This document shows positions 1 to 64,000 of a DNA stretch of 64,000 nucleotides, piece after piece. This DNA is from a virus (Duplodnaviria > Heunggongvirae > Uroviricota > Caudoviricetes). The notes beneath the pieces are model-generated. The model did no database searches. It was not told the DNA's origin and saw only the letters and a program-made list of their open reading frames with translations. Positions within the stretch are counted from its first letter, which is position 1, and each line of letters begins with the position of its first letter. The stretch covers positions 106,906 through 170,905 of IMG/VR virus record IMGVR_UViG_3300042558_002764; one strand, given 5' to 3'. The position numbers and the translations under genes are program-made.

Positions 1-1137
1 ATTGGGTTAAAAAATTGTGGTGAATTTGTAATTACCCCAGTTTCGTTAAGTAATGAGGATGATGAGGATGATACACAATCTGAAGGTGGTAACAAAAACC
101 TTGATGTCCCTTATAATGTTTTCATAAAAAGACCTTTTTCAGGCTTTTCTAAGAGAAAAAAAGTTAAAGCTTGTTTTTATGATGCATGGTTAAATGGTGG
201 GTGTTACTTACCAAAATTTCAAGTAAGAACAAAAAATAATGGCGATTATGATTGTTGTGGTTTTGGTCATAACGCTAATGTTGACCGTTACTTTATGGTG
301 GAAGGGGATATCCAATACACCATAAACACCACACAATACCCAAATGTACTAGCCACAAACCCGAATTCTTGGGCTAATGCTCAAGCAAATGGAACTGAAA
401 TGCCAGAAGGTACTAGATGTACATTCATTACACCAAAATCAATTCCAGGTGTATTAAATGGTGCTAACGACACAGAAGAATTTGTTTATTGTAAATGGGG
501 TTCGGACACAAGAATTATGAATATTGGTTCTATGTTAATGTGTCAAGAAATATTGGATACGTTAAAAGATAGTTTATCTAATAATGTTGGTAGCGTTTTA
601 AAACCTTTCTTTAAACCGACTGGTGCTAGATTTTGTATGACTACTAATGTTGAAAATGGAATTAGAACACAAAATCTAATACCATTTTTATCACCAACAA
701 CTTACCTAGACCCCAATGATTTTTTTCCTTATCAGAATAATGATATGAATAATTTACCCAATAATTTACCTGGTAAATGGGGTAAGAACCTTTCAATTTG
801 GGCAACAGACGCTTTTTTAGATGCACAATACGCTGATAAAGAGTTAAAACAAAATCACGGAGGTTGTTGGTTAAAATATTACTGTAGGATAGACTTCCAG
901 CCAATATACGGTTCGGATGGTAACCCAGTAGTCTCACATTGTAACAACACAAGTCCAGTTATAGCACCAACAAGTGGGGGTTATTTAGATTTAACACTTA
1001 ATAGATTGTTTGGTTGTCCCTACAATTGGAACGCTGACCTTTATTACGCTTCTCGTTACGATTTGGTATATTTTTACTTTGGTATAACGGCTGGTAGTAC
1101 GGCATTGGATAAATTAAAAAAAGATTTTTTTGAATAA
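1..1137 (+). CDS. 5'-truncated hypothetical virion or structural protein. The frame is open from base 1 and the ATG at 295 is internal.
   Basis: No stop codon in frame 1 from position 1 to 1137. N/T/G/Y-rich composition typical of phage structural proteins. Confidence 0.45.
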   Translation: MGLKNCGEFVITPVSLSNEDDEDDTQSEGGNKNLDVPYNVFIKRPFSGFSKRKKVKACFYDAWLNGGCYLPKFQVRTKNNGDYDCCGFGHNANVDRYFMVEGDIQYTINTTQYPNVLATNPNSWANAQANGTEMPEGTRCTFITPKSIPGVLNGANDTEEFVYCKWGSDTRIMNIGSMLMCQEILDTLKDSLSNNVGSVLKPFFKPTGARFCMTTNVENGIRTQNLIPFLSPTTYLDPNDFFPYQNNDMNNLPNNLPGKWGKNLSIWATDAFLDAQYADKELKQNHGGCWLKYYCRIDFQPIYGSDGNPVVSHCNNTSPVIAPTSGGYLDLTLNRLFGCPYNWNADLYYASRYDLVYFYFGITAGSTALDKLKKDFFE

Positions 1138-1173
1138 AATAATAATTTAAATATTTATAAAAAAACATAAGAA

Positions 1174-3210
1174 GTGAGTTATATAGATAAAAATTCAAAT
1201 ATTGTAGTAAGTGCAAGACTTACAGATAAAGGTAGAAATTTATTGGCTAACGGAGCGTTAACTTTTAACACCTTTAAATTAGGTGATTCAGAGATTGATT
1301 ACACAACTTTGGGGCCAACATATGATATTACGTTAGAGAATATCTTAAGAGCCAAAGCCAATCAACCTGAGATGAAGACGGTTTTGTTACCAACATTAAC
1401 AAGTTTACCTAACCAAGCGGCTTTAGGTCTAACACAAGTTACGGCATTAGAGTTGGTTACAATAACACAAGCACCTGAATTGGGTTTCTTTGAAATAACA
1501 TCAGGTGGAACAGAATATAGTGCTTATACAACCACTAATTATGTTTTACAGACTGATACGATTGTTCCTTTAAGTGGTTTAACAGGTTCAACAACCGTAA
1601 TACCTGTCTTACAATCAGCAACTTATGGAACTAACACATATGAACCATCTATTGGTGATTTTATGTTAGTTAAAATGAGTAATGATGAATTGAGTGTTAC
1701 ACAAAGAGATGCTGTTATCGACCAAAATATACCTGTACCTTACTTATGGTATAGGGTACAAAATAAAACTGGTTTATTATCAGCAAATACTTTAAACGTA
1801 ACTTTAGATAGAAATTTTGCTTACTTCCCTGGTTATACAGGAACCAATTATTGTTGGTCAGCATTTTACCCAACAGGAAATACTTTTAGTACTGACGGAA
1901 TATATTCAGCAGGAACAGTATGGAACCAAAACAATGTATGGTCATATCCTATGGCAGGTATTGATGATGGTATTGGTACTTTTGAGAATTTTAATCTATA
2001 CGGAAGTGAAAGTTATGTTGGTTCAAAAGAATATTTTGGATATACTTCTGAAATAACTAGTAATTGTGAAGATGAAAGGTCAATTGCTTTAGTTCACTAC
2101 ACTAACGTACAGACTTGTAACAACCAATCTGAAAGTGTTTACGGACAAAGACTTTATATCGATACAACAGTACCAGCATCACCGATACTTAATATGCCTA
2201 CATTGATGTGGCATGGTAGAGTATTCTCAGGTTCGGGTACAGCAGATATGATTGGTGAGACATTCTCAGGTACTGGTGTTGAAAAATACGTAACCTTTAG
2301 TGGTGTTTCTACTGAGGTTAGATATTATGATTTAGTTGATAGTAGTGGTATTAATTATGTTGGTAGGATTTTTCCTGACCAACAAGTTATGACAATAGAC
2401 GACCAAGAATTAGTGGCAGCAATGTCATATAAATCTAATAGGAATTGGACTTTACCAACTTTAGGATATGGTTTAGTTACGGCTACAGATGGTTTAATTG
2501 GCCAAACACAAGATTTATATGTATCATACATGTTGGCTAGTAGTTCTGGTTATACAACAGGTTTACACGCACAAAATTATACATGTGTTGTTTTAACTGA
2601 ACAAGAATGTCCTGATAACGCTAAAAAAGACGTACAAATCACATTCCCGACTTCGGGACTACCGTACATGACGGTTAGTGGTGGAACTGGATTTGAAGCT
2701 GATAAATTATATTTAATCGCACAAAGAGTTTCTTCAGGTGAAAAACCTGTTTCTGATGGTTGGGTAATTATGGATTACACAAACCAAATTAATGGCCAAG
2801 TAGTTGGTGATACTATTAACCCGTTAAATTTAGAAAACACAACATTTACAATTAATAAAAATATGTATTTGTCAGCATCTACACAATATATTGTGAACAA
2901 CTATTTGACAGTACCAACAACAATACAACAAAATTTACTACAATTTGGTGACGAAAATTTCTTCTTCGGTAATGTTAGTTCCGCAGGTACAACAAGAAAA
3001 TGGAGAACTAAATTTAATATTGTTGTACCACCTACCTTATTTAACTCAACAACAAACCCAACGTGGTTTAATAGTGGCCAAAATGTCCACATTTCTGAAG
3101 TTGGTATTTATAGTACAGGTGGTGAATTAGTTGCTATTGGTAAACTAAACCTACCGATAGAAAAAAATAACACAACAACGGTTATAATTGAAATAGCTTT
3201 TGATTTATAA
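1174..3210 (+). CDS. Large virion protein, tail-fibre or baseplate-like (678 aa).
   Basis: Long ORF starting at GTG. Rich in T/S/G/N/Y and lies in the structural block. No catalytic motifs seen. Confidence 0.5.
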   Translation: MSYIDKNSNIVVSARLTDKGRNLLANGALTFNTFKLGDSEIDYTTLGPTYDITLENILRAKANQPEMKTVLLPTLTSLPNQAALGLTQVTALELVTITQAPELGFFEITSGGTEYSAYTTTNYVLQTDTIVPLSGLTGSTTVIPVLQSATYGTNTYEPSIGDFMLVKMSNDELSVTQRDAVIDQNIPVPYLWYRVQNKTGLLSANTLNVTLDRNFAYFPGYTGTNYCWSAFYPTGNTFSTDGIYSAGTVWNQNNVWSYPMAGIDDGIGTFENFNLYGSESYVGSKEYFGYTSEITSNCEDERSIALVHYTNVQTCNNQSESVYGQRLYIDTTVPASPILNMPTLMWHGRVFSGSGTADMIGETFSGTGVEKYVTFSGVSTEVRYYDLVDSSGINYVGRIFPDQQVMTIDDQELVAAMSYKSNRNWTLPTLGYGLVTATDGLIGQTQDLYVSYMLASSSGYTTGLHAQNYTCVVLTEQECPDNAKKDVQITFPTSGLPYMTVSGGTGFEADKLYLIAQRVSSGEKPVSDGWVIMDYTNQINGQVVGDTINPLNLENTTFTINKNMYLSASTQYIVNNYLTVPTTIQQNLLQFGDENFFFGNVSSAGTTRKWRTKFNIVVPPTLFNSTTNPTWFNSGQNVHISEVGIYSTGGELVAIGKLNLPIEKNNTTTVIIEIAFDL

Positions 3211-3443
3211 TGGGATTTTTAGATAACAATATTGATGAAGTAAAATTAATCTTAACTCCATATGGTAAAACAAAGTTTTTAACTAATGGGTTCAAAGATA
3301 CGTTTAGATACTTTAGTTTTTCGGATGATACAGTAATATATCATTTATGTGTTGAACCACAAGGTATTCTAGAAATAACGGGTAGTCATAAAAGTTCTAC
3401 AACTAAAAGTGAACCAAGATATAAAGTAAAAATAAAAGAATAA
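3210..3443 (+). CDS. Hypothetical protein.
   Basis: ATGA-type overlap with the upstream gene, which suggests translational coupling. Confidence 0.4.
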   Translation: MGFLDNNIDEVKLILTPYGKTKFLTNGFKDTFRYFSFSDDTVIYHLCVEPQGILEITGSHKSSTTKSEPRYKVKIKE

Positions 3444-4588
3444 TGGCAAATAATGTAAGTTTAAAATTAACCAATTACGGATTACGTAGAGTAATGACTA
3501 ATGGTGCTGAACAGAGTTTTAAGTATTTTAGCTTATCTGATATGAATGAACTTTATTACGTCACTACGGACCCAAATCTGGAAGACATAATGAATATAAC
3601 AGGTTCTAAAAATTTATTTACAGCAAGAAAATCATGTACTGACGCTATCCCAACGGAAGCACAAGTCACACCACCACCAATGCAAGAAATGGTAAAGACT
3701 GCACAGAGATGGGTTGTTAATTTTTACAAACAAGACTGTGGTGTTAATGATTACACTAGTAGTAATCTAACAATGACAATAAACTTACACGAATACTTTG
3801 CTTGGTTAACGGATGTAACAACTTATTCAGCTTATACAGAAAATCTAGAAACAAGTTTAAAATTATTCCAAGGGATTTATTTAGTAAAACAAGAACAAGA
3901 CTTTGTGACTAATGCTTGGTCTAATTTAGATACAACAAATAACTTTGTTACTTCATATGAATTCTTTGGTGATGAGGATAAAAAGAACTACGTAAACTTT
4001 AATAGTAAGTATATAAGTTTTGATAACGGTGTTAGAACCCAATCAGATAAATCTTTTGATAGATTCTATACTGGATTACTATTTGGTTTTGGTGCTAATA
4101 TAGAAGGTAATAATTACTTAGAAGGTCATAACTCATTTTTAACATTTAACGCCCCACAATTTGGGTACGTTGTTAATGGTTTAACAAACTTTATTCCATT
4201 TAACAAAATGGGTACAGCTTCTAGTTATAAGGAAATTAGACCGGCAGTATTACTTGGAAGTAATGGTTCTAAAGATGTTTATTATTTAAAAGAACCTAGA
4301 ACATATAATTCAGTTGATTTAAATGGTTTTATGGCTCAAGCCATTTGGGGGTACCAAAATTCAGATGAACAATCTTTAATTATCGGTATGATTGAAAAAG
4401 CTAAAAATCATGTTGAGTTTTATTTTAAAGAAACTTCATTTGATAAATGGGAGATGCCAATTAATCTTAGACTAAGACTTAACGATACTGGAGACCTACC
4501 GATTATAGGTGGTAATGTAAGTTTAAACTTCGTTTATGAACCTAATGCAACAATATTAGGATATAACAATATATTAATAGTTAACTAA
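3443..4588 (+). CDS. Hypothetical structural protein.
   Basis: 381-aa ORF whose start codon overlaps the upstream stop (TAATG). Confidence 0.5.
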   Translation: MANNVSLKLTNYGLRRVMTNGAEQSFKYFSLSDMNELYYVTTDPNLEDIMNITGSKNLFTARKSCTDAIPTEAQVTPPPMQEMVKTAQRWVVNFYKQDCGVNDYTSSNLTMTINLHEYFAWLTDVTTYSAYTENLETSLKLFQGIYLVKQEQDFVTNAWSNLDTTNNFVTSYEFFGDEDKKNYVNFNSKYISFDNGVRTQSDKSFDRFYTGLLFGFGANIEGNNYLEGHNSFLTFNAPQFGYVVNGLTNFIPFNKMGTASSYKEIRPAVLLGSNGSKDVYYLKEPRTYNSVDLNGFMAQAIWGYQNSDEQSLIIGMIEKAKNHVEFYFKETSFDKWEMPINLRLRLNDTGDLPIIGGNVSLNFVYEPNATILGYNNILIVN

Positions 4589-4890
4589 TGGTAAAGATAT
4601 ATTACAATACTTTAAGTGATTATAATAATCAGAATAAATTTAATGACTTAGTTGAAGGAAACAATAATGCTGAATACAACGCTTTCCTTTCGTCAAGTTC
4701 TGTCGACCTTTACTATAAAGTTAATGATAGGTTACAAACAATTAATTTAGGAGCAGCAGATGTGATACCTTTAGGTCTTAATGGAATGAGGTTATTACCC
4801 GTTTCATTCACTGTTCAAAAAGTTAATAATAGTGGTATAGCTATTTCATACGATAGTACCACAAACACTCAAACAATAACAACAATTTAA
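4588..4890 (+). CDS. Hypothetical protein.
   Basis: ORF with start-stop overlap to the upstream gene. Confidence 0.4.
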   Translation: MVKIYYNTLSDYNNQNKFNDLVEGNNNAEYNAFLSSSSVDLYYKVNDRLQTINLGAADVIPLGLNGMRLLPVSFTVQKVNNSGIAISYDSTTNTQTITTI

Positions 4891-4901
4891 ATAAAAAATT
4901 A

Positions 4902-6053
4902 ATGAGTTCATTAGTACCTGTAGAAAATGTTAACATAAAAACAACCGAAGAGGAAAGTTCATATTTTTATGCAATCCCTGGTAATGAAATAGAATGGACA
5001 TACGTACCATCTTCTTCAAATTCAGGATTTACAACTAATGTGTGGTCACATTTCTACGCTAATCTTGGTTTATACACAGATGAAATAGCTGATAACTATA
5101 ATATATCTTTTAATAATGGTGGTTATTTAGGTACCTCATTAGAAAAACTTTATGAAGCTTATAATAGTACTGGTATTATTGTTGGTTTAATTAATAACGA
5201 AACATATAGACAAGCTTTAATTGGTAGAGATGGGGCACTTGTAATACCGACATCCTTTACGGGAAGTACTTTATCAGGTATAACCGCTTTAACTAATTAT
5301 TTTACTTTTTATAATACACCTGAAATCTTAACTAGAAACACAGCTGGTGTTTGTGCTAAAACTGTTGGTGATACTAGAAAATTTGAGTCACTAAAAGAGG
5401 CTGTTATTGATACAGGTATGGGCCAAGAAACTGGTAGGGGTAATAACGGACCTACTTATGAAAGTGGAATTGTATTTTTATTTAATGATTATACAAGTTT
5501 AACTACAGGGTCTACTTCAGGATTCAGTCAGGCACATAAAGTCACAAATCCTTACGCAAACGGTAAATTAACTGCTAGATTTAATGGTAGTGGTTATCAT
5601 TTAGCGGCTGGTATGGTAGATTGTATTAGTGGTATAGTTACTCTTTGGGACCCAACGATTGTTCAAGGATTTAATTTTGCTTTAGCAACAGGAGGTACGG
5701 GAACAACAAGAGCAACATTCGCACCAAATATTTCTTACACAGTTGTTACAGACTATGATAGTAGTGTATCAGCAGATGTTAGAATTAATGCTTCACCAGA
5801 TATTTTAAAATTCACAACTAACCCATCTAGAAAACAAGCTATTGCTAATGGTGAGACTAATTGTGAGGAAGTGGTTAAAGTAACACAAGTGTGTCTATAT
5901 GATACAGCTGGACAAGTTACCGCTATTGGAACACCAACAAGTATTATTGAGAAAACTGACAACTATGTTGTATTGAATCTTAGTGTTAAATTGGATGGTG
6001 GAATTGGAACTGTATGGGGTACATCAGTAAATACTTCTGTATACCCATCATAA
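4902..6053 (+). CDS. Hypothetical structural protein.
   Basis: 383-aa ORF rich in G/T/S. Confidence 0.5.
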   Translation: MSSLVPVENVNIKTTEEESSYFYAIPGNEIEWTYVPSSSNSGFTTNVWSHFYANLGLYTDEIADNYNISFNNGGYLGTSLEKLYEAYNSTGIIVGLINNETYRQALIGRDGALVIPTSFTGSTLSGITALTNYFTFYNTPEILTRNTAGVCAKTVGDTRKFESLKEAVIDTGMGQETGRGNNGPTYESGIVFLFNDYTSLTTGSTSGFSQAHKVTNPYANGKLTARFNGSGYHLAAGMVDCISGIVTLWDPTIVQGFNFALATGGTGTTRATFAPNISYTVVTDYDSSVSADVRINASPDILKFTTNPSRKQAIANGETNCEEVVKVTQVCLYDTAGQVTAIGTPTSIIEKTDNYVVLNLSVKLDGGIGTVWGTSVNTSVYPS

Positions 6054-6074
6054 TATAAATAAAAAATGTTTTAA

Positions 6075-6707
6075 ATGTCAAGAATACTCGGACTAGATGT
6101 GTCAACAAAAACCATTGGTATGGCTTTATTTGAAGCTGACGGAAAATTGTTAGAATTAACGCACATCACACCAAAAATTAAACCTCAACCTGAAACAAAA
6201 CTAGAAGAATTGTTTAAAAAGGTTGATGCTTTTGAAAGATTAATAACTCGTTATATTGAGTTTGATATTGAGAAAGTTATAATTGAAGAACCTTTATTGA
6301 ATAGTAATAACGTATATACTGTTGCCACATTACTTAAGTTTAATGGGATGATATCTAAGGTAGTATCAGAGGTATTAAATGTCATACCAGACTTTGTATC
6401 ATCAAACGACGCTAGAAGGTACTCCTTCCCTGAATTGGTTCAATTAAGAACACATAATAAGAAAGGTGAACCATACAAACAAAAAGATATTGATAGGGCT
6501 ACACCTGTTTTATTTGGTGCTTTCTCTTGGGAGGTTGATAAAAAACAAATTATTTGGGAAAAAATAGCTGATTTGGAACCACAAATTGTTTGGGAGTATG
6601 ATAGAAACCAAAAACTTAAAAAAGAAAATTTTGATATGACGGATAGTTACGCCGCTGTCAGAGGGTTTATGTGTAAAGAAAACCATTGGGATTGTACCAA
6701 AAAATAA
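6075..6707 (+). CDS. RuvC-like Holliday-junction resolvase.
   Basis: N-terminal ILGLDVSTKTIGMAL resembles the RuvC/A22 catalytic Asp motif. VIIEEP supplies a second acidic motif. Confidence 0.5.
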   Translation: MSRILGLDVSTKTIGMALFEADGKLLELTHITPKIKPQPETKLEELFKKVDAFERLITRYIEFDIEKVIIEEPLLNSNNVYTVATLLKFNGMISKVVSEVLNVIPDFVSSNDARRYSFPELVQLRTHNKKGEPYKQKDIDRATPVLFGAFSWEVDKKQIIWEKIADLEPQIVWEYDRNQKLKKENFDMTDSYAAVRGFMCKENHWDCTKK

Positions 6708-6730
6708 CCCACATTATATAAAAAATTATT

Positions 6731-6765
6731 AAATATCGGCCAATTTTGACCGATATTTTTGTTTT
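6731..6765 (+). terminator. Rho-independent terminator.
   Basis: Stem AATATCGG / CCGATATT followed by a T-run. Confidence 0.55.
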
Positions 6766-6780
6766 ATTGAAAAAATATAC

Positions 6781-6788
6781 TATATTTG
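6781..6788 (+). promoter_or_regulatory. Bacteroidetes-type -7 box TATATTTG, 4 nt upstream of the ATG at 6793.
   Basis: Matches the TAnnTTTG consensus. The same box-to-ATG spacing recurs at many genes in this window. Confidence 0.45.
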
Positions 6789-6792
6789 TATT

Positions 6793-7269
6793 ATGACTGA
6801 AAATAAAAAACTAGCATTAGAATGTTTATGGGAAGAGGCTAAGATGTATTCTAAATTATATTATGAAACAAAAGATGAATATAAAAAACATAAATACGTT
6901 TCACACTTTAGAAGTCCAATCTATGACGAAACAAACACAACATTCTTTCAAAAAGAATTTATTTCTTTAAGAGCCTTTAACAAAGAAGGTAGAGTTACAG
7001 AGGAACACTGTAATGGTAGAACTAACTGTTCTAAAAAATTATTAGAAAAAATACATTCAGAAGAAATCGTAACTTTTGATGAGTTCATTAATTTCCTAAA
7101 AGACTATTGTTATACAATAAAAATATTGTCAGAGGAAAATGTTTCTGTATCAACGTACCTTAAAAAACATAAAGAAAAAAACTTTATAGAGGCTTATAGT
7201 GACTTGGGTATTATAATTTGTGACCAAGAAGGTACAGTAATCGAAGAACTTAACTTACCTATTATTTAA
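6793..7269 (+). CDS. Hypothetical protein.
   Basis: ORF directly downstream of a -7 box. Confidence 0.45.
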   Translation: MTENKKLALECLWEEAKMYSKLYYETKDEYKKHKYVSHFRSPIYDETNTTFFQKEFISLRAFNKEGRVTEEHCNGRTNCSKKLLEKIHSEEIVTFDEFINFLKDYCYTIKILSEENVSVSTYLKKHKEKNFIEAYSDLGIIICDQEGTVIEELNLPII

Positions 7270-7270
7270 T

Positions 7271-8236
7271 ATGGTTGAAAACTCACTCATTTACGGTATA
7301 ATTTTGGATGTCTTAGGGAAACCTAAAAAGACAAATGTTTCTAAACAACAATATAGTTTTGATTGTCCTGTTTGTTCTGCCGAAAAAGGTGAATATGAAG
7401 GTGATGGTAAAGGTAATTTAGAGGTTAACTTATCTGAGGGTGTTTATAATTGTTGGGCTTGTGGTGAGGTTAATGGAACCAAGGGTAGTCTTAAAAAATT
7501 ATTCAGAAGTTTTGCTAACAAACAACAAGTTAAAAAACTAAAAATGATTGGTTACACTTTAGATGATTTTAAATCTAAAGTAAAAGATGCCAACGTTATC
7601 GAAGACTTAACCTTACCAAAAGGATTTATTAGTTTTGAAGAAGGTAACCCTAAATCACTGTTATATAAACAAGCTTGGAATTATCTTACTAAAGAAAGAA
7701 AAATTAAAAAAGAAATAATCCAAAGATATAAAATGGGTTATGTTAGTGGGGGACAGTACGACTCTAGGGTTGTAATTCCTTCTTATGATATTAATAATGA
7801 ATTAAATTATTGGGTAACAAGAACTTATGTTAATGCAAAACCAAAGTACTTAAATCCTGATTCGGATAAAGAAATTTTAATATTTAACGAATGTTGTGTA
7901 GATTGGGATTCAGATGTTTATTTGGTTGAAGGACCTTTTGACCATATTGTAGTTCATAACTCAATCCCACTATTGGGTAAAAAAATTTCTGATAAACTAA
8001 TGCATTCTTTATTCCATAAAACAAACGGTAATGTAATAATTCTCTTAGATGATGATGCATGGGAAGACGCTAAAAAACATTATGCAAAGTTGAATGTTGG
8101 AAAATTATTTGGTAGAATTAGAATTGTTAAAATGAAAGAAGGTTATGATATAGCCAAAATTCATGAAGACTTTGGTAGAGAAGGTGTGATTGAATGTATG
8201 AAAAGTGGTATTATTCTTAAAGAAAGTGAATTGTGA
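7271..8236 (+). CDS. DNA primase, DnaG/T4 gp61-like.
   Basis: Cys4 zinc finger CPVC...CWAC. TOPRIM-like motifs VYLVEGPFD and LLDDDAWED. Confidence 0.6.
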   Translation: MVENSLIYGIILDVLGKPKKTNVSKQQYSFDCPVCSAEKGEYEGDGKGNLEVNLSEGVYNCWACGEVNGTKGSLKKLFRSFANKQQVKKLKMIGYTLDDFKSKVKDANVIEDLTLPKGFISFEEGNPKSLLYKQAWNYLTKERKIKKEIIQRYKMGYVSGGQYDSRVVIPSYDINNELNYWVTRTYVNAKPKYLNPDSDKEILIFNECCVDWDSDVYLVEGPFDHIVVHNSIPLLGKKISDKLMHSLFHKTNGNVIILLDDDAWEDAKKHYAKLNVGKLFGRIRIVKMKEGYDIAKIHEDFGREGVIECMKSGIILKESEL

Positions 8237-8445
8237 TGGGATTTAATAAAAGAATTATTAAGAAAGAAATTTTATTAGAAAGATTTAGACTTGAGGGTTA
8301 TCAAGGAATTATAAATTATATAGGTAATGCTGATGCATTACTTGGTTTAACTGATGAAATAAGGGAGATATTGGATATCACTTACTGTGATAATTGCCCA
8401 ACTAAAAAGAATGTTGAGATTAATAAAGTAATAAATGGCAAATAA
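8233..8445 (+). CDS. Hypothetical small protein.
   Basis: ORF overlapping both neighbouring genes. Confidence 0.35.
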   Translation: MMGFNKRIIKKEILLERFRLEGYQGIINYIGNADALLGLTDEIREILDITYCDNCPTKKNVEINKVINGK

Positions 8446-9184
8446 ATGGGAAACACAAGTTTGGTTAGAACCGATAGAACATAAATATTATCATAAGGAA
8501 ACTAACGAAGTTTTTAAATCAGTAACAACAATTTTATCATTATTGGAACCTCATTTCGATAGTGACTCAGTGGCTTACGCAATATCCCAACAGTCGGATG
8601 ATGTAAAAAAACCTGAGTATGTTGGTATGACCAAGGGTGAGATATTAGTAGAATGGGAACGTATTAATCGTGAGGCAAATGAATATGGTACTGAAGTCCA
8701 TGAAATATTGGAGAGGTACCTATTGGCTGATAGGATATACATACCTAAAAACGATTATGAAAGAGAGGTAATAAGTAAATTCCAAGAAGTAGATGATATG
8801 TCTGGTACAGTTTACCCAGAAGCAGTTTTATTTAGTGAAAAATATAAAATTTGTGGAACAGCGGATATTGTAGAGGATTGTGGTGATTATTTTAATATAT
8901 TGGACTTTAAAACAAATAAAGAACTAAATTACATATCAAAATACAATCAATGGTTAAATAAACCAGTATCACATTTATCAGATTGTCAATACAACGTATA
9001 CGCTCTACAACTATCTATATATGCATACATGATACAAATGCAAACAAGAAAAAAAGTTGGTAAACTACAGATATTTTATTTAAACCCACAAAAAGATTAT
9101 ACCTTTGAAAAAATTAATATGCCCTATTTGGGTAGGGATGCCAAAGCAATTTTGGACTATTGGTTAGAAAAAAATAAAAAATAA
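8435..9184 (+). CDS. RecB-family PD-(D/E)XK nuclease (Cas4/exonuclease-like).
   Basis: Motifs GTADIVED, ILDFKTNK (D-x-K) and QLSIYAY (QxxxY) are typical of RecB-like nucleases. Confidence 0.55.
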   Translation: MANKWETQVWLEPIEHKYYHKETNEVFKSVTTILSLLEPHFDSDSVAYAISQQSDDVKKPEYVGMTKGEILVEWERINREANEYGTEVHEILERYLLADRIYIPKNDYEREVISKFQEVDDMSGTVYPEAVLFSEKYKICGTADIVEDCGDYFNILDFKTNKELNYISKYNQWLNKPVSHLSDCQYNVYALQLSIYAYMIQMQTRKKVGKLQIFYLNPQKDYTFEKINMPYLGRDAKAILDYWLEKNKK

Positions 9185-9236
9185 AGTCTTTAGTGTTTAA
9201 TATTTTTTGTCTATTATTTATTAAATAAACAGATAT

Positions 9237-10388
9237 ATGAGTGATAAAATAGAATTCGAACCTAAATTAACTTTAGAGGAGACAATTGGAATAAAAGATA
9301 GATTTATAAATTTTTACCGAGACCTTGAGTCAATCCAAGACTATTTTTTGGCTAGAAAAAAAGAAAAAATTGTGGATATTAACCACGATAAATACACTAA
9401 AAACATGTTTGATGATTATAGTGTTGAGCCAAAAAACATGGAATTTGAAATCGAGGTGATTGAGGGTAATTTATTTAATCCTTCTACACAGATTATCACT
9501 TCACTACCTTTAGAATCACAAATCGGTAGACAAATCATGATGGGTATTAGAGAAAAAACCACTAACAAATATGTTGGGTTTATTCGTGTGGCTTCACCTG
9601 TTTTATCTATTAAACCTAGAAATGATTTCTTTGGTGAAACAATTAGAGCTACAGCTGTTAATAGACATATGATTAATGGGGCCATTATTGTTCCTGTACA
9701 ACCTTTTGGGTATAACTACTTAGGTGGTAAACTATTAGCTTTAATTTCATGTTCACACGAAATTAAAAATATGTTAAAAGAAAAGTATGGTGATAAAATC
9801 GATACTTGTTTTTTTGAAACAACCTCCCTTTATGGTGACATCAAAGGTATGAGTCAATACGATGGTTTAAAACCATATATCCGTTACCAAGACATGACAG
9901 AATCAGATTTGTTTTTATTCCCAACAGAAGAAGTTTATGGGCCGATTAGAGCTAAAATGAGAGAGTTATACGGTAACCCTGAATGGGGTGGAAATACTGT
10001 AGACCCTGTACCATCAGGACCAAAGATGAGAGAGTTTAATAAGGCAATATCAGTCCTTAAAAATCACCTTAAACATTATGATATCGATGCTTATAATGAG
10101 TTTCATTCTTTCACCAAAACACATATGAAAGCCAAAACCAAAAAGAGATATTATTATTCAAACTTTGGATACGACAATGTTATTGAACATGTTAATTCTG
10201 GTGGTGAAATTCCTTTAATTGAAGGACAAAATTTCCATAAACACAAACTTTCTCATATGATTGAGTGGTGGAAAGGGAAAGCACAAAAAAGATACGAGAA
10301 ACTTGTTGAGGAAAATAAACTAAGACACGAAATGGAAATCTACACTCTTGAAAGAATAGAGAATAACGATATAGACATGGTGAGATAA
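9237..10388 (+). CDS. Hypothetical protein.
   Basis: 383-aa ORF. Confidence 0.5.
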   Translation: MSDKIEFEPKLTLEETIGIKDRFINFYRDLESIQDYFLARKKEKIVDINHDKYTKNMFDDYSVEPKNMEFEIEVIEGNLFNPSTQIITSLPLESQIGRQIMMGIREKTTNKYVGFIRVASPVLSIKPRNDFFGETIRATAVNRHMINGAIIVPVQPFGYNYLGGKLLALISCSHEIKNMLKEKYGDKIDTCFFETTSLYGDIKGMSQYDGLKPYIRYQDMTESDLFLFPTEEVYGPIRAKMRELYGNPEWGGNTVDPVPSGPKMREFNKAISVLKNHLKHYDIDAYNEFHSFTKTHMKAKTKKRYYYSNFGYDNVIEHVNSGGEIPLIEGQNFHKHKLSHMIEWWKGKAQKRYEKLVEENKLRHEMEIYTLERIENNDIDMVR

Positions 10389-10805
10389 ATGTACGTCGAA
10401 GTAAGTGGTAGACAAACAGGTAAATCAACTAGGATGGTTGAGGACATAGTTCTTTTTTTAGAAGAAAATGGTGGAAAAACAGCTTTAGTGGTTTCACCAA
10501 CAGGGGCTAGTAGAAAACTAATAAAAGAAAAGATATTTCAAAAATGTGGTTACTGTATAAACAGAGTAATTACATCACATAAGATGTTACCACCCATGAA
10601 TACCATGAAACAATATGTAGATGAGTTTTTTTATGTAAAAGAAAAAGATTTATTTATTGACGGAAGTGCTTATTATGCTGGTACACCTAAATTAGAAGGT
10701 TTCACTGGAAAATACCAAGATATAATAGACCTATTTAACCAAAAAATGGGTAAAATGGTACAATTAAAACCAATAAAAAAACATGGATTTGGAGGAAGTG
10801 ATTGA
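10389..10805 (+). CDS. Small P-loop NTPase-like protein.
   Basis: Walker-A-like SGRQTGKST near the N-terminus. Too short for a terminase. Confidence 0.4.
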   Translation: MYVEVSGRQTGKSTRMVEDIVLFLEENGGKTALVVSPTGASRKLIKEKIFQKCGYCINRVITSHKMLPPMNTMKQYVDEFFYVKEKDLFIDGSAYYAGTPKLEGFTGKYQDIIDLFNQKMGKMVQLKPIKKHGFGGSD

Positions 10806-11184
10806 AAAGTGGGGTAACTTAGGTTTTTTAGATGGGTTAACCGAAGAGTTTAAAGGTAATACAGCTATAACCTATGAAAAGGCTGCCACTATATTAATTA
10901 GTGATGGTCCTTTATTTGGTAGTGGTGATTTTTTAATAACTACTATATTCCCTATAATATATAGAATTTGTAAAACAGGTTTAATTATTAAAAATGTCCC
11001 AAATTTAATACAAAAATTTGACCAGTTTATAACTGATAATAGAGAGGTTATTAGTGATTTACATGGAACAAATTTTGATGCTGAGGCTGAGTTATGTAGT
11101 TTTTTTGCTGAAGACTATTGTGAATGGATTAAAGACAATCCTGAAATGGACCCAATAAAATATATACCAAAACATAAATTATAA
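10783..11184 (+). CDS. Small paralog-family protein, member 1.
   Basis: N-terminal W-x-x-GxLGF motif. C-terminal YIPKHKL matches the ORF at 12929. Confidence 0.4.
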   Translation: MDLEEVIEKWGNLGFLDGLTEEFKGNTAITYEKAATILISDGPLFGSGDFLITTIFPIIYRICKTGLIIKNVPNLIQKFDQFITDNREVISDLHGTNFDAEAELCSFFAEDYCEWIKDNPEMDPIKYIPKHKL

Positions 11185-11477
11185 TGAATTTATCATACAC
11201 CACATTCAAAAATTGGTTTTTAGATAATTACGGACATTTAGGATTTGATTTATCACCACTTTACCAAGACACACAAGATTTAAAATTTTATTTTGGTGTT
11301 TTATATAATAACAATAAAACACAGATGGTTAGGATAAGTTTGGAAAGAGTTTTAGATTTTACTGTTGGTGATAAGGAACTTAGAAAATTAATATTTGACA
11401 CATTATTAACAACTTATGGTTATAGATTAGATGGTGATTTTATACCAATAAAAAAAATTAAACAATTTGAATTGTAA
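11184..11477 (+). CDS. Small paralog-family protein, member 2.
   Basis: GHLGFDLSP N-terminus. C-terminal PIKKIKQFEL matches the next ORF. Confidence 0.4.
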   Translation: MNLSYTTFKNWFLDNYGHLGFDLSPLYQDTQDLKFYFGVLYNNNKTQMVRISLERVLDFTVGDKELRKLIFDTLLTTYGYRLDGDFIPIKKIKQFEL

Positions 11478-11806
11478 TGGATGAAATTTCACAATGGTTT
11501 GAAAATGAGTTTGGTCATTTGGGGTTCACGGTTACACCTATAATGTATAACCCAGATAACTTTTCTCCCGTTAGGGGAGTTTTATTTAGGCATCCACGAG
11601 TAAGTAGTAATTATACTTTTAAAACTAATATACAAATTTCAGTTCAACTCACAGATGACGTATATCATTCTAATTTTAATGTTGAAACTGAATATAAAGA
11701 ATTACTTACAGAGGCAGTAATTCAATTTTTAAATATACACGGATTATCAATAGAGGATTTAAAAGACTTTAAACCTATAAAAAAAATTAATAAATTTAAA
11801 TTATGA
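11477..11806 (+). CDS. Small paralog-family protein, member 3.
   Basis: GHLGFTVTP N-terminus. C-terminal PIKKINKFKL. Confidence 0.4.
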   Translation: MDEISQWFENEFGHLGFTVTPIMYNPDNFSPVRGVLFRHPRVSSNYTFKTNIQISVQLTDDVYHSNFNVETEYKELLTEAVIQFLNIHGLSIEDLKDFKPIKKINKFKL

Positions 11807-12612
11807 TAAAAATAATCTATCACTGTGCTGATTTACACATCAGACTTTATAAAAGACACGATGAATACCGTGAACAATTTCAAAAGTTCTTTGATTCAGT
11901 TAAAGAACATATGGAAGAAAACAACCTTAACAGAGAAGAGGTTAGGATTGTTATTGCTGGTGATGTGGTACACTCTAAGAATCAGTTAACACCTGAACTA
12001 GTAGATTTAACAACATGGTTCTTTAAAAATTGTTGTGACATTTGTGATACCATAGTTATTTTGGGTAACCACGATTTCTTAGCCAATAACTTAGATAGAA
12101 TGGATGCGTTAACACCCATTATTGATACAATGAATGATGATAGACTTAAGTTTTTAAAACACACAGGATGTTTTGAGGATGAGAATATTGTTTGGTGTTT
12201 ATATGGTCATATCGAAGGTTCACAGAGACCTGAAATAGAAAAGGCCAAAGAGGACTTTGGTGATAAGACATACGTTGGTTTATATCATGACCCTTTAATT
12301 GGTTTAAAGACAAATGTTGGGTTTGAATTTGAGGACGGACAAGACATTTCTATTTTTGATGGTTGTGATTTTGTTTGTTGTGGTGATATTCACTTATACC
12401 AAGTGATGAATTATCATGGAACTACTATCGTACAACCCTCATCAATGATACAACAAGATTTTGGTGAGTCTGTAGATAAACACGGGTTTGTTATATGGAA
12501 TGTAGAAACTAAAAAACATAAACATATTAACTTAGAATCCGATTATGGGTTTTATACTTTTAAAATAAGCTCAATAGAGGATATTGAAAATGAAATAGAA
12601 AGGTTAGTATGA
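11803..12612 (+). CDS. Mre11/SbcD-like metallophosphoesterase nuclease (T4 gp47-like).
   Basis: Calcineurin-like motifs ADLHI, GDVVHS, GNHDF and GDIH. Confidence 0.6.
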   Translation: MIKIIYHCADLHIRLYKRHDEYREQFQKFFDSVKEHMEENNLNREEVRIVIAGDVVHSKNQLTPELVDLTTWFFKNCCDICDTIVILGNHDFLANNLDRMDALTPIIDTMNDDRLKFLKHTGCFEDENIVWCLYGHIEGSQRPEIEKAKEDFGDKTYVGLYHDPLIGLKTNVGFEFEDGQDISIFDGCDFVCCGDIHLYQVMNYHGTTIVQPSSMIQQDFGESVDKHGFVIWNVETKKHKHINLESDYGFYTFKISSIEDIENEIERLV

Positions 12613-12923
12613 TAAAACCTAAAAAATATATAAAAAAATACCATTTTGGTGATTTTGATTATGAAAAGGAGTTAAATAGACTTTTAAATGAATTATCTGG
12701 ACAGATTCAAAGTAGTAATAGAGGGGGACCTGCCAATTGGATTGTTTGTTCACCACAAGTAGCTGATTCAATAAACTCAATGATTATGGAATCCCAAATA
12801 GGTGATTGGAGGATAGAAGATAACAGTTTTATACAAGATATACAATTAAGACCTAGAAGAGTACCTCAGTATCTTAACTTGGATATTAGTATCACTAACA
12901 CAGATAATAATTATTTTTTATAA
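12609..12923 (+). CDS. Hypothetical protein.
   Basis: ORF with start-stop overlap. Confidence 0.4.
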   Translation: MIKPKKYIKKYHFGDFDYEKELNRLLNELSGQIQSSNRGGPANWIVCSPQVADSINSMIMESQIGDWRIEDNSFIQDIQLRPRRVPQYLNLDISITNTDNNYFL

Positions 12924-12928
12924 ATAAA

Positions 12929-13243
12929 ATGGCAAATTTTTCAGGATTAACAACACAAAGAGAAGAAATTATTAAAAAGTGGATGGACTCTGGGTTGTTA
13001 GATTGTTTAGACACTAATAATGAAACAAAAATAAATATAGCCTCATTACTTGAGGGTCAGACATCACAGTTAATTAATGAAGTGGATGAAGTACCTAGCA
13101 CTGGTGGTTTTGATACTATAGTGTTCCCAATAGTAAGAAGGATTTATCCTAGAACATTATTTCAAGACTTACAGTCACATTACGTGGAATTTAAAAAAGA
13201 TGGTTTAACACCATATAATTACGTTAAAAAACATAAATTATGA
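12929..13243 (+). CDS. Small paralog-family protein, member 4.
   Basis: SGLLDCLD N-terminal motif and C-terminal NYVKKHKL, both similar to the ORF at 10783. Confidence 0.4.
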   Translation: MANFSGLTTQREEIIKKWMDSGLLDCLDTNNETKINIASLLEGQTSQLINEVDEVPSTGGFDTIVFPIVRRIYPRTLFQDLQSHYVEFKKDGLTPYNYVKKHKL

Positions 13244-13461
13244 CAATAGGGGATAAAGTAAAATATGAGAATTCTTTTTCAGATACTATGATAGGTACTA
13301 TAGTTAGTAAAGAACAACCTACTTGTAAATGTAAAGGAATGGGTAAATGGGTTATTGACTTTAGTGGTGAAATTAAAAAAATAAAAATAAGTGATGAAAG
13401 ATTAAGTCTATATAATATAGAACCAACTATGACTAATTTAAATTTTAATTTTGGAAAATAA
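13240..13461 (+). CDS. Hypothetical small protein.
   Basis: ORF. Confidence 0.3.
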   Translation: MTIGDKVKYENSFSDTMIGTIVSKEQPTCKCKGMGKWVIDFSGEIKKIKISDERLSLYNIEPTMTNLNFNFGK

Positions 13462-13852
13462 TAAAAAATATCCTGATAATATTGTCTTTAATGAAAAGAC
13501 AGATAAATTTGATGCTAACCTAAAGCATTACCCAACAACGGTGGGTGCTCAAAAGTTTGAAATTTTACAGATAGATAAATCAGATGCAATAAAGGCTGAT
13601 AAATATTTTAATAAAAAATTAGAAGAATTAAAGGAAGAGTATGATAAGTTGCTGAATGAGTATGAGTCAACCAAGTTATTATACAACACCAAATATTCAT
13701 TTCAACCTATATTAGGTGAGATTTATTATATCTATAAGAATAATAATGATGAAAACTTTTTAAGTATCATAAAACCTAATGAATGGAATAAACCATGTTA
13801 TGGTAGTTATAAACTAAATACTAATGGAACATGGGAAGAGATAGAGTATTAA
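13451..13852 (+). CDS. Hypothetical protein.
   Basis: ORF. Confidence 0.4.
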   Translation: MENNKKYPDNIVFNEKTDKFDANLKHYPTTVGAQKFEILQIDKSDAIKADKYFNKKLEELKEEYDKLLNEYESTKLLYNTKYSFQPILGEIYYIYKNNNDENFLSIIKPNEWNKPCYGSYKLNTNGTWEEIEY

Positions 13853-13859
13853 TAATAAT

Positions 13860-14450
13860 ATGAATAGAAATTTAACCCTACAAGAAAAAATAGTAAAATT
13901 AACCACAAATAGTTTTCATAACATAGATAATAACATAAGACAAGGTGAACAAATTACTCGTGAAAACTATGAAACTTTAAGAGAACAAATAATTGGTCTT
14001 TTGGAATATCTTGAAAATGAAAAGGTATATGTTTTAGATTTACCAGGTAATATAATACCACACCCTGAAGCTAGAAGAAGGATGGTAGACCCTGAGTTAG
14101 CTAACACACCAACAACAAAAACTTTAGTAGTTGGTACTCAAAATTTTAATACTTTTTATGATTTAGTTATAAAAATAATGGAAGATTTAAGTAGTAATAA
14201 AGAAGTTTTTATATACACAATAGACACCGTTAGGATATTCAACCCGATAAATTTTGAACCTGATTATAGATACATAGTTAGATATAGTACTATCGATATG
14301 GATTATTGGTATAACCCACAATACGTAGAACAAATAAATAACCCTATACAACCTGAACAATATTTTGAAAGGTATTCAAATACAAGAACAGATGAAAAAT
14401 CTAATAAACCAAAATCTATTGGTGATAGTAAATTGATACACAAATTTTAA
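13860..14450 (+). CDS. Hypothetical protein.
   Basis: ORF. Confidence 0.45.
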   Translation: MNRNLTLQEKIVKLTTNSFHNIDNNIRQGEQITRENYETLREQIIGLLEYLENEKVYVLDLPGNIIPHPEARRRMVDPELANTPTTKTLVVGTQNFNTFYDLVIKIMEDLSSNKEVFIYTIDTVRIFNPINFEPDYRYIVRYSTIDMDYWYNPQYVEQINNPIQPEQYFERYSNTRTDEKSNKPKSIGDSKLIHKF

Positions 14451-15040
14451 TGGAACTACCTAAAGATTTAAAAGATGAAATATGGGAATACTGTAGATTA
14501 AACGATATAACCGATTTGAATGCTTTTATGGTTAGGATGTTAAAACAAGGTTACAATATTGAAAAATATGGTGCCACCCCTTTTAAAATGGGGCAAAAAG
14601 AACCTGAAATTATTGAAAAAGAAATCATCAGGGAAGTGATTGTAGAAAAAGAGGTGATTAAAGAGGTTATTGTCGAAAAAGAGAAGATTGTTGAGGTAAT
14701 TAAAGAAGTCCCTGTTGAGGTTATAAAAGAAATAATCGTAGAAAAAATTGGTGGTATTACTGAAAATAGAGTGGAAGTACCTGTTGAAGTAATAAAAGAA
14801 GTTATTAAAGAGGTTATAGTAGAAAAAATTGTTGAGGTGCCAATTAAAAACGATAAACAATTTAAAGAATTAGAACAACAAGTTGAAAACCTTAAAATAG
14901 AGTTAGAGTTGGAAAAAAATAGAAACTATAAACCAACTAAAACAGAAAAACCAAAAGAAGAAAATTCAAAAACACCAACTAGCAACGTTATTAGTTGGAT
15001 ATCCAAATCTGAAAGGGATACTGATTTATATGGAGAGTAA
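14450..15040 (+). CDS. Repeat protein with EVIKEVIVEK tandem repeats.
   Basis: About eight imperfect 10-aa repeats, EVIKEVIVEK / VEVIKEIIVEK. Confidence 0.45.
   Translation: MELPKDLKDEIWEYCRLNDITDLNAFMVRMLKQGYNIEKYGATPFKMGQKEPEIIEKEIIREVIVEKEVIKEVIVEKEKIVEVIKEVPVEVIKEIIVEKIGGITENRVEVPVEVIKEVIKEVIVEKIVEVPIKNDKQFKELEQQVENLKIELELEKNRNYKPTKTEKPKEENSKTPTSNVISWISKSERDTDLYGE
14620..14850 (+). repeat. In-frame imperfect tandem DNA repeats of about 30 nt inside a CDS.
   Basis: Repeated gaggt(g/t)attaaagaggttat(t/a)gt(c/a)gaaaaa units. Confidence 0.5.
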
Positions 15041-15094
15041 ACAAGTCTTTATTTAATCAAAAATTTAAAGTATATTTTTATAAATTAAAGAAAT

Positions 15095-17473
15095 ATGGAA
15101 AACTTGGTAAAAGAAGTTAAAACTGTTGTGCCTGAAAAGGCTAAAATCAGAGTTATATGGGATGATAGTCCAGAAAATTACACCCAGGAACGTGCAAAAA
15201 GAATTGCTAAATACTTTACTGAGAAATATAACAACCCTAATGTACAGGTTATTTTTAAACCTAAAAAAGTACTCACTGAAAATGGTGAAGTAGAAATGAC
15301 CGTTGCTGATAATGTAATGGATACTAATTATCAAAGAAAGTTATTTAAACAATGGATTACTGATAATAAAGTAGATGTTGATTGGGATAGACTCTTACGT
15401 TTAGATGATAAAGTAAACGAAAAATTATCACAAGAAAGAGAAACAGATTATAGATATCGTAATTGGTATATAAAGGAGTTAGAGTGGTCTAATTTCCTTT
15501 CTTATGGTGATGGTAATAAAATCTCTTTTAAAGAGTTAGAGGGTATTACAGTGATTACTTCAGACCCGTTAAATATGGGTGGTAAAACAACTCTTGCTTT
15601 AGATTTACTTTTATTCCTTTTCTTTAATACCACCACAAAAGGTAGTACCGCAATTAAAATGTTTAATCTTTTTAGAGAAGATAAAAATGAAGTAGTTGTT
15701 AAGGGTAAAGTTGCTATTGATGGTGTAGATTATATCATCGAGAGAACTGTTGTACGTAAAGCTAAAAGGACTGGTGATGAGTATACCACTAGAACAGACT
15801 TATCTTTCTATAGAACCTTACCTGATGGTAGTATTGAAAACTTAGAAGGTGAACAAAGAAGAGAAACAGAAGAATTTATAAAAAAATCGGTTGGTTCAGT
15901 GAATGATTTTTTATTAACAATTATTGCTGATGCCGACAATCTTGAGGACATCATTCACACCAAACCGACTGAAAAAGGGCGAATCCTATCTAGATTTATT
16001 GGATTAGAAGTTATTGAAGACAAAGAAACTATTGTCAAAGAAATGAAATCTAATTGGTCAAAAGGATTAAAATCAGACCAATACAATATTACAGACTTAA
16101 ATTCTGAGATTGGTGAACTAAAAAGTTTAATTTCTGAAAATGAAAACTCGATTAAAGAAAATGAATTAGAAATTAAATCCCTAGAACTTAATATTGAGTC
16201 TTCCACAGTCAAAAAAGAAAATTTAATTGGTAAAAAAATAGAGATAGATTCTGATGTTATTAATTTAAGACCCGAAGATATTGATAATGAAATTGATAGA
16301 ATCGAATTGTACGGTAAGAAGAAAAAGAGTGAGTATGAGGATACTAAAAAATCTTTTGATTCTATGACAGAACCAGTTTATGATGAAGATTTACATGAGG
16401 AATATGTAAAACAAGAACGAGGATTTAGTTTAGAAGTAGAGAGAGCTAAATCTAAAATAAAGGAAACTCAAAAAACAATTAAAAATTTAGAAGAGGGTGA
16501 GTTCTGTTCTTTATGTAAACAACCTTTAGCTGATGTAGACCATTCAGATGAAATTGAGGAAAATAAAGTATTATTAGATACTTTGGGTAGTGATTTATTG
16601 TCTTTATCCGAAAAATTAGTTGAGATTACAAATCTAGTTAAAGAACAAGATAACATTAAATCTTCTGTTTGGGAATACGATAGAACTTCTTTAACGGTTT
16701 CTAAACTAGAATTGGATTTAGAAAAATTAAGATTAGAAAGAAAAGAAAAATTAGACCTTAAAAAACGTTATGAAGATAATCTAGACAATATCCAAAAAAA
16801 TAAAGATTTGGAGAGTCAGATAATAGGTTATAATTCTAAAATAAGTGGATTAGAATTGGAAAAAACTAATAAAATTAAATTAGGTGAAAGATTATCTAAT
16901 GAAATTGAAACTTATAAAACAAAGATAAATAAGAACGAGGAATACATTAAAACTATTAAAGCAGAAGAAGAAATTAAAATAATTTTTGATGTTTATGCTA
17001 GAATGGTTGGTAAAAATGGTATCCTTAAAATAATAATGAGAAGTGTTATGCCTTTAATTAACTCAGAATTGGATAGATTACTAGTAGATACGGCATCATT
17101 TAAATTAGAAGTGGATATTAACGATAAGAAAGAAGTTGAATTTTTAATAGTAAAAGAAAACGAAAAAGGTGAGGCTATCAAATACCCTATTAATGAAGGT
17201 AGTGGATTTGAAAAAACAGTGTCATCATTAGCTTTACGTTGTGTAATGTCAAAAGTCAGTTGTCTACCAAAACCTAACATAATTGTTTTTGATGAGGTTT
17301 TTGGAAAGGTTGCTAACACTAATTTAGAGTTAGTTGGAAACTTCTTTCAGAAATGTTCAGAAATGTTCCCTAACATTTTTATTATAACACATAATGAAAT
17401 TGTTAAAGATTGGGCGACTAAAATAATAACAATTAAAAAGAAAAATAACATATCATCATTAATGGTACAATAA
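15095..17473 (+). CDS. Rad50/SbcC-like SMC ATPase (T4 gp46-like).
   Basis: Walker A NMGGKTT. Long coiled-coil with a CSLCKQP zinc hook. C-terminal Walker B IIVFDEVFG. Confidence 0.7.
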   Translation: MENLVKEVKTVVPEKAKIRVIWDDSPENYTQERAKRIAKYFTEKYNNPNVQVIFKPKKVLTENGEVEMTVADNVMDTNYQRKLFKQWITDNKVDVDWDRLLRLDDKVNEKLSQERETDYRYRNWYIKELEWSNFLSYGDGNKISFKELEGITVITSDPLNMGGKTTLALDLLLFLFFNTTTKGSTAIKMFNLFREDKNEVVVKGKVAIDGVDYIIERTVVRKAKRTGDEYTTRTDLSFYRTLPDGSIENLEGEQRRETEEFIKKSVGSVNDFLLTIIADADNLEDIIHTKPTEKGRILSRFIGLEVIEDKETIVKEMKSNWSKGLKSDQYNITDLNSEIGELKSLISENENSIKENELEIKSLELNIESSTVKKENLIGKKIEIDSDVINLRPEDIDNEIDRIELYGKKKKSEYEDTKKSFDSMTEPVYDEDLHEEYVKQERGFSLEVERAKSKIKETQKTIKNLEEGEFCSLCKQPLADVDHSDEIEENKVLLDTLGSDLLSLSEKLVEITNLVKEQDNIKSSVWEYDRTSLTVSKLELDLEKLRLERKEKLDLKKRYEDNLDNIQKNKDLESQIIGYNSKISGLELEKTNKIKLGERLSNEIETYKTKINKNEEYIKTIKAEEEIKIIFDVYARMVGKNGILKIIMRSVMPLINSELDRLLVDTASFKLEVDINDKKEVEFLIVKENEKGEAIKYPINEGSGFEKTVSSLALRCVMSKVSCLPKPNIIVFDEVFGKVANTNLELVGNFFQKCSEMFPNIFIITHNEIVKDWATKIITIKKKNNISSLMVQ

Positions 17474-17481
17474 TTTTTTAG

Positions 17482-17489
17482 TATCTTTG
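17482..17489 (+). promoter_or_regulatory. -7 box TATCTTTG.
   Basis: TAnnTTTG match, 30 nt upstream of the ATG at 17519. Confidence 0.35.
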
Positions 17490-17518
17490 TTGGTATATAT
17501 TTATAAATAAAAGAAGTT

Positions 17519-17968
17519 ATGGATGCAAGATATATGATTGTTATCCTAGGTTCCTATAAAGGAATTGAGGAAGATTTAAACAACATAGCTAACGGTGAGG
17601 ATGGTGTTAATTATGTCGATGGTAACGGTATATTTATGGGTACTTTTTATAGTGTTTATAATACTATAGAGATATACGAAAACTTAGTTCATATACCAGC
17701 TTTTTTATTGTTTGAGATATCTGACCCCTCACATAGTGCTATAAGTCTACCAACGAAATATCTAAAGGGTTTGTTTCCTGAGATTGAAAAAACGTTAAAC
17801 GAACTTACAGGTGAACCTAAAGTCAAAACTAGAAGAAAAGGTAAGAAAAAGGTTGAGGTTGAGGAATACAATAATGTTGATGATATTTTGGATAAACTTA
17901 GTAGAAACAACTATGATAGAGGCTGTTTGACAGAGAGTGAAATTGAAATTTTAGAAAAAAGTTCTTAA
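17519..17968 (+). CDS. Hypothetical protein.
   Basis: ORF. Confidence 0.45.
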   Translation: MDARYMIVILGSYKGIEEDLNNIANGEDGVNYVDGNGIFMGTFYSVYNTIEIYENLVHIPAFLLFEISDPSHSAISLPTKYLKGLFPEIEKTLNELTGEPKVKTRRKGKKKVEVEEYNNVDDILDKLSRNNYDRGCLTESEIEILEKSS

Positions 17969-18013
17969 TTTTTTGATTTTTAAAAAAGTATTCATTATAT
18001 TTGTAAAAAAATT

Positions 18014-18208
18014 ATGAATATGGAAAGTAAGGAATTAAAAAATGAAATGAATAAATTACGTCAAGTAAAAGACGTAGTTTTCAAAAATGAGGTTAACAAT
18101 AATTGTGTTTCTACTCTCAGTGAGATTGAAAAATTAATCAAAAAATACCCTAACGATTACGACTTGGGTCAAAATTTAAGAAAATTTTATTTGGAATCGA
18201 TTAAATAA
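18014..18208 (+). CDS. Hypothetical small protein.
   Basis: ORF. Confidence 0.35.
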   Translation: MNMESKELKNEMNKLRQVKDVVFKNEVNNNCVSTLSEIEKLIKKYPNDYDLGQNLRKFYLESIK

Positions 18209-18212
18209 TTAT

Positions 18213-18220
18213 TATCTTTG
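18213..18220 (+). promoter_or_regulatory. -7 box TATCTTTG.
   Basis: TAnnTTTG match, 6 nt upstream of the ATG at 18227. Confidence 0.4.
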
Positions 18221-18226
18221 TATTTA

Positions 18227-18640
18227 ATGGATAGGGAAAAATACACTAAGATATTAAAAACGGGTGAACGGGTAGATTGGCACGGCGCTAATGTGCCCAA
18301 TGAACTAATAACTAGTTCAGTTAGACTTTGGTCTGACGCGTTATCACATGAAATAGACAAAATTGAGAGTGAGTTAGACGACTTAAAAGGTGTTTCTTTA
18401 GATAAACGTAAAGCTTATTTACAATCATTAAAAAACAATTTAAAAGATTGTCCTTATACTTTGAATGGTGATTTCTACCTCATCAAAAAAAGAGCTATTG
18501 AGAAAGAAATGGCTGAAGATAAAAAAGTAGAGAAACCTAAAAAAACAAAAGAAAAGGTAGTTAAAGAGACAACCAAAAAAGAAATAGTTAGTTCTAGAAC
18601 TAAAAACAGTGATTTAATATTCGGTAAAAAAACAAAATAA
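18227..18640 (+). CDS. Hypothetical Lys-rich protein. Start moved to the ATG at 18227.
   Basis: The track start at 18218 is a TTG codon. The ATG at 18227 follows a -7 box. Confidence 0.45.
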   Translation: MDREKYTKILKTGERVDWHGANVPNELITSSVRLWSDALSHEIDKIESELDDLKGVSLDKRKAYLQSLKNNLKDCPYTLNGDFYLIKKRAIEKEMAEDKKVEKPKKTKEKVVKETTKKEIVSSRTKNSDLIFGKKTK

Positions 18641-18644
18641 ATAT

Positions 18645-19460
18645 ATGGTATCATACAAACGTTACATTGACACAACAGAGGACTCTATTTCTAACTATTT
18701 AAAAGAGGTTAGAAAGATTGATTTGGTAACACCCGAAGAAGAGTTGGAGTTAGCTAAAAAAATTGCTGAGGGGGACAAAAGGGCATTAGATAAATTGGTT
18801 AAAGCTAATCTTAGATTTGTTATCTCAATAGCTAAAGAATATCAAGGACAAGGGATTCCTTTGGTAGATTTGATTTCTGAAGGTAACTACGGATTGATAA
18901 AAGCTGCAGGTAAATTTGACCATACAAGAGGTTTTAGGTTTATTTCTTATGCTGTTTGGTGGGTTAAGCAATCGATTCTACAATCTTTGTGTGAAAATTC
19001 AAGAACAGTAAGACTTCCTGTTAATATCACAAACCAGTTATCAAAAATTAAAAAAGAGATTGCTGTCTTCGAACAAGAAAATCAAAGAATGCCAATCAAC
19101 GGTGAGATGGATTTATCTGTACTAAATCACCCTACATGTACTTCATTGAATGATAAAATAAATGAAGAAGGTGATGAGATTATGGACTTAATTCCTGATT
19201 TAACATTTGCTAGACCTGACGAGGACACTATGTCTGATGAAATCTTAAAAAACGAATTGGAAAAAACTTTATCAATTTTAAGTGATAGAGAAAGAAAAAT
19301 TGTTGACATGTATTTTGGTGTTGATGGTGGTGCTTTAACTCTTGAACAAATTGGTGATGAGTTTGGTCTTACAAAAGAACGTATTCGTCAGATTAAAGAA
19401 AAGGCTTTAAGAAAGTTGAAGAATAATAGTGAAAATCTTTTTGAATTTGTACAAAAGTAA
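18645..19460 (+). CDS. Sigma-70 family RNA polymerase sigma factor.
   Basis: Region 2 DLISEGNYGLIKAAGKFD...FISYAVWWVKQSI. Region 4.2 LTLEQIGDEFGLTKERIRQIKEKALRKL. Confidence 0.75.
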   Translation: MVSYKRYIDTTEDSISNYLKEVRKIDLVTPEEELELAKKIAEGDKRALDKLVKANLRFVISIAKEYQGQGIPLVDLISEGNYGLIKAAGKFDHTRGFRFISYAVWWVKQSILQSLCENSRTVRLPVNITNQLSKIKKEIAVFEQENQRMPINGEMDLSVLNHPTCTSLNDKINEEGDEIMDLIPDLTFARPDEDTMSDEILKNELEKTLSILSDRERKIVDMYFGVDGGALTLEQIGDEFGLTKERIRQIKEKALRKLKNNSENLFEFVQK

Positions 19461-20185
19461 TGAAAATAGTTGTTTTTACAGGGGCAGGAGTTTCTAAGGA
19501 ATCAGGTATTGATACATTCAGAGATGCTGGTGGTACATGGGAAAATGAAGATGTTGAAGCTGTTGCCACACCTGAAGGTTGGAGAAAAGACAGAGAAAGA
19601 GTATTGGATTTTTACAACAAAAGAAGGCAACAGTTACTTGGTGTCGAACCCAATGAGGCACATAAACTTATTGCTGAATTAGAAAAAGAACATGAGGTAA
19701 CCGTTATCACACAAAATGTAGATAATTTACATGAACGTGGGGGTTCTACAAACATCTTACATTTACATGGTGAGTTAACTAAAGCACAGAGTAGTTTAAA
19801 CCATAAGAAAGTTATTGATGTTGGTTATAAACCAACTAATATTGGTGACAAACATGAAGACGGTTCACAATTAAGACCACACATTGTTTGGTTTAATGAG
19901 TACCCCAATAATATAAATGAATCTGTAATAGCTCTTAGAAATTGTGATGTTTTATTAGTTATTGGCACCACATTATTTATAAGTTATACACTTGGTCTAT
20001 TGAGGTCTTGTAAAGATTTACATAACCCTAATATGGGGGTGATAGACGTTGTTTGCATCGACCCCAACCCTCCTAAAGGTGAACTAGATGGTATGTTTAG
20101 AGATGTTAATTATATTGAAAAACCTGCCACTGAGGGTATGAAAGAATTTATTGAAAATTATTTGCCTAAATTTATTGCTAATTAA
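19460..20185 (+). CDS. Sir2-family NAD-dependent protein deacylase (sirtuin).
   Basis: N-terminal GAGVSKESGIDTFRDAGGTWE sirtuin motif, plus QNVDNLHE and a conserved HG motif. Start overlaps the sigma-gene stop (TAATG). Confidence 0.7.
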   Translation: MKIVVFTGAGVSKESGIDTFRDAGGTWENEDVEAVATPEGWRKDRERVLDFYNKRRQQLLGVEPNEAHKLIAELEKEHEVTVITQNVDNLHERGGSTNILHLHGELTKAQSSLNHKKVIDVGYKPTNIGDKHEDGSQLRPHIVWFNEYPNNINESVIALRNCDVLLVIGTTLFISYTLGLLRSCKDLHNPNMGVIDVVCIDPNPPKGELDGMFRDVNYIEKPATEGMKEFIENYLPKFIAN

Positions 20186-20208
20186 AATAATACCCTTATA
20201 TTTGTATT

Positions 20209-20216
20209 ATAGATAA
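20209..20216 (+). promoter_or_regulatory. -7 box TATATTTG with no ORF downstream.
   Basis: TAnnTTTG match in the intergenic region. The nearest downstream element is the terminator at 20262. Confidence 0.4.
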
Positions 20217-20221
20217 GGAAA

Positions 20222-20290
20222 TAAATTAAATGTTCTTATTGTCAGAATACATTAAGAACAGCCACGGTCAGAACACCGTGGTTTTTTTTT
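20222..20290 (+). ncRNA. Candidate small RNA running from the promoter to the terminator.
   Basis: -7 box, then hairpin GTTCTTA/TAAGAAC, then terminator hairpin CCACGGT/ACCGTGG with a T9 run. No plausible CDS. Confidence 0.3.
20262..20290 (+). terminator. Rho-independent terminator.
   Basis: 7-bp GC stem plus nine T residues. Confidence 0.7.
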
Positions 20291-20343
20291 GCATAAAATT
20301 TTTTTTATACTTTATTCTTGCATATTTATTAATAAAAAAGTAA

Positions 20344-20766
20344 ATGAGTGTAAAGTATATTATCGACAACGCCGACAGTTTATTATCAGAACAAATAATA
20401 ACGGGTGATTTATTAGTGACTAACATAATATCAGGAGCAACCTTTTATGGTGATGGTTCTGGTTTAATTGGTGTTAGTGGTTCTTTTACTGGTGGTACTG
20501 TAACAGGACCTACTGAGTTTACAAGTGGTTTATCAGCTGACACAATTTACGCCAATTATTTTATTGGGGACGGTTCTCAGTTAGCTGGGGTAGTTGGTCT
20601 TACTTATACCGATTTAGGGTTTACAGTAACATCACCGGCACCCTCAACTATAAATCAAAATGTAGTTTTACCTTATAATTCAACAGTAACTTATCCAACA
20701 CCTTTAACAGTTGACCCAGGTTTTTCTGTTACAGTACCATCTGGAACAACATTATCAGTAATCTAA
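20344..20766 (+). CDS. Tail-fibre-like protein, member 1.
   Basis: N-terminus MSVKYIIDNADSLLSEQIITGDLLVTN..YGDGSGL is homologous to the N-terminus of the ORF at 21582. Confidence 0.45.
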   Translation: MSVKYIIDNADSLLSEQIITGDLLVTNIISGATFYGDGSGLIGVSGSFTGGTVTGPTEFTSGLSADTIYANYFIGDGSQLAGVVGLTYTDLGFTVTSPAPSTINQNVVLPYNSTVTYPTPLTVDPGFSVTVPSGTTLSVI

Positions 20767-20811
20767 TATATAAAATAATAATAAAATAATAATAAAATAA
20801 AAAAAAACAAA

Positions 20812-21558
20812 ATGAGTCAAATTAATGTAAATACAATAAATTCAGCTGGAGACCCAAGTATATCAATAAGTGTTCCGTTTAGATATTCATCATCAGTAGC
20901 TACAGGTGGTAGTTCTTCAGCTATAGGAAGTTCTGTTACAGCAACAGGTTCTGGTTCACATGCTGAAGGATGGCAAACTTTAGCTTCAGGAAATTTTGGT
21001 TCACATGCTGAGGGGTATCAAACTTCAGCAACAACACAATCATCACACACTGAGGGTTCACAAACTTTAGCTTCAGGAAATAACGCACACGCTGAAGGGG
21101 AACAAACTATAGCTTCTGGTGCTTCTTCACACGCTGAAGGGGAGGATAGTGTAGCTTCAGGTACTTCTTCACACGCTGAAGGTAAAACTACAATAGCATC
21201 GGGAAATTATTCACATTCACAAGGATACCAAACAACAGCGGGAGGTGATTACTCACACGCGAGTGGTTCTGCTACTATTGCTAGTAATACATCTTCATTT
21301 ATTCATTGTAATTCTGGTACTGTTGATGCTATTGCTGGAGCCGTTTTGGGTGGTACAAGTAATATTTTAACTAATACAGCTACAAATAGTGCTATTATAG
21401 GTGGTAATAATATTACAGGGTCAACATCAAACACAGTTTATGTACCAGAACTAGAAGTGACATCAGTTGGTTTTGGTATAATATTACAATCTTCTAATGG
21501 TACTAGATATAGAGTAACAGTATCGAATGGTGGTGCATTGACTGTAACAGCAGCATAA
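20812..21558 (+). CDS. Fibre or adhesin-like protein with Hep_Hag-like SHAEG-QT-ASG tandem repeats.
   Basis: At least seven repeats of S-H-A-E-G-x-Q-T-x-A-S-G, as in YadA-head-like phage fibres. Confidence 0.5.
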   Translation: MSQINVNTINSAGDPSISISVPFRYSSSVATGGSSSAIGSSVTATGSGSHAEGWQTLASGNFGSHAEGYQTSATTQSSHTEGSQTLASGNNAHAEGEQTIASGASSHAEGEDSVASGTSSHAEGKTTIASGNYSHSQGYQTTAGGDYSHASGSATIASNTSSFIHCNSGTVDAIAGAVLGGTSNILTNTATNSAIIGGNNITGSTSNTVYVPELEVTSVGFGIILQSSNGTRYRVTVSNGGALTVTAA

Positions 21559-21581
21559 AATTTATTAATAAAAAGAAAATT

Positions 21582-22073
21582 ATGTCTACACAATACATTA
21601 TTAATAATAACGACGGTCTATTATCTGGACAAACAATTAGTGGAGATTTAACGGTAACTAATTCTTTATCAGCCACAACATATTATGGTGATGGTTCTGG
21701 TTTAAGTAACATAGGAGTTAGCCAACCTTATAAAGTTTATACGGCTTTATTAAATCAGGGTGGTGTTGGTATTGCTCCGACAGCTAGGGTATTAGAGAAT
21801 ACTTTAGGTGTTATAACTTGGGAGTATATCGATGCAGGTATATATTATGGGACATTAACTAGTGCTTTTACACCTTCTAGTAGTGCTTTTACTTATGACA
21901 AAACAGTTGTGTTTGTACAAAGGTATCTATCTCTTTCTGCCGCAGGAGGTGGTAAAGATGTTGTTGCGTATAGGGGCAGTGATGAGAGTATTACTGTTGT
22001 AACAATGGACAATGTTGATTACATTAATAATGTTTTATATGAACAAGGAATAGAAATAAGGTTGTATGATTAA
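21582..22073 (+). CDS. Tail-fibre-like protein, member 3.
   Basis: The N-terminal 45 aa are paralogous to the ORF at 20344. Confidence 0.45.
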   Translation: MSTQYIINNNDGLLSGQTISGDLTVTNSLSATTYYGDGSGLSNIGVSQPYKVYTALLNQGGVGIAPTARVLENTLGVITWEYIDAGIYYGTLTSAFTPSSSAFTYDKTVVFVQRYLSLSAAGGGKDVVAYRGSDESITVVTMDNVDYINNVLYEQGIEIRLYD

Positions 22074-22076
22074 AAT

Positions 22077-22111
22077 ATAAAAAAACCACAATTAATGTTG
22101 TGGTTTTTTTT
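22077..22111. terminator. Bidirectional rho-independent terminator.
   Basis: A-run, stem CCACAA/TTGTGG, T-run. Sits between convergent genes. Confidence 0.65.
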
Positions 22112-22112
22112 A

Positions 22113-22508
22113 TTATGGAACAAATATTTGTAATTGTCCAGCACTTACAGTAAAATCAGGTTTTTTCATCACGGTGATTGTGACCAGATTCCAATGATTT
22201 GTTTCTAATTTTTCAGGATTAATAATAACATTTAAATTATCACCACCTTCTCTTGAAACTATAAATCTTCTATTAGGTCTTATTTCATTATCTATAATAC
22301 TATAAATTATTTCATCTTTAGCATCCTCAAGTAGGTTAATAATGTCATAATCATATATTTTTTCACCACTCCCGTGTCTCCATTTTCTTTGTGCTGTATG
22401 ACCACCTGTATCATGATATAAGTCAAAAGTAAAAGTAATTTCACTACTTAACTCATGAAATTTTTCTTCCCTTAAGATAGTTTCTTTTATTAAAGATTTA
22501 ATATTCAT
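22113..22508 (-). CDS. Hypothetical protein, an isolated minus-strand gene.
   Basis: 131-aa ORF, convergent with the fibre genes. Confidence 0.45.
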   Translation of the reverse strand: MNIKSLIKETILREEKFHELSSEITFTFDLYHDTGGHTAQRKWRHGSGEKIYDYDIINLLEDAKDEIIYSIIDNEIRPNRRFIVSREGGDNLNVIINPEKLETNHWNLVTITVMKKPDFTVSAGQLQIFVP

Positions 22509-22585
22509 ATTTTATAAATATTTATATAAGTATTAAACGATATACTTTTAAAATAAAATTAATTAAAATTAAAAATAAAAAGGCT

Positions 22586-22915
22586 ATGAAAAAAATTATT
22601 GAGTTTGTAAAAAAATATAAAATCTACATTTTATCGGGATTATTATTTATCTTCTTTTTCCGTTCTTGTATTAAATCAGGTGAGGTAAGAAAGTTGGATA
22701 AAATTAAAACTAAAAATGAAAGAGTTATTGATAGTTTAACTTCTGTTGTTAACGGACAAAAAGACACTATTAATAATATTTCTGAAGTAATTAGAATGGA
22801 AAAAATTAGAGTCCATAGAAATTATGATAATTATATTTCTTCTAAAGACAGGGGTGACCAATTAATGGAACTCCATATGGTTGTGAAAAAAAATATTAAA
22901 GAACTAGAAAAATGA
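22586..22915 (+). CDS. Small membrane protein.
   Basis: N-terminal transmembrane segment IYILSGLLFIFFF. Confidence 0.4.
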   Translation: MKKIIEFVKKYKIYILSGLLFIFFFRSCIKSGEVRKLDKIKTKNERVIDSLTSVVNGQKDTINNISEVIRMEKIRVHRNYDNYISSKDRGDQLMELHMVVKKNIKELEK

Positions 22916-23871
22916 GAAAAATAATTAATTGGGTTAAGGACAACCCAAACAGAAGTATGTTCTTGTTACCTATTATATTGGTAGCAGGAATTTCTATTTC
23001 ACACGTTGTTTCTTGGTATGATATTACTAACCCATTTAGTTGGGCAGTTTACTTATCAGTCGCTATTGAAATAGGTGCTATGACAGCTTTGGTCGCAGCA
23101 ACAAATAAAATGAAAGGTGGGGTTTGGTTTATGTTTGGATTGATTACACTAATCCAAATGATTGGTAACATATTCTTCTCATTTAAAGAAATTGACGCAA
23201 ACGGTTCTTTATTTAAATCTTGGGTTGAACTTACGGGTCCACTTTGGGATATGATTGGTTCAGATTCTACCGATGTTGTTTCCATGAAAAGATGGTTGGC
23301 ATTTTTAGAGGGTGGATTACTACCTATTATATCACTAACCTCACTACATTTCTTTGTTAAGTATGAAAAATCTAATTCCCCAAAAAAGGAAGAGATTTCT
23401 CCAAATGAAGAGGTAATTACTGTAAATCAAGTACAAATTGAAGAAACCAATTCCCCAAAAGAAGATGAAAACTTGTTTCAAGAAGAGGTTTATTTACCTA
23501 CAAAGGAAGAGGCTTTAATCGAAATAAATGAGACTCTTAATAAAGAGGTTAAAAAAGTTTGGGCAAAAGTTGAGGAATTAAGAGAAGAAAGTAAATTACC
23601 TGAAACAACAGAAGAGGATGATTCATCTGAACCTACCACTTTAGCTAATTCTGAATATAGACTAGAAGAAATTAATGAGGAGGATGATGAACAACCATTG
23701 TTAGTTGAAGAAGAAAATCCTGAAGATGAAATAATTATTCCCATGACAGGAGACACTAGAGTAGTTGAAGTTGGAACAGATATTAAAGCTGGAAAAACTT
23801 TGGGTGATGAATTAACTAAAAGTTGGAATAGAATAATCAAAAAAAATAACACTATCGATAGATTAGGTTAA
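22912..23871 (+). CDS. Membrane protein with an acidic C-terminal tail.
   Basis: Four predicted transmembrane helices, then an E/D-rich low-complexity tail. Confidence 0.45.
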   Translation: MRKIINWVKDNPNRSMFLLPIILVAGISISHVVSWYDITNPFSWAVYLSVAIEIGAMTALVAATNKMKGGVWFMFGLITLIQMIGNIFFSFKEIDANGSLFKSWVELTGPLWDMIGSDSTDVVSMKRWLAFLEGGLLPIISLTSLHFFVKYEKSNSPKKEEISPNEEVITVNQVQIEETNSPKEDENLFQEEVYLPTKEEALIEINETLNKEVKKVWAKVEELREESKLPETTEEDDSSEPTTLANSEYRLEEINEEDDEQPLLVEEENPEDEIIIPMTGDTRVVEVGTDIKAGKTLGDELTKSWNRIIKKNNTIDRLG

Positions 23872-24455
23872 TGATTAACGAAATATCATATCTTTTAGGT
23901 GAAAATAATTACTACAAACAAACCTACGAAAAAACTCAAATAGTAGTTGGTCATAATAGTAGAAAAGATATGCGTCACTACCATTCATGGATTAATAGGA
24001 GAAATGGTGGTTATAAAAAAACAGCCACCTTCTCAATAGATAAGGATGGTTCTATTTATAAACATTACGACCCAAAATACTATTCAGATTTTTTAGGTTG
24101 TGAACAAGATAAATGTAATATATCAATAGTATTAGTTAACGAAGGTTGGGTAAAATTAAACGATATGAACGTGTTTGTTGACTGGTTAGGGCATACTTAT
24201 AGTAAAAATAGTGATTTATTAGAAAAGAATTGGAGGAACTATAAATATTGGATAAAATACACCGAAAAACAGTTTGATTCCCTTAATTATTTAATAAATC
24301 ATTTATGTGAAAACTATAATATTAAAAATAAATTTATTGGTCATAATGTTTATGATGAAAATATAGATTTATTTAAAGGAATAACTTTTAGGAGTAATTA
24401 CTTTAAGGATATAACGGATGTAAGTCCGGCTTTTGAATTTGAAAAAATAAAATAA
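23871..24455 (+). CDS. Possible amidase_2/PGRP-like peptidoglycan amidase (weak call).
   Basis: IVVGHNS...H..W...GY...DG.IY loosely resembles T7-lysozyme-type amidase motifs. Confidence 0.3.
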   Translation: MINEISYLLGENNYYKQTYEKTQIVVGHNSRKDMRHYHSWINRRNGGYKKTATFSIDKDGSIYKHYDPKYYSDFLGCEQDKCNISIVLVNEGWVKLNDMNVFVDWLGHTYSKNSDLLEKNWRNYKYWIKYTEKQFDSLNYLINHLCENYNIKNKFIGHNVYDENIDLFKGITFRSNYFKDITDVSPAFEFEKIK

Positions 24456-24456
24456 A

Positions 24457-25008
24457 ATGGATGATAGAAAATTTTTAGACAAAATTAGAAAATTACAAGA
24501 AAGTGGTCAAAAAATTGGTCTAACAGAATCTACTGTAGGTAAATCTACATTAAAAGACTCTAGTTTTAGAAGACTTTTAAAAGAGTACGAGGAAAATACT
24601 AATATACAAACAGTTGAACCTGACGAACAAAGAGACGAAGAAAATAAGTTTAAAGATACTGTATCTAAATTGGTTAAATTTAACCCAATTAAGGTACATA
24701 AAGAAAACGTTGAGTGGTCAGGAAATCTTGTAAGAGAAAAGATTCAATGGAACTACTCACTAGATGAAAAAATTGGTTGTTATATTCAATCAATGACAGA
24801 TGGAGGTACTTCAGCACCAATTCAATTAACGGATGATACTTTAGAAGTTATTAAAAAACTTAGAGGTTATTATGATGTATGGAGTGATGAATGGTCAGCA
24901 AGATTAACGGGTGGTTCAGCAGAAGAAACAACCGAAGAAACACCAGTAGAAACTGCACCCACAGAAGCAGGTACAGAAGGTAAAGAAACAGGAGGATTTG
25001 GATTTTAA
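24457..25008 (+). CDS. Hypothetical acidic protein.
   Basis: ORF. Confidence 0.4.
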   Translation: MDDRKFLDKIRKLQESGQKIGLTESTVGKSTLKDSSFRRLLKEYEENTNIQTVEPDEQRDEENKFKDTVSKLVKFNPIKVHKENVEWSGNLVREKIQWNYSLDEKIGCYIQSMTDGGTSAPIQLTDDTLEVIKKLRGYYDVWSDEWSARLTGGSAEETTEETPVETAPTEAGTEGKETGGFGF

Positions 25009-25010
25009 TT

Positions 25011-25817
25011 ATGAAAGGTATTAATTTAAAAGACACCATTTTATTTGGTGGTATTATGTTTTTAATCATTTTACTTATGATGAGTAGATGTGAAAAAACT
25101 AAAATGGAAAAAGACTTGTATGAACAAGTTAGAGCAACAAATAAAGAAATTGTTAAAAACAGTAAACTAATAAAAGAAAAAGACGGGCAATACTCTAAGT
25201 TTGTCAATAATTTCAACGACCAAAAAGATTTACTTAAACAATTAAAGGAAGAAAATAAAGATTTATATAAAACAATCAAAAAAAGTGATGAAAAACTTTT
25301 AATGATTAATAATACATTGATTACACTAGAAGGACAAGTTTCGGAAGGTTTTGGTAAAATTAATCCTAGTGATAGTAATTTAATTGATTTAAAATTAAAA
25401 TACCCTAACGACAAAGATTGGTTTATTTCTTGGGATGGTACAGTACATAAGAAGACAGCTTTCTATAAAGGTGACTGGACTTTTGGTAAATTACCTTTAC
25501 AGATTATTTTAACTGAAACAGATAAAGGTATATGGAATAGTAGATTAATTGGACCAGAATGGTTAAAGGTTGATAAAATGGAGGTTAATGCTATTAAACC
25601 TGAAGACATTACATCACCATATGTACCACAACCACGTAATTTTGGACTTATGTTAGGTGGTGGTTATGTAAAAGGATTTGCTAATCCAACAACTAACGCA
25701 CTTTCAATAGGTATAGGTGGGTTCTTTAAAAATCATTCAGTAATAGTTAATGGAACAACTAATAGTACGATAGGCTTTAATTATTATTACAGATTTGTTA
25801 CTTTTAAGAAAAAATAA
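25011..25817 (+). CDS. Hypothetical membrane-anchored protein.
   Basis: N-terminal transmembrane segment. Confidence 0.45.
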   Translation: MKGINLKDTILFGGIMFLIILLMMSRCEKTKMEKDLYEQVRATNKEIVKNSKLIKEKDGQYSKFVNNFNDQKDLLKQLKEENKDLYKTIKKSDEKLLMINNTLITLEGQVSEGFGKINPSDSNLIDLKLKYPNDKDWFISWDGTVHKKTAFYKGDWTFGKLPLQIILTETDKGIWNSRLIGPEWLKVDKMEVNAIKPEDITSPYVPQPRNFGLMLGGGYVKGFANPTTNALSIGIGGFFKNHSVIVNGTTNSTIGFNYYYRFVTFKKK

Positions 25818-25822
25818 TTGTC

Positions 25823-26149
25823 ATGAGTAGTAATTTACAGGTTAAAAGATTAATAGAAGAAATACAAGAAAACAGTCACAAAAAAGTTATTGTTTACGCA
25901 TTAGATGGTTGTCCAGCGTGTGAAGAGTTTAAAAGTAAGATTGATAAAATAGGTCTTGTTTTTGAAAATATCGGTATGGATGGTAACGACGTTATGTGGA
26001 AAATGTTAAGTGAAAAAGGTGGTAGTGACTTTGTTCCACAAGTTGAAGTGGAGGGTTATTTGATTAAAGAGGAAGAATATGAAACTGTTAATGAGTTGGT
26101 TAGTAAGACCTTATCGAGACTCTTAGAACGAAAAATTATAATTAAATAA
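25823..26149 (+). CDS. Glutaredoxin/NrdH-like redoxin.
   Basis: CPAC active-site motif in a thioredoxin-fold context (VIVYALDGCPACEEFK). Confidence 0.5.
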   Translation: MSSNLQVKRLIEEIQENSHKKVIVYALDGCPACEEFKSKIDKIGLVFENIGMDGNDVMWKMLSEKGGSDFVPQVEVEGYLIKEEEYETVNELVSKTLSRLLERKIIIK

Positions 26150-26160
26150 TTAAAAAATTA

Positions 26161-26190
26161 AAACCACTTAAAATTTAGGTGGTTTTTTTA
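26161..26190 (+). terminator. Rho-independent terminator.
   Basis: Stem AACCAC/GTGGTT plus a T-run. Confidence 0.6.
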
Positions 26191-26244
26191 TGCTCAGAAG
26201 ATATTTATCTAATAAATAATAATCGATTATTAAAAAAACACAAA

Positions 26245-26409
26245 ATGGCAAAGGTATTAAGATACAATGAAGAAGAATTCGTAACTCTATTAGAGAACAT
26301 CGTAAAAAGAGTTAAAAAAGAACAAATGTTAGAAGAGGCTAGAAAAAATAGAAAAGCTAACCTATCTGAAAATTTCAATAGACTTAGAGAAAGAAGAAGT
26401 CGTAATTAA
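26245..26409 (+). CDS. Small basic protein. Start moved to the ATG at 26245.
   Basis: The track start at 26179 overlaps the terminator. An internal ATG gives MAKVLRYNEE. Confidence 0.3.
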   Translation: MAKVLRYNEEEFVTLLENIVKRVKKEQMLEEARKNRKANLSENFNRLRERRSRN

Positions 26410-26411
26410 TA

Positions 26412-26681
26412 ATGAAAAGTCTTATTAAACAAGTCCTTAAGGAAGAACTAACTCGTGCCGATAAAGCTGAAATTAAAAAAATAGCAAGGACCGAGTTTGA
26501 AGACATGCTTAAAAGTTCCAACATCAAATCAAAGATAGAGGATATTGTTAAAAAACAACTTAAAAACGATAAAGCAACCCAAAAAGAAGTTGCTGATATC
26601 ACACAAAAAGTATTAGTACAATTCTATAAAACCCTTTGGACTAGAAGAAGTTTTTGGGCTAATAAATTAGATAACATATAA
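26412..26681 (+). CDS. Hypothetical Lys-rich protein.
   Basis: ORF. Confidence 0.4.
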   Translation: MKSLIKQVLKEELTRADKAEIKKIARTEFEDMLKSSNIKSKIEDIVKKQLKNDKATQKEVADITQKVLVQFYKTLWTRRSFWANKLDNI

Positions 26682-28309
26682 TGTCATATAATTTAATTAA
26701 TAGAGACCCAATAGCTAAAGTAGGGATGAGAATCCGTATGGGTGAATTTGATGCCAACAATCCATCTAAAAAAAATTCTGAATGGAAACCTGATGTAAGT
26801 GCAGTAAAAAAAGATTTAGAAGGTACTATATATAAAATAGATGACATTGGTACCTTACATGTTAAGTGGGACAACGGGAGTACAATGGGGATTATACCTA
26901 ATATAGACACTTATACGTTATTACCATCTTTAAAAGACCAGGTAGATTTTAATGTTTTTGAGGCTGAAGATAAACCTATTTTAAATAATAGTAAGGCAAC
27001 TCCAGCAGGAAAAAATCTATCAAAAAAGTTTAAAGCACCAATGAAAAAACTTGGTGTAAAATCTGAATCTGAGGAAAAAAATCTATCAAAAGAGGTTGAT
27101 TGTGAAATGTGTGACCATTCTTGGGACATAGAACCAAAAGAAAAACACCCATACTTATGTCATGATTGTGGTTACGATAACAAATCTAAAAAATATAACT
27201 ACAAAGAACTTGAAAACTTTCGGAAGAAACATAAAAAAGAGGGTGAGTTAGAAGAAACTATGACAGCCGGTGGAGGAAATGGTTTAGCTGGTGCATCAGG
27301 TTATGCATTTACAGGTTCATTAGGTGGTACCAAAAAAACAAACGAAAACAAAATCATTAAAGTAAAAGATTTAATGAAAGAAGAAACTACCACAAGTGCT
27401 ATTTCAGCAACGGTAGATTTTGTGGTAGCTAATTTATTGGGTTGGGGTACAAAGGAGGATATGAGTCCACCTTGGCCTTCACCTAAAAGAAAAGCTGATA
27501 ATAATGAAATAGAAGATTGGTGGTGGCAAAAAATACCAACATACAATGGTGGTGTTATAACAGACCCTTATGCCAAAACAAACGAAACTTGGGACGACGA
27601 CCAATTAGAGGTTCATATTGACGGTGATATGACGCAATTTCAAAAAGACGTTTATAAAAACCCTAAAAAATATAAACAATCTGTTATTACAATTGACAAG
27701 GGGTTTGACCTTAACGTTAGTCCACCAAATAATGATTGGAAAACATCATTACAAAAAGGGGTAACTTTAAAAAACCAAAAATCAGAAGAACCCGCTGAAC
27801 ATTTTCGTAATAGACACTATTCAAGAACCATCAAGAAAGAAGAGGTATCTAATTTTGTAAATGATTTACTTTCAGAATCTAAGAAAAAAGAAAAGGAAAA
27901 AGAGGATTTAGAAGAAACAACAACATTTGGTTCTGTATTTGGTGGTGGTTTCCCTGTAGGTCCTGCTTTTGCAGCTAAGAAAGGGAAATGGACACCATCT
28001 AAAAAACCTATATGGAAAGGTGGTAAAATCATCCAAAGATTAGATAATACTGGTATTCTAGGTGAAAACACTTTATTTACTGAAATAAATAAAATTAAGT
28101 TTGTCCCAAAAGGAGGTAAATTTGTTAAGATTAAAGACAAATGTGCTAAATATAATAACCAACCATGGTGTAGTCAGGGAGCAATAGATAAACCTTTAGA
28201 ACTTAGTAATAATACCTTTGAAAGTATTAAAAAAGTCTCTAAAGAAACTGGTTTACCTTTTAATATTATCTTAGATAAAATCAAATTAAAGATACTAAAC
28301 AATAAATAA
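26681..28309 (+). CDS. Hypothetical Lys-rich protein with a zinc ribbon.
   Basis: CEMCDH...CHDCGY motif. 542 aa. Confidence 0.5.
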   Translation: MSYNLINRDPIAKVGMRIRMGEFDANNPSKKNSEWKPDVSAVKKDLEGTIYKIDDIGTLHVKWDNGSTMGIIPNIDTYTLLPSLKDQVDFNVFEAEDKPILNNSKATPAGKNLSKKFKAPMKKLGVKSESEEKNLSKEVDCEMCDHSWDIEPKEKHPYLCHDCGYDNKSKKYNYKELENFRKKHKKEGELEETMTAGGGNGLAGASGYAFTGSLGGTKKTNENKIIKVKDLMKEETTTSAISATVDFVVANLLGWGTKEDMSPPWPSPKRKADNNEIEDWWWQKIPTYNGGVITDPYAKTNETWDDDQLEVHIDGDMTQFQKDVYKNPKKYKQSVITIDKGFDLNVSPPNNDWKTSLQKGVTLKNQKSEEPAEHFRNRHYSRTIKKEEVSNFVNDLLSESKKKEKEKEDLEETTTFGSVFGGGFPVGPAFAAKKGKWTPSKKPIWKGGKIIQRLDNTGILGENTLFTEINKIKFVPKGGKFVKIKDKCAKYNNQPWCSQGAIDKPLELSNNTFESIKKVSKETGLPFNIILDKIKLKILNNK

Positions 28310-28334
28310 AGATATTTATAATAAAAACATAGAC

Positions 28335-29303
28335 ATGTCAAATAAGATTAATAAACTAGTTAAAAAGAACTTAAATACTTTACTTGAAACTAAAGGATTT
28401 GAGGATATGGAAGTTGCTTTTGGTGTTAAACACAAAAGTGATAACCTTTCTGACGCTGAAAAAGGCCAATTTGGTTCAATGGAGTCAATCCAAGACAAAG
28501 AAAGTGGTGTTGTTAAATTAGGTACTTCTACTGTACAACCAGCATTAAATAAAGTACATAAAGAAGATGTGAAAGATGCTGAAGAGTATTACAAAATGGT
28601 TTTGGATAGAATGAGAAACTTCCAAAAGACAGATACTTCTGAACCATCACAAATTGGTGAGGCTTTTAAACCTAAAAAGGTTAATAGAGAAGATGACCAA
28701 ACAAAAGATTATGATGTATATGATACTGAAGCTTTAGGACCTGGTATGTTAGCACTAAAATATGATAATGAAGGAACACCTGTTCACGATGAATTCGTGA
28801 AAAGACAAGATGAGTTAAACGGTAACGACTCTACATATCTAAAATTAAGAGGTTATTCAGAAAAGTATTTAAAACACAAATACGGAACACCTGATGAATA
28901 CCACTACTCACCAAAAGTTAGAACAACTGATAAACCTATTGCTGAATCAGATAAAAAATACTCTGACGTTATTGAAGAAAATATATTCAAAACAAAAAGT
29001 AAGATAACATCAAAAGAACAGGTTATTAGATTAACAGAAAAGTTACCTTCTAGAGTTAAGATTGATGAGACAGTATTTGCTGTTACTGACGGTAATAACT
29101 ATTATAGATTGATTTGGGAAGGTGAAGAAGACGGTGAAGCGGTTATTACACACGAAAAAAATACTAAGGTAGTTAGTGAGTCGATTGATAAAATGAAACA
29201 TTTGTGGGGTTATAAAGCATCGGATTCTATTTCCACTAAAAACATTGTTAAAGAAAACGAAGAAGATAAGTTTAAAACATTATTTAGACAAATGAAAAAA
29301 TAA
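28335..29303 (+). CDS. Hypothetical protein.
   Basis: ORF. Confidence 0.5.
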   Translation: MSNKINKLVKKNLNTLLETKGFEDMEVAFGVKHKSDNLSDAEKGQFGSMESIQDKESGVVKLGTSTVQPALNKVHKEDVKDAEEYYKMVLDRMRNFQKTDTSEPSQIGEAFKPKKVNREDDQTKDYDVYDTEALGPGMLALKYDNEGTPVHDEFVKRQDELNGNDSTYLKLRGYSEKYLKHKYGTPDEYHYSPKVRTTDKPIAESDKKYSDVIEENIFKTKSKITSKEQVIRLTEKLPSRVKIDETVFAVTDGNNYYRLIWEGEEDGEAVITHEKNTKVVSESIDKMKHLWGYKASDSISTKNIVKENEEDKFKTLFRQMKK

Positions 29304-29308
29304 TCACT

Positions 29309-29635
29309 ATGGCAAATGAAAAAAAAATAAACACGGAACCAACAAAAAAGAAGTGGTATTCAGTAGCAGCAGAAAAAATTAAATGGTTTTTTACTGAAGT
29401 TATGAATATGTATTCAGCTAGTGATTCTTATTTTTCTAAAAAAAGAATTGAATCTGGTGTAGCTTTTGTTATAGCTCAATGGGGGATGATATTTTTTTTA
29501 ATGGAAAAACATAGTAAACTAAGTATGGGTGAATTTCTATTATGGGCTTCAGCGGAATTTGCGGTCGCGGGATGGATGATTACTAAAATACAGAAAGAAA
29601 AAAATACAAATCATAACGAAGAAAACCCTCAGTAA
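29309..29635 (+). CDS. Holin-like small membrane protein.
   Basis: Two transmembrane helices (GVAFVIAQWGMIFFLM and FLLWASAEFAVAGWMI) and a charged C-terminus. Lies upstream of the lysozyme. Confidence 0.4.
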   Translation: MANEKKINTEPTKKKWYSVAAEKIKWFFTEVMNMYSASDSYFSKKRIESGVAFVIAQWGMIFFLMEKHSKLSMGEFLLWASAEFAVAGWMITKIQKEKNTNHNEENPQ

Positions 29636-29648
29636 GAGGGTTTTTTTA
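29622..29648 (+). terminator. Rho-independent terminator.
   Basis: Stem AACCCTC/GAGGGTT plus a T7 run. Confidence 0.6.
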
Positions 29649-29670
29649 TTTATAATCATATTTATGTAAT

Positions 29671-30054
29671 ATGAAAAAAGTAATTAGACTTACAGAATTA
29701 GATTTAACAAGAATTGTCAAAAGAATTCTTAAAGAAGAGGCTGAAGAAAAAGTTGAGGTAACATATAGTACTTCACATGGTGATATAACTTATATTGGGC
29801 AATTAGGTAGAAACCCTAACGAAGATTTATATTATTTTAAACCAGAGGAAGGTGGGTTTGAATTTATGTCTAATAGTAGTATGAAACCTAATTGGGGTCT
29901 TGAAAAAGAATTTAATAGATTAGTCGGAAAAAAATTAACTGTTGATTATGAATATGGTCCTTCTATTAAATTAGGTGGTCAAATAAATCATGGTAAAATG
30001 TTTATTAAAGGCCTCTTAAACGGTGAGGAGAATGTTAAAATAAAAAAAATTTAA
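29671..30054 (+). CDS. Hypothetical protein.
   Basis: ORF. Confidence 0.45.
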   Translation: MKKVIRLTELDLTRIVKRILKEEAEEKVEVTYSTSHGDITYIGQLGRNPNEDLYYFKPEEGGFEFMSNSSMKPNWGLEKEFNRLVGKKLTVDYEYGPSIKLGGQINHGKMFIKGLLNGEENVKIKKI

Positions 30055-30060
30055 TTTATT

Positions 30061-30094
30061 AAACCCCATCTTTATATAGTTAGGGTTTTTTTTA
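30061..30094 (+). terminator. Possible terminator.
   Basis: AACCC...GGGTT followed by a T8 run. The loop is long. Confidence 0.35.
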
Positions 30095-30124
30095 TGTCTA
30101 AGAATATTTATAAATAAAAACATT

Positions 30125-30583
30125 ATGAAAATTACAAAAACAAGTGAGAAAGGTATTGATTTAATTAAATCTTTTGAAGGATTTATGTCAAAACCTTATT
30201 TATGTCCAGCTAAAATCCCAACAATTGGGTATGGAGCAACTTTTTACCCTGACGGTAAAAAAGTAACCTTAAATGACAAAGCGATTACTGAAGCGGAAGG
30301 TGTTGCGTTATTAAAAAGTATGTTAGTAAAGTTTGAACAATACGTTGATTCTTACTGTGTGGATACAATTAATCAAGGTCAATTTGATGCATTAGTTTCT
30401 TTCGCCTATAACTTAGGTCCAGCTAACTTAAAATCTAGTACATTACTTAAAAAAGTTAATACTGACCCTAACGACCCAACTATTGAAGTTGAATTCTTAA
30501 AATGGACTAAAGCTGGTGGTAAAACACTTAAAGGTTTGGTAAGAAGAAGAGAGGCTGAAGTTAAATTATATTTTAATAAATAA
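30125..30583 (+). CDS. Phage lysozyme (GH24 muramidase, lambda R / P22 gp19 type).
   Basis: The residues FEG...KPY...PTIGYG.T match the GH24 catalytic signature. Confidence 0.75.
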   Translation: MKITKTSEKGIDLIKSFEGFMSKPYLCPAKIPTIGYGATFYPDGKKVTLNDKAITEAEGVALLKSMLVKFEQYVDSYCVDTINQGQFDALVSFAYNLGPANLKSSTLLKKVNTDPNDPTIEVEFLKWTKAGGKTLKGLVRRREAEVKLYFNK

Positions 30584-30589
30584 AAAAAA

Positions 30590-31180
30590 ATGAGTTATAC
30601 AAGAGAACAAATTGAAACAGCAGTTAAATCAAAAGGATACGTTTGGTTTGAAGGCACTAAAGATTACGATGTGAACATTGTAGGGGTAAGAAATTCCGCT
30701 ACTGGAGATAAAGTTACTAATGTATTTGATGATACAATGACTATATCTTATAAAGAAAATGGTGAATGGAAATTCCGCACTTGGTCATGTACAACAGACC
30801 CAGGTAAAAAAGGGGTTATGGAGTATCATAACGCAGCTGGTGTAGCTAGATTAGTGGAAGGTCAGTACAGAGGTTCACACACAATTAGATTACACCAAGG
30901 TAAGTATGAGGCGTTAGGTCAAGCAAAGAATGTTAAAGTTTATCGTGATGCTAATCGTGATATGAAATATGATGAGACTAAAATTACTGAAGGTGTTTAC
31001 GGTATCAATATTCATAAAGCAGGTGCTGATTCTACTTACGTAGAGAATTGGTCAGAAGGTTGTCAAGTATTTAAAAAATCAGCTGATTTTGAAGAATTTA
31101 TGAAAATCTGTAGAAAAGCTAAAGATATTCATGGAAATTCATTTACCTACACTCTTATTGAGTCAAAAGATATTGTTTAA
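30590..31180 (+). CDS. Hypothetical protein, possibly lysis-associated.
   Basis: Start overlaps the lysozyme stop. No confident motif. Confidence 0.45.
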   Translation: MSYTREQIETAVKSKGYVWFEGTKDYDVNIVGVRNSATGDKVTNVFDDTMTISYKENGEWKFRTWSCTTDPGKKGVMEYHNAAGVARLVEGQYRGSHTIRLHQGKYEALGQAKNVKVYRDANRDMKYDETKITEGVYGINIHKAGADSTYVENWSEGCQVFKKSADFEEFMKICRKAKDIHGNSFTYTLIESKDIV

Positions 31181-31234
31181 CAATATTTAAACAGTAAACC
31201 TATAAATCTAAGAAATAGTCATTAATATTAATAA

Positions 31235-31714
31235 ATGGGTAAAATTAATAAGATATCAAAGACTATAGATTTTATAGAGTACATATCAAAAAATATGGAA
31301 AAAGACGATTTAATGTTGTTATATAAAATTAATAATATAACACAAGAAAAATTAGAGTTATTTTTCGATTTTATATACTCACTAAATGAGTTAGTTTTAA
31401 CTACATATATGGGTGATGATGTTACTATCGGTGAAGAAAAGAATAATCATTTTAAATGGTGTTGGTCAAAAGTGATTAGTTCCTTTAAAGAAGAGAGAAT
31501 CTACTTCATCGATGTAACAGAATTATTTAATTATTTTAAAGAGTTTTATAAAGAATCTTTTTATTACGAAGAAGATAAAGATATTGATAGTACAAAAAAG
31601 ATAACCGAGTTTTGGGGACAGTTGTTTGATTTTAGTAAAGGTAAAACAATGTCTGAATATGAAACTCTTTTAGAACTCTACAAAATATTTAATAAAAGTT
31701 TTGTAGTAAATTAA
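31235..31714 (+). CDS. Hypothetical protein.
   Basis: ORF. Confidence 0.45.
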   Translation: MGKINKISKTIDFIEYISKNMEKDDLMLLYKINNITQEKLELFFDFIYSLNELVLTTYMGDDVTIGEEKNNHFKWCWSKVISSFKEERIYFIDVTELFNYFKEFYKESFYYEEDKDIDSTKKITEFWGQLFDFSKGKTMSEYETLLELYKIFNKSFVVN

Positions 31715-31778
31715 TATTATTTTAACCCAATACTGTTTAATTTTAAACAAATTAGGTTAATTTAAATAAAAATGTTTT

Positions 31779-32018
31779 ATGAATTTTAAAGATTTAAATA
31801 TTGTAAGTAACGAACTTATACAGGAAAAATTAAAAGCCGAATCCAATATCGAACACTTGATATTAGATAAAAATTTAAATCCAGAAGAAAAAATAAAAAG
31901 CATAATCAAGGAATTAGGTAGACTAAAAGACGCGTCATTAATGATTACGTATTGGGAGTCTTTTATATCTAATAATTTAATAACCCCTAAAAACGAAGGG
32001 GAAAATAATAATGAATAA
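31779..32018 (+). CDS. Hypothetical small protein.
   Basis: ORF. Confidence 0.35.
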   Translation: MNFKDLNIVSNELIQEKLKAESNIEHLILDKNLNPEEKIKSIIKELGRLKDASLMITYWESFISNNLITPKNEGENNNE

Positions 32019-32030
32019 AAAATAATTAAA

Positions 32031-32216
32031 ATGGAAAAAATTATTGAACTAGAAAATCTTGTAAAATCTTTTAGAGATGATTACGAAAAATTTATTGAAA
32101 AAGGTAATAAAACTGCTGGTACTAGAGCAAGAAAAACTTTACAAGACATTCGTAATGTGGCTAAAGACACTAGAGATGAAATTAGTAACACTAAAAAACA
32201 AATGGTAACACCGTAA
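32031..32216 (+). CDS. Hypothetical small protein.
   Basis: ORF. Confidence 0.35.
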   Translation: MEKIIELENLVKSFRDDYEKFIEKGNKTAGTRARKTLQDIRNVAKDTRDEISNTKKQMVTP

Positions 32217-32419
32217 TGGGAGAATTTTTTTTAAATAAAGTTTTATTAGTTATATTCATAATGGGTGTCTTTAATGTACTTAAACACTCTTGGAATATAA
32301 TAAATGGGTTGAGGTCGGAAGTACCCACTAAATACGAAATCTCTACTTGGGACAGGTTTTTATTGGGTCTTTCTATCTCATACATTATCACAGCATTACT
32401 CACAGGAATTCAATTATAA
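32216..32419 (+). CDS. Small membrane protein.
   Basis: Two hydrophobic segments. Confidence 0.35.
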   Translation: MGEFFLNKVLLVIFIMGVFNVLKHSWNIINGLRSEVPTKYEISTWDRFLLGLSISYIITALLTGIQL

Positions 32420-32868
32420 TGATACAAAAAAGAATAGACAAACTACAACCTTTTTTTAAGGGGTTAAAAGTTGCTGAAGGTTATAGAATAGTTGAGGTTA
32501 ACTTAAGAAAGACTTGGGAAATAGAGGAAACAGATGAAATTCAGGTTTCACAAAAAGAAACCAAAGAACAAGGTTCTCTTTATAATATGTTTTATTCAGA
32601 TACAAAAAGTTTTGATGAAATTTTAGATTATATTGAAGAAAAGGTAATTAACTATAATCTAGAAATTGAGGAAAAAGAAAGATTACTTAAAGCTAAGGTT
32701 GAGGAACTTAAAAGAGTTTTTGAAACAAAAAGTTTAGATGAACTTAATCACCTTAAATTCACTACAGAAGAGAATAATCTAAAGTTGAACGCAAAAAACA
32801 TTATCGCTAATGTTACTACAACAAACGAACAACAAGATAATAACAAAACAACAGAAAAAATTTCTTAA
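32419..32868 (+). CDS. Hypothetical protein. Start moved to the TAATG overlap at 32419.
   Basis: The track start at 32347 overlaps the upstream gene. An ATG at 32419 overlaps the upstream stop. Confidence 0.4.
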   Translation: MIQKRIDKLQPFFKGLKVAEGYRIVEVNLRKTWEIEETDEIQVSQKETKEQGSLYNMFYSDTKSFDEILDYIEEKVINYNLEIEEKERLLKAKVEELKRVFETKSLDELNHLKFTTEENNLKLNAKNIIANVTTTNEQQDNNKTTEKIS

Positions 32869-32869
32869 A

Positions 32870-33268
32870 ATGGGGGTTCCTAAAAATTTTCACCAAACAG
32901 TTAATCTACCTAAAATGGCTGAGGCTTTAAATGAACTAAGTTTTTATGATTTTGAGTATTCAGTGGTTTTAACCGAAAATTATAATAAACAATTACGTGA
33001 AGCCGAAATCCTAGGTCACATCATTGAAACCGATTTAAATGTTATTGGTAGAGGTGGTGATTTAGAATTTAGATGTACAAAAAGTTTTAGTGCTTTAGAT
33101 GACGAAACCGCTAATAATAAAATTACAGAATGGTTAGACACTAAAGTAGATAAGGGTGAGATATCACACTACGAAATAAATGGGATGAATTCTAACACTT
33201 TTTATGAAGAACTAGAAGAAAGACATTTGGATAAATTATTTGTTAAAGAAGAAAAAGGGACTAATTAA
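32870..33268 (+). CDS. Hypothetical protein. Start moved to the ATG at 32870.
   Basis: The previous gene ends at 32868. An internal Met begins MGVPKNF. Confidence 0.4.
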   Translation: MGVPKNFHQTVNLPKMAEALNELSFYDFEYSVVLTENYNKQLREAEILGHIIETDLNVIGRGGDLEFRCTKSFSALDDETANNKITEWLDTKVDKGEISHYEINGMNSNTFYEELEERHLDKLFVKEEKGTN

Positions 33269-33281
33269 GTCCCTTTTTTTA
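33253..33281. terminator. Bidirectional terminator.
   Basis: A5, stem GGGACT/AGTCCC, T7. Sits between convergent genes. Confidence 0.65.
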
Positions 33282-33623
33282 TTCCTCATTAAAGGCTCTT
33301 TCAGCCATTTCCTGAAATGTATGGATTAACCAAGTAGTACCTGAGGCTAACATACCGTCAAAAAATACGGAAGTAACTTCATTAGGTATTGTAAAAAATC
33401 CAAGATTTAAATCTCCTAAACCATAGTACAAACTAGGTGAGAAAAATGTTAATGAAAGGAAGAATCCTGCCCATGTAGGAAAACACATCATACAAGAAAC
33501 TAGTTTACCCCAAAAATTAGGGCTCTTCTTAGTCAAAAACTCTCTCATACTGCCAAATATTGTTCCATAAACAATGATATTTGACAATCCATAACAAACT
33601 AAAATAAATAATAATGTATTCAT
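33279..33623 (-). CDS. Integral membrane protein.
   Basis: Three or four transmembrane helices (LFILVCYGLSNIIVYGTIFG and others). Confidence 0.5.
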   Translation of the reverse strand: MNTLLFILVCYGLSNIIVYGTIFGSMREFLTKKSPNFWGKLVSCMMCFPTWAGFFLSLTFFSPSLYYGLGDLNLGFFTIPNEVTSVFFDGMLASGTTWLIHTFQEMAERAFNEE

Positions 33624-33669
33624 ACTGTATTGTTTTTATATTTATAAGTATAATGAATTTATATATATA

Positions 33670-34104
33670 ATGAAAGAGTCTGTAGGAATTTTAATAATAG
33701 CAAGAGATACAAATAACTTTCTTTTGTTACATAGGTCTGATAGGCCAATAGTATGGTCCATTTTAACGGGTACTATGGATGTTGAAGGTGAGACACCATT
33801 AGATTGTGTTAAAAGAGAGATTGAAGAGGAAATAAGGGTAGATTCTAGTCAAATACAAAACATTAAGTTATTAGATACAATAACAAATGATTACGGTCTT
33901 TTTCATGTCTTTGTTGGGTTTGTTGATGAAGAATTTAAACCTAATCTAAAATTAGATGAAAATGATGATTATATGTGGTCTAATGAAAATAATTTACCAA
34001 AACCAATACATAAAGGTTGGAATAAAACTTTCCAATTAGTAGAACCCATATTAAATTTAAGAGAATCAATTAACAGAAAATTAAACAAATTGTTATATGA
34101 ATAG
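33670..34104 (+). CDS. Nudix hydrolase.
   Basis: Nudix box GTMDVEGETPLDCVKREIEEEIRV, matching GX5EX7REUXEEXGU. Confidence 0.6.
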   Translation: MKESVGILIIARDTNNFLLLHRSDRPIVWSILTGTMDVEGETPLDCVKREIEEEIRVDSSQIQNIKLLDTITNDYGLFHVFVGFVDEEFKPNLKLDENDDYMWSNENNLPKPIHKGWNKTFQLVEPILNLRESINRKLNKLLYE

Positions 34105-34294
34105 AGAAGAATGGGAAATAGAACAAGAAAGAAGAAAAATTGTACAAGACCAATTAGTAACTGAACATAAAAAAAATAAGTTCATTAATGAGATAATGGG
34201 TGGTTTGGGTGAAATCATTAAAAAAGAACCAAATACAGTTCAAAAAAAACTCACTAAATGGGAAAAATTTAAAAAATTAATAGGATGGAATTAA
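34097..34294 (+). CDS. Hypothetical small protein.
   Basis: ORF. Confidence 0.3.
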   Translation: MNREEWEIEQERRKIVQDQLVTEHKKNKFINEIMGGLGEIIKKEPNTVQKKLTKWEKFKKLIGWN

Positions 34295-34521
34295 AAAGTT
34301 TTGTTGATTTTGCTTACTCCATGGTCAATATGGATGAAGTAAAAGCAGGTAAATTCCTTTTACCAAAAGAAATAGTATATGATTTACGTGATGATTTACA
34401 TAGAGAAATCCATAGAGAAATCCAAAGAGAAATTAAAAAAGATAACAACACTAATTTAGACCAAGAGTTTGAGGTAGAAATTTATAACATAAATTTTAAA
34501 TTCTTAAAAAACACTATATAA
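34285..34521 (+). CDS. Hypothetical small protein.
   Basis: ORF. Confidence 0.3.
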   Translation: MELKSFVDFAYSMVNMDEVKAGKFLLPKEIVYDLRDDLHREIHREIQREIKKDNNTNLDQEFEVEIYNINFKFLKNTI

Positions 34522-35123
34522 TGGGTTTAAAATCATATTTACACACAGATTTAGTAGAATGTGGTGTTGATGAGGTCGGTAGAGGTTCGTTAGCTGGACC
34601 TGTTTTTGCGGCAGCAGTAATCCTACCCAAATATTTTACATCTGAACAAATTAAAGACTCAAAAAAACTAACAGAAAAAGGTAGACAAAGAGCTCTTAAA
34701 GAAATTGAAGAAAATGCGATAGCTATTTCAGTTGAGATGGTTGATGTGGAAGGTATCGACACCTACAACATCCAAAACGCAACATTTGGTGCAATGAATA
34801 AAGCTATTACTTCTTTATCAGTTAAACCTGAACATATCTTGGTTGATGGTAATATTTTTGATTCTTTTGAAGAGATACCTTATACTTGTGTTATTAAAGG
34901 TGATAATGAATATCTTTCTATTGCTGCTGCTTCAATTGTAGCTAAAGTTTATCGTGATGAATACATGAACTTTCTCCACGAAAAATTTCCTTCATATAAG
35001 TGGGATAAAAATAAGGGGTATGGAAGTAGTCACCACATTCAAACTATAAAAGAAGAAGGTATAACTAGTCACCATAGAAAAAGTTTTTTAAAGAAAATTT
35101 TAACGACTACTACTTCTATATAG
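34521..35123 (+). CDS. rnhB: Ribonuclease HII.
   Basis: N-terminal GVDEVGRGSLAGPVFAAAVIL is the classic RNase HII active-site motif. Confidence 0.8.
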   Translation: MGLKSYLHTDLVECGVDEVGRGSLAGPVFAAAVILPKYFTSEQIKDSKKLTEKGRQRALKEIEENAIAISVEMVDVEGIDTYNIQNATFGAMNKAITSLSVKPEHILVDGNIFDSFEEIPYTCVIKGDNEYLSIAAASIVAKVYRDEYMNFLHEKFPSYKWDKNKGYGSSHHIQTIKEEGITSHHRKSFLKKILTTTTSI

Positions 35124-35741
35124 TCTATTGTAACCTACACCAGTTACTGAATTCAATTTTTTGTACCATTCTTTTTTATTTTCTTTAGGTACAGAACCAA
35201 AGAAAATAATGTGTTTAACTCTGTTGTCATAGCAATGGATACGTAATCTATTGTACAATCTAGTGGCCTCACTAACATCCTTACAAGTAACCATATTTAA
35301 AGCTAAACCTTCTATAACAATTTTATTATTTAAAATAACAACCTGTTTAGGGTTTTTATCACTTAATTTACTCAACAAAACGTAACTAATAATCTCTTGG
35401 GTGTTTAATTTTCTATTTGCACCCGTTACCGAAAATTGTTCCTCTATTTGATATTCAGAACGGCCTAAAACAACCCAATCAGGGTCCTCCATAAATGATT
35501 CTAATAATTTACCATATTTATCCCGTAGAATAATACTTTTATCACCCTCACCTCTTTTCTTTAAGAGTAAGACATGATAAACTACCTCCGTTAAAACTTT
35601 GTTTTTATAAACTTGTTTTTTCGGATATTGTATTTGTTTATTACTTACGTTTGTAAAACGATAAAGAGCATCATATTCCCGACTATATTTGTATAGTGTT
35701 TTGACTTTCTTATCATTTTCTGTTAATATTATTTCGTACAT
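35100..35741 (-). CDS. Hypothetical protein, minus strand, divergent from dnaJ.
   Basis: 213-aa ORF. Confidence 0.45.
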   Translation of the reverse strand: MYEIILTENDKKVKTLYKYSREYDALYRFTNVSNKQIQYPKKQVYKNKVLTEVVYHVLLLKKRGEGDKSIILRDKYGKLLESFMEDPDWVVLGRSEYQIEEQFSVTGANRKLNTQEIISYVLLSKLSDKNPKQVVILNNKIVIEGLALNMVTCKDVSEATRLYNRLRIHCYDNRVKHIIFFGSVPKENKKEWYKKLNSVTGVGYNRLYRSSSR

Positions 35742-35799
35742 ATTACTTTTTAATATTACATACGTTTACAAAAAATGTCCACACTATTATTATTAACAA

Positions 35800-36732
35800 A
35801 TGAAAGAATATTATGATATTTTAGGTTTAAATGAAGGAGCTAAAGAAGAAGATATAAAAAAGGCATATAGAAAAATGTCTAAAAAATATCACCCAGATTT
35901 AAACCCAAACAACAAAGAGGCTGAAGAAAACTTTAAAAAGGTTGTTGAAGCTTACGAAATATTAACAGGGAAACAAAAACCAAAAAACCAAGGAAATCCT
36001 TTTGGTGGTTTTAACCCTTTCCAAGGAGGTCCACAAAAAGCTAGACCTTTAAAATTAGTTATAGAATTAACCCTTGAGGAATCTTATTATGGTTGTGATA
36101 AGATTATTAATTTCCATTCTACCGAAGCTTGTGACAAATGTCATGGGGAAGGAGGTTTTGAACCACAACAGTGTAACCAATGTGGTGGGAATGGTCATAT
36201 ACAACAAGGCCCATTTTTATTTATGTGTAATAATTGTGGTGGTAACGGTAAATTATTTAAATCTGTTTGTTATCACTGTAATGGTAATGGTGCTGTTAAA
36301 ACGATTAGAAGTGTTGAGGTTAAAGTACCTAGTGGAACAGTTGATGATTCTTTCTTTACCTACCCTGGTTTAGGTGATTGGGTTAAGAATGCCCAAAGGG
36401 GGGATTTGTATTTTATTACCAAGTTAAAACCACATGATGTTTATACTTTAGAAGGTTTAAATCTTAAAAGAAAATTAGACATTCCAATCCTAGACATTTT
36501 ATTAGGTATTGAAAGTGAGTTTAGTACTTTAGATGGTAGTGTTAAAGTAAAGATACCTAAGTTATCTGAGACAAATAAAACGTTTAGATTACGTGGTAAG
36601 GGTTTTGTGGATGGTTCTACTGGTATAACCGGTGATTTATACGTTACATTAAACCCAATAATACCAAAAGAATTATCTGATATTGAAGAATATAAGATAA
36701 GGGAGTTAAAAAATATGCCCAACTTTAGTTAA
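35800..36732 (+). CDS. dnaJ: DnaJ/Hsp40 co-chaperone.
   Basis: J-domain YYDILGL...KKYHPDLNP (HPD). Four CxxCxGxG zinc-finger repeats. C-terminal domain present. Confidence 0.8.
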   Translation: MKEYYDILGLNEGAKEEDIKKAYRKMSKKYHPDLNPNNKEAEENFKKVVEAYEILTGKQKPKNQGNPFGGFNPFQGGPQKARPLKLVIELTLEESYYGCDKIINFHSTEACDKCHGEGGFEPQQCNQCGGNGHIQQGPFLFMCNNCGGNGKLFKSVCYHCNGNGAVKTIRSVEVKVPSGTVDDSFFTYPGLGDWVKNAQRGDLYFITKLKPHDVYTLEGLNLKRKLDIPILDILLGIESEFSTLDGSVKVKIPKLSETNKTFRLRGKGFVDGSTGITGDLYVTLNPIIPKELSDIEEYKIRELKNMPNFS

Positions 36733-36755
36733 AGGATATTTATAATAAAACTTTA

Positions 36756-37955
36756 ATGAAAAAAGTAGAATTACTTAACGAGATAATGGGTGTCCCTAAA
36801 GATTTGGACCCATGGGTTGAATCTTTAACAAAATTACTATTGGATGAGATTAAATCTGAAATAAGAGGTGGTTGGGCCGAAGAAGGTAGATTTAACTACA
36901 CAGACCCAAACACAGGAGAAGAAATAGAAGATTTTGCTAATAAATCAAATGATGTTGAAATATCTGGTGGTGAGGTAATGGATTTTGTTATGAAAGACAA
37001 TGGTTTTAGTGATATGAAAGATTTCCTAAATTCAAAAATGTTTCAATCATTGCCAATATGGAAACCTAGGATAACTTTTAATGTTGTAGGAATACCTTCG
37101 ATAGTGTTAAAACAAGAGGATGGGACAATACAAGCCTCTGTAGGTGGTGAGATAACCCAAAAACTAAGTAAACTAGGTAAACATATGGTTTTATCAAAAC
37201 TATACCTAGATTTTAATGTAATTATTGAAAAAGAAGGTATGTCTACTAAAGATGTTAATGAATTAAGAGAAACTATAGCTCACGAACTTTTACACGTTTA
37301 TCAAAAATGTAAACAATTAAAGGCTGGTAAAGATGTACATTTTGGTAAAGAAACCGCTCTAAATGCTGTGGCTAATAACCATTATTTTAGGGAAATAGGT
37401 ATTGATTGGTGGCGTGATTTTCTTAATTTAGTATACCTACACTTATCTTTTGAGATTAACGCTAGAATTGAACAGTTATATTATAAATTAAAAAATAAGG
37501 ACATTAAAACAACTGATGATTTTGTAAGAGAATTACATAAATCAGAGGTTTGGCGTCAAATGAAGATGTTGGAAGATTTTAACGCTGAAGAATATTTAAA
37601 AAGTTTCCAATTACCGTCAGCTGGTAGTAAACGTAATCCATTATATATGTTACATAAATTAATGAGAGATACACAACTTAAGTCTATGGGAGTAGACACA
37701 AGTTCCAAGGATAGTGCTATAAAATCTTTAATAAACCTTTGGGATACTGTATTAGAGAACGGTGTAAAAGGAATTCAATCTGTTGGGGTAAATATTAGTA
37801 TGGATAAAGTTCCACAAAAAGCTAAAGAAGACCCTTACGTATTTTTTAAATTCTTTGAAAAACGTTTTCATAAAAAAGCTGAAACATGGAAGAAAAAAAT
37901 GTACCGAGTTGGTGCATTAATTTTACAAGAAAACAATGAAGGTACTTTACAATAA
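36756..37955 (+). CDS. Hypothetical protein.
   Basis: ORF. Confidence 0.5.
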   Translation: MKKVELLNEIMGVPKDLDPWVESLTKLLLDEIKSEIRGGWAEEGRFNYTDPNTGEEIEDFANKSNDVEISGGEVMDFVMKDNGFSDMKDFLNSKMFQSLPIWKPRITFNVVGIPSIVLKQEDGTIQASVGGEITQKLSKLGKHMVLSKLYLDFNVIIEKEGMSTKDVNELRETIAHELLHVYQKCKQLKAGKDVHFGKETALNAVANNHYFREIGIDWWRDFLNLVYLHLSFEINARIEQLYYKLKNKDIKTTDDFVRELHKSEVWRQMKMLEDFNAEEYLKSFQLPSAGSKRNPLYMLHKLMRDTQLKSMGVDTSSKDSAIKSLINLWDTVLENGVKGIQSVGVNISMDKVPQKAKEDPYVFFKFFEKRFHKKAETWKKKMYRVGALILQENNEGTLQ

Positions 37956-38005
37956 GTTTTTTTAATAGTAGATTTAATATATAATAAAAATAAAATATTG
38001 TTAAA

Positions 38006-38419
38006 ATGATTAAAGAAGGAAGTAAAGTAAAAGTACATTACACAGGTAAATTTGAAGATAATAATGTTTTCGATTCATCTACAGGTAAAGACCCAATCGA
38101 ATTCGTTGTTGGTGAGGGTAATTTGATTCTTGGTTTTGAACAAGGTGTTATGGGGTTGTCGGCAGGTGATAAAAAAACTGTTGAATTAGAACCAGAGCAA
38201 GCTTATGGACCATATAACGAAGAACTAGTTAACCAAGTACCTCTTGATAGAGTACCTGAAGGAGTACAAGCAGGTCAAATGTTGGAAGCACAAACAGAAG
38301 CGGGGCCAATTCCTGTTGTTGTTACTGATGTAAACGAAGAAACTGTTACCATCGATGCTAATCACCCATTGGCTGGTAGAAAATTGATTTTTGAATTGGA
38401 AATTGTTGAAGTAGCGTAA
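38006..38419 (+). CDS. FKBP-type peptidyl-prolyl cis-trans isomerase (SlyD/FkpB-like).
   Basis: VKVHYTGKFEDNNVFDSS...FVVGEGNLILGFEQGVMGLSAGDKK is an FKBP signature. Confidence 0.7.
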   Translation: MIKEGSKVKVHYTGKFEDNNVFDSSTGKDPIEFVVGEGNLILGFEQGVMGLSAGDKKTVELEPEQAYGPYNEELVNQVPLDRVPEGVQAGQMLEAQTEAGPIPVVVTDVNEETVTIDANHPLAGRKLIFELEIVEVA

Positions 38420-38440
38420 TTTTTAAAAAAATCATAAAAA

Positions 38441-38478
38441 AAATAATCCTATATGTTAATCATGTGGGATTTTTTTTT
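38441..38478 (+). terminator. Possible terminator.
   Basis: Imperfect stem AATCC/GGATT plus a T9 run. Confidence 0.35.
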
Positions 38479-38485
38479 ATCTTTG
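38478..38485 (+). promoter_or_regulatory. -7 box TATCTTTG.
   Basis: 4 nt upstream of the ATG at 38490. Confidence 0.4.
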
Positions 38486-38489
38486 TGTT

Positions 38490-38663
38490 ATGAAAAAACC
38501 CTGTAAAGAATGTCCTCACTTTATCCGTAATCGTCATAATGATATGATTGTGGAGTTCGGTGAAAAAACGGGAAAGAAACACAATTGTCACATGACGGAA
38601 GGAAAAAAAGATTTGTGGAATGTGACGGATAAAAAACTTGAATGTTATGGAAGTAAAAACTAA
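38490..38663 (+). CDS. Small Cys/His-rich protein (57 aa), below the track length cutoff.
   Basis: MKKPCKECPHF...HNCHMTEG...ECYG. Has its own -7 box. Overlaps the start of the ORF at 38638. Confidence 0.25.
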   Translation: MKKPCKECPHFIRNRHNDMIVEFGEKTGKKHNCHMTEGKKDLWNVTDKKLECYGSKN

Positions 38664-38976
38664 ATTTGGAACATATATAGAAATGGAAACAGAAACTAGT
38701 ACAAAAATAAGTACAGATAAACTCGGAGTGTTTGTTGAACGACTTAAAAAAATAGGAATTGATGTAAAACTATCAGGAAATTTTCCTTGGGTTTATCTTG
38801 GTAAAATCAATGGTGTTAGAGTTACTGAAACATTTTATGCTAATCACGGGTTTACTGTGATGTTTCTTCCTAGTAGAATGGATAGTCCACCATCCGAGTT
38901 TACAGACATTACGGAGATTTTTAAATTAATTAGAAAATATACAAAAAAACCTATTGACAAATCAGAAAATAAATAG
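38638..38976 (+). CDS. Hypothetical protein.
   Basis: ORF. Confidence 0.4.
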   Translation: MNVMEVKTKFGTYIEMETETSTKISTDKLGVFVERLKKIGIDVKLSGNFPWVYLGKINGVRVTETFYANHGFTVMFLPSRMDSPPSEFTDITEIFKLIRKYTKKPIDKSENK

Positions 38977-39024
38977 TATAATTTATAACTGTTTTAAAGA
39001 AACCTAATTAAAAAAATAGAAATT

Positions 39025-40467
39025 ATGTCAAGATTAACTGAAGCATTACAAACTGAAAACACAACCACTAAGAACGGGATGGAAACTAATTCATCTTCTC
39101 TTAATGAGTGTGTTAACCTTTTCTTCTCCATTGGAGCAATGAGAGGTAAAAGTTCTGAGAGTGTTGTAAAACTTTTCTCAAAGGCTTTCAGTGAAGAACC
39201 AACTACAGCATTAAGAATCCTTTTTTGGGCAAGAGATGTTAGAGGTGGTGCTGGTGAGAGAAAAATCTTTAGAGATATTTTATCTTACCTAGTTGATAAC
39301 TACTCAAAAGTAGTTAAAGTTAATCTTAACTTAATTCCTGAATACGGGAGATGGGATGACGTTCATATCCTTTTCGGAACTGAATTGGAAAATGACGCCA
39401 TCACACTTCTTGTAGAAGGTTTAAAAAGTGGTAATGGTTTATGTGCTAAATGGATGCCCCGTAAAGGTTTGGTATTTAATAAAGTACGTAAAGCACTTAA
39501 GTTGGACCCAAAATCCCTTAGAAAATTACTTGTGTCTTTGTCAAACACGGTAGAACAAAAAATGTGTTCGAAAAGTTGGGCAGAGATTGAGTATTCAAAG
39601 ACACCATCTTTGGCTATGTCAAGGTATACAAAAGCTTTTGGCAGAAACGACCAAGAAAGATTTGGTCAATTTATTGAAGCCCTTCAAAAAGGTGAAACTA
39701 AAGTTAACGCCGGAGCTTTGTATCCTTACGATGTTACCAAGAATCTTAGATTCGGTAATAAAGATTTGGCTAATGAACAATGGAAAGCCCTACCAAATTA
39801 TATGGAAGGTTCAACAGAACTTGTCCTACCTTTGGTTGACGTTTCAGGTTCAATGGATTGTTCGGTAGGAGGTAATCCAAACCTTACATGTATGGAGGTG
39901 GCTATTTCTTTGGGTATGTACATCTCTGAAAGAAATGAGGGAGCATTTAAAGATATGTTTATGACATTTTCTTCAAATCCCGAAATTCAAAAATTGATGG
40001 GTCCACTTAGTGACCGTTACAATCAATTAGCTAGAGCTAAATGGGGTATGTCAACTAATTTAGAAGCAGCGTTCAAGACTATCTTGAATCAAGCAGTTAA
40101 ATTTGGTGTTCCACAGGAAGAGATGCCAACAAAGATTCTTATCCTATCCGATATGGAGTTTGATTCCGCTACTAGTAGTGGTTGGGGAAATGAATCTGAT
40201 TGGAATCCCTCGGCTATGTCGATGATTGATGAAATGTACACTAACGCTGGTTATGTAAAACCTGGAATTATTTTCTGGAACCTACATTCCAACGGGGGTA
40301 ATTTCCCAGCAAGATTTGATGAGGTTGGAACTGCTTTAATTAGTGGTTTCAGTCCATCAATCTTGAAATCGGTTCTGAATAATCCTAACAGTTTAACACC
40401 TGTTAATATTATGAATGAAACCGTACATTCAGAAAGATATGAACCTGTAAAGGTTTGGATTCTTTAA
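39025..40467 (+). CDS. Ro60-like protein (TROVE-like helical domain plus C-terminal vWA). Alternative reading: a DUF2828-type vWA protein.
   Basis: About 260 aa of helical N-terminus, then a vWA domain with MIDAS D-x-S-x-S (LVDVSGSMD, about residue 265) and following beta-strand motifs. Confidence 0.5.
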   Translation: MSRLTEALQTENTTTKNGMETNSSSLNECVNLFFSIGAMRGKSSESVVKLFSKAFSEEPTTALRILFWARDVRGGAGERKIFRDILSYLVDNYSKVVKVNLNLIPEYGRWDDVHILFGTELENDAITLLVEGLKSGNGLCAKWMPRKGLVFNKVRKALKLDPKSLRKLLVSLSNTVEQKMCSKSWAEIEYSKTPSLAMSRYTKAFGRNDQERFGQFIEALQKGETKVNAGALYPYDVTKNLRFGNKDLANEQWKALPNYMEGSTELVLPLVDVSGSMDCSVGGNPNLTCMEVAISLGMYISERNEGAFKDMFMTFSSNPEIQKLMGPLSDRYNQLARAKWGMSTNLEAAFKTILNQAVKFGVPQEEMPTKILILSDMEFDSATSSGWGNESDWNPSAMSMIDEMYTNAGYVKPGIIFWNLHSNGGNFPARFDEVGTALISGFSPSILKSVLNNPNSLTPVNIMNETVHSERYEPVKVWIL

Positions 40468-40971
40468 AATATTGTGGTATTGAGGAATAATTGCAGCAAA
40501 ATTAAAATCTTAAATTTATAGCTACATAAGAGAGGGCTTTGATAACCCGTCTAACCACAAGGGTGTAAAGGTGAAAGCCGGGGACCACTCAGAGTTAGAC
40601 AAAAGAGTCAAACGATTCTGTTACCACAAAATTATTAAAAAGGTGTAATGGGTACGTCAAACGAGACTATAAGACCCAATAAACGAATGGTTTCTGCAAA
40701 TTCTTCTAGAAACTTGTAAGAACGACGAGGGGTTTTACCGATTTACCCCAAATTAAATTATAAATTGGCGACCATAGGAGAGTTTAAACGTGGGAAAATC
40801 TCACACTTGAGGTCGTAAAACATACCTCTTGATTATCACAAGTAAAAATGGTAGTTGGATTTGTCTCAATCAAATAAAAGACACCCGAACCAAAATGGGT
40901 TAATAATATTGGGGTGGTTACTCAGCCACCGAAAATAACAAAAGGACCACCATTCCGACACCTAATTTTTT
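40468..40971 (+). ncRNA. Candidate structured ncRNA locus (Y-RNA/YrlA-like?) downstream of the Ro60-like gene.
   Basis: About 500 nt with no ORF of 60 aa or more on either strand. It is locally GC-richer and has multiple hairpins (for example GGGGT..ACCCC and GGTGG..CCACC). A strong terminator caps it. Confidence 0.35.
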
Positions 40972-40998
40972 AAAGGGAGCTTGTCTCCCTTTTTTTAT
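40972..40998 (+). terminator. Rho-independent terminator.
   Basis: Stem AGGGAG/CTCCCT plus a T7 run. Confidence 0.7.
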
Positions 40999-41051
40999 TT
41001 TACTATACTTAATAATTAACGGTTTTATTATATTTATTTAATATTAAATTA

Positions 41052-41276
41052 TTGGAAATGACTAGAATAGAAGAGATATTTTTTGAGGCTTTTGAATTGG
41101 GTATTCAAAATAAAATGTACGACACAGTATCTAAAATGGTTGGTAGTGGCGATTATAAATACGTGGAACTCCGCCAAATTTATGAAATTGCTTTTGAAAA
41201 AGAAAAAAAGGTTTTAATTAATAATAATTTATATGAACAAACAAACAGTTCAGAAGTTTATCAACCGAGAGCTTAA
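41052..41276 (+). CDS. Hypothetical small protein.
   Basis: ORF overlapping the next gene by 44 nt. Confidence 0.3.
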   Translation: MEMTRIEEIFFEAFELGIQNKMYDTVSKMVGSGDYKYVELRQIYEIAFEKEKKVLINNNLYEQTNSSEVYQPRA

Positions 41277-41964
41277 GGCTAAAGATATTTTCTATTTAAA
41301 AGAAGTTACCAAAAAAGAGGCTTACGATTTTGTTAAAACTTATCACTACTTGGGTGAAGCTAAATTTTTTGCTAAATTTTCTTATGCTGTAATTGATAGG
41401 GAGACTGAAGATATCATTGGTGTTGCTACTTTCTCTAATCCACAAGGTAATGTAGCTTTAAAGGGTTGGTTTGGTTTATCCAATGATAACCAAACGGTTT
41501 TAGAACTTAGTAGACTTTGTGTTTTACCTGAATTAAATGGTACAAACCTAACTTCATACCTATTAGGTGGTAGTATTAGATTACTAAAAAAAGAAGGTGT
41601 TAAGGCAGTTATAACATTAGCGGATGATAGTAGACATAGCGGTAGTATATATCAGGTCTGTAACTTCACCTATTACGGCTTAACAGATAAGAAATCAGAT
41701 TTTTTTAGATGGGATGGTAAGGTTAACCCTAGAGGTTCAACAAAAGAAGTCCAAGGTGTTTGGATTCCTAGAACAAGGAAACATAGATATGCTTATATTA
41801 TTGATAAATCTTTAAAGTGCTTATATATTGAAGAAATGAGACCACAAAAAGGTGATACAAATGAATATGATTGTTGTGCCGGTAAAAAACAAATTTACGA
41901 CAATAGATTTAAAAAATGGTATTCTTGCCCCAAATGTGATGAAATAACTGAATTAGCTTTTTAA
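41233..41964 (+). CDS. GNAT-fold-like acyltransferase with a C-terminal zinc ribbon (paralog A).
   Basis: ELSRLCVLPELNGTNLTSYLL resembles GNAT motif A. The C-terminus has CC...CPKC. It is paralogous to the ORF at 41966. Confidence 0.4.
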   Translation: MNKQTVQKFINRELKAKDIFYLKEVTKKEAYDFVKTYHYLGEAKFFAKFSYAVIDRETEDIIGVATFSNPQGNVALKGWFGLSNDNQTVLELSRLCVLPELNGTNLTSYLLGGSIRLLKKEGVKAVITLADDSRHSGSIYQVCNFTYYGLTDKKSDFFRWDGKVNPRGSTKEVQGVWIPRTRKHRYAYIIDKSLKCLYIEEMRPQKGDTNEYDCCAGKKQIYDNRFKKWYSCPKCDEITELAF

Positions 41965-41965
41965 A

Positions 41966-42760
41966 ATGAAATATTTTTTTGAAATTAAAGAGATAGATAA
42001 AACTCTTGCTATAGAATTTGTACAAGAAAGACACTATTCAAAAGTAATGCCTAAATTAACCAAACATTGGTTAGGTTGTTTTTTAAACAATGAGTTAGTT
42101 GGTGTTGTTACATTGGGGTGGGGGACACAACCCTTACAAACAATTAAAAAGTTATTCCCGAACTTAAAATCAGAGGATTATTACGAAATTGGTAAGATGT
42201 GTATGGATGATTCTATGCCTAGAAATTCAGAGTCACAGATGTTAGCTCAAGTAGTTAGATGGATGAAAACTAATTTACCTGAAAAGAAATTTCTTTATAC
42301 ATGGGCAGATGGAATTGTGGGTAAAGTTGGGTATGTGTACCAAGGGTCTAATTTTTATTATGGTAATTTTATTTGGACCGATATCTACATATCACCTTTA
42401 GGGGAGAAAATACACCCAAGAAGTTCAAAAGCTTTATTGAAAGAAAATGCTGAATTTTCGGGTAAAGAAAAATTATTTTGGATGACCCCTGATTTTATAA
42501 AAATAAAAGGTATTCGTAGAATTAGAGGAAAACAATTTAGATATATATACCCCCTGAATAAAAAATCAAAAGAACTTTTAAGAAGAGAATCTACGGTAGT
42601 ATGGAACAAAATATACCCAAAAGAAGTTGACCTGTTATGGAAAGAACAAAAAGGTAAAGGTGATTATGTTTTATTAACGAGTAAACCTGAAATGAATTTA
42701 AGTGTTGTTGAATATAATCAAAACAATGTTAATGCACATAAAAAGTTAAAGAAATCTTAG
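41966..42760 (+). CDS. GNAT-fold-like protein (paralog B).
   Basis: Shares the motifs HY..., VGVVTLGWG and GKMCMDDSMPRNSESQMLAQ with paralog A. Confidence 0.4.
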   Translation: MKYFFEIKEIDKTLAIEFVQERHYSKVMPKLTKHWLGCFLNNELVGVVTLGWGTQPLQTIKKLFPNLKSEDYYEIGKMCMDDSMPRNSESQMLAQVVRWMKTNLPEKKFLYTWADGIVGKVGYVYQGSNFYYGNFIWTDIYISPLGEKIHPRSSKALLKENAEFSGKEKLFWMTPDFIKIKGIRRIRGKQFRYIYPLNKKSKELLRRESTVVWNKIYPKEVDLLWKEQKGKGDYVLLTSKPEMNLSVVEYNQNNVNAHKKLKKS

Positions 42761-42771
42761 GATATTTATTA

Positions 42772-43677
42772 TTGATGAAAAAAACTATTAGAAAAGTATT
42801 AAGAGAAGAACAATTATCATTGTTCGATGATTACGAAGACACCAGTTATAAAATATGTTCCCATTTTAAAGATGAGGACCAGCAGAACCTATGTTCAAAT
42901 TTAAATTCTCTTGGTAAATTTTTATATTCAGAGGATGGTTTAGGTTTACAAAGAATCATTGATTTTAAAACCAACCAAATGAAAAAACTTGTTGATTTAA
43001 ACAATCAATACCAAGAACCACTAGCTATTTTATGGGAAACAGGTAAATACAATCAATCAGGTAGATATGATTATATCTCAAAAGAAAATGACTACTATCA
43101 AAATGAGGCCATGAAATCTGTTAATAGAGTTTATGATGATAATGGTAAATGGGATTCTATTAATAAATTAAACACAAATTATTCTGATTTAGCTGAACTA
43201 TTAACAGAATTATTTATCAGAGGTAATATGGTAGGTACCCTAAAAGATAAAAACGCTTTAGGATTAAGGAAGTATCTTATATCTATTAAAGATAAGTTAG
43301 AAAGAGTTATAGATAAGTATATAAAATTAGATGAGTTTAAATCTTTCGTAAGAAATACAAAACACTTATCAAAAATAGGTGAAAAAGCTGAAAACGATGT
43401 TAAAAACATTTTAACAAAGGCTCAAATAGATACAGTGTATCAGGGGGGTGATGGGGACTTTGTTGATATGATTTTTGGTGTAGACCTTATAGTGAATTCT
43501 GGTGGTGAGGTTTATACGATACAAGTTAAGAGTAATGAGATTCAGGCAAAAGAATCTAGAGGATTAAAAAAATATGGAAAGATTGACTTTACTGCTTCAC
43601 CTACCGATTATGGTATTATTATGTTTGATATAGATAATAACGAATTAAAATTCGATAAAAATGGTGATGAAATCTAA
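42772..43677 (+). CDS. Hypothetical protein whose N-terminus, MxxxIRKVLRE, belongs to a local family.
   Basis: ORF. Confidence 0.45.
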   Translation: MMKKTIRKVLREEQLSLFDDYEDTSYKICSHFKDEDQQNLCSNLNSLGKFLYSEDGLGLQRIIDFKTNQMKKLVDLNNQYQEPLAILWETGKYNQSGRYDYISKENDYYQNEAMKSVNRVYDDNGKWDSINKLNTNYSDLAELLTELFIRGNMVGTLKDKNALGLRKYLISIKDKLERVIDKYIKLDEFKSFVRNTKHLSKIGEKAENDVKNILTKAQIDTVYQGGDGDFVDMIFGVDLIVNSGGEVYTIQVKSNEIQAKESRGLKKYGKIDFTASPTDYGIIMFDIDNNELKFDKNGDEI

Positions 43678-43680
43678 TAA

Positions 43681-43917
43681 ATGGAACCAAAAAAACTTTT
43701 AAAAATACATAGTTTTTTATATGGTATAAATGAAATCTTAGGATATAAGGGTAATACTATTATAGAGACTGATTATATCTACGCACCATATTTACCTATG
43801 TTTATAGAAGAAGATTTTAGACCTAGGCAAGGGATTGCTTCAAGGTATGCACGAAAAATCGTGAATAACAATTTTTATGGGAGAGTTACACTTGGAGCCG
43901 ATACGCAAAATACCTAA
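43681..43917 (+). CDS. Hypothetical small protein.
   Basis: ORF. Confidence 0.3.
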   Translation: MEPKKLLKIHSFLYGINEILGYKGNTIIETDYIYAPYLPMFIEEDFRPRQGIASRYARKIVNNNFYGRVTLGADTQNT

Positions 43918-44302
43918 ATTTAATTTTGACAATTCAATAAATTTTAATTTTAATTCTTACACTGTTAATGCGGGTGCAAGAACAATACGTGCAACATGGT
44001 CACCCGAATTAGCACAAGATTTACAAGCATACCACGGGATAGACGCTGAGGCTGAATTAACGAGGTTATTATCTGAGGAATGGGCTAGAAGTATTGATAG
44101 AGAAATTATTAATACTCTTCTTGCTCAAGATTTAATAACCGTACAACCATTAGGCCGACCAATCGGTCATCTTTTTTATTTCGATTCCCAATACGAAACA
44201 TTCGAACCTAAAGTTTATGACGATGGTTCTTGGAGTCTAAAAAATATTTTTGAAAGTTCCATTGGTTTTAAAATAGAAATATCCCCACATAAGTTTATTT
44301 AA
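43877..44302 (+). CDS. Hypothetical protein.
   Basis: ORF. Confidence 0.35.
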   Translation: MGELHLEPIRKIPKFNFDNSINFNFNSYTVNAGARTIRATWSPELAQDLQAYHGIDAEAELTRLLSEEWARSIDREIINTLLAQDLITVQPLGRPIGHLFYFDSQYETFEPKVYDDGSWSLKNIFESSIGFKIEISPHKFI

Positions 44303-44321
44303 TTAATTTTGCCGATATTTA

Positions 44322-44660
44322 TTGTTAAATGAATTTAACGTGCAAAATAACCTTTTCAATAGATTTTTATTGTTATTGGGATTTTTTAAATTTAAAAAAA
44401 CTGAATCAAAAGATGAGGCTTTTAATAGATTAAAAAAATTAGTTCTTTCTGTTAAAAATAGGGAGGATTTAATTAATGCTGTTAAACTAATAAACCACTT
44501 TAATAAAACTTATGAAATAAATCCTGAATCAGCGGAATTTATTTATTTTAACAAAATAGTTAATTTAATGAGATTGATTATTCGTAAAAAACATAAGAAA
44601 AGTGGTGACAAAAATGACGAGGGTCAGTGGAAATGCGAAATAGAATTAGAAAGATATTAA
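44322..44660 (+). CDS. Hypothetical protein.
   Basis: ORF. Confidence 0.35.
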   Translation: MLNEFNVQNNLFNRFLLLLGFFKFKKTESKDEAFNRLKKLVLSVKNREDLINAVKLINHFNKTYEINPESAEFIYFNKIVNLMRLIIRKKHKKSGDKNDEGQWKCEIELERY

Positions 44661-46003
44661 AAGAAAATTCTGATGAGTTAGGTAATTGGTTTAATGAAAT
44701 CGAACCGACCTTTAAAAATTGGAATTTTGAGTTTGATGGTAAACACGAATATTGGGTCGATTTAACTAAAATGACTAAAGATGAAATTAGTGTTGTTGCT
44801 GATTACATTTTAAAATGTTTACCAAACATTAGTGGGTTACGAAAAACTAAGTTTAAAAATTTAGGAGATTATGATGGTGTTGTCATTCATTGCGGTAGTG
44901 AAGATAATGATTATTATCCCACAGAAAATTATGTATGTTTTATGGAGTTTTCTTTTGATGATGACGAAGAAAAAAATAATAGTATTTATATTGACGGTAG
45001 AGAAGTGTATGAGTACATCAAAATCAAAGAAGAACAAAATTTAAAAGAAAGTTTAAATTGGTCTGATAAAGACACAATTAATTGGGATAAAGACCCTAAT
45101 TGGGGTACTGATAACTATTATGGCCCTGACACTAACAATTGGACAACCGATACAGCAAAAAGCCAATGGGTACAAGGTGATGGAGGTGGTGTCTCAAAAT
45201 CATCAGAAGATACAATGTCAGAAGAAGATGAAATAGAATTTGGTGACGATTTTGATTGGGCTAAAAATACTGGGGTACAACCAAATTATAATGGACATCC
45301 ACAAGGTGTGGTTTATCTTCGTGACCATGATGAAATTGATGAATTTTGTGATATTATAGAAACTTATAATGGTGGTGAATTACCTAGAGGTAATGTAAGA
45401 GAAAATTTACATAGTGGTTTAGAAAATAGTAGGGATGAATTAGAGGGTAGTGACTATAACCCTTCTAATGCTGTAATATCAGTCTCATTTTTTGTAGAAA
45501 AAAACAAACCCAGTTTATTGTCCGTTGGTTATTGGGGTTATGATGTAGCTGACAGGTCAATTTTTGAATGGTTAGAAGATGGTGACACATTTAACAATGA
45601 ATATGAATTATATACCAATTTAAATCAAGTTAAAAAGGTTTTTGAAGATTATCAAAATCCTGAATTAGTGAAAGAATCTACTGACCCAGAATGGGAGTGG
45701 CTAAATGATGTACCTGTTACAATCCCATTTGAAATGGTTGAATTACATAAAAAATATAAAATAGAAGTAAAAGAAGATTTACGAGACGCTATTGAGTCAT
45801 GTGGTGATAATTCAAGAATATTTGTACAAGGGTATTACGGTGTTGTCACCAAAACTGATACAATATCTTATAATCGAATACATTGTGATTCAGAAATAGA
45901 AGATGAAGTTTTTACTTTACAATTATATTTTTATGATATAGATGATAATAAAATTAGTTACTTTTGGGTATCCTCTAATATGGTAGATTTTTACGAAATA
46001 TAA
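44627..46003 (+). CDS. Hypothetical acidic Trp-rich protein with repeated ILKE(S/N)xDPxWxWL modules.
   Basis: The N-terminus and an internal segment, VKESTDPEWEWLNDVP, both resemble the N-terminus of the ORF at 46003. Confidence 0.45.
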   Translation: MEMRNRIRKILKENSDELGNWFNEIEPTFKNWNFEFDGKHEYWVDLTKMTKDEISVVADYILKCLPNISGLRKTKFKNLGDYDGVVIHCGSEDNDYYPTENYVCFMEFSFDDDEEKNNSIYIDGREVYEYIKIKEEQNLKESLNWSDKDTINWDKDPNWGTDNYYGPDTNNWTTDTAKSQWVQGDGGGVSKSSEDTMSEEDEIEFGDDFDWAKNTGVQPNYNGHPQGVVYLRDHDEIDEFCDIIETYNGGELPRGNVRENLHSGLENSRDELEGSDYNPSNAVISVSFFVEKNKPSLLSVGYWGYDVADRSIFEWLEDGDTFNNEYELYTNLNQVKKVFEDYQNPELVKESTDPEWEWLNDVPVTIPFEMVELHKKYKIEVKEDLRDAIESCGDNSRIFVQGYYGVVTKTDTISYNRIHCDSEIEDEVFTLQLYFYDIDDNKISYFWVSSNMVDFYEI

Positions 46004-46431
46004 TGAGAAATTTAATTAAAAAAATATTAAAAGAATCTACTGACCCAGATTGGGCATGGCTAGATGAGATACCACCAATTATAGATGGTTGGGATTTATA
46101 TCATAACAAATTAAAAGGTGAATCTTTTACAATAAATCTTAAATCTGAAGTTATGACTGATGATTGTGTTGATGAATACTTCCCAGATGATGTTGATTAT
46201 GAATCTGAAGTAAAAGTAATATTAGTAGAAGTGGTACCAAAAATGAGGGTAAAAACAAATGGTTGTTATACTAAAGAGGTAGAAGTATTATTATTAAAAT
46301 TTTATGAAAGTACTAATGGACATGATGGGATTAGTGACAATTTTAGTGGTGAAAAAAATGGGGAGATTGCTAATATGTGTGATAATAGATGTTGGTGGGT
46401 TTACCCTGGGTTAATAAACGTAAATTATTAA
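46003..46431 (+). CDS. Hypothetical protein, paralogous N-terminal module.
   Basis: MRNLIKKILKESTDPDWAWLDEIPP. Confidence 0.4.
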   Translation: MRNLIKKILKESTDPDWAWLDEIPPIIDGWDLYHNKLKGESFTINLKSEVMTDDCVDEYFPDDVDYESEVKVILVEVVPKMRVKTNGCYTKEVEVLLLKFYESTNGHDGISDNFSGEKNGEIANMCDNRCWWVYPGLINVNY

Positions 46432-46593
46432 AGATTTCTTAACATTAGATATTTGTCCTTTTTACTTTTATGACCTATATATTGTTATATGAAAATAATA
46501 TTATTAACACTAATAATAACAACAATCACATTTTTATTACTGACAGTCTCAAAAGACAGAAAAGAGTATTTTGATTATTACGGAAAAAAGTAA

Positions 46594-46601
46594 TATCTTT
46601 G
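46594..46601 (+). promoter_or_regulatory. -7 box TATCTTTG.
   Basis: 4 nt upstream of the ATG at 46606. Confidence 0.4.
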
Positions 46602-46605
46602 TCTT

Positions 46606-46815
46606 ATGGAAATAATTGATTATACTTGGTTCACAACATCCCAAACAGTTGGTATTGTTTTAGTTAAAGACCCCTATGATGGGTATAAAGCATATATTGG
46701 TGTGGCGAAGGGTGGTAACGAACTTGACGATGTTACCCATATTACAAAATGGGGGAGTAGTTTCCCTATCGAAGCGGCAAAAAAATTATTTACACACATA
46801 AATTTTACAAATTAA
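46606..46815 (+). CDS. Hypothetical small protein.
   Basis: ORF downstream of a -7 box. Confidence 0.4.
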   Translation: MEIIDYTWFTTSQTVGIVLVKDPYDGYKAYIGVAKGGNELDDVTHITKWGSSFPIEAAKKLFTHINFTN

Positions 46816-46837
46816 TTGACAATTTAAAAACTTTTAT

Positions 46838-46845
46838 TATCTTTG
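46838..46845 (+). promoter_or_regulatory. -7 box TATCTTTG.
   Basis: Upstream of the micro-ORF at 46875. Confidence 0.35.
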
Positions 46846-46874
46846 TAACATATTTAATTAATAAGAATAAAAAA

Positions 46875-46985
46875 ATGATAACAAATAACATACATATCAG
46901 CAATCGTAATCAGTGGTATCAGCCGTGTTTTATTAACAATGGTAAGGGTATGTTATGTGTAAATGGAAGTGAGGAAATAATTTAA
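46875..46985 (+). CDS. Micro-ORF (36 aa, MITNNIHISNRNQWYQPCFINNGKGMLCVNGSEEII) between a promoter and a terminator, upstream of tRNA array 1.
   Basis: ATG to TAA in frame. It has its own -7 box and a terminator. Confidence 0.25.
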   Translation: MITNNIHISNRNQWYQPCFINNGKGMLCVNGSEEII

Positions 46986-47009
46986 TCACAGAAGTAAATA
47001 AAAATATAA

Positions 47010-47042
47010 CAAACCCAATTCCAAAAGAGTTGGGTTTTTTGT
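47010..47042 (+). terminator. Rho-independent terminator.
   Basis: Stem ACCCAA/TTGGGT plus a T6 run. Confidence 0.6.
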
Positions 47043-47055
47043 TTATAAAAAAAAA

Positions 47056-47129
47056 CGATGTGTATATCAGTTGGTTAGATAGACACTCTGATAAGGTGTA
47101 GGTCGGAGGTTCGAGCCCTCCCACATCGA
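47056..47129 (+). tRNA. tRNA-Ile (anticodon GAT).
   Basis: Hand-folded cloverleaf. Acceptor CGATGTG/CACATCG, anticodon loop CTGATAA, T-arm GGAGG-TTCGAGC-CCTCC. Confidence 0.7.
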
Positions 47130-47150
47130 CAAAAAAGAAAAAGTTCTTTG
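47127..47150 (+). repeat. Copy 1 of the conserved motif ACAAAAAAGAAAAAGTTCTTTGA.
   Basis: Near-identical to 63976-63998. The core GTTCTTTGAT also occurs at 57223-57232. Confidence 0.5.
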
Positions 47151-47169
47151 ATGTATTGGTATTAGTAAT

Positions 47170-47242
47170 GACTCAGTAGCTCAATTGGTAGAGCTCCACA
47201 CTGTTAATGTGGCCGTTACAGGTTCAAGTCCTGTCTGAGTCG
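47170..47242 (+). tRNA. tRNA-Asn (anticodon GTT).
   Basis: Acceptor GACTCAG/CTGAGTC, anticodon loop CTGTTAA, T-loop TTCAAGT. Confidence 0.7.
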
Positions 47243-47372
47243 CTGAGGTTGATTGGGGAATGATATAACGTTAACGTGTCAGTAGTCGTGGTTATATCGG
47301 AGTTGTAACTGTCCGAGTAAAGCCAATCGTAAAAGGGGATGTCCACACAACCATCTTCCCCTTTCCTAACTT

Positions 47373-47453
47373 GGGAACTGAAAGTCGTTTGGATACGGCA
47401 GCGAAACTGTAAATTTCGTCCTCGCGGGAGTGGTTCGAGTCCACCAGGTCCCA
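47373..47453 (+). tRNA. tRNA-Tyr-like element (anticodon GTA, class II) with irregular acceptor/D-arm spacing. Possibly non-canonical or a pseudo-tRNA.
   Basis: Perfect anticodon arm CGAAA-CTGTAAA-TTTCG, variable arm, T-arm GTGG-TTCGAGT-CCAC, and acceptor GGGAACT/AGGTCCC with one mismatch. There are two extra nucleotides before the D-stem. Confidence 0.35.
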
Positions 47454-47521
47454 CAAAAAAAAATAAATGTAATATAAGTGGATTTTAACTCTGTTTGTTA
47501 TATTTATAATAAAAGAATATT

Positions 47522-47971
47522 ATGAAACAGAGAGAAGTTAAAATTACTGATGAAGAAATAAAGTTGGCATATGACAAATACGACACACTACATCAGGCAT
47601 CCGCAGAATTAAAAATGACTACTGTGTCATTATGGAGAAGGGCAAAAAAAATTGGTTTAGCCTGGAAAGATAAAAACTTTAAACCTGAACAACAAAAAAT
47701 ACCTTTAAACGAGATTATAGAAGGTAAACATCCGTACTACCAAACCTTAAAATTAAAAAAAAGGTTATTGAAAGAAGGGGTTAAAGAAAATAAGTGTGAT
47801 ATTTGCGGTATAATAGATTGGAATAATATAGAGTTATCAATGCAATTAGACCATATTGATGGTGACTCACACAACCACAAATTGGATAATTTAAGGATGG
47901 TTTGCCCTAACTGCCATTCACAAACAAACACTTATTGTGGTAAAAATAAAAAAATCAAAGCGGAAATTTGA
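47522..47971 (+). CDS. HNH homing endonuclease.
   Basis: CDICGI...HIDGDSHNH...NLRMVCPNCH is a classic HNH zinc-finger nuclease motif. Confidence 0.65.
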   Translation: MKQREVKITDEEIKLAYDKYDTLHQASAELKMTTVSLWRRAKKIGLAWKDKNFKPEQQKIPLNEIIEGKHPYYQTLKLKKRLLKEGVKENKCDICGIIDWNNIELSMQLDHIDGDSHNHKLDNLRMVCPNCHSQTNTYCGKNKKIKAEI

Positions 47972-48001
47972 AAACAACATGTCTTCCTGTATATTTTATA
48001 C

Positions 48002-48073
48002 GCGTCTTTGGTGTAATTGGTAGCACGGCTGGTTCCAACCCAGTCGGTCAGGGTTCGAGGCCTTGGGGATGTG
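48002..48073 (+). tRNA. tRNA-Trp (anticodon CCA). The acceptor stem is G-U rich.
   Basis: Anticodon arm GCTGG-TTCCAAC-CCAGT, T-arm CAGGG-TTCGAGG-CCTTG. Acceptor GCGTCTT/GGGATGT pairs with four G-U wobbles. Confidence 0.5.
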
Positions 48074-48078
48074 CAAAT

Positions 48079-48151
48079 GGTGATGTAGCTCAGTTGGTAG
48101 AGCAAAGGACTGAAAATCCTTGTGTCGAAGGTTCAATTCCTTCCATCACCA
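48079..48151 (+). tRNA. tRNA-Phe (anticodon GAA).
   Basis: Acceptor GGTGATG/CATCACC, anticodon loop CTGAAAA, T-loop TTCAATT. Confidence 0.7.
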
Positions 48152-48158
48152 CCATTAT

Positions 48159-48233
48159 AGGGTAATGGACTAATTGGCAAGTCACCACGTTTGGGACGTG
48201 GGCATCGTGAGAGTTCGAGTCTCTCTTACCCTA
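48159..48233 (+). tRNA. tRNA-Pro (anticodon TGG).
   Basis: Acceptor AGGGTAA/TTACCCT, D-stem GACT/AGTC, anticodon arm CCACG-TTTGGGA-CGTGG, T-arm GAGAG-TTCGAGT-CTCTC. Variable loop of 7 nt. Confidence 0.55.
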
Positions 48234-48241
48234 CTATACAA

Positions 48242-48314
48242 TGTCCTATGGTGTAATTGGCAACACGTCGGTTTTTGGTACCGAAGAGTCGAGGTTCGAA
48301 CCCTTGTGGGACAA
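48242..48314 (+). tRNA. tRNA-Gln (anticodon TTG).
   Basis: Acceptor TGTCCTA/TGGGACA, anticodon arm TCGGT-TTTTGGT-ACCGA, T-loop TTCGAAC. Confidence 0.65.
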
Positions 48315-48320
48315 CAATAT

Positions 48321-48392
48321 GGTGTTTGAAGCATTAAGGTGATGTACTAGTTTGTGGGACTAGGAAAGACGGGTCGGTACCGTCCTTACACC
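48321..48392 (+). tRNA. Degenerate tRNA-His-like element (anticodon GTG) with a non-canonical T-loop, GTCGGTA.
   Basis: Perfect anticodon arm CTAGT-TTGTGGG-ACTAG and T-like hairpin GACGG-GTCGGTA-CCGTC. The acceptor pairs for only 5 of 7 positions. Confidence 0.25.
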
Positions 48393-48398
48393 CAAAAA

Positions 48399-48485
48399 GG
48401 AAAGGTGGGTGAGTGGCTAAAACCAACAATCTGCTAAGTTGTCGTACCTGTAAGGGTACCGAGGGTTCGAATCCCTCCCTTTCCT
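48399..48485 (+). tRNA. tRNA-Ser (anticodon GCT), class II, with CCA encoded at 48486-48488.
   Basis: Acceptor GGAAAGG/CCTTTCC, anticodon loop CTGCTAA, variable arm GTACC..GGTAC, T-arm GAGGG-TTCGAAT-CCCTC. Confidence 0.7.
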
Positions 48486-48491
48486 CCATAT

Positions 48492-48563
48492 GTGGATGTG
48501 ATGTAACGGTTAACATGAGACTCTTATACAGTCTTCTCGGTGGTTCAACTCCACCCATCCATA
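48492..48563 (+). tRNA. tRNA-Ile (anticodon TAT, reading AUA). Alternatively Met-like if position 34 is modified.
   Basis: Acceptor GTGGATG/CATCCAT, anticodon arm AGACT-CTTATAC-AGTCT, T-arm GGTGG-TTCAACT-CCACC. Confidence 0.55.
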
Positions 48564-48568
48564 CTATT

Positions 48569-48642
48569 ACACTCTTAGCTCAATGGATTAGAGCACAACG
48601 TTACGGACGTTGGGGTTGGTGGTTCGAGTCCATCAGAGTGTA
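48569..48642 (+). tRNA. tRNA-Arg (anticodon ACG).
   Basis: Acceptor ACACTCT/AGAGTGT, anticodon arm CAACG-TTACGGA-CGTTG, T-loop TTCGAGT. Confidence 0.65.
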
Positions 48643-48651
48643 CAATAATAA

Positions 48652-48722
48652 GGCACCATGCCCGAGTGGTTAGGGGTCGGTCTGCAAAACCGCTTACATT
48701 GGTTCGAACCCAATTGGTGCCT
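48652..48722 (+). tRNA. tRNA-Cys (anticodon GCA).
   Basis: Acceptor GGCACCA/TGGTGCC, anticodon loop CTGCAAA, T-arm ATTGG-TTCGAAC-CCAAT. Confidence 0.6.
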
Positions 48723-48805
48723 CTATCTTTAATTTCTTTTATATTCAATATAGGCCCAAACACCAACAAATATTGGGGTTAGTATAGCAATAACTATTTC
48801 TGTAT

Positions 48806-51013
48806 TCATCGCATAATTGTTAAATGTCCTGTTATCATTTTACGTGAGTCATCATACTCAGACCCATACATTATTCTCCAAACATAAATCCCATCAAAAC
48901 ACATTTTATTATTATAAGTACCATCCCAACCAACGGTATGATTGTATGATTCAAAAATTGTTTCACCCCATCTATTGAATACCAATAAATTATAATCATA
49001 GACATCAAACCCATCAGTAAATATTGGTAACCAAATATTGTTGAAAGCATCACCATCGGGGGTAAATGTATTAGGTATATAAATTAATTCTTGTGGACAT
49101 TCTTGTATTGCTATATTAGCTTGTTCTTCATTAGAAACACAACCATTAACCGTTTGGGAAACGCTAATTGTATAAAAACCAACATTATTCCAAACATAAG
49201 GTAAACTATTATCTTGTATTGTATCACCTTCAACAACCCAATCAAACAACCCAGATAAAGATGAATAAGCTGTATAGATTCTAAAAATACTATCACCTTC
49301 ACAAAGTTGGTTAAATTCATATGAAGGTGTTACAGATGTTATGATTGGTTGTGGGTTTACAATAACGTTGATTGTTGTATCAAATGGGCAATTACTTTGT
49401 GTATATGTATAAGTTACATCATTGTTTGTTATGATACCTTGTTGTGGGCAAAATTCATCAGTCTGAACCCCATTGACTAAGAAAGTACCATTTAAAGGTG
49501 AACCCACTAAATCTACACAACCATCATAATCACAAAAAGGACCAATAGGGTCTATTGTAGGGTTTATGTTTAAAATAAATGTAGTGAAGTAAGAGGTATC
49601 ACTATTACAACCAATAGGACTAGTAGAATAAACACTTATAGAGTCTTGATATAAACCACTAGGTTCTAATGACCAATCCGTTGTTATATTATCAGTACCT
49701 TGACCATTTATTATTTGTGGTGTTGTAGACCATATGTAGTTGTAACCAACACCCATAGAAGGTACACTATAACTTTCTGATGTTGATAAATAACATACCG
49801 TATCAGGACCACTAATAGGTGTCATTATTATTTGTGCTGGGTTAGTGAGTGTTGCATTACCTGTTACGGTACAACCTATACCGTCTGTAATTAAAAAACT
49901 ATAATTACCATAACAAAGGTTAGTGGGGTTAAAAGTTGTTTGTAGAGTATTCCAAGAAATAGTAGTGACACCATTGGTTCCGTTAGGGATTACATTAATA
50001 CTACCATCACAATAGTTATAACAAGTTGGGTCAATAAAAGTAATTGTAGGTTGTGGTAAGTTAGGTGGACCAGGTTGTACAAACACCGTATCAGGTCCTG
50101 GACCGGCAATACTATTACAAGTATTCCATCCAACATTACAAGAAGGATATACTAGTTGACAAGTATAATTAGCTCCTTGTACAGGTGGTGTAACCGTAAT
50201 GGACGCACCAACCCCAATTGGATTTGGGTTACCTACAATATACCATGTTGGTACAGGTAAAACAGTTGGTCCACTTGGAGTGTATCGGTACGCATCATTA
50301 TTTGCTGTCCATTGTGTGGAATTCCTACCTGGTACAGTTATCGCCACGGTTCCTGTGGTATTATGTAATCCTTGAACCGCGGTACCTCCCGCCCAAGCTA
50401 GACAGTTTGGTTTTGATTGAATATAATTTTCTATTACGTTTGTTGATTCATAAATCACTGTATGAAATGTCCCCAGTAAATTTGTACATGAAAACATAGG
50501 GACACCAACCCAACTAACAACTAATTTTCTACAAGGTGCTGTACCTTGAACTTGGTACCTAATTTGCCCACCTAAACCTGGGTGCCAATCTTGCCAAGGA
50601 CCCATGACACAATTTTTTGGTACTGTACCCGCACCATTAGGTATTGTTGCTGAAGTAAATGTTGTTGGTTGTGCCGGTGAAAAAGAAATCCAACCGTTAG
50701 AACCAACCCAAAATTGATTGTATGTTTGTCCAAAGAAACAAAATGTAAACCCAATATTAAAAGGACCTTGTTGTGAATCATCCGACATAAATAATTGTGT
50801 ACCAGTATTTGTTTGTGTTACATAAGGAATATTTGTAACACCGTAGTTTGTTGTTTGATTTGGATTTGAACCTGGTCCACATTGACTAAAATCGGCAGTT
50901 AATGTTGTTGACCCAACACCACAAGGTAGTATTTGGTCTGGTCCTAAATAAGGACAGTATTGTGAATAGGTCACAAAAGAAATTAGTATAAAAAGGTATT
51001 TAATTAAGTTCAT
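48806..51013 (-). CDS. Secreted Cys-rich surface protein with a T9SS type-B C-terminal sorting domain (gliding-motility-associated CTD).
   Basis: N-terminal signal peptide MNLIKYLFILISFVTYSQ. The C-terminus FTPDGDAFNN...LLVFNRWGETIF...GWDG...GIYVWRI matches the T9SS CTD consensus. Confidence 0.65.
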   Translation of the reverse strand: MNLIKYLFILISFVTYSQYCPYLGPDQILPCGVGSTTLTADFSQCGPGSNPNQTTNYGVTNIPYVTQTNTGTQLFMSDDSQQGPFNIGFTFCFFGQTYNQFWVGSNGWISFSPAQPTTFTSATIPNGAGTVPKNCVMGPWQDWHPGLGGQIRYQVQGTAPCRKLVVSWVGVPMFSCTNLLGTFHTVIYESTNVIENYIQSKPNCLAWAGGTAVQGLHNTTGTVAITVPGRNSTQWTANNDAYRYTPSGPTVLPVPTWYIVGNPNPIGVGASITVTPPVQGANYTCQLVYPSCNVGWNTCNSIAGPGPDTVFVQPGPPNLPQPTITFIDPTCYNYCDGSINVIPNGTNGVTTISWNTLQTTFNPTNLCYGNYSFLITDGIGCTVTGNATLTNPAQIIMTPISGPDTVCYLSTSESYSVPSMGVGYNYIWSTTPQIINGQGTDNITTDWSLEPSGLYQDSISVYSTSPIGCNSDTSYFTTFILNINPTIDPIGPFCDYDGCVDLVGSPLNGTFLVNGVQTDEFCPQQGIITNNDVTYTYTQSNCPFDTTINVIVNPQPIITSVTPSYEFNQLCEGDSIFRIYTAYSSLSGLFDWVVEGDTIQDNSLPYVWNNVGFYTISVSQTVNGCVSNEEQANIAIQECPQELIYIPNTFTPDGDAFNNIWLPIFTDGFDVYDYNLLVFNRWGETIFESYNHTVGWDGTYNNKMCFDGIYVWRIMYGSEYDDSRKMITGHLTIMR

Positions 51014-51156
51014 TTTTTTTTTATTTATAAATATAATATTAAGACGTATTTAAATGTAAATAGAAGGAACACTTATCCCAAAAGGTGGGATTGGAGAATA
51101 TCTAGTACTTTTGGCTTATTTTTTAAATTTACGATTAAATAGAATATTTATATTAT

Positions 51157-51906
51157 ATGAAGTTAATTAGAGAATTCGATGATTTTAGTTGGACTAATAT
51201 GGGTACACTTAATCCGTTTATGAGTGATGACCCACTTGTTGTTGTATGGTTAGATAAATCTGCCACTGAATCAGAGATTAATAAATTATATGATATGCTT
51301 TTGGAAGTTAATATAGAAATTAGTACATCAAAGTCAGATTTTGTAAAAAGTTTATTAACATATTCTAGAAATGGGTCTGCATATGTTAAATCTTACATAG
51401 CTCAAAATGGTGAAAAAAGAGCTGGGTATGGTGATACAAAAGCTTTATTTGATGAACATAAATATTGGAAAGCTATGGAAGATTTAGACGGTAAACCATA
51501 TATAGAATATAAATTAGGTGATATCTTTAAAGATAGATTAAATGAGTCTGAAGAGTTAAATTGGATTATAGAAAGTAACCCATCATTTAGAAACAAGATA
51601 ATTATTTTTGAACCACTGATTATTGAGGATGAGTATAATATTGTTATAGATGGTTTATTAGAATTTGATGAGGACCTTTATACCTATAGTGGTAATTTAG
51701 AAGAATTAAGACCTTTCACTTCTTATGATTATTTACACCATTTAGTTATAGGTTTAAATGGTGTAGTAGCTTATGGTGGGGCCAATGAACATAACAACGA
51801 AGACTGGGGTGGTTTTATGGATAACGTAGAAAATTACATAGGTAATTATTATAAAAATTTTAACAACCCAGAAGTTATTGATGGAAGAAAATATTTTAAT
51901 CTTTAA
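51157..51906 (+). CDS. Hypothetical protein.
   Basis: ORF divergent from the T9SS-cargo gene. Confidence 0.45.
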   Translation: MKLIREFDDFSWTNMGTLNPFMSDDPLVVVWLDKSATESEINKLYDMLLEVNIEISTSKSDFVKSLLTYSRNGSAYVKSYIAQNGEKRAGYGDTKALFDEHKYWKAMEDLDGKPYIEYKLGDIFKDRLNESEELNWIIESNPSFRNKIIIFEPLIIEDEYNIVIDGLLEFDEDLYTYSGNLEELRPFTSYDYLHHLVIGLNGVVAYGGANEHNNEDWGGFMDNVENYIGNYYKNFNNPEVIDGRKYFNL

Positions 51907-51930
51907 TAACTCCAATTAATACTTATTGAT

Positions 51931-53856
51931 ATGGATAAAAATTTTTACATTAATAAATTAAATAAAACTTTAATTTCACAAACACATAACCCTCTTTTTT
52001 ATAAAGGGGATATAGTAGAAGGTTCTAAAATTCTAACTAAAGAAGTTGTAGACTCAATTAATGTTGATAGATGTTCTATATGGTTATACAACAAAAATAA
52101 AACATCTATTGTTTGCCAACAATTATATGTTAAATCTGAAAATATGTGGTATGATGGTTTAGAAATCTTTGAAAAGGATTTTGGACCGTATTTCGAAGAA
52201 TTAATAAAGAACCCAATAATAATAGCTAATGATGCTGAAAAACATCCAGCAACATCTTGTTTTACTGATGGTTATTTAAAACCACTGGGTATTAAATCTA
52301 TGTTAGATGTACCTATCATTTATTTTGGGGAAACTATTGGTGTTATATGTATTGAAAGTTTTACATTACGTGAATGGGATTCTTTTGAGGTTGATTTTAC
52401 TCAATTATTATCTTCTTTATACACTTTTGCTTATTCAATAAAAGAAACAAACAATTTAAATAAAAAAATAGAAGAAACAGAAAAATTTATTGACGTATCG
52501 ACAATTATATCTACTGCTGATAAAAGAGGTAAAATTACATATGTTAATAAAAAATTTGAGGATGTTTCTGGGTGGTCTTTGGATGAGGTAGTTGGTAAAG
52601 ACCATGTTATTGTTAATTCGGGATTACAACCTGATGGATATTGGGGTAAAATGTATGAAACGGTAATGAAAGGTGATGTATGGAATGACGTTGTTACCAA
52701 TAAAGGAAAATCAGGAGAATTATATTACGTTGATACTTTTATTAGAGCAATTTTTGATACCGATGGTAAATTGGATGGATTTGCTTCAATAAGACAAGAT
52801 GTTACAGAACTTAAAAAAAAGGAAGTTGAAATTCGCAATAGAATGAACGCGATAAATAAATCTAACGCAGTTATTGAGTTTGATTTAGAAGGAAACATCA
52901 TTTTTGCTAATAATTTGTTTTTAGAAACTATGGGATATTCTTTACAGGATGAAGTAGTTGGAAAACACCATAGAATTTTTATAGATGAGGAATACTCAAA
53001 AAGTGAAGAATACTCTCTTTTTTGGGAAAAATTAAATGAAGGGGTGTTATTTACCGGTGAAATTACTAGAATTAAAAAAGACGGTTCTTTAGTGTATCTA
53101 CAAGCAACATACAATCCAGTTATCGGTTTAGATGGTAAGGTTTATCGTGTTATGAAAATCGCGACAGATATCACCAATTCCTACGAACAAAAGAAAGAAA
53201 TTGAAAAGAAAAACACTTACCTAGAACATGCGGCTAAAATATTAAGACACGATATGCATTCAGGTATTAATACTTATATGCCAAGAGGATTAAGTTCTTT
53301 AGAAAGAAGATTAACCCCCGAAGATATTAAAACTTTAAAAATTGAGGCCCCAATTAAAATGATTAAAGAGGGTTTAAAACATTCCCAAAAAGTATATAAA
53401 GGGGTTTACGAATTTACAAATCTTGTAAAGAAAGATGTTGTTTTAAATAAAACGGAATGTAATTTAAAAGATATACTTGAGGATTATTTATCAGCGACAG
53501 CATATAGTAGTCAAGTTATTATTGATGAGTTACCAACGATAGAAGTTAATGAACCATTATTCTGTACCGCAGTCGATAATTTAATTCGTAATGGGTTAAA
53601 GTATAATGATAGTAATACAAAATTTGTTAAAATATATATGGAAGATGGTAATCTAATTATACAAGACAACGGTAGAGGGATTACACAAAAAGATTTTATT
53701 CATTTATCCCAACCATATACCAGAAAAGAAGGCCAAAAAGAATCTGGAACTGGTCTAGGGCTTAATATATGTGTAGCTATTTTAGAAGAACATAAATTTA
53801 ATATTTCGTGTGAGAAAAATGACATAGGGACAAAAATGAAAATTGAACTAAAATGA
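51931..53856 (+). CDS. Cytoplasmic sensor histidine kinase (GAF, PAS, PAS, DHp, HATPase_c).
   Basis: GAF-like N-terminus and two PAS-like segments. Divergent H-box ILRHDMHSG. N-box NLIRNGLKYN, G1 DNGRGI, G2 GTGLGLNI. Confidence 0.65.
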   Translation: MDKNFYINKLNKTLISQTHNPLFYKGDIVEGSKILTKEVVDSINVDRCSIWLYNKNKTSIVCQQLYVKSENMWYDGLEIFEKDFGPYFEELIKNPIIIANDAEKHPATSCFTDGYLKPLGIKSMLDVPIIYFGETIGVICIESFTLREWDSFEVDFTQLLSSLYTFAYSIKETNNLNKKIEETEKFIDVSTIISTADKRGKITYVNKKFEDVSGWSLDEVVGKDHVIVNSGLQPDGYWGKMYETVMKGDVWNDVVTNKGKSGELYYVDTFIRAIFDTDGKLDGFASIRQDVTELKKKEVEIRNRMNAINKSNAVIEFDLEGNIIFANNLFLETMGYSLQDEVVGKHHRIFIDEEYSKSEEYSLFWEKLNEGVLFTGEITRIKKDGSLVYLQATYNPVIGLDGKVYRVMKIATDITNSYEQKKEIEKKNTYLEHAAKILRHDMHSGINTYMPRGLSSLERRLTPEDIKTLKIEAPIKMIKEGLKHSQKVYKGVYEFTNLVKKDVVLNKTECNLKDILEDYLSATAYSSQVIIDELPTIEVNEPLFCTAVDNLIRNGLKYNDSNTKFVKIYMEDGNLIIQDNGRGITQKDFIHLSQPYTRKEGQKESGTGLGLNICVAILEEHKFNISCEKNDIGTKMKIELK

Positions 53857-54467
53857 TAAAACTAAAAAATTTATTAACCATATTTTTCATAAGTATGGTA
53901 AGTATAGTGTATTCACAACCAACCTACCCTATCCAGACACAATTAAAAGGTGATTCTGTGGTTATTCTTACAAAAAAACAATCTGATGATATTAATTCAC
54001 TAATTGAGAATCAAAAAATTAGAATACAAAAATATAAAACAGAAATAAAATTAGTTAATGATACTAACACGTTATTAAATAACGATATTAAAATAAAAGA
54101 TAGTGTTATTAACCAATTGGATAGTTTGTTAACCGTCCAAAACAATTATTACGATAGTTTAATTTCTAAAATAGATACGTTAGAGAATTGGATTTTATCG
54201 TCGTCGATAGATAATGGGTACCTATATTATTCTTGGCAAGACTCAACAGTTAAAGTTATTGATTTAAGTTTGTATATGTTAGTATCGCATAGAGGAAGTG
54301 GTAATTATAGTTTAATTACAAGAGGTGATGTTACTAATATATATTATTGGAAACAAATAAATCTACTTAAAGAAGAAAGTCCTGAGATTGGTTGGGAATT
54401 AAATATATCCCCAAAATATAAACCAAGAATAGTATTATTCCCATATAAATTAACCCCAAAATTATGA
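53853..54467 (+). CDS. Secreted or periplasmic protein with a signal peptide.
   Basis: N-terminal MIKLKNLLTIFFISMVSIVYSQ. Lies between the two kinase genes. Confidence 0.45.
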   Translation: MIKLKNLLTIFFISMVSIVYSQPTYPIQTQLKGDSVVILTKKQSDDINSLIENQKIRIQKYKTEIKLVNDTNTLLNNDIKIKDSVINQLDSLLTVQNNYYDSLISKIDTLENWILSSSIDNGYLYYSWQDSTVKVIDLSLYMLVSHRGSGNYSLITRGDVTNIYYWKQINLLKEESPEIGWELNISPKYKPRIVLFPYKLTPKL

Positions 54468-55867
54468 TAAAAAATATTTTAATAACAATAATGTTTTTGG
54501 GTTTTTTTACTTCTTTAAATGTAAATTCACAGACTGATAATAACCCCAAAAAAACAGAGATTGAACCTACATGTCCTAGTGATAGTCGTATAACTAGTTT
54601 AATTAAAAAATTAAATTACGAACCAAATAAAAAATTAACTAAATACCAATCAAGCTTATGTCAAGAAATTGGTATCTCTTTTTATAATAAAGGTATGTAT
54701 GATGAGTCAGATTGGTATTTAGATAAGGTTAGTACCTATATTGATGTTGTTGATTTAAAACCTGAAAAAGTTTTTGACACACCTAAAGAAGAACCCGTAC
54801 AAGAGTTAAGTGACTCAGAATTATCTAGTATTAAAGCCGACCAAAAATTTTTAGATGACCTACCAAAATCATACGATAATTTATCTAAAAAAGATATAAA
54901 AAAAATTGCTGATGAGATAGAGTCAAAACTCCAAAAACTATTAAAAGAAAAAAAAGAATTATTAAAAAATAAAGCTAGTCAAGAAGTTATCAGTTCTAAA
55001 ACAAGTACTATACAAATATTAGGTAAAGAAAAAAATATCATTAATCTTAGTGTTAAAAATGATGATTTAGTTACCGATAAAAAAACCTTAAAAAAATATT
55101 TATGGTGGTCCACAATTGTTCTTTCTGTTTTGGTTTTAGGTATTATTGTTTTATTACAAAGAAAAACAATTAAAGTCCAAGACATAGAAATCGAAAACCA
55201 ATTAAAAGACATTAACAAGAAAAACACTTACCTTGAATATGCGGCTAGAATAATTAGACACGACATGCATTCAGGTATTAACACCTATATACCAAGAGGG
55301 TTATCGTCATTAGAAAAAAGAATTTCAATTGAGGAAATGAATAACTTAAAAATTACACCCTCAATTAAAATGATAAAAGATGGTTTGGCACACACACAAA
55401 AAGTATATAAAAGTGTTTATGAGTTTACAAACCTTGTGAAAAATACTGTAGTTTTAGATAGAAATATGGTTGATATAAAAGAATCTTTATTAAAATACTT
55501 AACAAATACATCATATAAAAATCAGGTAGAAATTAGTGAATTAGTTACACTAAATGTAAATGAAACTCTTTTTTGGAACGCTATTGATAATTTAATTAAA
55601 AATGGGTTAAAATATAATAGTAGTGAAAATAAAGAAATTAAAATTTACATGGATAATAATGATTTAATTATTGAAGATAATGGTGTTGGATTTTCACAAA
55701 AAGAGTTCGAAAGAACAACAGGTGAATATTTAAATAAAAAGAGTAATTCCGAAGTTGGTTTAGGTTTAGGTATAACCAAAACAATTTTAGAAGAACATGG
55801 TTTTAGTATGATGTGTGAAAAAATTAACACTGGTACAAAAATAACGGTTAAATTAAATAAAAATTAA
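54464..55867 (+). CDS. Membrane sensor histidine kinase (periplasmic domain, one transmembrane helix, DHp, HATPase_c), paralog of the kinase core at 51931.
   Basis: Signal peptide, then transmembrane segment YLWWSTIVLSVLVLGIIVLL. Kinase core about 65% identical to the ORF at 51931 (IIRHDMHSGINTY, NLIKNGLKYN, DNGVGF, GLGLGI). Confidence 0.65.
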   Translation: MIKNILITIMFLGFFTSLNVNSQTDNNPKKTEIEPTCPSDSRITSLIKKLNYEPNKKLTKYQSSLCQEIGISFYNKGMYDESDWYLDKVSTYIDVVDLKPEKVFDTPKEEPVQELSDSELSSIKADQKFLDDLPKSYDNLSKKDIKKIADEIESKLQKLLKEKKELLKNKASQEVISSKTSTIQILGKEKNIINLSVKNDDLVTDKKTLKKYLWWSTIVLSVLVLGIIVLLQRKTIKVQDIEIENQLKDINKKNTYLEYAARIIRHDMHSGINTYIPRGLSSLEKRISIEEMNNLKITPSIKMIKDGLAHTQKVYKSVYEFTNLVKNTVVLDRNMVDIKESLLKYLTNTSYKNQVEISELVTLNVNETLFWNAIDNLIKNGLKYNSSENKEIKIYMDNNDLIIEDNGVGFSQKEFERTTGEYLNKKSNSEVGLGLGITKTILEEHGFSMMCEKINTGTKITVKLNKN

Positions 55868-55874
55868 AAAAAAA

Positions 55875-56312
55875 ATGATTGATTCTATATTATTAGTTGA
55901 TGACGAGGATTTATTCCATTTAGTATTTGAGGATGCGTGTTCCTTATTAGATATAAGTTTGTCTTTAAACGCGTTAAACAGTTCTGACGAAGCAGCAAAA
56001 CTATTCCAAAAATGGTTCCAAAGTGGTAATGAAGACAATAAACCAGAATGTGTTTTTGTTGACTTAAATATTATTGGTAGTTCTTTTGATGGTATTGAGT
56101 TAATTAGAAAAATAAACTTTGAATATGGTAACCATGTGGTTATTGGTATAATTTCATCGTCTAATGAACCAGATGAACAAGCTAAAGCATTACAAGCTGG
56201 AGCACAGTTTTGGATTATTAAATCAGACGATATAGAACCAAGACTAGAAGAATTTAGAAAAGATTACGAAGGTTATAAAAATAGAACCGCACCATTTAAA
56301 GTTTACAAATGA
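55875..56312 (+). CDS. Stand-alone response-regulator receiver domain (CheY-like).
   Basis: LLVDDE acidic pocket, phospho-acceptor VFVDLNI, conserved S/T and K positions. No output domain. Confidence 0.6.
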   Translation: MIDSILLVDDEDLFHLVFEDACSLLDISLSLNALNSSDEAAKLFQKWFQSGNEDNKPECVFVDLNIIGSSFDGIELIRKINFEYGNHVVIGIISSSNEPDEQAKALQAGAQFWIIKSDDIEPRLEEFRKDYEGYKNRTAPFKVYK

Positions 56313-56986
56313 TTAAAATAGAAAGTTTTACTAAAAAAAGTTTAATAGATTTATATAAAGAAAAAAATGTAGGTCTTGAGGGTAATATCACAAAATTAAT
56401 TGATTCTGAGGATGATGAAGAATTTAAAGATTATTTAAAAGATTGTGAATTAAGAGATACCGAAAAAAGGAAGAAGCGTCTTGATATGACAAAAAAAATA
56501 CAAAAACAAAATCAAGAACTATCTAATTTAAATAATGAAAACGAAAGAATTCTAGAAGAATTACAGGAAACTTTAAAAGACGTTGAGGATTCCAAGTTGA
56601 CGTATGAGGTTCAGAATAAGGAACTTAATGAGTGGAAAGAAGATAACCTTAGATTAACTGAAGAGTTAAAAAATGAAATGGCTAAATCTGAAAAGGCTAG
56701 AATAGATGCGGAAAAAGCTAAAGATATGGCCGAAAACGATTTAGATTTATTACAAAAAAGAACTCAAAATGAACTAATCTCCACCATTGTTAGAGTTGCT
56801 CTATGGATAATCATGGGTGTGGGTTTTGTAACAACTGGTGTTTATGTCTTCACATTATTAATGGGCAAAGACACTCAAGTTATTAGTGCTACTTGGTCTA
56901 ACATATTTGGTATTCTATTAACAAATGCATTTTCTATTGTAGGTACCATTATGGGTATAAAATACGCAACAGAAAAAAAAGAATAA
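56309..56986 (+). CDS. Coiled-coil protein with C-terminal transmembrane helices.
   Basis: Heptad-rich E/K/L segment, then two transmembrane helices (LWIIMGVGFVTTGVYVF and IFGILLTNAFSIVGTIMGI). Confidence 0.45.
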   Translation: MIKIESFTKKSLIDLYKEKNVGLEGNITKLIDSEDDEEFKDYLKDCELRDTEKRKKRLDMTKKIQKQNQELSNLNNENERILEELQETLKDVEDSKLTYEVQNKELNEWKEDNLRLTEELKNEMAKSEKARIDAEKAKDMAENDLDLLQKRTQNELISTIVRVALWIIMGVGFVTTGVYVFTLLMGKDTQVISATWSNIFGILLTNAFSIVGTIMGIKYATEKKE

Positions 56987-57015
56987 AAATAGTTTGACAA
57001 TTAATAAACTTTTAC

Positions 57016-57023
57016 TATATTTG
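57016..57023 (+). promoter_or_regulatory. -7 box TATATTTG.
   Basis: Upstream of the micro-ORF at 57066. Confidence 0.35.
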
Positions 57024-57065
57024 TACCATATTTAATTAATACGAACAAAAATTTTTATAAATTCA

Positions 57066-57167
57066 ATGAAAACAACAATGACATACAAACAAGGGACCGT
57101 TAAAACGGTTGATGGGAAAGTGGATTCACTTTTCTACGGACATGGGTTGTCATACTGGAGTTGTTGA
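57066..57167 (+). CDS. Micro-ORF (33 aa, MKTTMTYKQGTVKTVDGKVDSLFYGHGLSYWSC) between a promoter and a terminator, upstream of tRNA array 2.
   Basis: ATG to TGA in frame. Same architecture as the micro-ORF at 46875. Confidence 0.25.
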   Translation: MKTTMTYKQGTVKTVDGKVDSLFYGHGLSYWSC

Positions 57168-57191
57168 TTTGAATTTACTCTATATATAGAA

Positions 57192-57223
57192 TAACCCTGG
57201 GTCCAAAAGATTCAGGGTTTTTT
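57192..57223 (+). terminator. Rho-independent terminator.
   Basis: Stem AACCCTG/CAGGGTT plus a T5 run. Confidence 0.6.
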
Positions 57224-57250
57224 GTTCTTTGATATATCGGTTTAAAAAAA

Positions 57251-57340
57251 GGAAGGGTGGCAGAGTTGGTCTATTGCATCTGATTTGAAATCAGAAGTAC
57301 CTTTGAAAGGGTACCGTGGGTTCGAATCCTACCTCTTCCT
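57251..57340 (+). tRNA. tRNA-Ser (anticodon TGA), class II.
   Basis: Acceptor GGAAGGG/CTCTTCC with one G-U, anticodon arm TCTGA-TTTGAAA-TCAGA, variable arm GTACC..GGTAC, T-loop TTCGAAT. Confidence 0.65.
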
Positions 57341-57347
57341 CATAAAT

Positions 57348-57419
57348 GGTCCATTGGTGTAGTGGCCAACATACATCCCTGTCACGGATGTGCCGCGAGT
57401 TCGATTCTCGCATGGACCG
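57348..57419 (+). tRNA. tRNA-Asp (anticodon GTC).
   Basis: Acceptor GGTCCAT/ATGGACC, anticodon arm CATCC-CTGTCAC-GGATG, T-arm GCGAG-TTCGATT-CTCGC. Confidence 0.7.
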
Positions 57420-57460
57420 CAACTAACCATAAATCCTAGTAACCCCTAGGTTGGTTAAAC

Positions 57461-57533
57461 AGTTCCTTAGCTCAGCTGGGAGAGCAACTCGCTTACATCG
57501 AGAAGGTCACAGGTTCGAACCCTGTAGGAACTA
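57461..57533 (+). tRNA. tRNA-Val (anticodon TAC).
   Basis: Acceptor AGTTCCT/AGGAACT, anticodon loop CTTACAT, T-arm ACAGG-TTCGAAC-CCTGT. Confidence 0.65.
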
Positions 57534-57542
57534 CAATAAATT

Positions 57543-57617
57543 GCCTCATTAGCTCAGCTGGCTTAGAGCGTCTGATTTGTACTCAGAAGGCCGTGGGTTC
57601 GATTCCTACATGAGGCT
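57543..57617 (+). tRNA. tRNA-Thr (anticodon TGT).
   Basis: Acceptor GCCTCAT/ATGAGGC, anticodon arm TCTGA-TTTGTAC-TCAGA, T-loop TTCGATT. Confidence 0.7.
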
Positions 57618-57679
57618 CAATTAATAACAAACAAATAAAAACGTCAGATTATGGAAAGTGGCAAGTATGGCAAACACAA

Positions 57680-57751
57680 TCCCTCGTAGCAAACAAGTGT
57701 AGGCAACGGACTTTTAATCCGTGGGGCTGGGAGCGTTACCCGGCGGGGGAA
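57680..57751 (+). tRNA. Degenerate tRNA-Lys-like element (anticodon-arm TTT), a pseudo-tRNA candidate.
   Basis: Acceptor TCCCTCG/CGGGGGA, perfect anticodon-like arm ACGGA-CTTTTAA-TCCGT, and T-like hairpin CTGGG-AGCGTTA-CCCGG. No D-stem and a non-canonical T-loop. Confidence 0.2.
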
Positions 57752-57759
57752 CAAAACAC

Positions 57760-57829
57760 ACCGAGGCTTAGTGGTAAAGAACTATCTCTCATAAGGATGG
57801 TCAAGTGGGTTCAATTCCCATACTCGGTA
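57760..57829 (+). tRNA. tRNA-Met-like (anticodon CAT) with a short, irregular D-arm.
   Basis: Acceptor ACCGAGG/ACTCGGT with 6 of 7 pairs, anticodon arm TATCT-CTCATAA-GGATG, T-arm GTGGG-TTCAATT-CCCAT. Confidence 0.4.
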
Positions 57830-57837
57830 CATTATAT

Positions 57838-57908
57838 TGCGGCAAGGTGTAATTGGTTGCATGGGAGTCTCATAAACTTCAGGGGTGGTTCGAGTCCACA
57901 GCACGCTA
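57838..57908 (+). tRNA. Second CAT-anticodon tRNA-like element with a canonical D-arm and T-arm but an acceptor stem that does not pair.
   Basis: D-arm GTGT-AATTGGTT-GCAT, anticodon arm GGAGT-CTCATAA-ACTTC, T-loop TTCGAGT. 5' TGCGGCA and 3' GCACGCT are not complementary. Confidence 0.3.
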
Positions 57909-57913
57909 CTAAT

Positions 57914-57988
57914 GGGGATATAGTTTAATTGGCTAAAACATCTGATTTGCATTCAGAAGATGTCTCGGTTCGATTCCGAGTATCTCCA
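57914..57988 (+). tRNA. tRNA-Ala (anticodon TGC).
   Basis: Acceptor GGGGATA/TATCTCC, anticodon arm TCTGA-TTTGCAT-TCAGA, T-arm CTCGG-TTCGATT-CCGAG. Confidence 0.65.
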
Positions 57989-58185
57989 CAATAAAATAAC
58001 AAAAGAAAAAGAAAGAAATTAATGAAGATAGTGTTAACAGGTAAATTAGAATCACATAGAGAAATTTTTAGAGGAGAAAGAGAAAAAAATAAATTGATTA
58101 AAAGAATAAAAAAATTTATTTTTAAAAGAAAAAACGCTTAATAGAACAAAGTACAAGTTCAGGGTGGGGTGCGGTTCCCACAAAT

Positions 58186-58259
58186 GCGGGTGTAGCTCAA
58201 TTGACTAGAGTACTAGCCTTCCAAGCTGGGAGTTGCGGGTTTGAATCCCGCCACCCGCT
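58186..58259 (+). tRNA. tRNA-Gly (anticodon TCC), with a T-loop C56 to T variant and CCA encoded.
   Basis: Acceptor GCGGGTG/CACCCGC, anticodon loop CTTCCAA, T-arm GCGGG-TTTGAAT-CCCGC, then T and CCA. Confidence 0.6.
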
Positions 58260-58263
58260 CCAT

Positions 58264-58346
58264 ACGTCAGTGGCGGAATTGGTAGACGCGTTGGTTTTAG
58301 GAACCAATATCGTTAAGATGTGGGGGTTCGACTCCCCCCTGACGTA
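58264..58346 (+). tRNA. tRNA-Leu (anticodon TAG), class II.
   Basis: Acceptor ACGTCAG/CTGACGT, D-loop GAATTGGTAGA, anticodon arm TTGGT-TTTAGGA-ACCAA, long variable arm, T-arm GGGGG-TTCGACT-CCCCC. Confidence 0.7.
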
Positions 58347-58376
58347 CTTTTATTTTGCCAATTAAACAATAACCCT

Positions 58377-58384
58377 TATATTTG
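58377..58384 (+). promoter_or_regulatory. -7 box TATATTTG.
   Basis: 5 nt upstream of the ATG at 58390. Confidence 0.45.
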
Positions 58385-58389
58385 TAATT

Positions 58390-59085
58390 ATGAAAAAATT
58401 AACCTTTATTAGTGACACACACACCAAACACGAGAAACTTAACGGTTTTCTTCCTGGTGGTGATATGTTAATCTGTGCTGGTGATATCACTAGTAGAGGT
58501 TATAAAACTGAAATTGAAAATTTTCTTAAGTGGTTTGATAAAATTGATAACTATGACCACAAAATTTTCATAGCAGGTAATCACGACTTTGGTTTCCAAG
58601 ACCAACCTAATGAAACTAAAGGTTTGTTAACTGGTTATAAAACAGTTGAATATTTACAAGACGAACTTTTATTGGTTGGTGATGAGGATTATGACGATAT
58701 GGTTAAAGTTTGGGGTACTCCTTGGCAACCTGAATTTCATAATTGGGCATTTAACTTACCAAGAGGACAAGCTTTAAAAGAGAAGTGGGATATGATAACA
58801 GTTGGTACTGACATTCTTATCACTCACGGACCACCATTTGGCAAATTGGATTACGTAAAATACCCAAATCAAAATGTTGGTTGTGAAGAACTAATGAAAC
58901 GAGTTGAAGTAATCAAACCAAAAATTCACGTATTTGGACACATCCACGAAGGTTATGGTTATGTGTTTGATGGAAATACTCACTACATTAACGCAGCTGT
59001 GTTAAATGGACGATATGAGTTCCGCAATAAACCTGTGAATGTTTTATGGGATAAAAACACAAATCATTTGGAATTTGTTGATTAA
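58390..59085 (+). CDS. Calcineurin-like metallophosphoesterase.
   Basis: Motifs ISDTH, CAGDIT, AGNHDF, THGPP and GHIHEG. Confidence 0.65.
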   Translation: MKKLTFISDTHTKHEKLNGFLPGGDMLICAGDITSRGYKTEIENFLKWFDKIDNYDHKIFIAGNHDFGFQDQPNETKGLLTGYKTVEYLQDELLLVGDEDYDDMVKVWGTPWQPEFHNWAFNLPRGQALKEKWDMITVGTDILITHGPPFGKLDYVKYPNQNVGCEELMKRVEVIKPKIHVFGHIHEGYGYVFDGNTHYINAAVLNGRYEFRNKPVNVLWDKNTNHLEFVD

Positions 59086-59102
59086 TAGGTTATCTTTGTG
59101 GT

Positions 59103-59564
59103 ATGAATAAAGTAAAAATATATTTGGATGACATAAGAACTCCTAATGACAAAGATTGGTTGGTTGTTAGGAGTTTTTATGAATTTGTAGACTTAATAAA
59201 TAAAGTTGGTTTGAATAACATCGAATTAATTTCATTAGACCATGACTTGGGTGATACTGCTATGAATGAGTATTATAACAATGTTTCACCTAACTACAAA
59301 TTAGATTATGAGAACATAGAAGAAAAAACTGGTTACGACGCGGTTAAATGGTTAGTTAATTTGTTTTATTCTTTGAATGAACATAGAATCAACATGAGTA
59401 GGTCTGAGAAAAAAAGGGATAAAAATTTTTATTTCCCTAAAGTTGTGGTTCATTCAGCTAACCCAATAGGTTCAGCTAATATCATGGGTTATATCAATAA
59501 CTTTTTAATGAATGAAGGTAAATCACAAGATTGTATAAGAGTTAAAATTGAGTATTATGTATGA
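59103..59564 (+). CDS. Hypothetical protein.
   Basis: ORF. Confidence 0.45.
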   Translation: MNKVKIYLDDIRTPNDKDWLVVRSFYEFVDLINKVGLNNIELISLDHDLGDTAMNEYYNNVSPNYKLDYENIEEKTGYDAVKWLVNLFYSLNEHRINMSRSEKKRDKNFYFPKVVVHSANPIGSANIMGYINNFLMNEGKSQDCIRVKIEYYV

Positions 59565-59684
59565 TACTGAGGGACCAGAATTAACAAAACAACAAAAAAA
59601 AGATATTAAAAAAGTTGTTGACCGTTATCTTAGAATTAGATTCAAGAGAAGGGTTAGATTATTAATAGGATTAAAATTAAAATA

Positions 59685-60074
59685 ATGAAAGTTTCATTTG
59701 ATTTTGATGGTACGCTTTCTCTTAAGAGTGTCCAAGAATACGCCAAAGATTTGGTGAGTAGGGGTTTAGATGTCCACATTGTTACTAGTAGACATAGTGA
59801 TAAAGCAGCCAAAGAAGCTGGTTGGTGGTGGATATTGGACCAAAATAAAAATCTATTTAATGTTGCTCAAGAATGTGGTATTGATGAAAAAAATATTACC
59901 TTCACAAACGGAAGGGACAAGATAGAATATTTGAAAGGTAAAGACTTCAAATTTCATTTGGACGATGACGAAATTGAATTAATGTTAATTTTTGAATCTG
60001 ATGAAAAGTGTATGCCTTTGAACGTTGGTCATAGTGATTGGCGTGATAATTGTGAAACAGAAATTAAAAGTTAA
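59685..60074 (+). CDS. HAD-superfamily phosphatase-like small protein.
   Basis: Motif I FDFDGTL at the N-terminus. Confidence 0.45.
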   Translation: MKVSFDFDGTLSLKSVQEYAKDLVSRGLDVHIVTSRHSDKAAKEAGWWWILDQNKNLFNVAQECGIDEKNITFTNGRDKIEYLKGKDFKFHLDDDEIELMLIFESDEKCMPLNVGHSDWRDNCETEIKS

Positions 60075-60075
60075 T

Positions 60076-60651
60076 ATGAAAGTAATTTTTCTTGATAATG
60101 ATGGTGTAATCTGTTTGGCAGATAATTGGGGTAGTAGAATGAAAAAATTTAAAAAATATCATTCTAAAAATCCTGATGTTAAATTTGATGATAGACCAAT
60201 TGATTGTAGATTAGATAACTTTGATGTGAAAGCAATTAAAGTTTTAAATACCATCCTTGAACAAACAGGAGCTGAGATTGTGGTATCTTCTGATTGGAGA
60301 TACCAAGCTTCTCTTGAGGAACTTGGGGACTACTATCAAAGTCAAGGAATTATCAAAAGACCTATTGGGGTTACTGACATGTTTAAAGATATCTACCCAA
60401 GAGAATGGCAAAGATTGAGAAACTACGCCAAACTTGAGTATGAGAGACAAGCAGAAATCAAACATTGGTTATCGCAACATCCTGAAGTAACTCATTGGGT
60501 TGCAGTTGATGATTTAGATATGTCAGAAAAGTTTGGGTCAATCTCTGGTAATCCTAATAGTGGGTTAACTAACTTTGTCCTAACACCAAAATCAACACAG
60601 GGAATTAAACAATCAGGGATTAAAGAAAAAATCTTAAAATTTTTAATGTAA
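60076..60651 (+). CDS. HAD-superfamily hydrolase-like protein. Start moved to the ATG at 60076.
   Basis: IFLDNDGVI motif I follows directly after the Met. The track start at 60025 overlaps the upstream gene. Confidence 0.45.
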   Translation: MKVIFLDNDGVICLADNWGSRMKKFKKYHSKNPDVKFDDRPIDCRLDNFDVKAIKVLNTILEQTGAEIVVSSDWRYQASLEELGDYYQSQGIIKRPIGVTDMFKDIYPREWQRLRNYAKLEYERQAEIKHWLSQHPEVTHWVAVDDLDMSEKFGSISGNPNSGLTNFVLTPKSTQGIKQSGIKEKILKFLM

Positions 60652-60652
60652 T

Positions 60653-60940
60653 ATGGCTAGATTAAGTAGAGAAGAAAAAATGAACAAAGCTGTTGTCGAC
60701 ATTATTAATGAAATGTTTAAGATAGCAGGTCATGAGGTAACTTATGACGATATCAAGGACCGTAAGGATAATTGGTACGCCCAATGGACCATGACTGAAG
60801 CTCAATACGACGAATGGAAAAAATGGGGTAAAAAATATCTCCAAAAGAACCTTCGTATGTATGCAAAACAAGCAGAAAAAGAAATGTTATGGGTAGGTAT
60901 GATGTGGGGATTAAAATTTTCTGACCTACAACTTGGTTAA
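60653..60940 (+). CDS. Hypothetical protein.
   Basis: ORF. Confidence 0.4.
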   Translation: MARLSREEKMNKAVVDIINEMFKIAGHEVTYDDIKDRKDNWYAQWTMTEAQYDEWKKWGKKYLQKNLRMYAKQAEKEMLWVGMMWGLKFSDLQLG

Positions 60941-60993
60941 TTAGTGTTTTTATTTCTTTTATAGGATATTTATAATTAACAAATTAATTAGTT

Positions 60994-61614
60994 ATGAGTA
61001 GAAATATTAATAGAAGTACTTCAGCTATTGTTGATGAAATTCTTAGAAAGAGTAGAATTCGTGAACAAGAAGAGGAAGAAGAAAACAAAGATACTGAAGA
61101 AAAGAAAACTGAAACAAAAGGTGAACCTGAACTTTATAAATTAAGTAGTAAGGTTATAGAAATTCTTAATAATAGAATTAAAGATGAGTATACAGCTCAT
61201 TACTATTATAGAGCGGCTACTAACTGGTGTCAGGATATGAATTATAAGAAAGCTGCTGAGTTCTTTAAAAATGAGGCTGACGATGAGTTAGAACACGCTC
61301 AAAAACTACAAGAGTATATGACAGGTTTTAATATTTTACCTGAAATAGAAAAAACAGAAACAAAACACACTTTTGGTAATTTACTTGATGTTGTTTATGG
61401 AGCTTACACTATGGAGTTGGCTTTAATGAAAGATTATAATAAAGATTCTCAGGATGTTTTTTCTGATGATATCACAACATTTGATTTTTTAACTGAATTT
61501 AGAGAAATCCAAAAAGGAGCTGTAATTGAATACAATGATTTGATTAACGCATCCAATTTGATTGATAAAGGGGATAAATTCCAAATACTTTATTTTGAAC
61601 AAACTTATTTTTAA
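60994..61614 (+). CDS. Ferritin-like diiron protein.
   Basis: EYTAHYYYRAATNWCQ...AAEFFKNEADDELEHAQKL matches ferritin family helix A/B ligand spacing. Confidence 0.55.
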   Translation: MSRNINRSTSAIVDEILRKSRIREQEEEEENKDTEEKKTETKGEPELYKLSSKVIEILNNRIKDEYTAHYYYRAATNWCQDMNYKKAAEFFKNEADDELEHAQKLQEYMTGFNILPEIEKTETKHTFGNLLDVVYGAYTMELALMKDYNKDSQDVFSDDITTFDFLTEFREIQKGAVIEYNDLINASNLIDKGDKFQILYFEQTYF

Positions 61615-61632
61615 GTAATTGTATCATCGAAT

Positions 61633-61666
61633 AAGGACCCCTTTCAGAAATGTTAGGGGTTTTTTG
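61633..61666 (+). terminator. Rho-independent terminator.
   Basis: Stem ACCCCT/AGGGGT plus a T6 run. Confidence 0.65.
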
Positions 61667-61697
61667 TTTTTATATTGTTTAATTAAAAAAATAACTA

Positions 61698-61705
61698 TAT
61701 ATTTG
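61698..61705 (+). promoter_or_regulatory. -7 box TATATTTG.
   Basis: 4 nt upstream of the ATG at 61710. Confidence 0.45.
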
Positions 61706-61709
61706 TGTT

Positions 61710-61901
61710 ATGGAATATTTTAAATTGTTTTTAATGTGGTTAGCATTTATTGTTATCACAACTTATTACGGGGATTACCTTGTAAGTAGAGAAGTAAACG
61801 GGTTCATCCAACTTTTAGGTTTCGTTGGAATGGTTGCACTCGTAGGATTAGTAGGAAACGAAACCATCAAAGTTTTAAATAATAAAAAAGAAGAAAAATG
61901 A
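61710..61901 (+). CDS. Small membrane protein (NfeD-like partner of SPFH?).
   Basis: Two transmembrane helices. Immediately upstream of, and overlapping, the SPFH gene. Confidence 0.4.
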   Translation: MEYFKLFLMWLAFIVITTYYGDYLVSREVNGFIQLLGFVGMVALVGLVGNETIKVLNNKKEEK

Positions 61902-62848
61902 TTAGTACAGTAATTTTTGTAGTATGTTTAATTGCGGTTATCCTTACCGTTCTAAAAACAAGAGGTAGTATGTTTACGGTAACCCAAAACCATTACGGTC
62001 ATGATAGTAAACGATTCAACCCATCTTGGCTCATTAAACCGATTGGTATTTTTGTTGTAGGTATCGTTATTTCAATGACCCAACCGTTTGCGATTGAAAA
62101 AGTTGACGCAGGTCACAAAGGATTAAAGATTAATTTGGTCGGAGACCAACGAGGTGTATCAAGTTATCAGTATAAAACTGGTTGGGTACTTTATAACACT
62201 TGGACAGAACAAGTATTGGAGTTTCCAACATACCAACAACACATTGAGTATGAAGACCAAGGTGTAATCCTTAAAGGTGGATTCTCAGCAACCATTAAAC
62301 CAACATTTAACTATTCTCTACGTGAGGATGCTATTGGTGATATGTTTGTTAATTTAAGATTATCTATTAGTGAAATTGAAAAGGGTTGGTTGAAAAACGC
62401 TATTATTGGGGCAGTAAATGACGTAGCTAACACATGGGAGGTAGATAGTATTTTTAATCACCGACAAGCATTTGAATCAGCAATTGTTGCAGAATGTAAT
62501 GTTAGGTTATCTAAATGGTTTAACGTATCTCAGTTGAGAACTAATATCACACCACCTGAGGCATTACAAGAGTCAATTATCGCTAAAACAAAGGCTATCC
62601 AACAAGCTGAAGCCTCTGAACAACAAGCTATCGCAGCAATCTCTGAAGGAAGACGTAAAGTAGCCGTAGCAAGAGCGGATTCTGCTGAAACTATAATCAA
62701 CGCAAATGCGTCAGCACTTTCAATTAAGATTAAACAAACTCAATTAACACCTATGTATATTGAGTACTTAAAGGCGTCTGCTTGGGATGGAAAATTACCA
62801 ACAACGGTAGCAGGTGGTTCAGGATTGTTTTTAAACCTAAACAAATAA
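61898..62848 (+). CDS. SPFH/band-7 (stomatin/HflKC-like) membrane protein.
   Basis: N-terminal transmembrane segment, then an SPFH-like core, then a C-terminal AQ/EA-rich coiled coil (QQAEASEQQAIAAISEGRRKVAVARADSAE). Confidence 0.55.
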   Translation: MISTVIFVVCLIAVILTVLKTRGSMFTVTQNHYGHDSKRFNPSWLIKPIGIFVVGIVISMTQPFAIEKVDAGHKGLKINLVGDQRGVSSYQYKTGWVLYNTWTEQVLEFPTYQQHIEYEDQGVILKGGFSATIKPTFNYSLREDAIGDMFVNLRLSISEIEKGWLKNAIIGAVNDVANTWEVDSIFNHRQAFESAIVAECNVRLSKWFNVSQLRTNITPPEALQESIIAKTKAIQQAEASEQQAIAAISEGRRKVAVARADSAETIINANASALSIKIKQTQLTPMYIEYLKASAWDGKLPTTVAGGSGLFLNLNK

Positions 62849-63117
62849 TGAAGAATGGATTTATTGGGATGGTGACAGTACTTGTTACCATCCTATTTCT
62901 AACAGGATGTGGTTGTAGTGACGAAGAATATTACAAACAAAAGTTTAAATTCAAAAACGGTGATTTTGTAACACATAAGGTTAGTGGTAGTAAAATTTTA
63001 ATTATTGATACACTAAGATTTAATAATGATTGTGGGTGTGAAGTTGAGTTAGAATATCTTGGAGTAAACTCAAAAGAACTTAATGAACGTTATAAAGAAA
63101 TTGAATTAACTAAATAA
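62848..63117 (+). CDS. Lipoprotein. Start moved to the ATG at 62848.
   Basis: Signal peptide with lipobox LFLTGC. The start overlaps the SPFH gene stop. Confidence 0.5.
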   Translation: MKNGFIGMVTVLVTILFLTGCGCSDEEYYKQKFKFKNGDFVTHKVSGSKILIIDTLRFNNDCGCEVELEYLGVNSKELNERYKEIELTK

Positions 63118-63123
63118 ATTTAT

Positions 63124-63131
63124 TATATTTG
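63124..63131 (+). promoter_or_regulatory. -7 box TATATTTG.
   Basis: 4 nt upstream of the ATG at 63136. Confidence 0.45.
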
Positions 63132-63135
63132 TGTT

Positions 63136-63375
63136 ATGGAAAAAAGAAGCACACATTACGGAGACGTATCAAAATGGATTGAAAAGGTAATTGATTCTTG
63201 CGAGACATACCAACAGACATTTACTGTTAAAAAATTGATTAGTAATTTTGCAAAACAATTAAGAAATAGTGCCCCTGATAAATATTGGAACAGTTATCAA
63301 TACACAGTTATTTGGCCACTTGAACATAAATTAAAATATAAAAGACAATCATTCATAGATAAGATTGGGGAATAA
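63136..63375 (+). CDS. Hypothetical protein.
   Basis: ORF downstream of a -7 box. Confidence 0.4.
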   Translation: MEKRSTHYGDVSKWIEKVIDSCETYQQTFTVKKLISNFAKQLRNSAPDKYWNSYQYTVIWPLEHKLKYKRQSFIDKIGE

Positions 63376-63848
63376 TGGGGAATAATGAAATTGAACTAGA
63401 AAAAAATTATCTACCCGAATTTATTGACCAATTTGGTGATGGTCCTCTCGGTGAATTAGACCCTGAAGAATGGGGAGCATTAGAGTTTCTCAGATGGTTA
63501 GAAATTAATAATTATAAAATTATAAAAAAATAATAAATTTATGGAAAATATGAAAAGAGTTGATTGGTTTTTGTTAATAATATTTGTAGCAAACTTATGT
63601 GCTAGCATTCCATTAGGGTCTTTACCAAACATTCTTGGTTGGTCTTGTGCGGCAATGGTACAATTAAGAATTTGTTTAACCAAATAATATAAAAGGTAAT
63701 AATTGTTAATTACAAAATTTGACTTTTTAAGAAATACAACTATATTTATAATATAAAATGAAAAATACGAACATCATATCATTATTAGAAAGATTAGAGA
63801 GATTTAGTCTAATGGAGATGGTATGATTATTTTTTAAATAATATTTTA

Positions 63849-63883
63849 AAACCCGTCTCTTAAAACAGATGGGTTTTTTTTTT
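63849..63883 (+). terminator. Rho-independent terminator.
   Basis: Stem ACCCGTCT/AGATGGGT plus a T10 run. Confidence 0.65.
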
Positions 63884-63915
63884 GAAAAAGATTTGGTAGA
63901 TTAAAAAAGATTACT

Positions 63916-63923
63916 TACATTTG
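63916..63923 (+). promoter_or_regulatory. -7 box TACATTTG.
   Basis: TAnnTTTG match upstream of the hairpin/motif element at 63937-63998. Confidence 0.35.
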
Positions 63924-63975
63924 TAAGACAAACAACGGGGGTAGGAAGTTAGAGATGAGTGTCCTACTCCCGTGA

Positions 63976-63998
63976 CAAAAAGAAAAAGTTCTTTGACA
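63976..63998 (+). repeat. Copy 2 of the motif ACAAAAAGAAAAAGTTCTTTGA.
   Basis: Matches 47127-47150. It is preceded by a 10-bp hairpin, GGGGGTAGGA..TCCTACTCCC. Confidence 0.5.
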
Positions 63999-64000
63999 TA

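What the first reader, a model, noticed from the sequence alone, without database searches (positions are those of the whole stretch)
39025..41040. Ro60-like (helical N-terminus + vWA/MIDAS) protein followed by ~500 nt of structured, ORF-free, terminator-capped RNA: a candidate phage Ro60-Y RNA module
Directly observed: the 480-aa product has a helical N-terminal region of about 260 aa, then a vWA domain with a MIDAS motif (LVDVSGSMD). This architecture is characteristic of Ro60/Rsr. Also observed: the gene is followed by 40468-40971 with no ORF on either strand, locally raised GC, several stable hairpins, and a strong intrinsic terminator at 40972-40998. Established knowledge: in bacteria and some phages, Ro60 orthologs are encoded next to their Y RNA ligands (YrlA-type RNAs with tRNA-like modules). 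Inference: this locus is a Ro60-like RNP module carried by a phage that also encodes a large tRNA set, RNase HII, Nudix, DnaJ and FKBP. The 500-nt length is longer than a single Y RNA, so it may hold several RNAs or a new longer RNA.
Basis: partly seen in the sequence, partly recalled or inferred. Interest (0 to 1): 0.78.

Follow-up and report, generated by a model that had tools for sequence, protein, structure and literature searches.

The report
Ro60-like phage protein with partner RNA
A phage gene for a ring-shaped, Ro60-like RNA-binding protein is followed by a real 500-base structured RNA whose closing stems carry a short signature, absent from the RNA family database searched, that sits next to this gene family in many phages, including laboratory phages, which points to an undescribed protein-RNA partnership.

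Summary
ORF 39025-40467 encodes a 480-aa protein with a helical N-terminal half and a vWA domain with a complete MIDAS motif. It is followed by about 500 ORF-free bases that end in an intrinsic terminator.

The downstream region is a genuine structured RNA: 96% of cells pair and 35 of 78 pairs show compensatory changes. It has two modules (40472-40629 and 40641-40963). Each is closed by a covarying helix with the signature "helix, NUNC(A/U)GCAA ... helix, YG".

A covariance model of that signature finds it on the gene's strand, just upstream or downstream of homologous genes. These include uncultured phages, bacterial and archaeal assemblies, and cultured phages (E. coli wV8, Listeria LP-048, Staphylococcus 6ec, Campylobacter F352). 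The units often lie among tRNA genes.

The RNA matches no Rfam family, has no tRNA-like domain and is not a YrlA-type Y RNA.

Best reading: a Ro60-like protein with its own class of partner RNAs. Binding is inferred, not shown.

The parts
38954..38982 (+). Sigma-70-type promoter (TTGACA, 17 nt spacer, TATAAT; 12 of 12 matches), 43 nt upstream of the start codon
39025..40467 (+). Gene for the 480-aa Ro60-like protein (Pfam DUF2828 + DUF7788; PHROG 850 'RNA-binding protein')
39100..39789 (+). Helical N-terminal half (about residues 26-255). It superposes on the HEAT-repeat (TROVE) ring of Ro60 in the fold searches
39817..40434 (+). vWA domain (about residues 265-470). MIDAS residues are D272, S274 and S276 (39838-39852), T344 and D376
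40472..40629 (+). RNA module A (158 nt). Outer helix 40473-40479 / 40622-40628; inner signature helix 40484-40488 / 40615-40619; signature UUGCAGCAA 40491-40499; 3' GU. Interior hairpins at 40534-40548 and 40549-40600, the latter enclosing 40562-40589
40641..40963 (+). RNA module B (323 nt). Outer helix 40641-40646 / 40958-40963; side hairpin 40650-40677; inner signature helix 40685-40691 / 40949-40955; signature UUUCUGCAA 40691-40699; 3' CG. The multi-helix interior has helices at 40738-40768, 40769-40815, 40833-40854, 40863-40882, 40883-40900 and 40913-40930. A possible pseudoknot, 40729-40732 with 40746-40749, is inconclusive
40972..40998 (+). Intrinsic terminator (8-pair stem, 5-nt loop, T run). 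The stem covaries in relatives (6 of 8 pairs)

Best explanation
The locus is a self-contained transcription unit: promoter 38954-38982, gene 39025-40467, RNA 40468-40971, terminator 40972-40998. It encodes a Ro60-like ring/vWA protein of the DUF2828 family together with its own non-coding RNA.

The RNA has two modules. Each is closed by pairing of its 5' and 3' ends. The closing helix carries a signature found across the family:
- an A-rich 5' flank;
- a G-C pair at the base of a 5-7 bp helix that otherwise covaries freely;
- NUNC(A/U)GCAA immediately after the 5' strand;
- YG immediately after the 3' strand.

Shown: the RNA structure, the signature, and its tight, strand-specific genetic linkage to the gene family.

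Inferred, by analogy with Ro60 and Y RNA: the signature helix is the docking site for the protein. The variable interior is the effector part. In small relatives it is about 40 nt and A-rich. Here it is a 125-nt domain in module A and a 255-nt multi-helix domain in module B. It would bind another partner (a host exoribonuclease such as PNPase, or tRNA-processing or repair enzymes) or gate access to the protein.

Also inferred: a role in handling tRNA or other structured RNA during infection. This rests on the units being frequently embedded among phage tRNA genes and on occasional neighbours (RtcB, CCA-adding-like enzymes).
For: Protein:
- Foldseek: the top five hits are all Ro60/TROVE, E 3e-10 to 2e-7.
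- hhalign of the family profile against phiLo Ro60: 92.5%, E 4.8e-7 over 181 columns.
- MIDAS residues are invariant.

RNA is real:
- It is 72-90% identical in nine related contigs and recognisable at full length in five more whose proteins are only about 60% identical.
- 96.2% of cells pair, against 39-49% when the partners are slid. 35 pairs show compensatory change, against 5-10 when slid. 0 of 500 shuffles reach the observed values.
- Whole hairpins are gained or lost between clades.

Linkage:
- All 17 true RNA matches found with an RNA 16-mer have the gene, or on contigs cut short its 3' end, directly upstream on the same strand.
- The signature occurs 3.9 times per kb in the 470 nt after the stop codon, against 0.16-0.23 per kb elsewhere. 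It is present in 70 of 79 loci and in 19 of 26 clusters at 75% protein identity.
- The cross-clade closing helix is 97% paired, and 6 of 7 pairs covary.
- Model R1 gives 92 hits, all on the gene's strand, in viral loci.
- In genome assemblies whose homologs are 34-60% identical, 57 of 59 R1 hits are on the gene's strand. Most of the 21 best lie within about 400 nt upstream or downstream of the gene.
- R1 units lie beside the gene in cultured phages LP-048, 6ec, wV8 and F352.
- In 78 kb of wV8 the only hits with E < 0.01 are the three units beside the gene.

Precedent: Ro60 genes have adjacent Y RNAs in more than 250 bacteria and phages (PMC4201824). Phage phiLo Ro60 binds two adjacent Yrl RNAs and host PNPase (PMC12135203).
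Against: - No binding, expression or processing data exist for any member.
- Pfam TROVE is not matched. The N-terminal half has no sequence-level link to Ro60.
- The signature differs from the GNCGAA(N)G / CGAA motif of bacterial Y RNAs (PMC4201824, PMC12135203) and is absent from the phiLo Yrl region.
- The RNA has no tRNA-like domain.
- In the window the RNA has no promoter of its own, so it could act only as a 3' UTR.
- R1 finds units in only about a quarter of the distant genome loci, and not in Cronobacter phage S13. It is borderline in KVP40 and Lumos.
- R1 cannot score the window's own two large modules. Their membership rests on alignment and inspection.
Confidence: 0.6

Rival explanations
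1. The RNA is a cis-acting part of the gene's own mRNA. It would be a 3' UTR (a 5' UTR in other phages) that stabilises the message, or an operator through which the protein, or something else, regulates its own synthesis. On this reading it has no function in trans.
For: In the window there is no convincing promoter between the stop codon and the RNA, and one terminator closes the unit. In several distant loci units lie 10-120 nt upstream of the start codon.
Against: The position is not fixed relative to the coding region. Units lie upstream, downstream, after an intervening ORF, or between tRNA genes. Relatives L014 and the L012 clade have promoter-like sites directly in front of units (by eye). 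There are one to three tandem copies, and module B has a 255-nt conserved interior, which is more than an operator needs.
Confidence: 0.15
2. The units are stable RNAs or processing elements of phage tRNA operons. They travel with the gene only because both lie in tRNA regions, and the protein does not bind them.
For: Units lie between tRNA genes in wV8, 5 nt before the first tRNA in L003, and between tRNA-Tyr and the gene in F352. tRNA arrays follow the units in the L012 clade.
Against: The window has no tRNA within 6 kb of the RNA. The second tRNA cluster of wV8 has no unit. Many loci with units have no tRNA nearby. The one constant neighbour is the DUF2828 gene.
Confidence: 0.12
3. It is a canonical Ro60 ortholog with YrlA-type Y RNAs.
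For: Ro60-like fold. Adjacent RNA closed by a stem of its 5' and 3' ends. 'ACGAAUGG' lies on the 5' strand of module B and loosely resembles GNCGAA(N)G (PMC4201824).
Against: No TROVE hit. No tRNA-like domain and no Y RNA match. Modules of 158 and 323 nt compare with 80-130 nt for Y RNAs (PMC4201824). The CGAA-like string is not conserved among units. R1 does not match the phiLo Yrl region. Caveat: Rfam also misses the validated phiLo Yrl RNAs, so the Rfam negative alone is weak.
Confidence: 0.04
4. The region is not a functional RNA: either a degenerate or unannotated coding region, or chance structure in an intergenic spacer.
For: The single-sequence folding z-score is only -2.3.
Against: No ORF of 60 aa or more in the region; the only ORF of 30 aa or more is 31 aa. 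Hairpin-sized insertions and deletions occur between relatives. Compensatory changes are seen in 35 pairs. Intergenic identity is as high as that of the coding region.
Confidence: 0.02

Closest known systems
Ro60/Rsr with Y RNAs (YrlA/YrlB of Salmonella, Yrn1 of Deinococcus; PMC4201824)
   Same: - A helical ring plus a vWA/MIDAS domain (fold match).
- One to three non-coding RNAs encoded next to the gene.
- RNA modules closed by a stem of their 5' and 3' ends that carries a conserved short motif, with a variable interior.
- Occasional RNA-repair neighbours, for example RtcB in Listeria phage LP-048.
   Different: - No Pfam TROVE match; the Pfam families are DUF2828 and DUF7788.
- The RNA motif is NUNC(A/U)GCAA...YG rather than GNCGAA(N)G.
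- There is no tRNA-like T/D-arm domain.
- The window's modules are 158 and 323 nt rather than 80-130 nt.
Thermus phage phiLo Ro60 with Yrl1 and Yrl2 (PDB 9KOP, 9L5Y; PMC12135203)
   Same: - A phage-encoded protein with two adjacent RNAs.
- The vWA half is alignable at profile level, including the LVDVSGSM...N.NL stretch.
   Different: - phiLo Ro60 passes the Pfam TROVE threshold; the window's protein does not.
- The phiLo RNAs lie upstream of the gene and carry a CGAA motif.
- The R1 signature is not found there.
'Ro-like RNA binding protein' genes of cluster L mycobacteriophages (Lumos gp56, LeBron gp53; PMC13148394)
   Same: Same protein family: 34% identity over the full length. The Ro-like nature of the family is therefore already used in phage annotation.
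   Different: The texts searched describe no partner RNA for them. R1 gives only a borderline hit in the 380-nt gap after the Lumos gene (E 0.05).
Large structured RNAs of phages found near tRNA genes (GOLLD, ROOL; from my own knowledge, both are in Rfam)
   Same: Large, conserved, phage-borne non-coding RNA of unknown function in genomes that are rich in tRNA genes.
   Different: No Rfam match at E <= 10. Here the RNA is tied to one protein gene and is built from modules with a shared closing signature.

Membership tests
Ro60 / TROVE protein family (Pfam PF05731 + PF25045) | Significant match to the TROVE domain model | tested here: not met
   No TROVE hit at E <= 1. A true phage Ro60 (phiLo) scores 28 bits, E 1.7e-6, with the same tool.
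Ro60 / TROVE protein family (Pfam PF05731 + PF25045) | Match to the Ro60-type vWA domain model | tested here: inconclusive
   vWA_Ro60 gives E 0.21, 11.9 bits, against a cutoff of 27.7. However, hhalign to the vWA half of phiLo Ro60 gives 92.5%, E 4.8e-7, and phiLo itself is below the Pfam cutoff for this model.
Ro60 / TROVE protein family (Pfam PF05731 + PF25045) | Fold: a helical-repeat ring followed by a vWA domain | tested here: met
Ro60 / TROVE protein family (Pfam PF05731 + PF25045) | MIDAS motif (DxSxS...T...D) | tested here: met
   D272, S274, S276, T344 and D376 are invariant in 46 homologs.
Ro60 / TROVE protein family (Pfam PF05731 + PF25045) | Binds a Y RNA stem on the outer surface and RNA 3' ends in the central cavity | not testable with these tools
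   Needs EMSA, RIP or a solved structure.
DUF2828 / DUF7788 (Pfam PF11443 + PF25043; PHROG 850) | Matches to both models above their thresholds | tested here: met
   DUF7788 1.1e-45 and DUF2828 6.5e-35. phrog_850 4.5e-149.
Y RNA / YrlA-type RNA | Length of 80-130 nt with a long stem formed by the 5' and 3' ends | tested here: inconclusive
   Closing stems of the 5' and 3' ends are present in both modules and they covary. The modules are 158 and 323 nt. Small relatives are 62-90 nt.
Y RNA / YrlA-type RNA | Conserved Ro-binding motif GNCGAA(N)G / CGAA near the 5' end | tested here: not met
   The conserved motif is NUNC(A/U)GCAA plus 3' YG. 'ACGAAUGG' occurs in module B but is not conserved among units.
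Y RNA / YrlA-type RNA | tRNA-like domain (T and D arms) | tested here: not met
   There is no tRNA or tRNA-like hit in 40300-41200 by Rfam at E <= 10, and none by ARAGORN over the whole window.
Y RNA / YrlA-type RNA | Match to an Rfam Y RNA model | tested here: not met
   No match. Control: Rfam also finds nothing in the validated phiLo Yrl region, so this test has little power.
DUF2828-associated signature stem-loop (model R1, defined here) | A 5-7 bp covarying helix with a basal G-C pair, NUNC(A/U)GCAA after the 5' strand, YG after the 3' strand, on the gene's strand and beside the gene | tested here: met
   Both window modules show all of these features by alignment and inspection. R1 itself cannot score them because their interiors are 125-255 nt long.

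The most novel reading that the evidence does not exclude
DUF2828 'Ro-like' proteins and the NUNCAGCAA signature stem-loops may form a second, mostly phage-borne lineage of Ro60-type ribonucleoproteins with its own RNA recognition code. The protein family is present in at least 711 cultured phage genomes, including Felix O1-like, Listeria P100-like (Pecentumvirus, e.g. LP-048), KVP40-like, Campylobacter and cluster L mycobacteriophages, and in thousands of metagenomic lineages. In the window's lineage the RNA has expanded into a 323-nt multi-helix domain. That domain could act as a scaffold that recruits host RNA-decay or tRNA-processing enzymes during infection.
Probability: 0.5. Interest if true: 0.85.

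Novelty: new variant of a known kind. Interest (0 to 1): 0.78.

Why it matters
Ro60-Y RNA particles are a classic but still poorly understood RNA-surveillance system. In bacteria and phages they have been traced only through TROVE-annotated genes.

This result suggests that a much larger sister family follows the same gene-plus-adjacent-RNA logic with a different RNA signature. That family is annotated as DUF2828, 'RNA-binding protein' or 'Ro-like'.

The family and its RNA units are present in easily handled phage-host pairs: E. coli wV8 and other Felix O1-like phages, Listeria LP-048, and Staphylococcus 6ec. The hypothesis can therefore be tested directly with Northern blots, RIP-seq, EMSA and deletions.

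It would also give a function to a family of at least 7,982 protein clusters at 90% identity. It could explain unannotated gaps in and beside phage tRNA clusters. It would add a new RNA family to the catalogue.

Tried and rejected
- Rfam at E <= 10 on the region, and at gathering threshold on the window, on S13 and on 15 related loci, gave only tRNAs and chance-level hits.
- ARAGORN found no tRNA or tmRNA in the region.
- Sequence searches of the PDB with the protein and with its profile reached Ro60 only at E 0.37, in the MIDAS stretch. NCBIfam gave nothing.
- nhmmer profiles of the full RNA do not reach beyond two clades. The wider family became visible only through the short signature.
- My first helix-finding scripts often picked spurious AT-rich partners. 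I used them only as a guide and relied on alignments and the covariance model.
- A pseudoknot (40729-40732 with 40746-40749) and the helix 40549-40555 / 40594-40600 pair in only 65-75% of cells in the 14-sequence alignment. I report them as tentative.
- An exact 16-mer scan of viral contigs gave 41 chance matches besides 17 true ones.
- A CCA-adding-like (PolyA_pol head) gene follows the RNA in only 7 of 80 loci, and there is none in the window, so it is not a general partner.
- The two long tRNA-like genes next to the S13 homolog contain 'UAUUCAGCA', but R1 does not match them.
- Literature searches for DUF2828, for Ro60 with phage, for TROVE with phage, and for Ro-like found no description of these RNAs.
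- I did not verify whether Rfam holds a YrlA model. The phiLo control shows that the Rfam negative is weak either way.
Full report
**1. The observation**

The ORF at 39025-40467 (+) encodes 480 aa. An AlphaFold2 model built on 46 homologs (pLDDT 79, pTM 0.77) is helical up to about residue 254. It then has an alpha/beta domain. The MIDAS residues D272, S274, S276, T344 and D376 are invariant in the family alignment.

Between the stop codon and 40971 there is no ORF of 60 aa or more; the only ORF of 30 aa or more is 31 aa. GC content there is 36.7%. The window average is 30.8% and the neighbouring intergenic stretches have 12-24%. A terminator-like hairpin with a T run lies at 40972-40998. A perfect TTGACA-17-TATAAT promoter lies at 38954-38982. 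The locus looks like one transcription unit.

**2. The protein**

Pfam assigns DUF7788 (1e-45) and DUF2828 (6.5e-35). TROVE is not reported at E <= 1, and vWA_Ro60 reaches only E 0.21. PHROGs places the protein in phrog_850, 'RNA-binding protein'. Sequence and profile searches of the PDB reach Ro60 only at E 0.37, in the MIDAS stretch.

The fold gives a different picture:
- Foldseek ranks five Ro60/TROVE entries first, with E 3e-10 to 2e-7 and alignments over the whole length.

As a control I located the phiLo Ro60 gene. With the same Pfam tool it passes the TROVE threshold only weakly (28 bits, E 1.7e-6). The window's family profile aligns to its vWA half with 92.5% probability (E 4.8e-7).

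The protein is therefore Ro60-like in architecture. It is probably a distant homolog, at least in the C-terminal half. It is not a member of the TROVE family as Pfam defines it.

The family is large. There are at least 7,982 clusters at 90% identity with E <= 1e-5, and 711 cultured phage records. In those records it is annotated variously as hypothetical, vWFA, DUF2828, 'RNA-binding protein' or, in mycobacteriophages, 'Ro-like RNA binding protein'. LeBron gp53 of this family is moderately toxic when overexpressed (PMC13148394).

**3. The RNA is real**

The region is 72-90% identical in nine related viral contigs. nhmmer recognises it at full length in five more contigs whose proteins are only about 60% identical. 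In every case it lies directly after the gene on the same strand.

The 14-sequence alignment shows whole hairpins present in some clades and absent in others. RNAalifold predicts 78 pairs, and 35 of them show compensatory changes. On that structure:
- 96.2% of cells form standard pairs, against 39-49% when the 3' partners are slid by 1-3 columns.
- 35 pairs change on both sides, against 5-10 when slid.
- 0 of 500 column shuffles reach the observed values.

The folding energy of the single sequence is only mildly unusual (z = -2.3).

**4. Anatomy**

The RNA has two modules.

Module A, 40472-40629:
- outer helix UGUGGUA / UACCACA;
- small internal loop;
- inner helix GGAAU / AUUCU;
- then AA-UUGCAGCAA on the 5' side and GU after the 3' strand.

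Module B, 40641-40963:
- outer helix AGGUGU / ACACCU;
- a side hairpin;
- inner helix GAAUGGU / ACCAUUC;
- then UUUCUGCAA on the 5' side and CG after the 3' strand;
- an interior with at least six covarying helices and long invariant unpaired stretches.

A pseudoknot in module B is possible but not settled.

**5. The signature is a family-wide feature**

The string TT.?C.GCAA occurs 3.9 times per kb in the 470 nt around and after the stop codon of the gene in 79 viral loci. Elsewhere on that strand it occurs 0.16 times per kb, and on the other strand 0.23 times per kb. It is present in 70 of 79 loci and in 19 of 26 protein clusters at 75% identity.

In other clades the units are small (62-90 nt) and come in one to three copies. 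An alignment of 15 small units from about a dozen lineages shows the following:
- a 7-pair closing helix that is 97% paired, against 30-51% when slid;
- covariation at 6 of the 7 pairs;
- an invariant G-C pair at the base;
- an invariant CAGCAA;
- an invariant G two bases after the helix.

A covariance model of these units (R1) gave 92 hits with E <= 1 in the window plus 82 loci. All were on the gene's strand and nearly all lay just after the gene. They included loci that the simple string search had missed.

Searching from the RNA side, an exact 16-mer of module B found 58 places in the viral collection. Seventeen of them are true homologs of the RNA. All seventeen have the gene, or on contigs cut short its 3' end, directly upstream; the rest are chance matches.

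**6. The linkage holds at great distance and in cultured phages**

In one-genome-per-species assemblies the protein has homologs of 34-60% identity in Clostridia, Erysipelotrichaceae, Selenomonas, Chloroflexi, cyanobacteria, Enterococcus and assemblies labelled as DPANN archaea. In these loci:
- R1 gave 59 hits, 57 of them on the gene's strand.
- Most of the 21 hits with E < 1e-3 lie within about 400 nt, either upstream or downstream of the gene.
- The closing helices are entirely different in sequence, but the ACAGCAA and UG are the same.

In cultured phages R1 finds:
- two units just upstream of the gene in Listeria phage LP-048;
- three units just downstream in Staphylococcus phage 6ec;
- three units between the tRNA genes that follow the gene in E. 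coli phage wV8;
- one unit between tRNA-Tyr and the gene in Campylobacter phage F352.

KVP40 and Lumos give borderline hits, and S13 gives none. A filter-free scan of 78 kb of wV8 found no other hit with E < 0.01. The second tRNA cluster has none. The units therefore follow the gene, not tRNA clusters in general.

**7. Comparison with Y RNAs**

Features shared with Ro60-Y RNA systems (PMC4201824, PMC12135203):
- an adjacent RNA gene or genes;
- a stem formed by the 5' and 3' ends that carries a short conserved motif;
- a variable interior;
- more than one RNA per locus.

Features not shared:
- The motif differs: GNCGAA(N)G or CGAA in Y RNAs.
- There is no tRNA-like domain.
- The window's modules are much longer.
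- R1 does not match the Yrl region of phiLo.

Rfam finds nothing in the window's RNA. It also finds nothing in the validated phiLo Yrl region, so that negative carries little weight.

**8. Mechanism**

Shown:
- a promoter-gene-RNA-terminator unit;
- a Ro60-like predicted fold with an intact MIDAS motif;
- a two-module RNA with covarying helices;
- a conserved signature at the closing helix of each module;
- strict, strand-specific linkage of that signature to the gene family across phages of very different hosts.

Inferred:
- The signature helix is the protein's binding site.
- The interior is an effector domain.
- The particle acts on tRNA or other structured RNA, perhaps with host exoribonucleases, as in Rsr-Y RNA-PNPase.

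Circumstantial support for the last point comes from three neighbours of the gene:
- tRNA genes lie beside it in wV8, LP-048, 6ec, Lumos, F352 and the L012 clade.
- RtcB lies 1.3 kb downstream in LP-048.
- A CCA-adding-like gene follows the RNA in seven loci.

I put 0.6 on the ribonucleoprotein reading. The main rivals are a purely cis-acting UTR or operator (0.15) and a tRNA-operon RNA that the protein does not bind (0.12).

**9. Novelty**

That this protein family is 'Ro-like' is already reflected in phage annotation. I did not find the RNA family, its signature, or its linkage to the gene in Rfam 15 or in the literature searched. The kind of system, a Ro60-type protein with an adjacent partner RNA, is known. 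This would be a new variant of it, with a new RNA class and, in the window's lineage, an unusually large and elaborate RNA.

Noticed in passing
L003:9140-9204 (IMGVR_UViG_3300016484_000450; the closest long relative of the window): A further small signature unit (GGAUUG-UUACAGCAA...CAAUCC-UG; R1 54.9 bits, E 1e-9) lies 3.7 kb downstream of the gene. It comes right after a terminator and 5 nt before the first tRNA of an array. The window has no equivalent unit near its tRNA arrays.
   Followed up: partly
L002:5255-5497 (Cronobacter phage S13, NC_028773.1 132702-132944): Two tRNA-like genes of 121 and 113 nt lie 0.5 kb downstream of the S13 homolog. They have normal acceptor, D and T arms but a 52-55 nt insert in place of the anticodon loop. 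Both inserts contain GUUUGUAUUCAGCA. More T-arm-like pieces and a 670-nt unannotated gap follow. R1 does not match them.
   Followed up: partly
L071:5875-6606, L062:5784-6521, L048:5722-6534 (also L064, L068, L074): A short (244-271 aa) protein with a PolyA_pol head domain (CCA-adding enzyme / poly(A) polymerase family) is encoded directly after the RNA units in seven loci from several lineages. There is none in the window.
   Followed up: partly
L221:5352-6497 (Listeria phage LP-048): An RtcB-like RNA ligase gene lies 1.3 kb downstream of the DUF2828 gene. This recalls the rsr-yrlBA-rtcBA arrangement of Salmonella.
   Followed up: no
window 41233-41964 and 41966-42760: Two tandem paralogous Mom-family genes (Pfam Mom, 1e-22 and 1e-54) follow the RNA. 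L003 has only the second one at that position.
   Followed up: no
L004, L007-L011 and L014, just upstream of module A (columns 1-50 of alignment A2): A conserved element of about 50 nt (…AUAGGUGAUGAAAGAUACUCGG…, with a 6-bp hairpin) lies between the stop codon and module A in several relatives. It is absent from the window, L003 and L006. L014 also has a good promoter-like site (TTGACT-17-TATATT) right after the stop codon.
   Followed up: no
small units, e.g. L071:5438-5510, L037:5435-5504, L056:5454-5521: The A/C-rich interiors of many small units repeat AGCAA two or three times, 15-17 nt apart, and end in a run of A before the 3' strand. They look largely unstructured.
   Followed up: no
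window 57760-57829: Rfam's tRNA model gives a weak extra hit (30.3 bits, just above threshold) between tRNA-Lys and tRNA-Ala that ARAGORN does not call.
   Followed up: no
L087 (IMGVR_UViG_3300042885_000543, 7554 nt): This contig carries the RNA (nhmmer E 6e-156) and a protein C-terminus 100% identical to the window's. It is probably the same phage or a near-identical one.
   Followed up: no
window 1-64000: Few large ORFs of the window match any PHROG family: an SbcC/gp46-like protein at 15095-17473 and kinase-like proteins at 51931-55867. A DNA search of 38000-42000 against the cultured-phage collection matched only within the Ro-like gene. The phage is therefore distant from cultured ones.
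   Followed up: partly

Follow-up and report, generated by a model that had tools for sequence, protein, structure and literature searches.

The window analysed here is a 64,000-nt stretch from a large, ∼30% GC phage of a Bacteroidota host, in which the tRNA genes are arranged in separate operons. ARAGORN located 11 tRNAs in 47056-48723 and 8 in 57251-58347, every one on the plus strand, with seven genes between the two arrays. The preliminary description of this DNA, an island bracketed by two tRNA arrays, was thus confirmed. The genes and tRNA-like sequences of the region are listed below (relatives are denoted by L numbers).

From 47056, plus strand: start of tRNA array 1, in the order Ile-GAT, Asn, Tyr, then the HNH gene
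47522-47971: HNH homing-endonuclease gene within array 1
After the HNH gene to 48723, plus strand: rest of array 1, Trp, Phe, Pro, Gln, Ser-GCT, Ile-TAT, Arg-ACG, Cys
About 48320-48395, between Gln and Ser-GCT: divergent His-like sequence, tRNA-like, uncalled
48806-51013, minus strand: T9SS-cargo gene, PKD-like with a CHU_C C-terminal sorting domain (type-IX-secretion), the sole minus-strand gene here
51157-51906, plus strand: 249-aa ORF (ORF249); homologs of its C-terminal domain occur elsewhere in relatives; not in L183
51931-56986, plus strand: two-component (TCS) module of five ORFs, as follows
51931-53856, plus strand: GAF-PAS-PAS histidine kinase (HK1)
53853-54467, plus strand: 204-aa ORF
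54464-55867, plus strand: membrane (TM) histidine kinase (HK2)
55875-56312, plus strand: receiver-only (REC-only) protein
56309-56986, plus strand: 225-aa coiled-coil/TM ORF
57251-58347, plus strand: tRNA array 2, Ser-TGA, Asp, Val, Thr, Lys, Ala, Gly, Leu-TAG
57760-57829 and about 57840-57910, between Lys and Ala: two CAT-anticodon tRNA-like sequences, uncalled

Array 1 opens with tRNA-Ile, and array 2 with a tRNA-Ser that begins at 57251. The tRNA-like sequence at 57760-57829 scored 30.3 bits in Rfam. The HNH gene (PHROG E = 7e-31) is missing in L024 and L183. The T9SS-cargo gene is a member of a large family of about 735-aa proteins on large phage-like contigs, and HK1 and HK2 have paralogous kinase cores (53194-53452 vs. 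55205-55463, 78% nucleotide identity).

Upstream of both arrays lies a homologous cassette of promoter, micro-ORF and terminator, the same set of elements in each case, as had been described. The elements are as follows.

46816-46845, plus strand: promoter of tRNA operon 1, TTGACA-N16-TATCTTTG, predicted TSS near 46850
46838-46845, plus strand: -7 box of operon 1, TATCTTTG, of the Bacteroidota sigma-A form TAnnTTTG
46875-46985, plus strand: leader ORF 1, 36 codons, beginning MITNNIHISNRNQWYQPCFI; codons 2-22 sample all 11 array-1 tRNAs
About 46885-46893, plus strand: segment 1 of leader 1, ATAACATAC
46946-46956, plus strand: segment 2 of leader 1, GGGTATGTTAT
47006-47016, plus strand: segment 3 of leader 1, ATAACAAACCC
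47011-47037, plus strand: stem of the cassette 1 terminator hairpin, with a T-run to 47042 that ends 14 nt upstream of tRNA-Ile
56994-57023, plus strand: promoter of tRNA operon 2, TTGACA-N16-TATATTTG, -7 box at 57016-57023
57066-57167, plus strand: leader ORF 2, 33 codons, beginning MKTTMTYKQGTVKTVDGKVDSL; internal hairpins with covariation support
57193-57219, plus strand: terminator hairpin of cassette 2, then a T-run, with GTTCTTTGA directly 3' (57224-57232)
63719-63885, plus strand: third leader unit, promoter-like TTGAC...TATATTTA, terminator at 63848-63883
63758-63826, plus strand: leader ORF 3, MKNTNIISLLERLERFSLMEMV
47143-47151, 57224-57232 and 63988-63996, plus strand: GTTCTTTGA motif, found 5' of stable-RNA genes in the phage family

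The TAnnTTTG consensus and its position (-12 to -5) were taken from published work (PMC9723704). Both this -7 box and leader-peptide attenuation have been reported in flavobacteria (PMC9723704), which makes an attenuator plausible in such a host. A 48-nt promoter block occurs at only these two sites in 64 kb (0 expected), and cassettes 1 and 2 match over their full length with an nhmmer E-value of 2e-9, so the proposed similarity of the two upstream cassettes holds. The hairpins at 47011-47037 and 57193-57219 are the best two terminator-like hairpins in the 12-kb region, each followed by a T-run and, 14-27 nt further on, by the first tRNA. The preliminary description had counted two cassettes; both are present, but the third unit at 63719-63885 is of the same kind. 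Cassette-type copies number only three in 64 kb and are spread over 17 kb.

A GTTCTTTGA-containing motif had been placed between terminator and tRNAs in both units. This is true of array 2, where it precedes the first tRNA (57224), but not of array 1, where it follows the first tRNA (47143). In relatives GTTCTTTGA generally marks genes for stable RNAs, among them tmRNA, and it is also found before leader-less arrays. Its location at the predicted +1 of canonical promoters in L019 and L169 suggests that the motif is transcribed and is not itself a promoter. It is probably a transcribed leader or processing element; as it sits 3' of the terminators, a promoter there would bypass the attenuator proposed below.

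The micro-ORFs had been noted as Cys-containing; their codon content suggests regulatory leader peptides. All 29 complete unique leaders contain an ORF of 22-47 codons, with a conserved ATG/GTG position and an A-rich upstream context, and the leaders are presumably translated. Array-1 tRNAs can read 20 of 21 codons of leader 1, in which 11/11 own tRNAs are sampled; array-2 tRNAs can read 19/21 codons of leader 2, which samples 7 of its 8 own tRNAs. The codon sets of the two leaders differ accordingly (Fisher test on [[20,1],[2,19]], p = 1.7e-8). The codon-tRNA signal was seen in the ORF frame only and not in the other two reading frames of the leaders, and none of 200,000 random 21-codon draws covered all 11 array-1 tRNAs. 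The match reaches the level of isoacceptors: leaders of type 1 represent Ser by AGY only, Arg by CGT only and Ile by ATA plus ATY, and leaders of type 2 represent Ser by TCR only and Leu by CTN only. It is concentrated in codons 2-20, where the own-set share is 91% vs. 27% in the ORF tails for leader 1 types, and 80% vs. 31% for leader 2 types.

In other phages, two more types of leader correspond to arrays of different content, each to its own. The L032 leader contains AGC, TCG, CAT, AAT, CGC and AGA, and its array consists of His, Ser-GCT, Ser-TGA, Asn, Arg-ACG and Arg-TCT; the L158 leader is rich in T/Q/P/K/G, with an array of Pro, Gln, Thr, Gly and Lys. The own-set fractions for five leader types were 0.95, 0.89, 0.47, 0.47 and 0.68, vs. 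respective backgrounds of 0.36, 0.56, 0.18, 0.18 and 0.29. In the window, the TTA, GAR, AGA and ATG codons of leader 3 led to the prediction that Leu-TAA, Glu, Arg-TCT and Met would follow, and this array (Leu-TAA, Glu, Arg-TCT, then Met) was found just past the window end. Array 3 has its own canonical promoter, about 480 nt separate the leader 3 terminator from the first tRNA, and the third arrays of relatives carry no leader. A Rfam Phe_leader match at 63811-63882 is weak (22.6 bits, under the gathering score of 55). The correspondence has mismatches: leader 2 has no Ala codon despite tRNA-Ala, leader 1 has one Thr codon, and in several relatives (L002, L003, L025, L169) a decayed array stands behind a full leader. 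Substitution tests were significant in 1/3 subgroups only.

Folding of all copies gave a 1:2 helix around the sampler, that is, the sampled codons, together with a terminator of -12.5 to -20 kcal/mol. Every leader has mutually exclusive 1:2, 2:3 and 3:4 pairings, of which 3:4 is the intrinsic terminator. When segment 1 was masked and segment 4 not yet made, 2:3 formed at 2.5-4.5 sd below shuffles. Cognate duplexes were stronger than non-cognate ones for 2:3 (-16.3 vs. -11.7 kcal/mol, p = 3e-6) and for 3:4 (-16.4 vs. -10.6 kcal/mol, p = 6e-8). Helix 1:2 showed little co-variation (p = 0.015), and segment 1 is almost invariant. The weakest 2:3 pairing is that of the window's leader 2 (-11.1 kcal/mol), for which 8 non-cognate partners score better. 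Compensatory changes were seen at 9 pairs of the internal hairpins, whereas shuffles gave 4.7 ± 1.3 (1/500 as high). The reading frame of the conserved GGGTATGTTATG block varies from copy to copy. The stop codon lies 28.5 ± 1.9 nt from the terminator in the 29 unique leaders. In simulations the terminator was favoured at thermodynamic equilibrium for every ribosome position; a switch would therefore need to be kinetic.

We consider it fairly probable that the cassettes are ribosome-mediated attenuators that turn tRNA transcription on when the sampled tRNAs are scarce, a mechanism, including its direction of switching, that we infer by analogy with the trp/his attenuators. Operons 1 and 2 each begin with a host-type promoter, after which come an A/U-rich 5' leader, a short ORF and three pairing segments, in this order; the first ∼20 ORF codons are almost only those of the downstream tRNAs, at about one isoacceptor-specific codon per tRNA. 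When all sampled aminoacyl-tRNAs are plentiful, the ribosome would reach the stop codon, fixed ∼28 nt before the terminator; 2:3 would then be blocked, 3:4 would form and transcription would halt. When any sampled tRNA is scarce, the ribosome would stall in the sampler and hold segment 1 off segment 2, and the free segment 2 could capture segment 3, so that transcription would pass the failed terminator and enter the tRNA array. The net effect would be phage tRNAs made on demand. We give even chances to the broader proposal that these phages monitor the decoding of their own-tRNA codons codon by codon and transcribe each operon only when such a tRNA runs short. Possible causes of shortage would be host tRNA decay, an anticodon-nuclease defence or starvation, and the leader codon list would co-evolve with array content.

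The cassettes might instead be stand-alone micro-protein or small-RNA genes, with the tRNAs transcribed by incidental read-through or from another promoter, e.g., GTTCTTTGA. The terminators are strong at equilibrium, GTTCTTTGA lies 3' of them and is found before tmRNA genes and arrays without a leader as well, array 3 comes with a promoter of its own, and the internal RNA hairpins co-vary. Nevertheless we judge this unlikely. It leaves unexplained the in-frame-only, isoacceptor-level codon match in five independent leader types, as well as the tracking of the terminator 5' arm by segment 2 and the fixed stop-to-terminator distance. The peptide tails are frame-shifted between copies, and therefore no conserved protein is encoded. 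Units 1 and 2 lack a canonical -7 box in the stretch from terminator to tRNA, and the +1 location of GTTCTTTGA in L019 and L169 points to a transcribed motif.

It is also possible, though we think it quite unlikely, that the leaders work by another logic, in which smooth sampler translation is needed for read-through or the leader acts via RNA stability or precursor processing. The codon match alone leaves the regulatory sign unfixed, the ribosome geometry is modelled, and the stop-to-terminator ruler fits any ribosome-dependent mechanism. However, the 1:2, 2:3, 3:4 layout with the sampler between 1 and 2 corresponds to classical starvation-induced attenuators. The stop codon also lies ∼28 nt before the terminator's CCC, so a terminating ribosome does not reach the hairpin to melt it.

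The genes between the arrays had been described as an island whose insertion split one ancestral tRNA locus or duplicated its upstream cassette. We compared relatives in a synteny series, which was built from their fragments and is unrooted for gain vs. retention in the window's lineage. The arrays are indeed contiguous in L013/L014, L035, L152 and L159, where the distance from tRNA-Cys (array 1 end) to tRNA-Ser-TGA (array 2 start) is 287-290 bp and the tRNA order is as in the window. In these relatives, which have no island, cassette 2 exactly makes up the Cys-Ser gap; it follows that the cassettes belong ancestrally to two operons and are no by-product of insertion. The slot between the arrays measures 0, 0.5, 2.6, 6 or 8.3 kb in different lineages; it is filled by a 124-aa ORF in L008, by a 696-aa protein and an M15 peptidase in L161, and by ferritin, T9SS and TCS genes in L033. 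Given such unrelated fillers and the array-adjacent variants, the slot is a place where genes have repeatedly been gained and replaced. In L183, a close relative (77-97% nucleotide identity), ORF249 is missing, HK1 has no GAF part, and on the right side other genes stand in place of cassette 2 and array 2.

The Pfam and PHROG scans of all island ORFs found no integrase, recombinase or transposase, in agreement with the preliminary description, though the HNH homing-endonuclease gene does lie in array 1. Terminal or att-type direct repeats were absent from the island boundaries, and the only long repeat is internal (HK1/HK2). The suggested comparison of island and genome composition showed no deviation: island GC3 is 0.17-0.21 vs. 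0.215 ± 0.036 for the genome, with synonymous-usage z-scores of -0.9 to +1.5. The T9SS gene has a higher GC content, the excess being wholly at codon position 2, and this gene and the TCS module occur apart and in other contexts in related phages. As a candidate, a tRNA-associated integrative genomic island was rejected (no integrase, no att repeats, no compositional deviation).

A discrete foreign island inserted at a tRNA hot-spot is thus very unlikely. It could draw on the array-adjacent relatives, on the homology of the two cassettes and on the opposite strand and higher GC of the T9SS gene. Against it, cassette 2 is in place in relatives without the island, the leaders differ and each fits its own array, flanking repeats, integrase and transposase are lacking, GC3 and synonymous usage of all seven genes equal those of the genome, the components are separate in relatives, and the ends differ in L183. 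What stood of the earlier proposal is that the arrays adjoin in relatives; the cassettes predate any insertion and do not derive from splitting or duplication, and the island is not a discrete inserted unit. We concluded that the island consists of variable cargo of an ordinary kind, lying between two distinct tRNA operons and outside the proposed attenuator device. The slot is a promoter-less gap from the operon 1 end to the operon 2 promoter that is refilled, emptied and remodelled with the family's accessory genes, likely through recombination between related phages and not by site-specific insertion.

That the cassettes are PeSL-like mobile regulatory elements with a main role in recombination or shuffling of the genes between them is most improbable: they are promoter plus stem-loop composites, three within 17 kb, flanking variable gene blocks in a plastic region, and PeSLs have been described in T4-type phages (PMC2839356, PMC4122927), but the copies always stand before tRNA arrays and never flank individual variable ORFs, they contain a conserved ORF with about 190 nt between promoter and hairpin, recombination of cassettes 1 and 2 would delete array 1 with the island, which the island-less relatives contradict, and the left border of the slot is tRNA-Cys with no cassette.

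Several known systems resemble parts of this locus. Integrase-mediated tRNA islands likewise have accessory genes adjoining tRNA genes, but the present locus lacks an integrase, att repeats derived from a tRNA 3' end and fixed ends, and it does not differ in composition. The phage T4 tRNA region contains 8 tRNAs, two small stable RNAs, optional ORFs and the homing endonuclease SegB. Clustered tRNAs interrupted by optional ORFs and a homing-endonuclease gene are thus common to both; the present arrays are larger than the T4 cluster and are divided among operons with separate leaders. We know of no leader-peptide attenuator described for T4. The PeSLs and hyperplastic regions of T4-type phages (PMC2839356, PMC4122927) likewise combine repeated promoters and hairpins with accessory genes that change without integrases. 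What sets the present cassettes apart from PeSLs is that they lead tRNA operons and that a conserved ORF of about 100 nt separates the promoter from the hairpin; we saw no evidence that they serve as recombination points.

T-box riboswitches also convert tRNA status into terminator read-through by an antiterminator/terminator choice. However, a T-box binds one uncharged tRNA directly via a specifier codon and the T-box sequence, without translation, whereas the cassettes here have a conserved ORF and many sampled tRNAs. No T-box (RF00230) was detected; Rfam matches in 46000-59000 at E <= 1 were to tRNAs only.

The closest parallel is with the trp, his, thr, leu, ilv and pheST attenuators of Proteobacteria. 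These likewise have a promoter, a short leader ORF with an excess of regulatory codons, a 1:2 anti-antiterminator, a 2:3 antiterminator and a 3:4 terminator just upstream of the regulated genes, and they use ribosome speed as the readout of charged-tRNA supply. The phage units contain a leader ORF, own-array codon enrichment, an intrinsic terminator and exclusive pairings (1:2 weakly). Classical attenuators regulate amino-acid biosynthesis, transport or synthetase genes, whereas the downstream genes here are tRNA arrays, and we therefore treat the cassettes as a new variant outside any described attenuator family; no description of such a feedback design for tRNA genes was found in the literature. 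Classical leaders repeat one or two codons, whereas the phage leaders have about one codon per tRNA for 4-12 species at the isoacceptor level, and the sampler lies between segments 1 and 2, vs. only in segment 1 in classical attenuators. The leaders described here are moreover encoded by phages, in a Bacteroidota system, and a genome carries two or three paralogs of them, every one matched to the array that it precedes. If the proposal is right, this would be a self-tuning tRNA supply circuit and the first attenuator known to regulate tRNA genes, its sensor being a leader peptide that acts as a multi-codon "sampler" and is linked to a terminator/antiterminator switch.

The window has a GC content of ~30% and carries nearly all of its genes on the + strand. 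ARAGORN called 19 tRNA genes in two arrays, 11 at 47056–48723 (array 1) and 8 at 57251–58347 (array 2), with no anticodon in common between them. Seven ORFs lie between the arrays. The features of this region were as follows.

46875–46985: leader 1, the micro-ORF 5' of array 1
47522–47971: HNH homing-endonuclease gene within array 1, in the tRNA-Tyr/tRNA-Trp gap (phrog_10822, E = 7e-31)
~48320–48395: divergent His-like tRNA-like sequence with a GTG anticodon loop and an odd T-loop, uncalled by ARAGORN
48806–51013, minus strand: T9SS-cargo protein (PKD/CHU_C), 735 aa, inter-array ORF 1
Inter-array ORF 2: 249-aa ORF (ORF249)
Inter-array ORF 3: GAF-PAS-PAS histidine kinase (HK1)
Inter-array ORF 4: 204-aa ORF
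Inter-array ORF 5: membrane histidine kinase (HK2)
Inter-array ORF 6: receiver-only protein
Inter-array ORF 7: 225-aa coiled-coil/TM ORF
51931–56986: two-component module, comprising the two histidine kinases and the receiver-only protein without output domain
57066–57167: leader 2, the micro-ORF 5' of array 2
57760–57829 and ~57840–57910: tRNA-like sequences with CAT anticodon, Met- or Ile2-like, uncalled by ARAGORN; one of the two is above the Rfam tRNA threshold (30.3 bits)

Each array is preceded by a cassette made up of the promoter TTGACA-N16-TAnnTTTG, the micro-ORF and a terminator-like hairpin, and the two cassette hairpins are the best terminator-like hairpins in the region. Within the window, a 48-nt promoter block matched at these two sites only (expected 0). 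The whole cassettes are homologous, with 77% column identity and an nhmmer E-value of 2e-9. The preliminary description, in which two arrays with parallel promoter/micro-ORF/terminator cassettes bracket a set of genes, is confirmed by the ARAGORN arrays, the shared elements and this significant similarity. It had also placed GTTCTTTGA ahead of the tRNAs of each array, which is correct for array 2; in array 1 GTTCTTTGA comes after tRNA-Ile.

Related phages were gathered from IMG/VR, metagenomes and assemblies by anchoring on the promoter pattern, the T9SS protein, genes lying upstream and the phosphoesterase lying downstream. A near-identity search of GenBank phages returned nothing useful, and when viral contigs were scanned with a loosened version of the promoter pattern, only 2 of the 116 matches were real cassettes and most were due to chance. 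In the relatives L013/L014, L035, L152 and L159 the two arrays are only 287–290 bp apart, with tRNA order as in the window. Contiguous arrays therefore exist elsewhere, and the slot between them is variable, as expected from the earlier proposal that one tRNA locus was split or duplicated by insertion. That proposal is only partly right, however, since cassette 2 is present without the island: in genomes lacking the island, what separates Cys from Ser is precisely cassette 2, with its promoter, ORF, hairpin and GTTCTTTGA. The cassettes are ancestral parts of two operons and not the product of an insertion.

The slot measures 8.3 kb in the window. It holds a single 124-aa ORF in L006/L008/L009, a 696-aa protein and an M15 peptidase in L161, and ferritin, T9SS(−), HK, REC and the 225-aa ORF in L033. 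The fillers of L008, L161 and window/L033 are unrelated to one another, indicating that the slot was filled independently several times, whatever the ancestral state. The close relative L183 is collinear with window 38143–56986 at 77–97% nucleotide identity and lacks 50988–52453, which corresponds to ORF249 and the GAF-encoding part of HK1; the absence of the GAF domain from its HK1 indicates that sensor domains are being swapped. On its right side the 225-aa ORF is followed by three other protein genes, with no cassette 2 or array 2 there. Neither L183 nor L024, where Tyr and Trp are 87 nt apart, has the HNH gene, which is thus a recent, lineage-specific insertion within the tRNA operon. We conclude that the island is a plastic inter-operon slot occupied by the phage family's own accessory genes. 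Such genes build up in the gaps between autonomous tRNA operons, which offer them a safe place, and bracketing by similar cassettes is therefore no evidence for insertion.

No terminal inverted or direct repeats of the island were found, and its sole long repeat consists of the paralogous catalytic cores of HK1 and HK2 (53194–53452 vs. 55205–55463, 78% nucleotide identity). As previously stated, no integrase or transposase was found in the island, though array 1 does contain the HNH gene; identity as an integrative island was rejected on membership criteria, with neither integrase nor terminal repeats. All seven island genes fall inside the genome range in GC3 and in synonymous codon usage. 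The excess GC of the T9SS gene is confined to codon position 2, and its orientation accounts for the flat GC skew at 48–51 kb. The island is not a discrete element. In L007 the two-component module is inverted, with no tRNAs near. More than 1,300 homologs of the T9SS-cargo protein were detected, many of ~735 aa at 60–100% identity, on phage-like contigs of up to ~300 kb. The homologs examined at 61–82% identity have phage-like surroundings of another kind, free of tRNA arrays, and a host origin of the gene was rejected, as all homologs at 61–96% identity occur in phage-like contexts. An identical copy on a 252-kb contig suggests that the window derives from a jumbo phage, and the T9SS sorting domain suggests a host among the Bacteroidota.

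Several other genes adjoin the tRNA region. A cREC_REC (cyclic-phosphate processing receiver) domain protein (59103–59564) and a ferritin-like protein (60994–61614) are encoded 3' of array 2, the latter with its L033 homolog within the inter-array slot. Adjoining proteins (44627–46431; 3291–5381 in L161) have repeated acidic D-F-D-W / E-W-E-W modules in common; they gave no Pfam match and may be a fast-evolving repeat family of these phages.

The island itself is ordinary; the notable part is the cassettes. An ORF is present in every complete leader copy, with a tail frame that differs between copies, and the block GGGTATGTTATG is conserved at the level of nucleotides. Judged from sequence, the leader ORF encodes no conserved protein yet is under coding constraint. 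We compared leader codons with those decodable by the tRNAs of the leader's own downstream array (own-set codons). In window leader 1, 20 of 21 codons were own-set (background usage 36%) and 11/11 array-1 tRNAs were sampled; the values for leader 2 were 19 of 21 (background 56%) and 7/8 array-2 tRNAs. The leader-by-array table (20 and 1; 2 and 19) gives p = 1.7e-8. The other two reading frames carry no own-set signal, and 0 of 200,000 random 21-codon draws sampled all 11 array-1 tRNAs. The match extends to isoacceptors: Ser codons are AGY in leader 1 (tRNA-Ser-GCT) and TCR in leader 2 (tRNA-Ser-TGA), Arg in leader 1 is CGT (Arg-ACG), and ATA and ATY are both used for Ile (Ile-TAT and Ile-GAT). 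The CAT (His) and ATG (Met) codons of the leaders have their counterparts in the uncalled His-like and CAT tRNA-like sequences. Over codons 2–20 the own-set share was 91% in leader 1 types and 80% in leader 2 types, vs. 27 and 31% in the ORF tails. Sampling is imperfect, as leader 2 has no Ala codon and leader 1 has one Thr codon, and several relatives carry an intact leader ahead of a decayed array. A substitution test of whether variant codons stay own-set was significant in one subgroup (p = 5e-5) and not in two others.

Two further leader types were found in relatives. The L032/L162 leader contains AGC, TCG, CAT, AAT, CGC and AGA codons and precedes an array of His, Ser-GCT, Ser-TGA, Asn, Arg-ACG and Arg-TCT, so that 6/6 tRNAs are sampled. 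The L158/L165 leader, MLNLTTYQPKQQTQGGKP..., stands ahead of a Pro, Pro, Gln, Gln, Thr, Thr, Gly, Gly, Lys, Lys, Lys array. The loci gathered to look for the same principle in unrelated phages included no unrelated array of at least four tRNAs. A third unit begins near the window end and continues in L181, the same phage's DNA beyond it.

63719–63885: third cassette, ORF at 63758–63826 (...SLLERLERFSLMEMV), rich in TTA, GAR, AGA and ATG
~63918: extra canonical promoter TACATTTG, between the leader 3 terminator and array 3
63937–63977: hairpin between terminator and array
L181 3468–4493 and 5844–5918: third unit in L181, with array 3 (Leu-TAA, Glu, Arg-TCT, then Met) just past the window end

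From the third arrays of relatives, array 3 was predicted to contain Leu-TAA, Glu, Arg-TCT and Met, and exactly these were found in L181. Own-set codons make up 10/21 in leader 3 vs. a background of 18.5%, and array-3-set codons number 0/21 in leader 1 and 1/21 in leader 2; the leader-type by array cross-matrix is diagonal-dominant. No leaders were found ahead of the third arrays of relatives.

The motif AAAAAGTTCTTTGAcATATTG occurs ahead of tRNAs, third arrays and tmRNA genes (5–25 nt 5') throughout the phage family (window 47143, 57224 and 63988; L008 2397; L013 2158; L010 6103; L019 13478; L169 9736), and at two loci the motif start coincides with the predicted +1 of a canonical promoter. 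This position favours GTTCTTTGA being a transcribed element, and AAAAAGTTCTTTGAcATATTG may serve as a processing signal or 5' leader for stable RNAs. The tmRNA genes of relatives lie ~4 kb 5' of array 1 (L008/L009 2411–2779, L010 6117–6485, L013/L014 2172–2575) and encode two different tag peptides; ARAGORN found no tmRNA in the window. A GC-richer non-coding stretch of ~370 nt separates the GTTCTTTGA motif from the third array (L181 3750–4120; L025 8690–9118; L009 16215–16600; L003 12690–13080). Conservation between L181 and L025 is good; the stretch matched nothing in Rfam, showed no folding stability in excess of expectation (z = −0.18) and yielded no consensus structure.

The predicted fold of every leader copy has a long-range helix between segments 1 and 2 around the sampler (the first ~20 codons), followed by a strong terminator (3:4). 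In one such 1:2 pair, ATAACATAC/GTATGTTAT, L013 shows C-G to U-A changes. Segment 2 has a second complement in the terminator 5' arm (segment 3) and changes with it between subtypes, giving the 2:3 pairs GGGUAUGUUAU/AUAACAAACCC, GAUUGGGGU/ACCCCAAUU, CUUAGGGU/ACCCUAAG, GGACCUGGG/CCCUGGGUCC, GGUCGG/CCGACC and GGAGAUGG/CCCGUCUC. Column-based covariation across all leaders was dropped for 1:2, 2:3 and the terminator, because the MAFFT columns fall out of register from one subtype to the next and the 2:3 helices lack positional homology; formal counts were made where columns are in register. Alignment-free duplex energies for cognate vs. non-cognate segments were −16.3 vs. −11.7 kcal/mol for 2:3 (p = 3e-6), −16.4 vs. 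−10.6 kcal/mol for 3:4 (p = 6e-8) and −15.3 vs. −13.1 kcal/mol for 1:2 (p = 0.015). Helix 1:2 co-varies weakly, and 2:3 pairing is at its weakest in window leader 2. Two hairpins within the leader-2 ORF showed 9 compensatory pairs vs. 4.7 ± 1.3 in shuffles (1/500 as high) and 84.6% pairing vs. 36–55% with partners slid. The distance from stop codon to terminator CCC is 28.5 ± 1.9 nt in 29 unique leaders, despite ORFs of 22–47 codons. In an equilibrium simulation of ribosome stalling the terminator was predicted to dominate at every position. The terminator is likewise dominant at equilibrium in classical attenuators, and truncated-transcript folding was therefore used in place of this test.

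Taken from these sequence comparisons, the cassettes are most likely codon-sampling leaders that place phage tRNA operons under demand-driven attenuation. Each would act as a classical ribosome-mediated attenuator in which the codons that the array 3' of it can decode serve as regulatory codons. A ribosome that does not stall would clear segment 2 and halt ~28 nt short of the terminator; 1:2 would re-form, or the ribosome would sit between segments 2 and 3, and 3:4 would then form and end transcription. Stalling at any sampled codon would block 1:2 and let 2:3 form first, and RNA polymerase would enter the tRNAs. The choice between terminator and antiterminator would be kinetic, as in trp.

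Why and when phages need tRNAs has been debated over decades. Among the roles put forward are codon compensation, making good the loss of degraded host tRNAs, and escape from defences that target tRNAs (e.g., PMC10264068). Under demand-driven attenuation, decoding capacity for the array codons would be the variable that the phage regulates, and single-tRNA depletion vs. array transcription would offer an experimental handle. Leader-peptide attenuation would be extended to stable-RNA genes, to a many-codon sensor and to Bacteroidota phages, and a short ORF with codons mirroring the tRNAs 3' of it would serve as an annotation signature.

Both the TAnnTTTG −7 box and signs of leader-peptide attenuation 5' of amino-acid operons have been reported in flavobacteria (PMC9723704). 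In the literature searched, with subscription journals outside its scope, neither leader peptides nor attenuators were found described 5' of tRNA arrays. The leaders have no Rfam family, and a tRNA-like or known ncRNA identity was rejected on this ground; leader 3 gave a sub-threshold match to Phe_leader. T-box and PeSL cassette identities were rejected on membership criteria. Closest in function are the trp, his and pheST attenuators, with which the leaders agree on four structural criteria. The genes regulated by those attenuators are amino-acid or synthetase genes, whereas here they would be tRNA arrays, and for this reason we class the leaders outside the described attenuator families.

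Follow-up and report, generated by a model that had tools for sequence, protein, structure and literature searches.

Organization of the cassette

The window, by which we mean the whole 64-kb stretch of DNA that was analysed, carries five ORFs at positions 51931–56986, all on the plus strand and situated between two tRNA arrays. Coordinates, Pfam domains, hydropathy and AF2 models agree with the five ORFs and the architecture described for them in the first-pass annotation. The genes and their main features are as follows.

51931..53856, + strand: HK1, soluble sensor histidine kinase of 641 aa, GAF-PAS-PAS-DHp-CA (Pfam, profile alignment)
52027..52416, + strand: GAF domain of HK1, aa 33–162 (PF01590, 49.2 bits, cut-off 22.4)
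52513..53175, + strand: two PAS domains of HK1, aa 195–295 and 313–415 (PAS_9, PAS_3, PAS_4 and PAS matches)
53188..53856, + strand: transmitter core of HK1, DHp with H-box LRHDMHSGINTY, then CA, aa 544–640
53853..54467, + strand: SEC, predicted secreted (periplasmic) coiled-coil protein of 204 aa (hydropathy, conservation)
54464..55867, + strand: HK2, membrane histidine kinase of 467 aa (HATPase_c, hydropathy, core comparison)
55875..56312, + strand: REC, stand-alone receiver of 145 aa (Response_reg, 35.9 bits, cut-off 30.2)
56309..56986, + strand: CCTM, coiled-coil membrane protein of 225 aa (AF2 pLDDT 77.5, hydropathy)

ATGA overlaps are present at the HK1/SEC, SEC/HK2 and REC/CCTM junctions. 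The GC content of the five genes is 25–31%, and that of all ORFs of the window is 31 ± 3%, which confirms the AT-rich, phage-like composition noted earlier.

In HK1, the PAS_9, PAS_3, PAS_4 and PAS models each match two stretches, and HATPase_c matches aa 544–640 with 51.4 bits (cut-off 26.4). All these Pfam matches, like that of the GAF domain, lie above the gathering scores and bear out the GAF segment, the two PAS segments and the kinase core with N, G1 and G2 boxes that had been read from the translation; NCBIfam sensory_box also matches, with 105 bits. The predicted phospho-accepting histidine is H440 (codon 53248–53250), and no transmembrane (TM) segment is predicted by hydropathy. The GAF domain is present in some HK1 orthologues only. 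A LOV photoreceptor was considered for the first PAS domain and rejected: GKDHVIVNSG stands where LOV domains have GRNCRFLQ, without the LOV-type Cys motif, and the NCBIfam matches to YtvA and LOV kinases are weak and far below the cut-offs.

The N-terminus of HK2 is signal-like. About 190 extracytoplasmic residues precede a TM helix (aa 213–231, hydropathy 2.56), and directly after this helix, with no HAMP domain, come the DHp and CA domains; H266 is the predicted phospho-acceptor. HATPase_c matches aa 371–465 in Pfam (44 bits, cut-off 26.4). The earlier description (signal peptide, extracytoplasmic domain of about 200 aa, one TM helix, kinase core) holds with this small adjustment of length, and the same architecture is found in cluster representative P0173. 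The signal peptides of HK2 and SEC were judged from hydropathy and conservation.

SEC was described before as a secreted protein, and its hydrophobic N-terminus (aa 1–19) is consistent with this prediction. A conserved SQP-YPIQT motif follows, and residues Q22, Y25, P26, Q28 and T29 are invariant. In the AF2 model, which is of low confidence (pLDDT 65.8, pTM 0.31), a signal helix and then a long helix precede a C-terminal domain rich in beta structure. The SEC family comprises 33 clusters only, and SEC has no Pfam, PHROG or NCBIfam family match.

Receiver and membrane protein

The predicted key residues of REC are the acidic pocket D9/D10, the phospho-acceptor D63 (codon 56061–56063), S94–96, K116 and the aromatic pair F112/W113. 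D9, D10, D63, S94–96 and K116 do not vary, either among 43 unique sequences or among 11 that are deeply divergent. Profile matches in the PDB include 3ilh (8e-7), VraR, Spo0A and Spo0F. REC has no output domain; beyond the receiver there is just a conserved C-terminal tail of about 25 aa. The Response_reg match, the presence of every catalytic residue and the length of 145 aa thus uphold the reading of a CheY-like receiver lacking an output domain. Judged by these features REC is a genuine receiver, to which phosphotransfer from the kinase is predicted.

CCTM has a conserved N-terminal domain (about aa 1–115) that carries an LEGN motif. In the AF2 model a single helix (aa 37–185) runs into TM1 (aa 156–174) and is followed by TM2 (aa 199–217), so that the C-terminal part would form a two-helix membrane hairpin; hydropathy agrees, in keeping with the coiled coil and C-terminal TM helices proposed at first. 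The predicted topology is N-in, C-in, with a charged C-terminal end (KYATEKKE). TM2 (GILLTNAFSIVGTIMG) is invariant over 44 unique sequences, although the whole protein is merely 48–80% identical. CCTM matches no holin family in Pfam, PHROG or NCBIfam, and no Pfam or PHROG family at all. Foldseek comparison of its model with BFVD returned one homologue, from an uncultured Caudovirales phage, and otherwise noise. A search with CCTM gave 5,963 clusters at E ≤ 1e-3, though matches between coiled coils may have raised this number.

The kinase family

Neither kinase of the window matches Pfam HisKA (PF00512) at E ≤ 0.1. The family profile aligned against the PDB nevertheless covers the full DHp and CA domains of 8f71 (5.7e-32) and HK853 (2e-28), and the H-box histidine falls in register with both ('irHDl' over 'isHEL'). 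Among 21 cores, with identities down to 27%, H21 and D22 of the H-box, the DNGxG motif (D160-N161-G162-x-G164) and the G2 glycine G189 are invariant, and the N-box residues N135 and N140 and the glycines G187 and G191 nearly so. The H-box is of the HisKA type but divergent; its His-Asp pair is invariant, and the DHp region is recognised by profile-to-PDB alignment only. It had been called atypical (RHDMHSGINTY), which stands in so far as it is too divergent for Pfam HisKA; it is not of a different class, since its histidine aligns with that of HK853. HK1 and HK2 are classed from their sequences as genuine class-I histidine kinases, and autophosphorylation is predicted for both.

The cores of HK1 and HK2 are 57% identical over 221 aa, and not about 65% as first estimated. 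Because HK2-type cores form an old separate clade, which takes in a phage binned at 42% GC, HK2 is an old paralogue, and not a recent product of the in-phage duplication that had been suggested. Most kinases of the family are membrane-anchored (34/46 and 48/54), thirteen of them consisting of anchor and core only, and sensor domains are swapped freely in the family. The nearest named cellular kinase, that of Phaeodactylibacter luteus, is just 33% identical.

With HATPase_c and Response_reg above the Pfam gathering scores, the domain searches return kinase and receiver folds, and the sensor kinases, the stand-alone receiver and the coiled-coil membrane protein are best taken as genuine bacterial-type signalling genes. 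A CheA/CheY-type chemotaxis pathway was not recognised: both kinases are DHp-type, and no Hpt, CheW or MCP domains occur in the module. PADLOC defence models gave just two chance-level matches (E 0.002–0.004), with no membership in a defence system.

Phage origin and distribution

An identical five-gene set was found on a 149.8-kb contig. Relatives of the cassette lie on IMG/VR contigs of up to 322 kb, near phage-type genes such as a T4-type topoisomerase II subunit, a virion structural protein, endolysins and holins. Because of this contig and the phage-type neighbours of the relatives, the cassette DNA is phage and not host chromosome, and the misassembled prophage-host junction raised as a concern in the first-pass annotation was rejected together with a chromosomal origin. 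Near the cassette the phage also encodes a T9SS-sorted protein of higher GC, which is probably host-derived and points to a Bacteroidota host. Located 2.8 kb downstream (59103–59564), a cREC_REC gene is accompanied by Metallophos and HAD_SAK_2 genes, a context of RNA-repair type. The T4 late-promoter motif TATAAATA occurs in 25 copies against 17.8 expected, which is not significant, and its copy at 51026 is uninformative on timing.

The five genes had been presented as a complete module. The conserved unit is instead the trio HK, REC and CCTM, in this order, which was found in 80/80 loci of the first viral scan and in 75/79 loci of the second (GC 29–55%); about 155 loci keep this order without change, many of them near-duplicates, so that the synteny counts are not independent. 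CCTM always lies directly after REC, with an overlap of 4 or 1 nt in 79/80 loci. SEC is an optional partner of HK2, confined to loci with HK2 in the first viral scan, and both genes together are an optional insert present in a minority of lineages. The trio is also present in phage contigs of 42%, 49% and 67% GC binned into MAGs; no match came from a viral scan seeded with REC from the 67%-GC phage. REC is 82–95% identical across the 80 loci and still 62–76% identical in the 67%-GC phage and two cellular copies, with the catalytic residues invariant. Neither viral scan revealed a conserved DNA-binding or enzymatic output gene near the trio.

Searches of 50,697 phage records gave no match to the 5-kb region by megablast, and tblastn of HK1, REC and CCTM gave only PAS-domain matches or nothing, with no match to the kinase core, REC or CCTM; no cultured phage appears to have any of the cassette genes. 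The view that such systems are very rare in phages therefore stands for cultured phages and fails for uncultured ones, in which the kinase core forms 1,836 clusters at 90% identity. The cassette was not found described in the searchable literature, in agreement with its earlier designation as a candidate for an undescribed system.

Among 185,579 species genomes, cellular relatives were restricted to two chromosome-like Bacteroidota contigs, whose copies are 61–66% (REC) and 61% (HK core) identical to those of the phage. In one of these contigs REC is followed by a soluble HisKA+HATPase_c kinase whose N-terminus shares 38% identity with the CCTM N-terminal domain. Because this domain is there fused to a kinase core after REC, it may be a receiver-responsive input module with a swappable output. 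On the basis of gene order and this one domain fusion, CCTM is proposed as the target of REC.

Lysis genes near the trio

An endolysin or holin gene lies within two genes of the trio in 52/80 related loci. A PG_binding_1+Glyco_hydro_19 endolysin follows CCTM after 10–23 bp in 17 loci, and in 25 loci it adjoins the trio on the upstream side, in divergent orientation; Phage_holin_4_1 and Phage_holin_10 genes flank the trio in other loci. In the second set a lysis-like gene was found within four genes in 35/78 loci. The c22 neighbour family, with a weak PHROG match (1e-8) and no PDB match, was counted apart from the endolysins. Since Metallophos and DnaK genes also recur beside the trio, part of the lysis linkage may be inherited gene order. 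In this window CCTM is not beside any recognisable lysis gene, and the endolysin and holin families of the relatives have no homologue anywhere in the 64 kb.

Proposed mechanism and alternative readings

We tentatively propose that the cassette encodes a phage phosphorelay in which the receiver docks on the membrane effector CCTM, with the timing of lysis as its probable output. Upon input, the kinase would autophosphorylate on the H-box histidine (H440 in HK1, H266 in HK2); the input of HK1 would be cytoplasmic, via GAF and PAS, and that of HK2 periplasmic, together with the secreted SEC. The phosphoryl group would pass to D63 of REC, and phosphorylated REC would dock on the cytoplasmic N-terminal domain of CCTM, altering the packing or oligomerisation of its membrane hairpin. 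The output would be a membrane event and not transcription. Phosphotransfer and REC-CCTM binding are steps that we infer, as is the role in lysis, which is drawn from the gene neighbourhood: in related phages the trio sits so often inside or beside a lysis cassette that control over the timing of lysis would be the likeliest event, CCTM being either a holin or a protein that acts on one. It is possible, though more doubtful, that a widespread and abundant group of large uncultured phages decides lysis by a two-component relay of its own, REC~P switching CCTM as holin or antiholin. The membrane-anchored or GAF/PAS kinases would then sense the state of the infected cell, and some lineages would gain a second input through the periplasm-facing kinase and its secreted co-sensor.

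The same HK-REC-CCTM relay might serve a membrane function other than lysis timing, such as superinfection exclusion, remodelling of the envelope, or control over the passage of DNA or protein through the inner membrane. A membrane hairpin as output protein, mostly membrane-anchored kinases, a periplasmic input through HK2 and SEC that is suited to sensing envelope events, and the absence of recognisable lysis genes beside the cassette of the window are all consistent with it; we consider it unlikely, as it leaves unexplained the recurrent, immediate endolysin and holin neighbours in several arrangements. A sharper version of the lysis-timing relay, to which we give a small chance, makes CCTM itself the holin, an unusual long class-II-like one, with unphosphorylated or phosphorylated REC as the cytoplasmic antiholin. 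Its two TM helices in N-in, C-in topology, its charged C-terminal end, its location in 17 loci just ahead of the endolysin, the classical place of a holin, and the many loci in which no other recognisable holin adjoins the endolysin would fit a holin. Yet CCTM is atypical in its length of 225 aa, of which about 150 aa form a cytoplasmic coiled coil, it matches no holin family, and it need not be a holin because recognisable, bona fide holin-family genes adjoin the trio in several loci.

The phage kinase and REC could also enter host two-component circuitry: they might phosphorylate regulators of the host, or serve as phosphate sink or mimic where the host has a homologous system, and CCTM would be no more than a membrane tether. 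Close homologues do exist in the two Bacteroidota contigs, one of which encodes a downstream kinase with the CCTM N-terminal domain that phage REC could in principle address, and the T9SS-sorted protein suggests a host of that phylum. Such cross-talk is nonetheless rather improbable: with cellular copies in 2 of 185,579 species genomes and the phage trio spanning 29–67% GC, most hosts would lack the target, and essentially all phage copies retain CCTM and its translational coupling to REC, a point in favour of a self-contained pathway. The location in a variable region between two tRNA arrays, beside the T9SS cargo gene, would suit a passenger or decaying auxiliary cluster from a host, with no role in infection. 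This reading is very improbable because of the conservation already seen: all frames are intact, the catalytic residues are invariant, REC is 62–95% identical across very divergent phages, and the order of the genes does not change among the loci counted above.

Comparison with known systems and significance

With classical two-component systems of the HK853, EnvZ or bacteriophytochrome type, the cassette shares the H-box His-Asp pair of the DHp domain, the N/G1/G2 CA domain, PAS, GAF or periplasmic sensors, the DD/D/S/K receiver and the operon arrangement. It differs in being phage-encoded, in an H-box too divergent for Pfam HisKA, in a receiver without output domain and in its fixed third gene, which encodes a coiled-coil membrane protein and not a transcription factor. 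CheY-FliM, DivK-DivL/CckA and Spo0F are examples of single-domain response regulators that act by protein-protein contact, and these pathways have in common with the cassette a stand-alone receiver whose output must be the binding of another protein. In DivK-type circuits the partner is a second kinase, as in one Bacteroidota contig; no homology to FliM, DivL or Spo0B was found, and the partner in the phage is a predicted two-helix membrane hairpin of no known family.

In T4 lysis inhibition, two antiholins, RI in the periplasm and RIII in the cytoplasm, control holin T. The likeness to the cassette is conceptual: a signal-dependent delay of lysis, regulators that bind soluble domains of a membrane lysis protein, and possible inputs from both periplasm and cytoplasm. 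No sequence or family relationship was detected, and the mechanism of the cassette would be phosphorylation-based.

Among cultured phages, CDS-30 of Alteromonas phage V22 is a kinase/response-regulator 'auxiliary gene' (PMC7289586). Like the cassette, it and PHROG families 857, 10912 and 731 have HATPase_c or receiver domains; the cassette is weakly related to these three families (E 1e-7 to 4e-17), and none of these sporadic auxiliary genes is described as a conserved three-gene cassette. The cyclic-phosphate-processing receivers (cREC) of jumbo phages are described as never associated with histidine kinases (PMC7824862). The cREC_REC gene of the window, with its Metallophos and HAD_SAK_2 neighbours, is not part of the relay.

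The timing of lysis in phages is usually ascribed to holin clocks and a few dedicated antiholins, and the sensing of their surroundings to borrowed quorum or arbitrium peptides. The trio would offer a defined three-protein system for studying how a single-domain receiver may control a membrane protein, and it marks a large clade of big phages from aquatic settings without a cultured member. If the link to lysis were wrong, the cassette would still be a conserved phage signalling module; if it is right, the relay would be a phosphorylation-based analogue of T4 lysis inhibition. A relay of kinase, receiver and membrane effector, if true, would represent a new route of viral information processing during infection, kept across very many uncultured phage genomes from 29% to 67% GC.

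Organization of the signalling region

Five ORFs, all in one direction, fill positions 51931–56986 of the window, as described in the first-pass annotation; ORF positions, Pfam domains and transmembrane (TM) predictions agree with that description. Its interpretation as a signalling module is partly supported and is substantially extended here.

Genes of the signalling region
51931–53856, HK1, soluble sensor histidine kinase of 641 aa; Pfam GAF 33–162, PAS 195–295 and 313–415, HATPase_c 544–640, all above gathering cut-offs
53853–54467, SEC, predicted secreted protein of 204 aa; hydrophobic N-terminus
54464–55867, HK2, membrane histidine kinase of 467 aa; signal-like N-terminus, extracytoplasmic stretch of ~190 aa, a strong, single TM helix at 213–231, HATPase_c 371–465
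55875–56312, REC, stand-alone receiver of 145 aa; Pfam Response_reg, 35.9 bits against a cut-off of 30.2
56309–56986, CCTM, coiled-coil membrane protein of 225 aa; helix 37–185 predicted as continuous with TM1, then TM2 (AF2 model and TM prediction)

ATGA overlaps occur at the HK1/SEC, SEC/HK2 and REC/CCTM junctions, and 7 nt separate HK2 from REC. The GC content of the five genes is 25–31%, which falls in the distribution for the ORFs of the window (31 ± 3%). No TM segment is predicted in HK1. SEC has no family matches; its AF2 model, of low confidence, presents a signal helix and a hairpin, together with a helix of ~80 residues and a beta-rich domain that is poorly predicted.

Identity of the kinases and the receiver

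The transmitter cores of HK1 and HK2 share 57% identity and 75% similarity over 221 residues, less than the ~65% identity given earlier. Pfam HisKA matched neither kinase. A profile of 21 cores of the family, some as low as 27% in identity, matched the PDB kinases 8f71 (5.7e-32) and HK853 (2e-28) over the whole DHp + CA core, with the H-box 'irHDl' aligned over 'isHEL' of HK853. In the 21-core alignment the His-Asp pair, D-N-G-x-G and G189 are invariant; both N-box Asn, G187 and G191 are nearly so. Since the profile match covers the full core and the His-Asp pair is invariant, the H-box RHDMHSGINTY, which had been called atypical, is by alignment a divergent HisKA type and not a separate class. 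Phosphorylation is predicted at H440 of HK1 and at H266 of HK2.

In REC, residues D9, D10, D63, S94–96, K116 and the F112/W113 aromatic pair are kept in 43 unique close sequences and also in 11 deeply divergent ones. Its closest natural PDB relatives are 3ilh, VraR, Spo0A and Spo0F. The HATPase-like and REC-like regions are thus true kinase and receiver folds, as the kinase profile matches PDB kinases and REC passes Response_reg.

Conservation of the three-gene unit

A search of IMG/VR with the HK1 core (first scan) found 80 loci, all with the order HK, REC, CCTM. Identity to the window ranges from 77 to 88% for the kinase core, from 82 to 95% for REC and from 48 to 80% for CCTM, in which TM2 is invariant among these relatives; 79 of the 80 show a REC/CCTM overlap of 4 or 1 nt. 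A further 79 loci, new to the set and with GC contents of 0.29–0.55, came from a second scan that took a divergent phage's REC as its query; 75 of them carry all three genes, nearly always in unchanged order. The trio is also present on a 67%-GC phage contig.

HK2, on the other hand, turns up in the first scan only on the contigs of the window itself and at seven further loci, of which five have SEC and two lack it. The conserved unit is therefore three genes, not five: the genes of the proposed complete five-gene module are all present, but HK2 belongs to few loci. In a neighbour-joining tree the HK2-type cores all fall in one clade, sister to all HK1-type cores, and this clade takes in the HK2 of a 42%-GC T4-like contig that bears the full five-gene arrangement. 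This topology indicates an old paralogy, repeatedly lost or transferred, in place of the in-phage duplication first suggested.

The sensor part of the trio kinase is modular. Orthologues combine two TM helices with GAF-PAS-PAS, with PAS-PAS or with one PAS; other forms have a TM anchor and the core only, a soluble PAS-PAS or three PAS domains. Membrane anchoring is seen in 34 of the 46 unique sequences of the first set and in 48 of the 54 of the second set, so that the soluble HK1 of the window is a minority form in the family.

Phage origin and possible host

HK1 recurs, identical in sequence and in the same gene context, on a JGI contig of 149.8 kb (Ga0453144_0000020) and on several shorter contigs, and relatives of the cassette lie on IMG/VR contigs up to 322 kb. 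The possibility that the region is host chromosome was thereby settled in favour of a phage. More divergent carriers adjoin a T4-type topoisomerase II large subunit, a virion structural protein or phage-only PHROGs. The coding strand of the window is almost uniform, and most of its large ORFs tested against families had no match; it codes for an SbcC-like nuclease and holds a PHROG family common to T4-like cyanophages and pelagiphage HTVC008M.

The 19 tRNA genes of the window form two arrays, which enclose the T9SS-sorted gene, a 249-aa ORF of no stated identity and the signalling cassette. As the arrays bracket it, the cassette lies in a tRNA-flanked accessory island.

Features flanking the cassette
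47056–48723, tRNA array of 11 genes
48806–51013 (–), T9SS-sorted protein of 735 aa; PKD-like domain, C-terminal T9SS type-B sorting domain (CHU_C, TIGR04131)
57251–58347, tRNA array of 8 genes

Between CCTM and the second array (56990–57235), a putative promoter-like stretch, TTGACA...TATATTTG, including a Bacteroidetes-type TAnnTTTG, was noted by eye, followed by a small ORF from 57067 and, at ~57193–57230, by a GC-rich hairpin with a T-run.

The T9SS-sorted gene has a GC content of 35%, against 29% for its neighbours, and several related loci have homologues of its product (29–47% identity) close to the kinase; the product is probably a surface protein of host origin. Among named cellular kinases, the nearest comes from Phaeodactylibacter (Bacteroidota). 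Together with the T9SS sorting domain, this hints at a Bacteroidota host.

Abundance and cellular relatives

The kinase core forms 1,836 clusters at 90% identity; against 1.84 billion representatives, the cluster count is 92 with a cut-off of E ≤ 1e-30 and 335 with one of E ≤ 1e-10. For CCTM, 5,963 clusters came up at E ≤ 1e-3, a figure that coiled-coil matches may inflate, and for SEC just 33. Cultured phage records had no match to the kinase core, REC or CCTM. The view of two-component systems as very rare in phages thus holds for cultured phages, but not for uncultured ones.

In a set of 185,579 species genomes, identity of at least 53% is reached at only eight loci, all in MAGs; three had phage-type neighbours when tested, and two look chromosomal.

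Chromosomal-looking loci in Bacteroidetes MAGs
L091, 5709–9109, 967-kb contig VGMW01000001; kinase in two ORFs, then REC, then a non-CCTM gene
L088, 5784–9090, contig CANIVF010000058; three-PAS kinase, REC 66% identical, then a 349-aa protein

The L091 kinase presents PAS modules in tandem repeat and is possibly split by a frameshift; its REC is 61% identical. CCTM is absent from this locus, and the gene after REC, which shows no similarity to CCTM, is by its sequence a putative TetR-type regulator. The context of L088 is chromosome-like (T9SS cargo, CreD, HD and HAD genes). Its 349-aa protein is a soluble kinase: residues 1–125 share 38% identity with the N-terminus of CCTM, and the remainder is HisKA+HATPase_c. 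The locus may encode a kinase-receiver-kinase cascade of Bacteroidota that is so far undescribed. The fusion gives the strongest hint that the N-domain of CCTM would respond to REC and that its output can be exchanged.

Neighbourhood and lysis genes

The flanks of the trio vary, and lysis genes recur among related loci. An endolysin gene (PG_binding_1 + Glyco_hydro_19) follows CCTM at a distance of 10–23 bp in 17 loci; in 25 it is the adjoining gene upstream, in divergent orientation. A Phage_holin_4_1 gene is directly upstream of HK in six loci and directly downstream of CCTM in two; in other loci a Phage_holin_10 gene follows the endolysin. Overall, an endolysin or holin gene is at most two genes from the trio in 52 of the 80 first-scan loci. 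In the second set, a homologue of these lysis families is at most four genes away in 35 of 78 loci, 17 with a Pfam-verified family; these synteny counts are not independent, since many loci are close relatives. At one further locus (L217), a 260-aa protein three genes downstream has a GLGQIMP motif, from which we take it to be a putative SLT-type transglycosylase. Metallophos and DnaK genes likewise recur near the trio.

The 64 kb of the window hold no homologue of the relatives' endolysin or holin families. Two gene families that adjoin the cassette in relatives lie ~20 kb off here, which indicates that the region is rearranged in this phage.

Other genes in the window
29309–29635, homologue of family c17, small TM protein
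30590–31180, homologue of family c22, weak PHROG endolysin match
35800–36732, full-length DnaJ; J domain, CXXCXGXG, C-terminal domains
39025–40467, PHROG 850 'RNA-binding protein' match, E 4.5e-149
41233–42760 and 43679–44302, two adjacent Mom-like (PF25680) genes and two small ORFs with Gp23 matches (precomputed source annotation)
58390–60651, RNA-repair type cluster; Metallophos phosphoesterase, cREC_REC (74.6 bits), HAD_SAK_2
60994–61614, ferritin-family (PF00210) gene (precomputed annotation of source contig)

The RNA-repair type cluster, ~18 kb downstream of the PHROG 850 match, is separate from the kinase relay; published cREC contexts agree with its gene content (PMC7824862). In related phages, a gene near the cassette is by its sequence a putative DnaK (Hsp70). 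Matches to the Pfam Gp23 major-capsid family are unexpected in proteins as small as 78 and 136 aa.

Proposed function

On the observed domain identities, residues, gene order, coupling, conservation and linkage to lysis genes, we infer a relay step by step. The HK1 and HK2 kinases would autophosphorylate in dependence on a signal and transfer the phosphoryl group to D63 of REC; REC would then dock on CCTM at its cytoplasmic N-domain and alter the membrane hairpin of CCTM, which would either be a holin itself or act on one. Lysis timing is the most probable biological output of such a relay, with T4 lysis inhibition as a possible functional counterpart, by analogy. As alternatives, the phage kinase and receiver may cross-talk with host circuits, or CCTM may have a membrane function other than lysis. 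A passenger gene cluster is very unlikely, as the conservation of the cassette speaks against it.

A full-text literature search found no description of a kinase-receiver-coiled-coil membrane protein arrangement. A jumbo-phage survey covers just the cREC domain, which is unrelated to the REC described here (PMC7824862), and in Alteromonas phage V22 one gene is annotated as a kinase/CheY-like auxiliary gene (PMC7289586). The parts of the trio are those of ordinary bacterial two-component systems, from which it differs in being phage-specific, in its receiver-only regulator and in its fixed, translationally coupled coiled-coil membrane partner.
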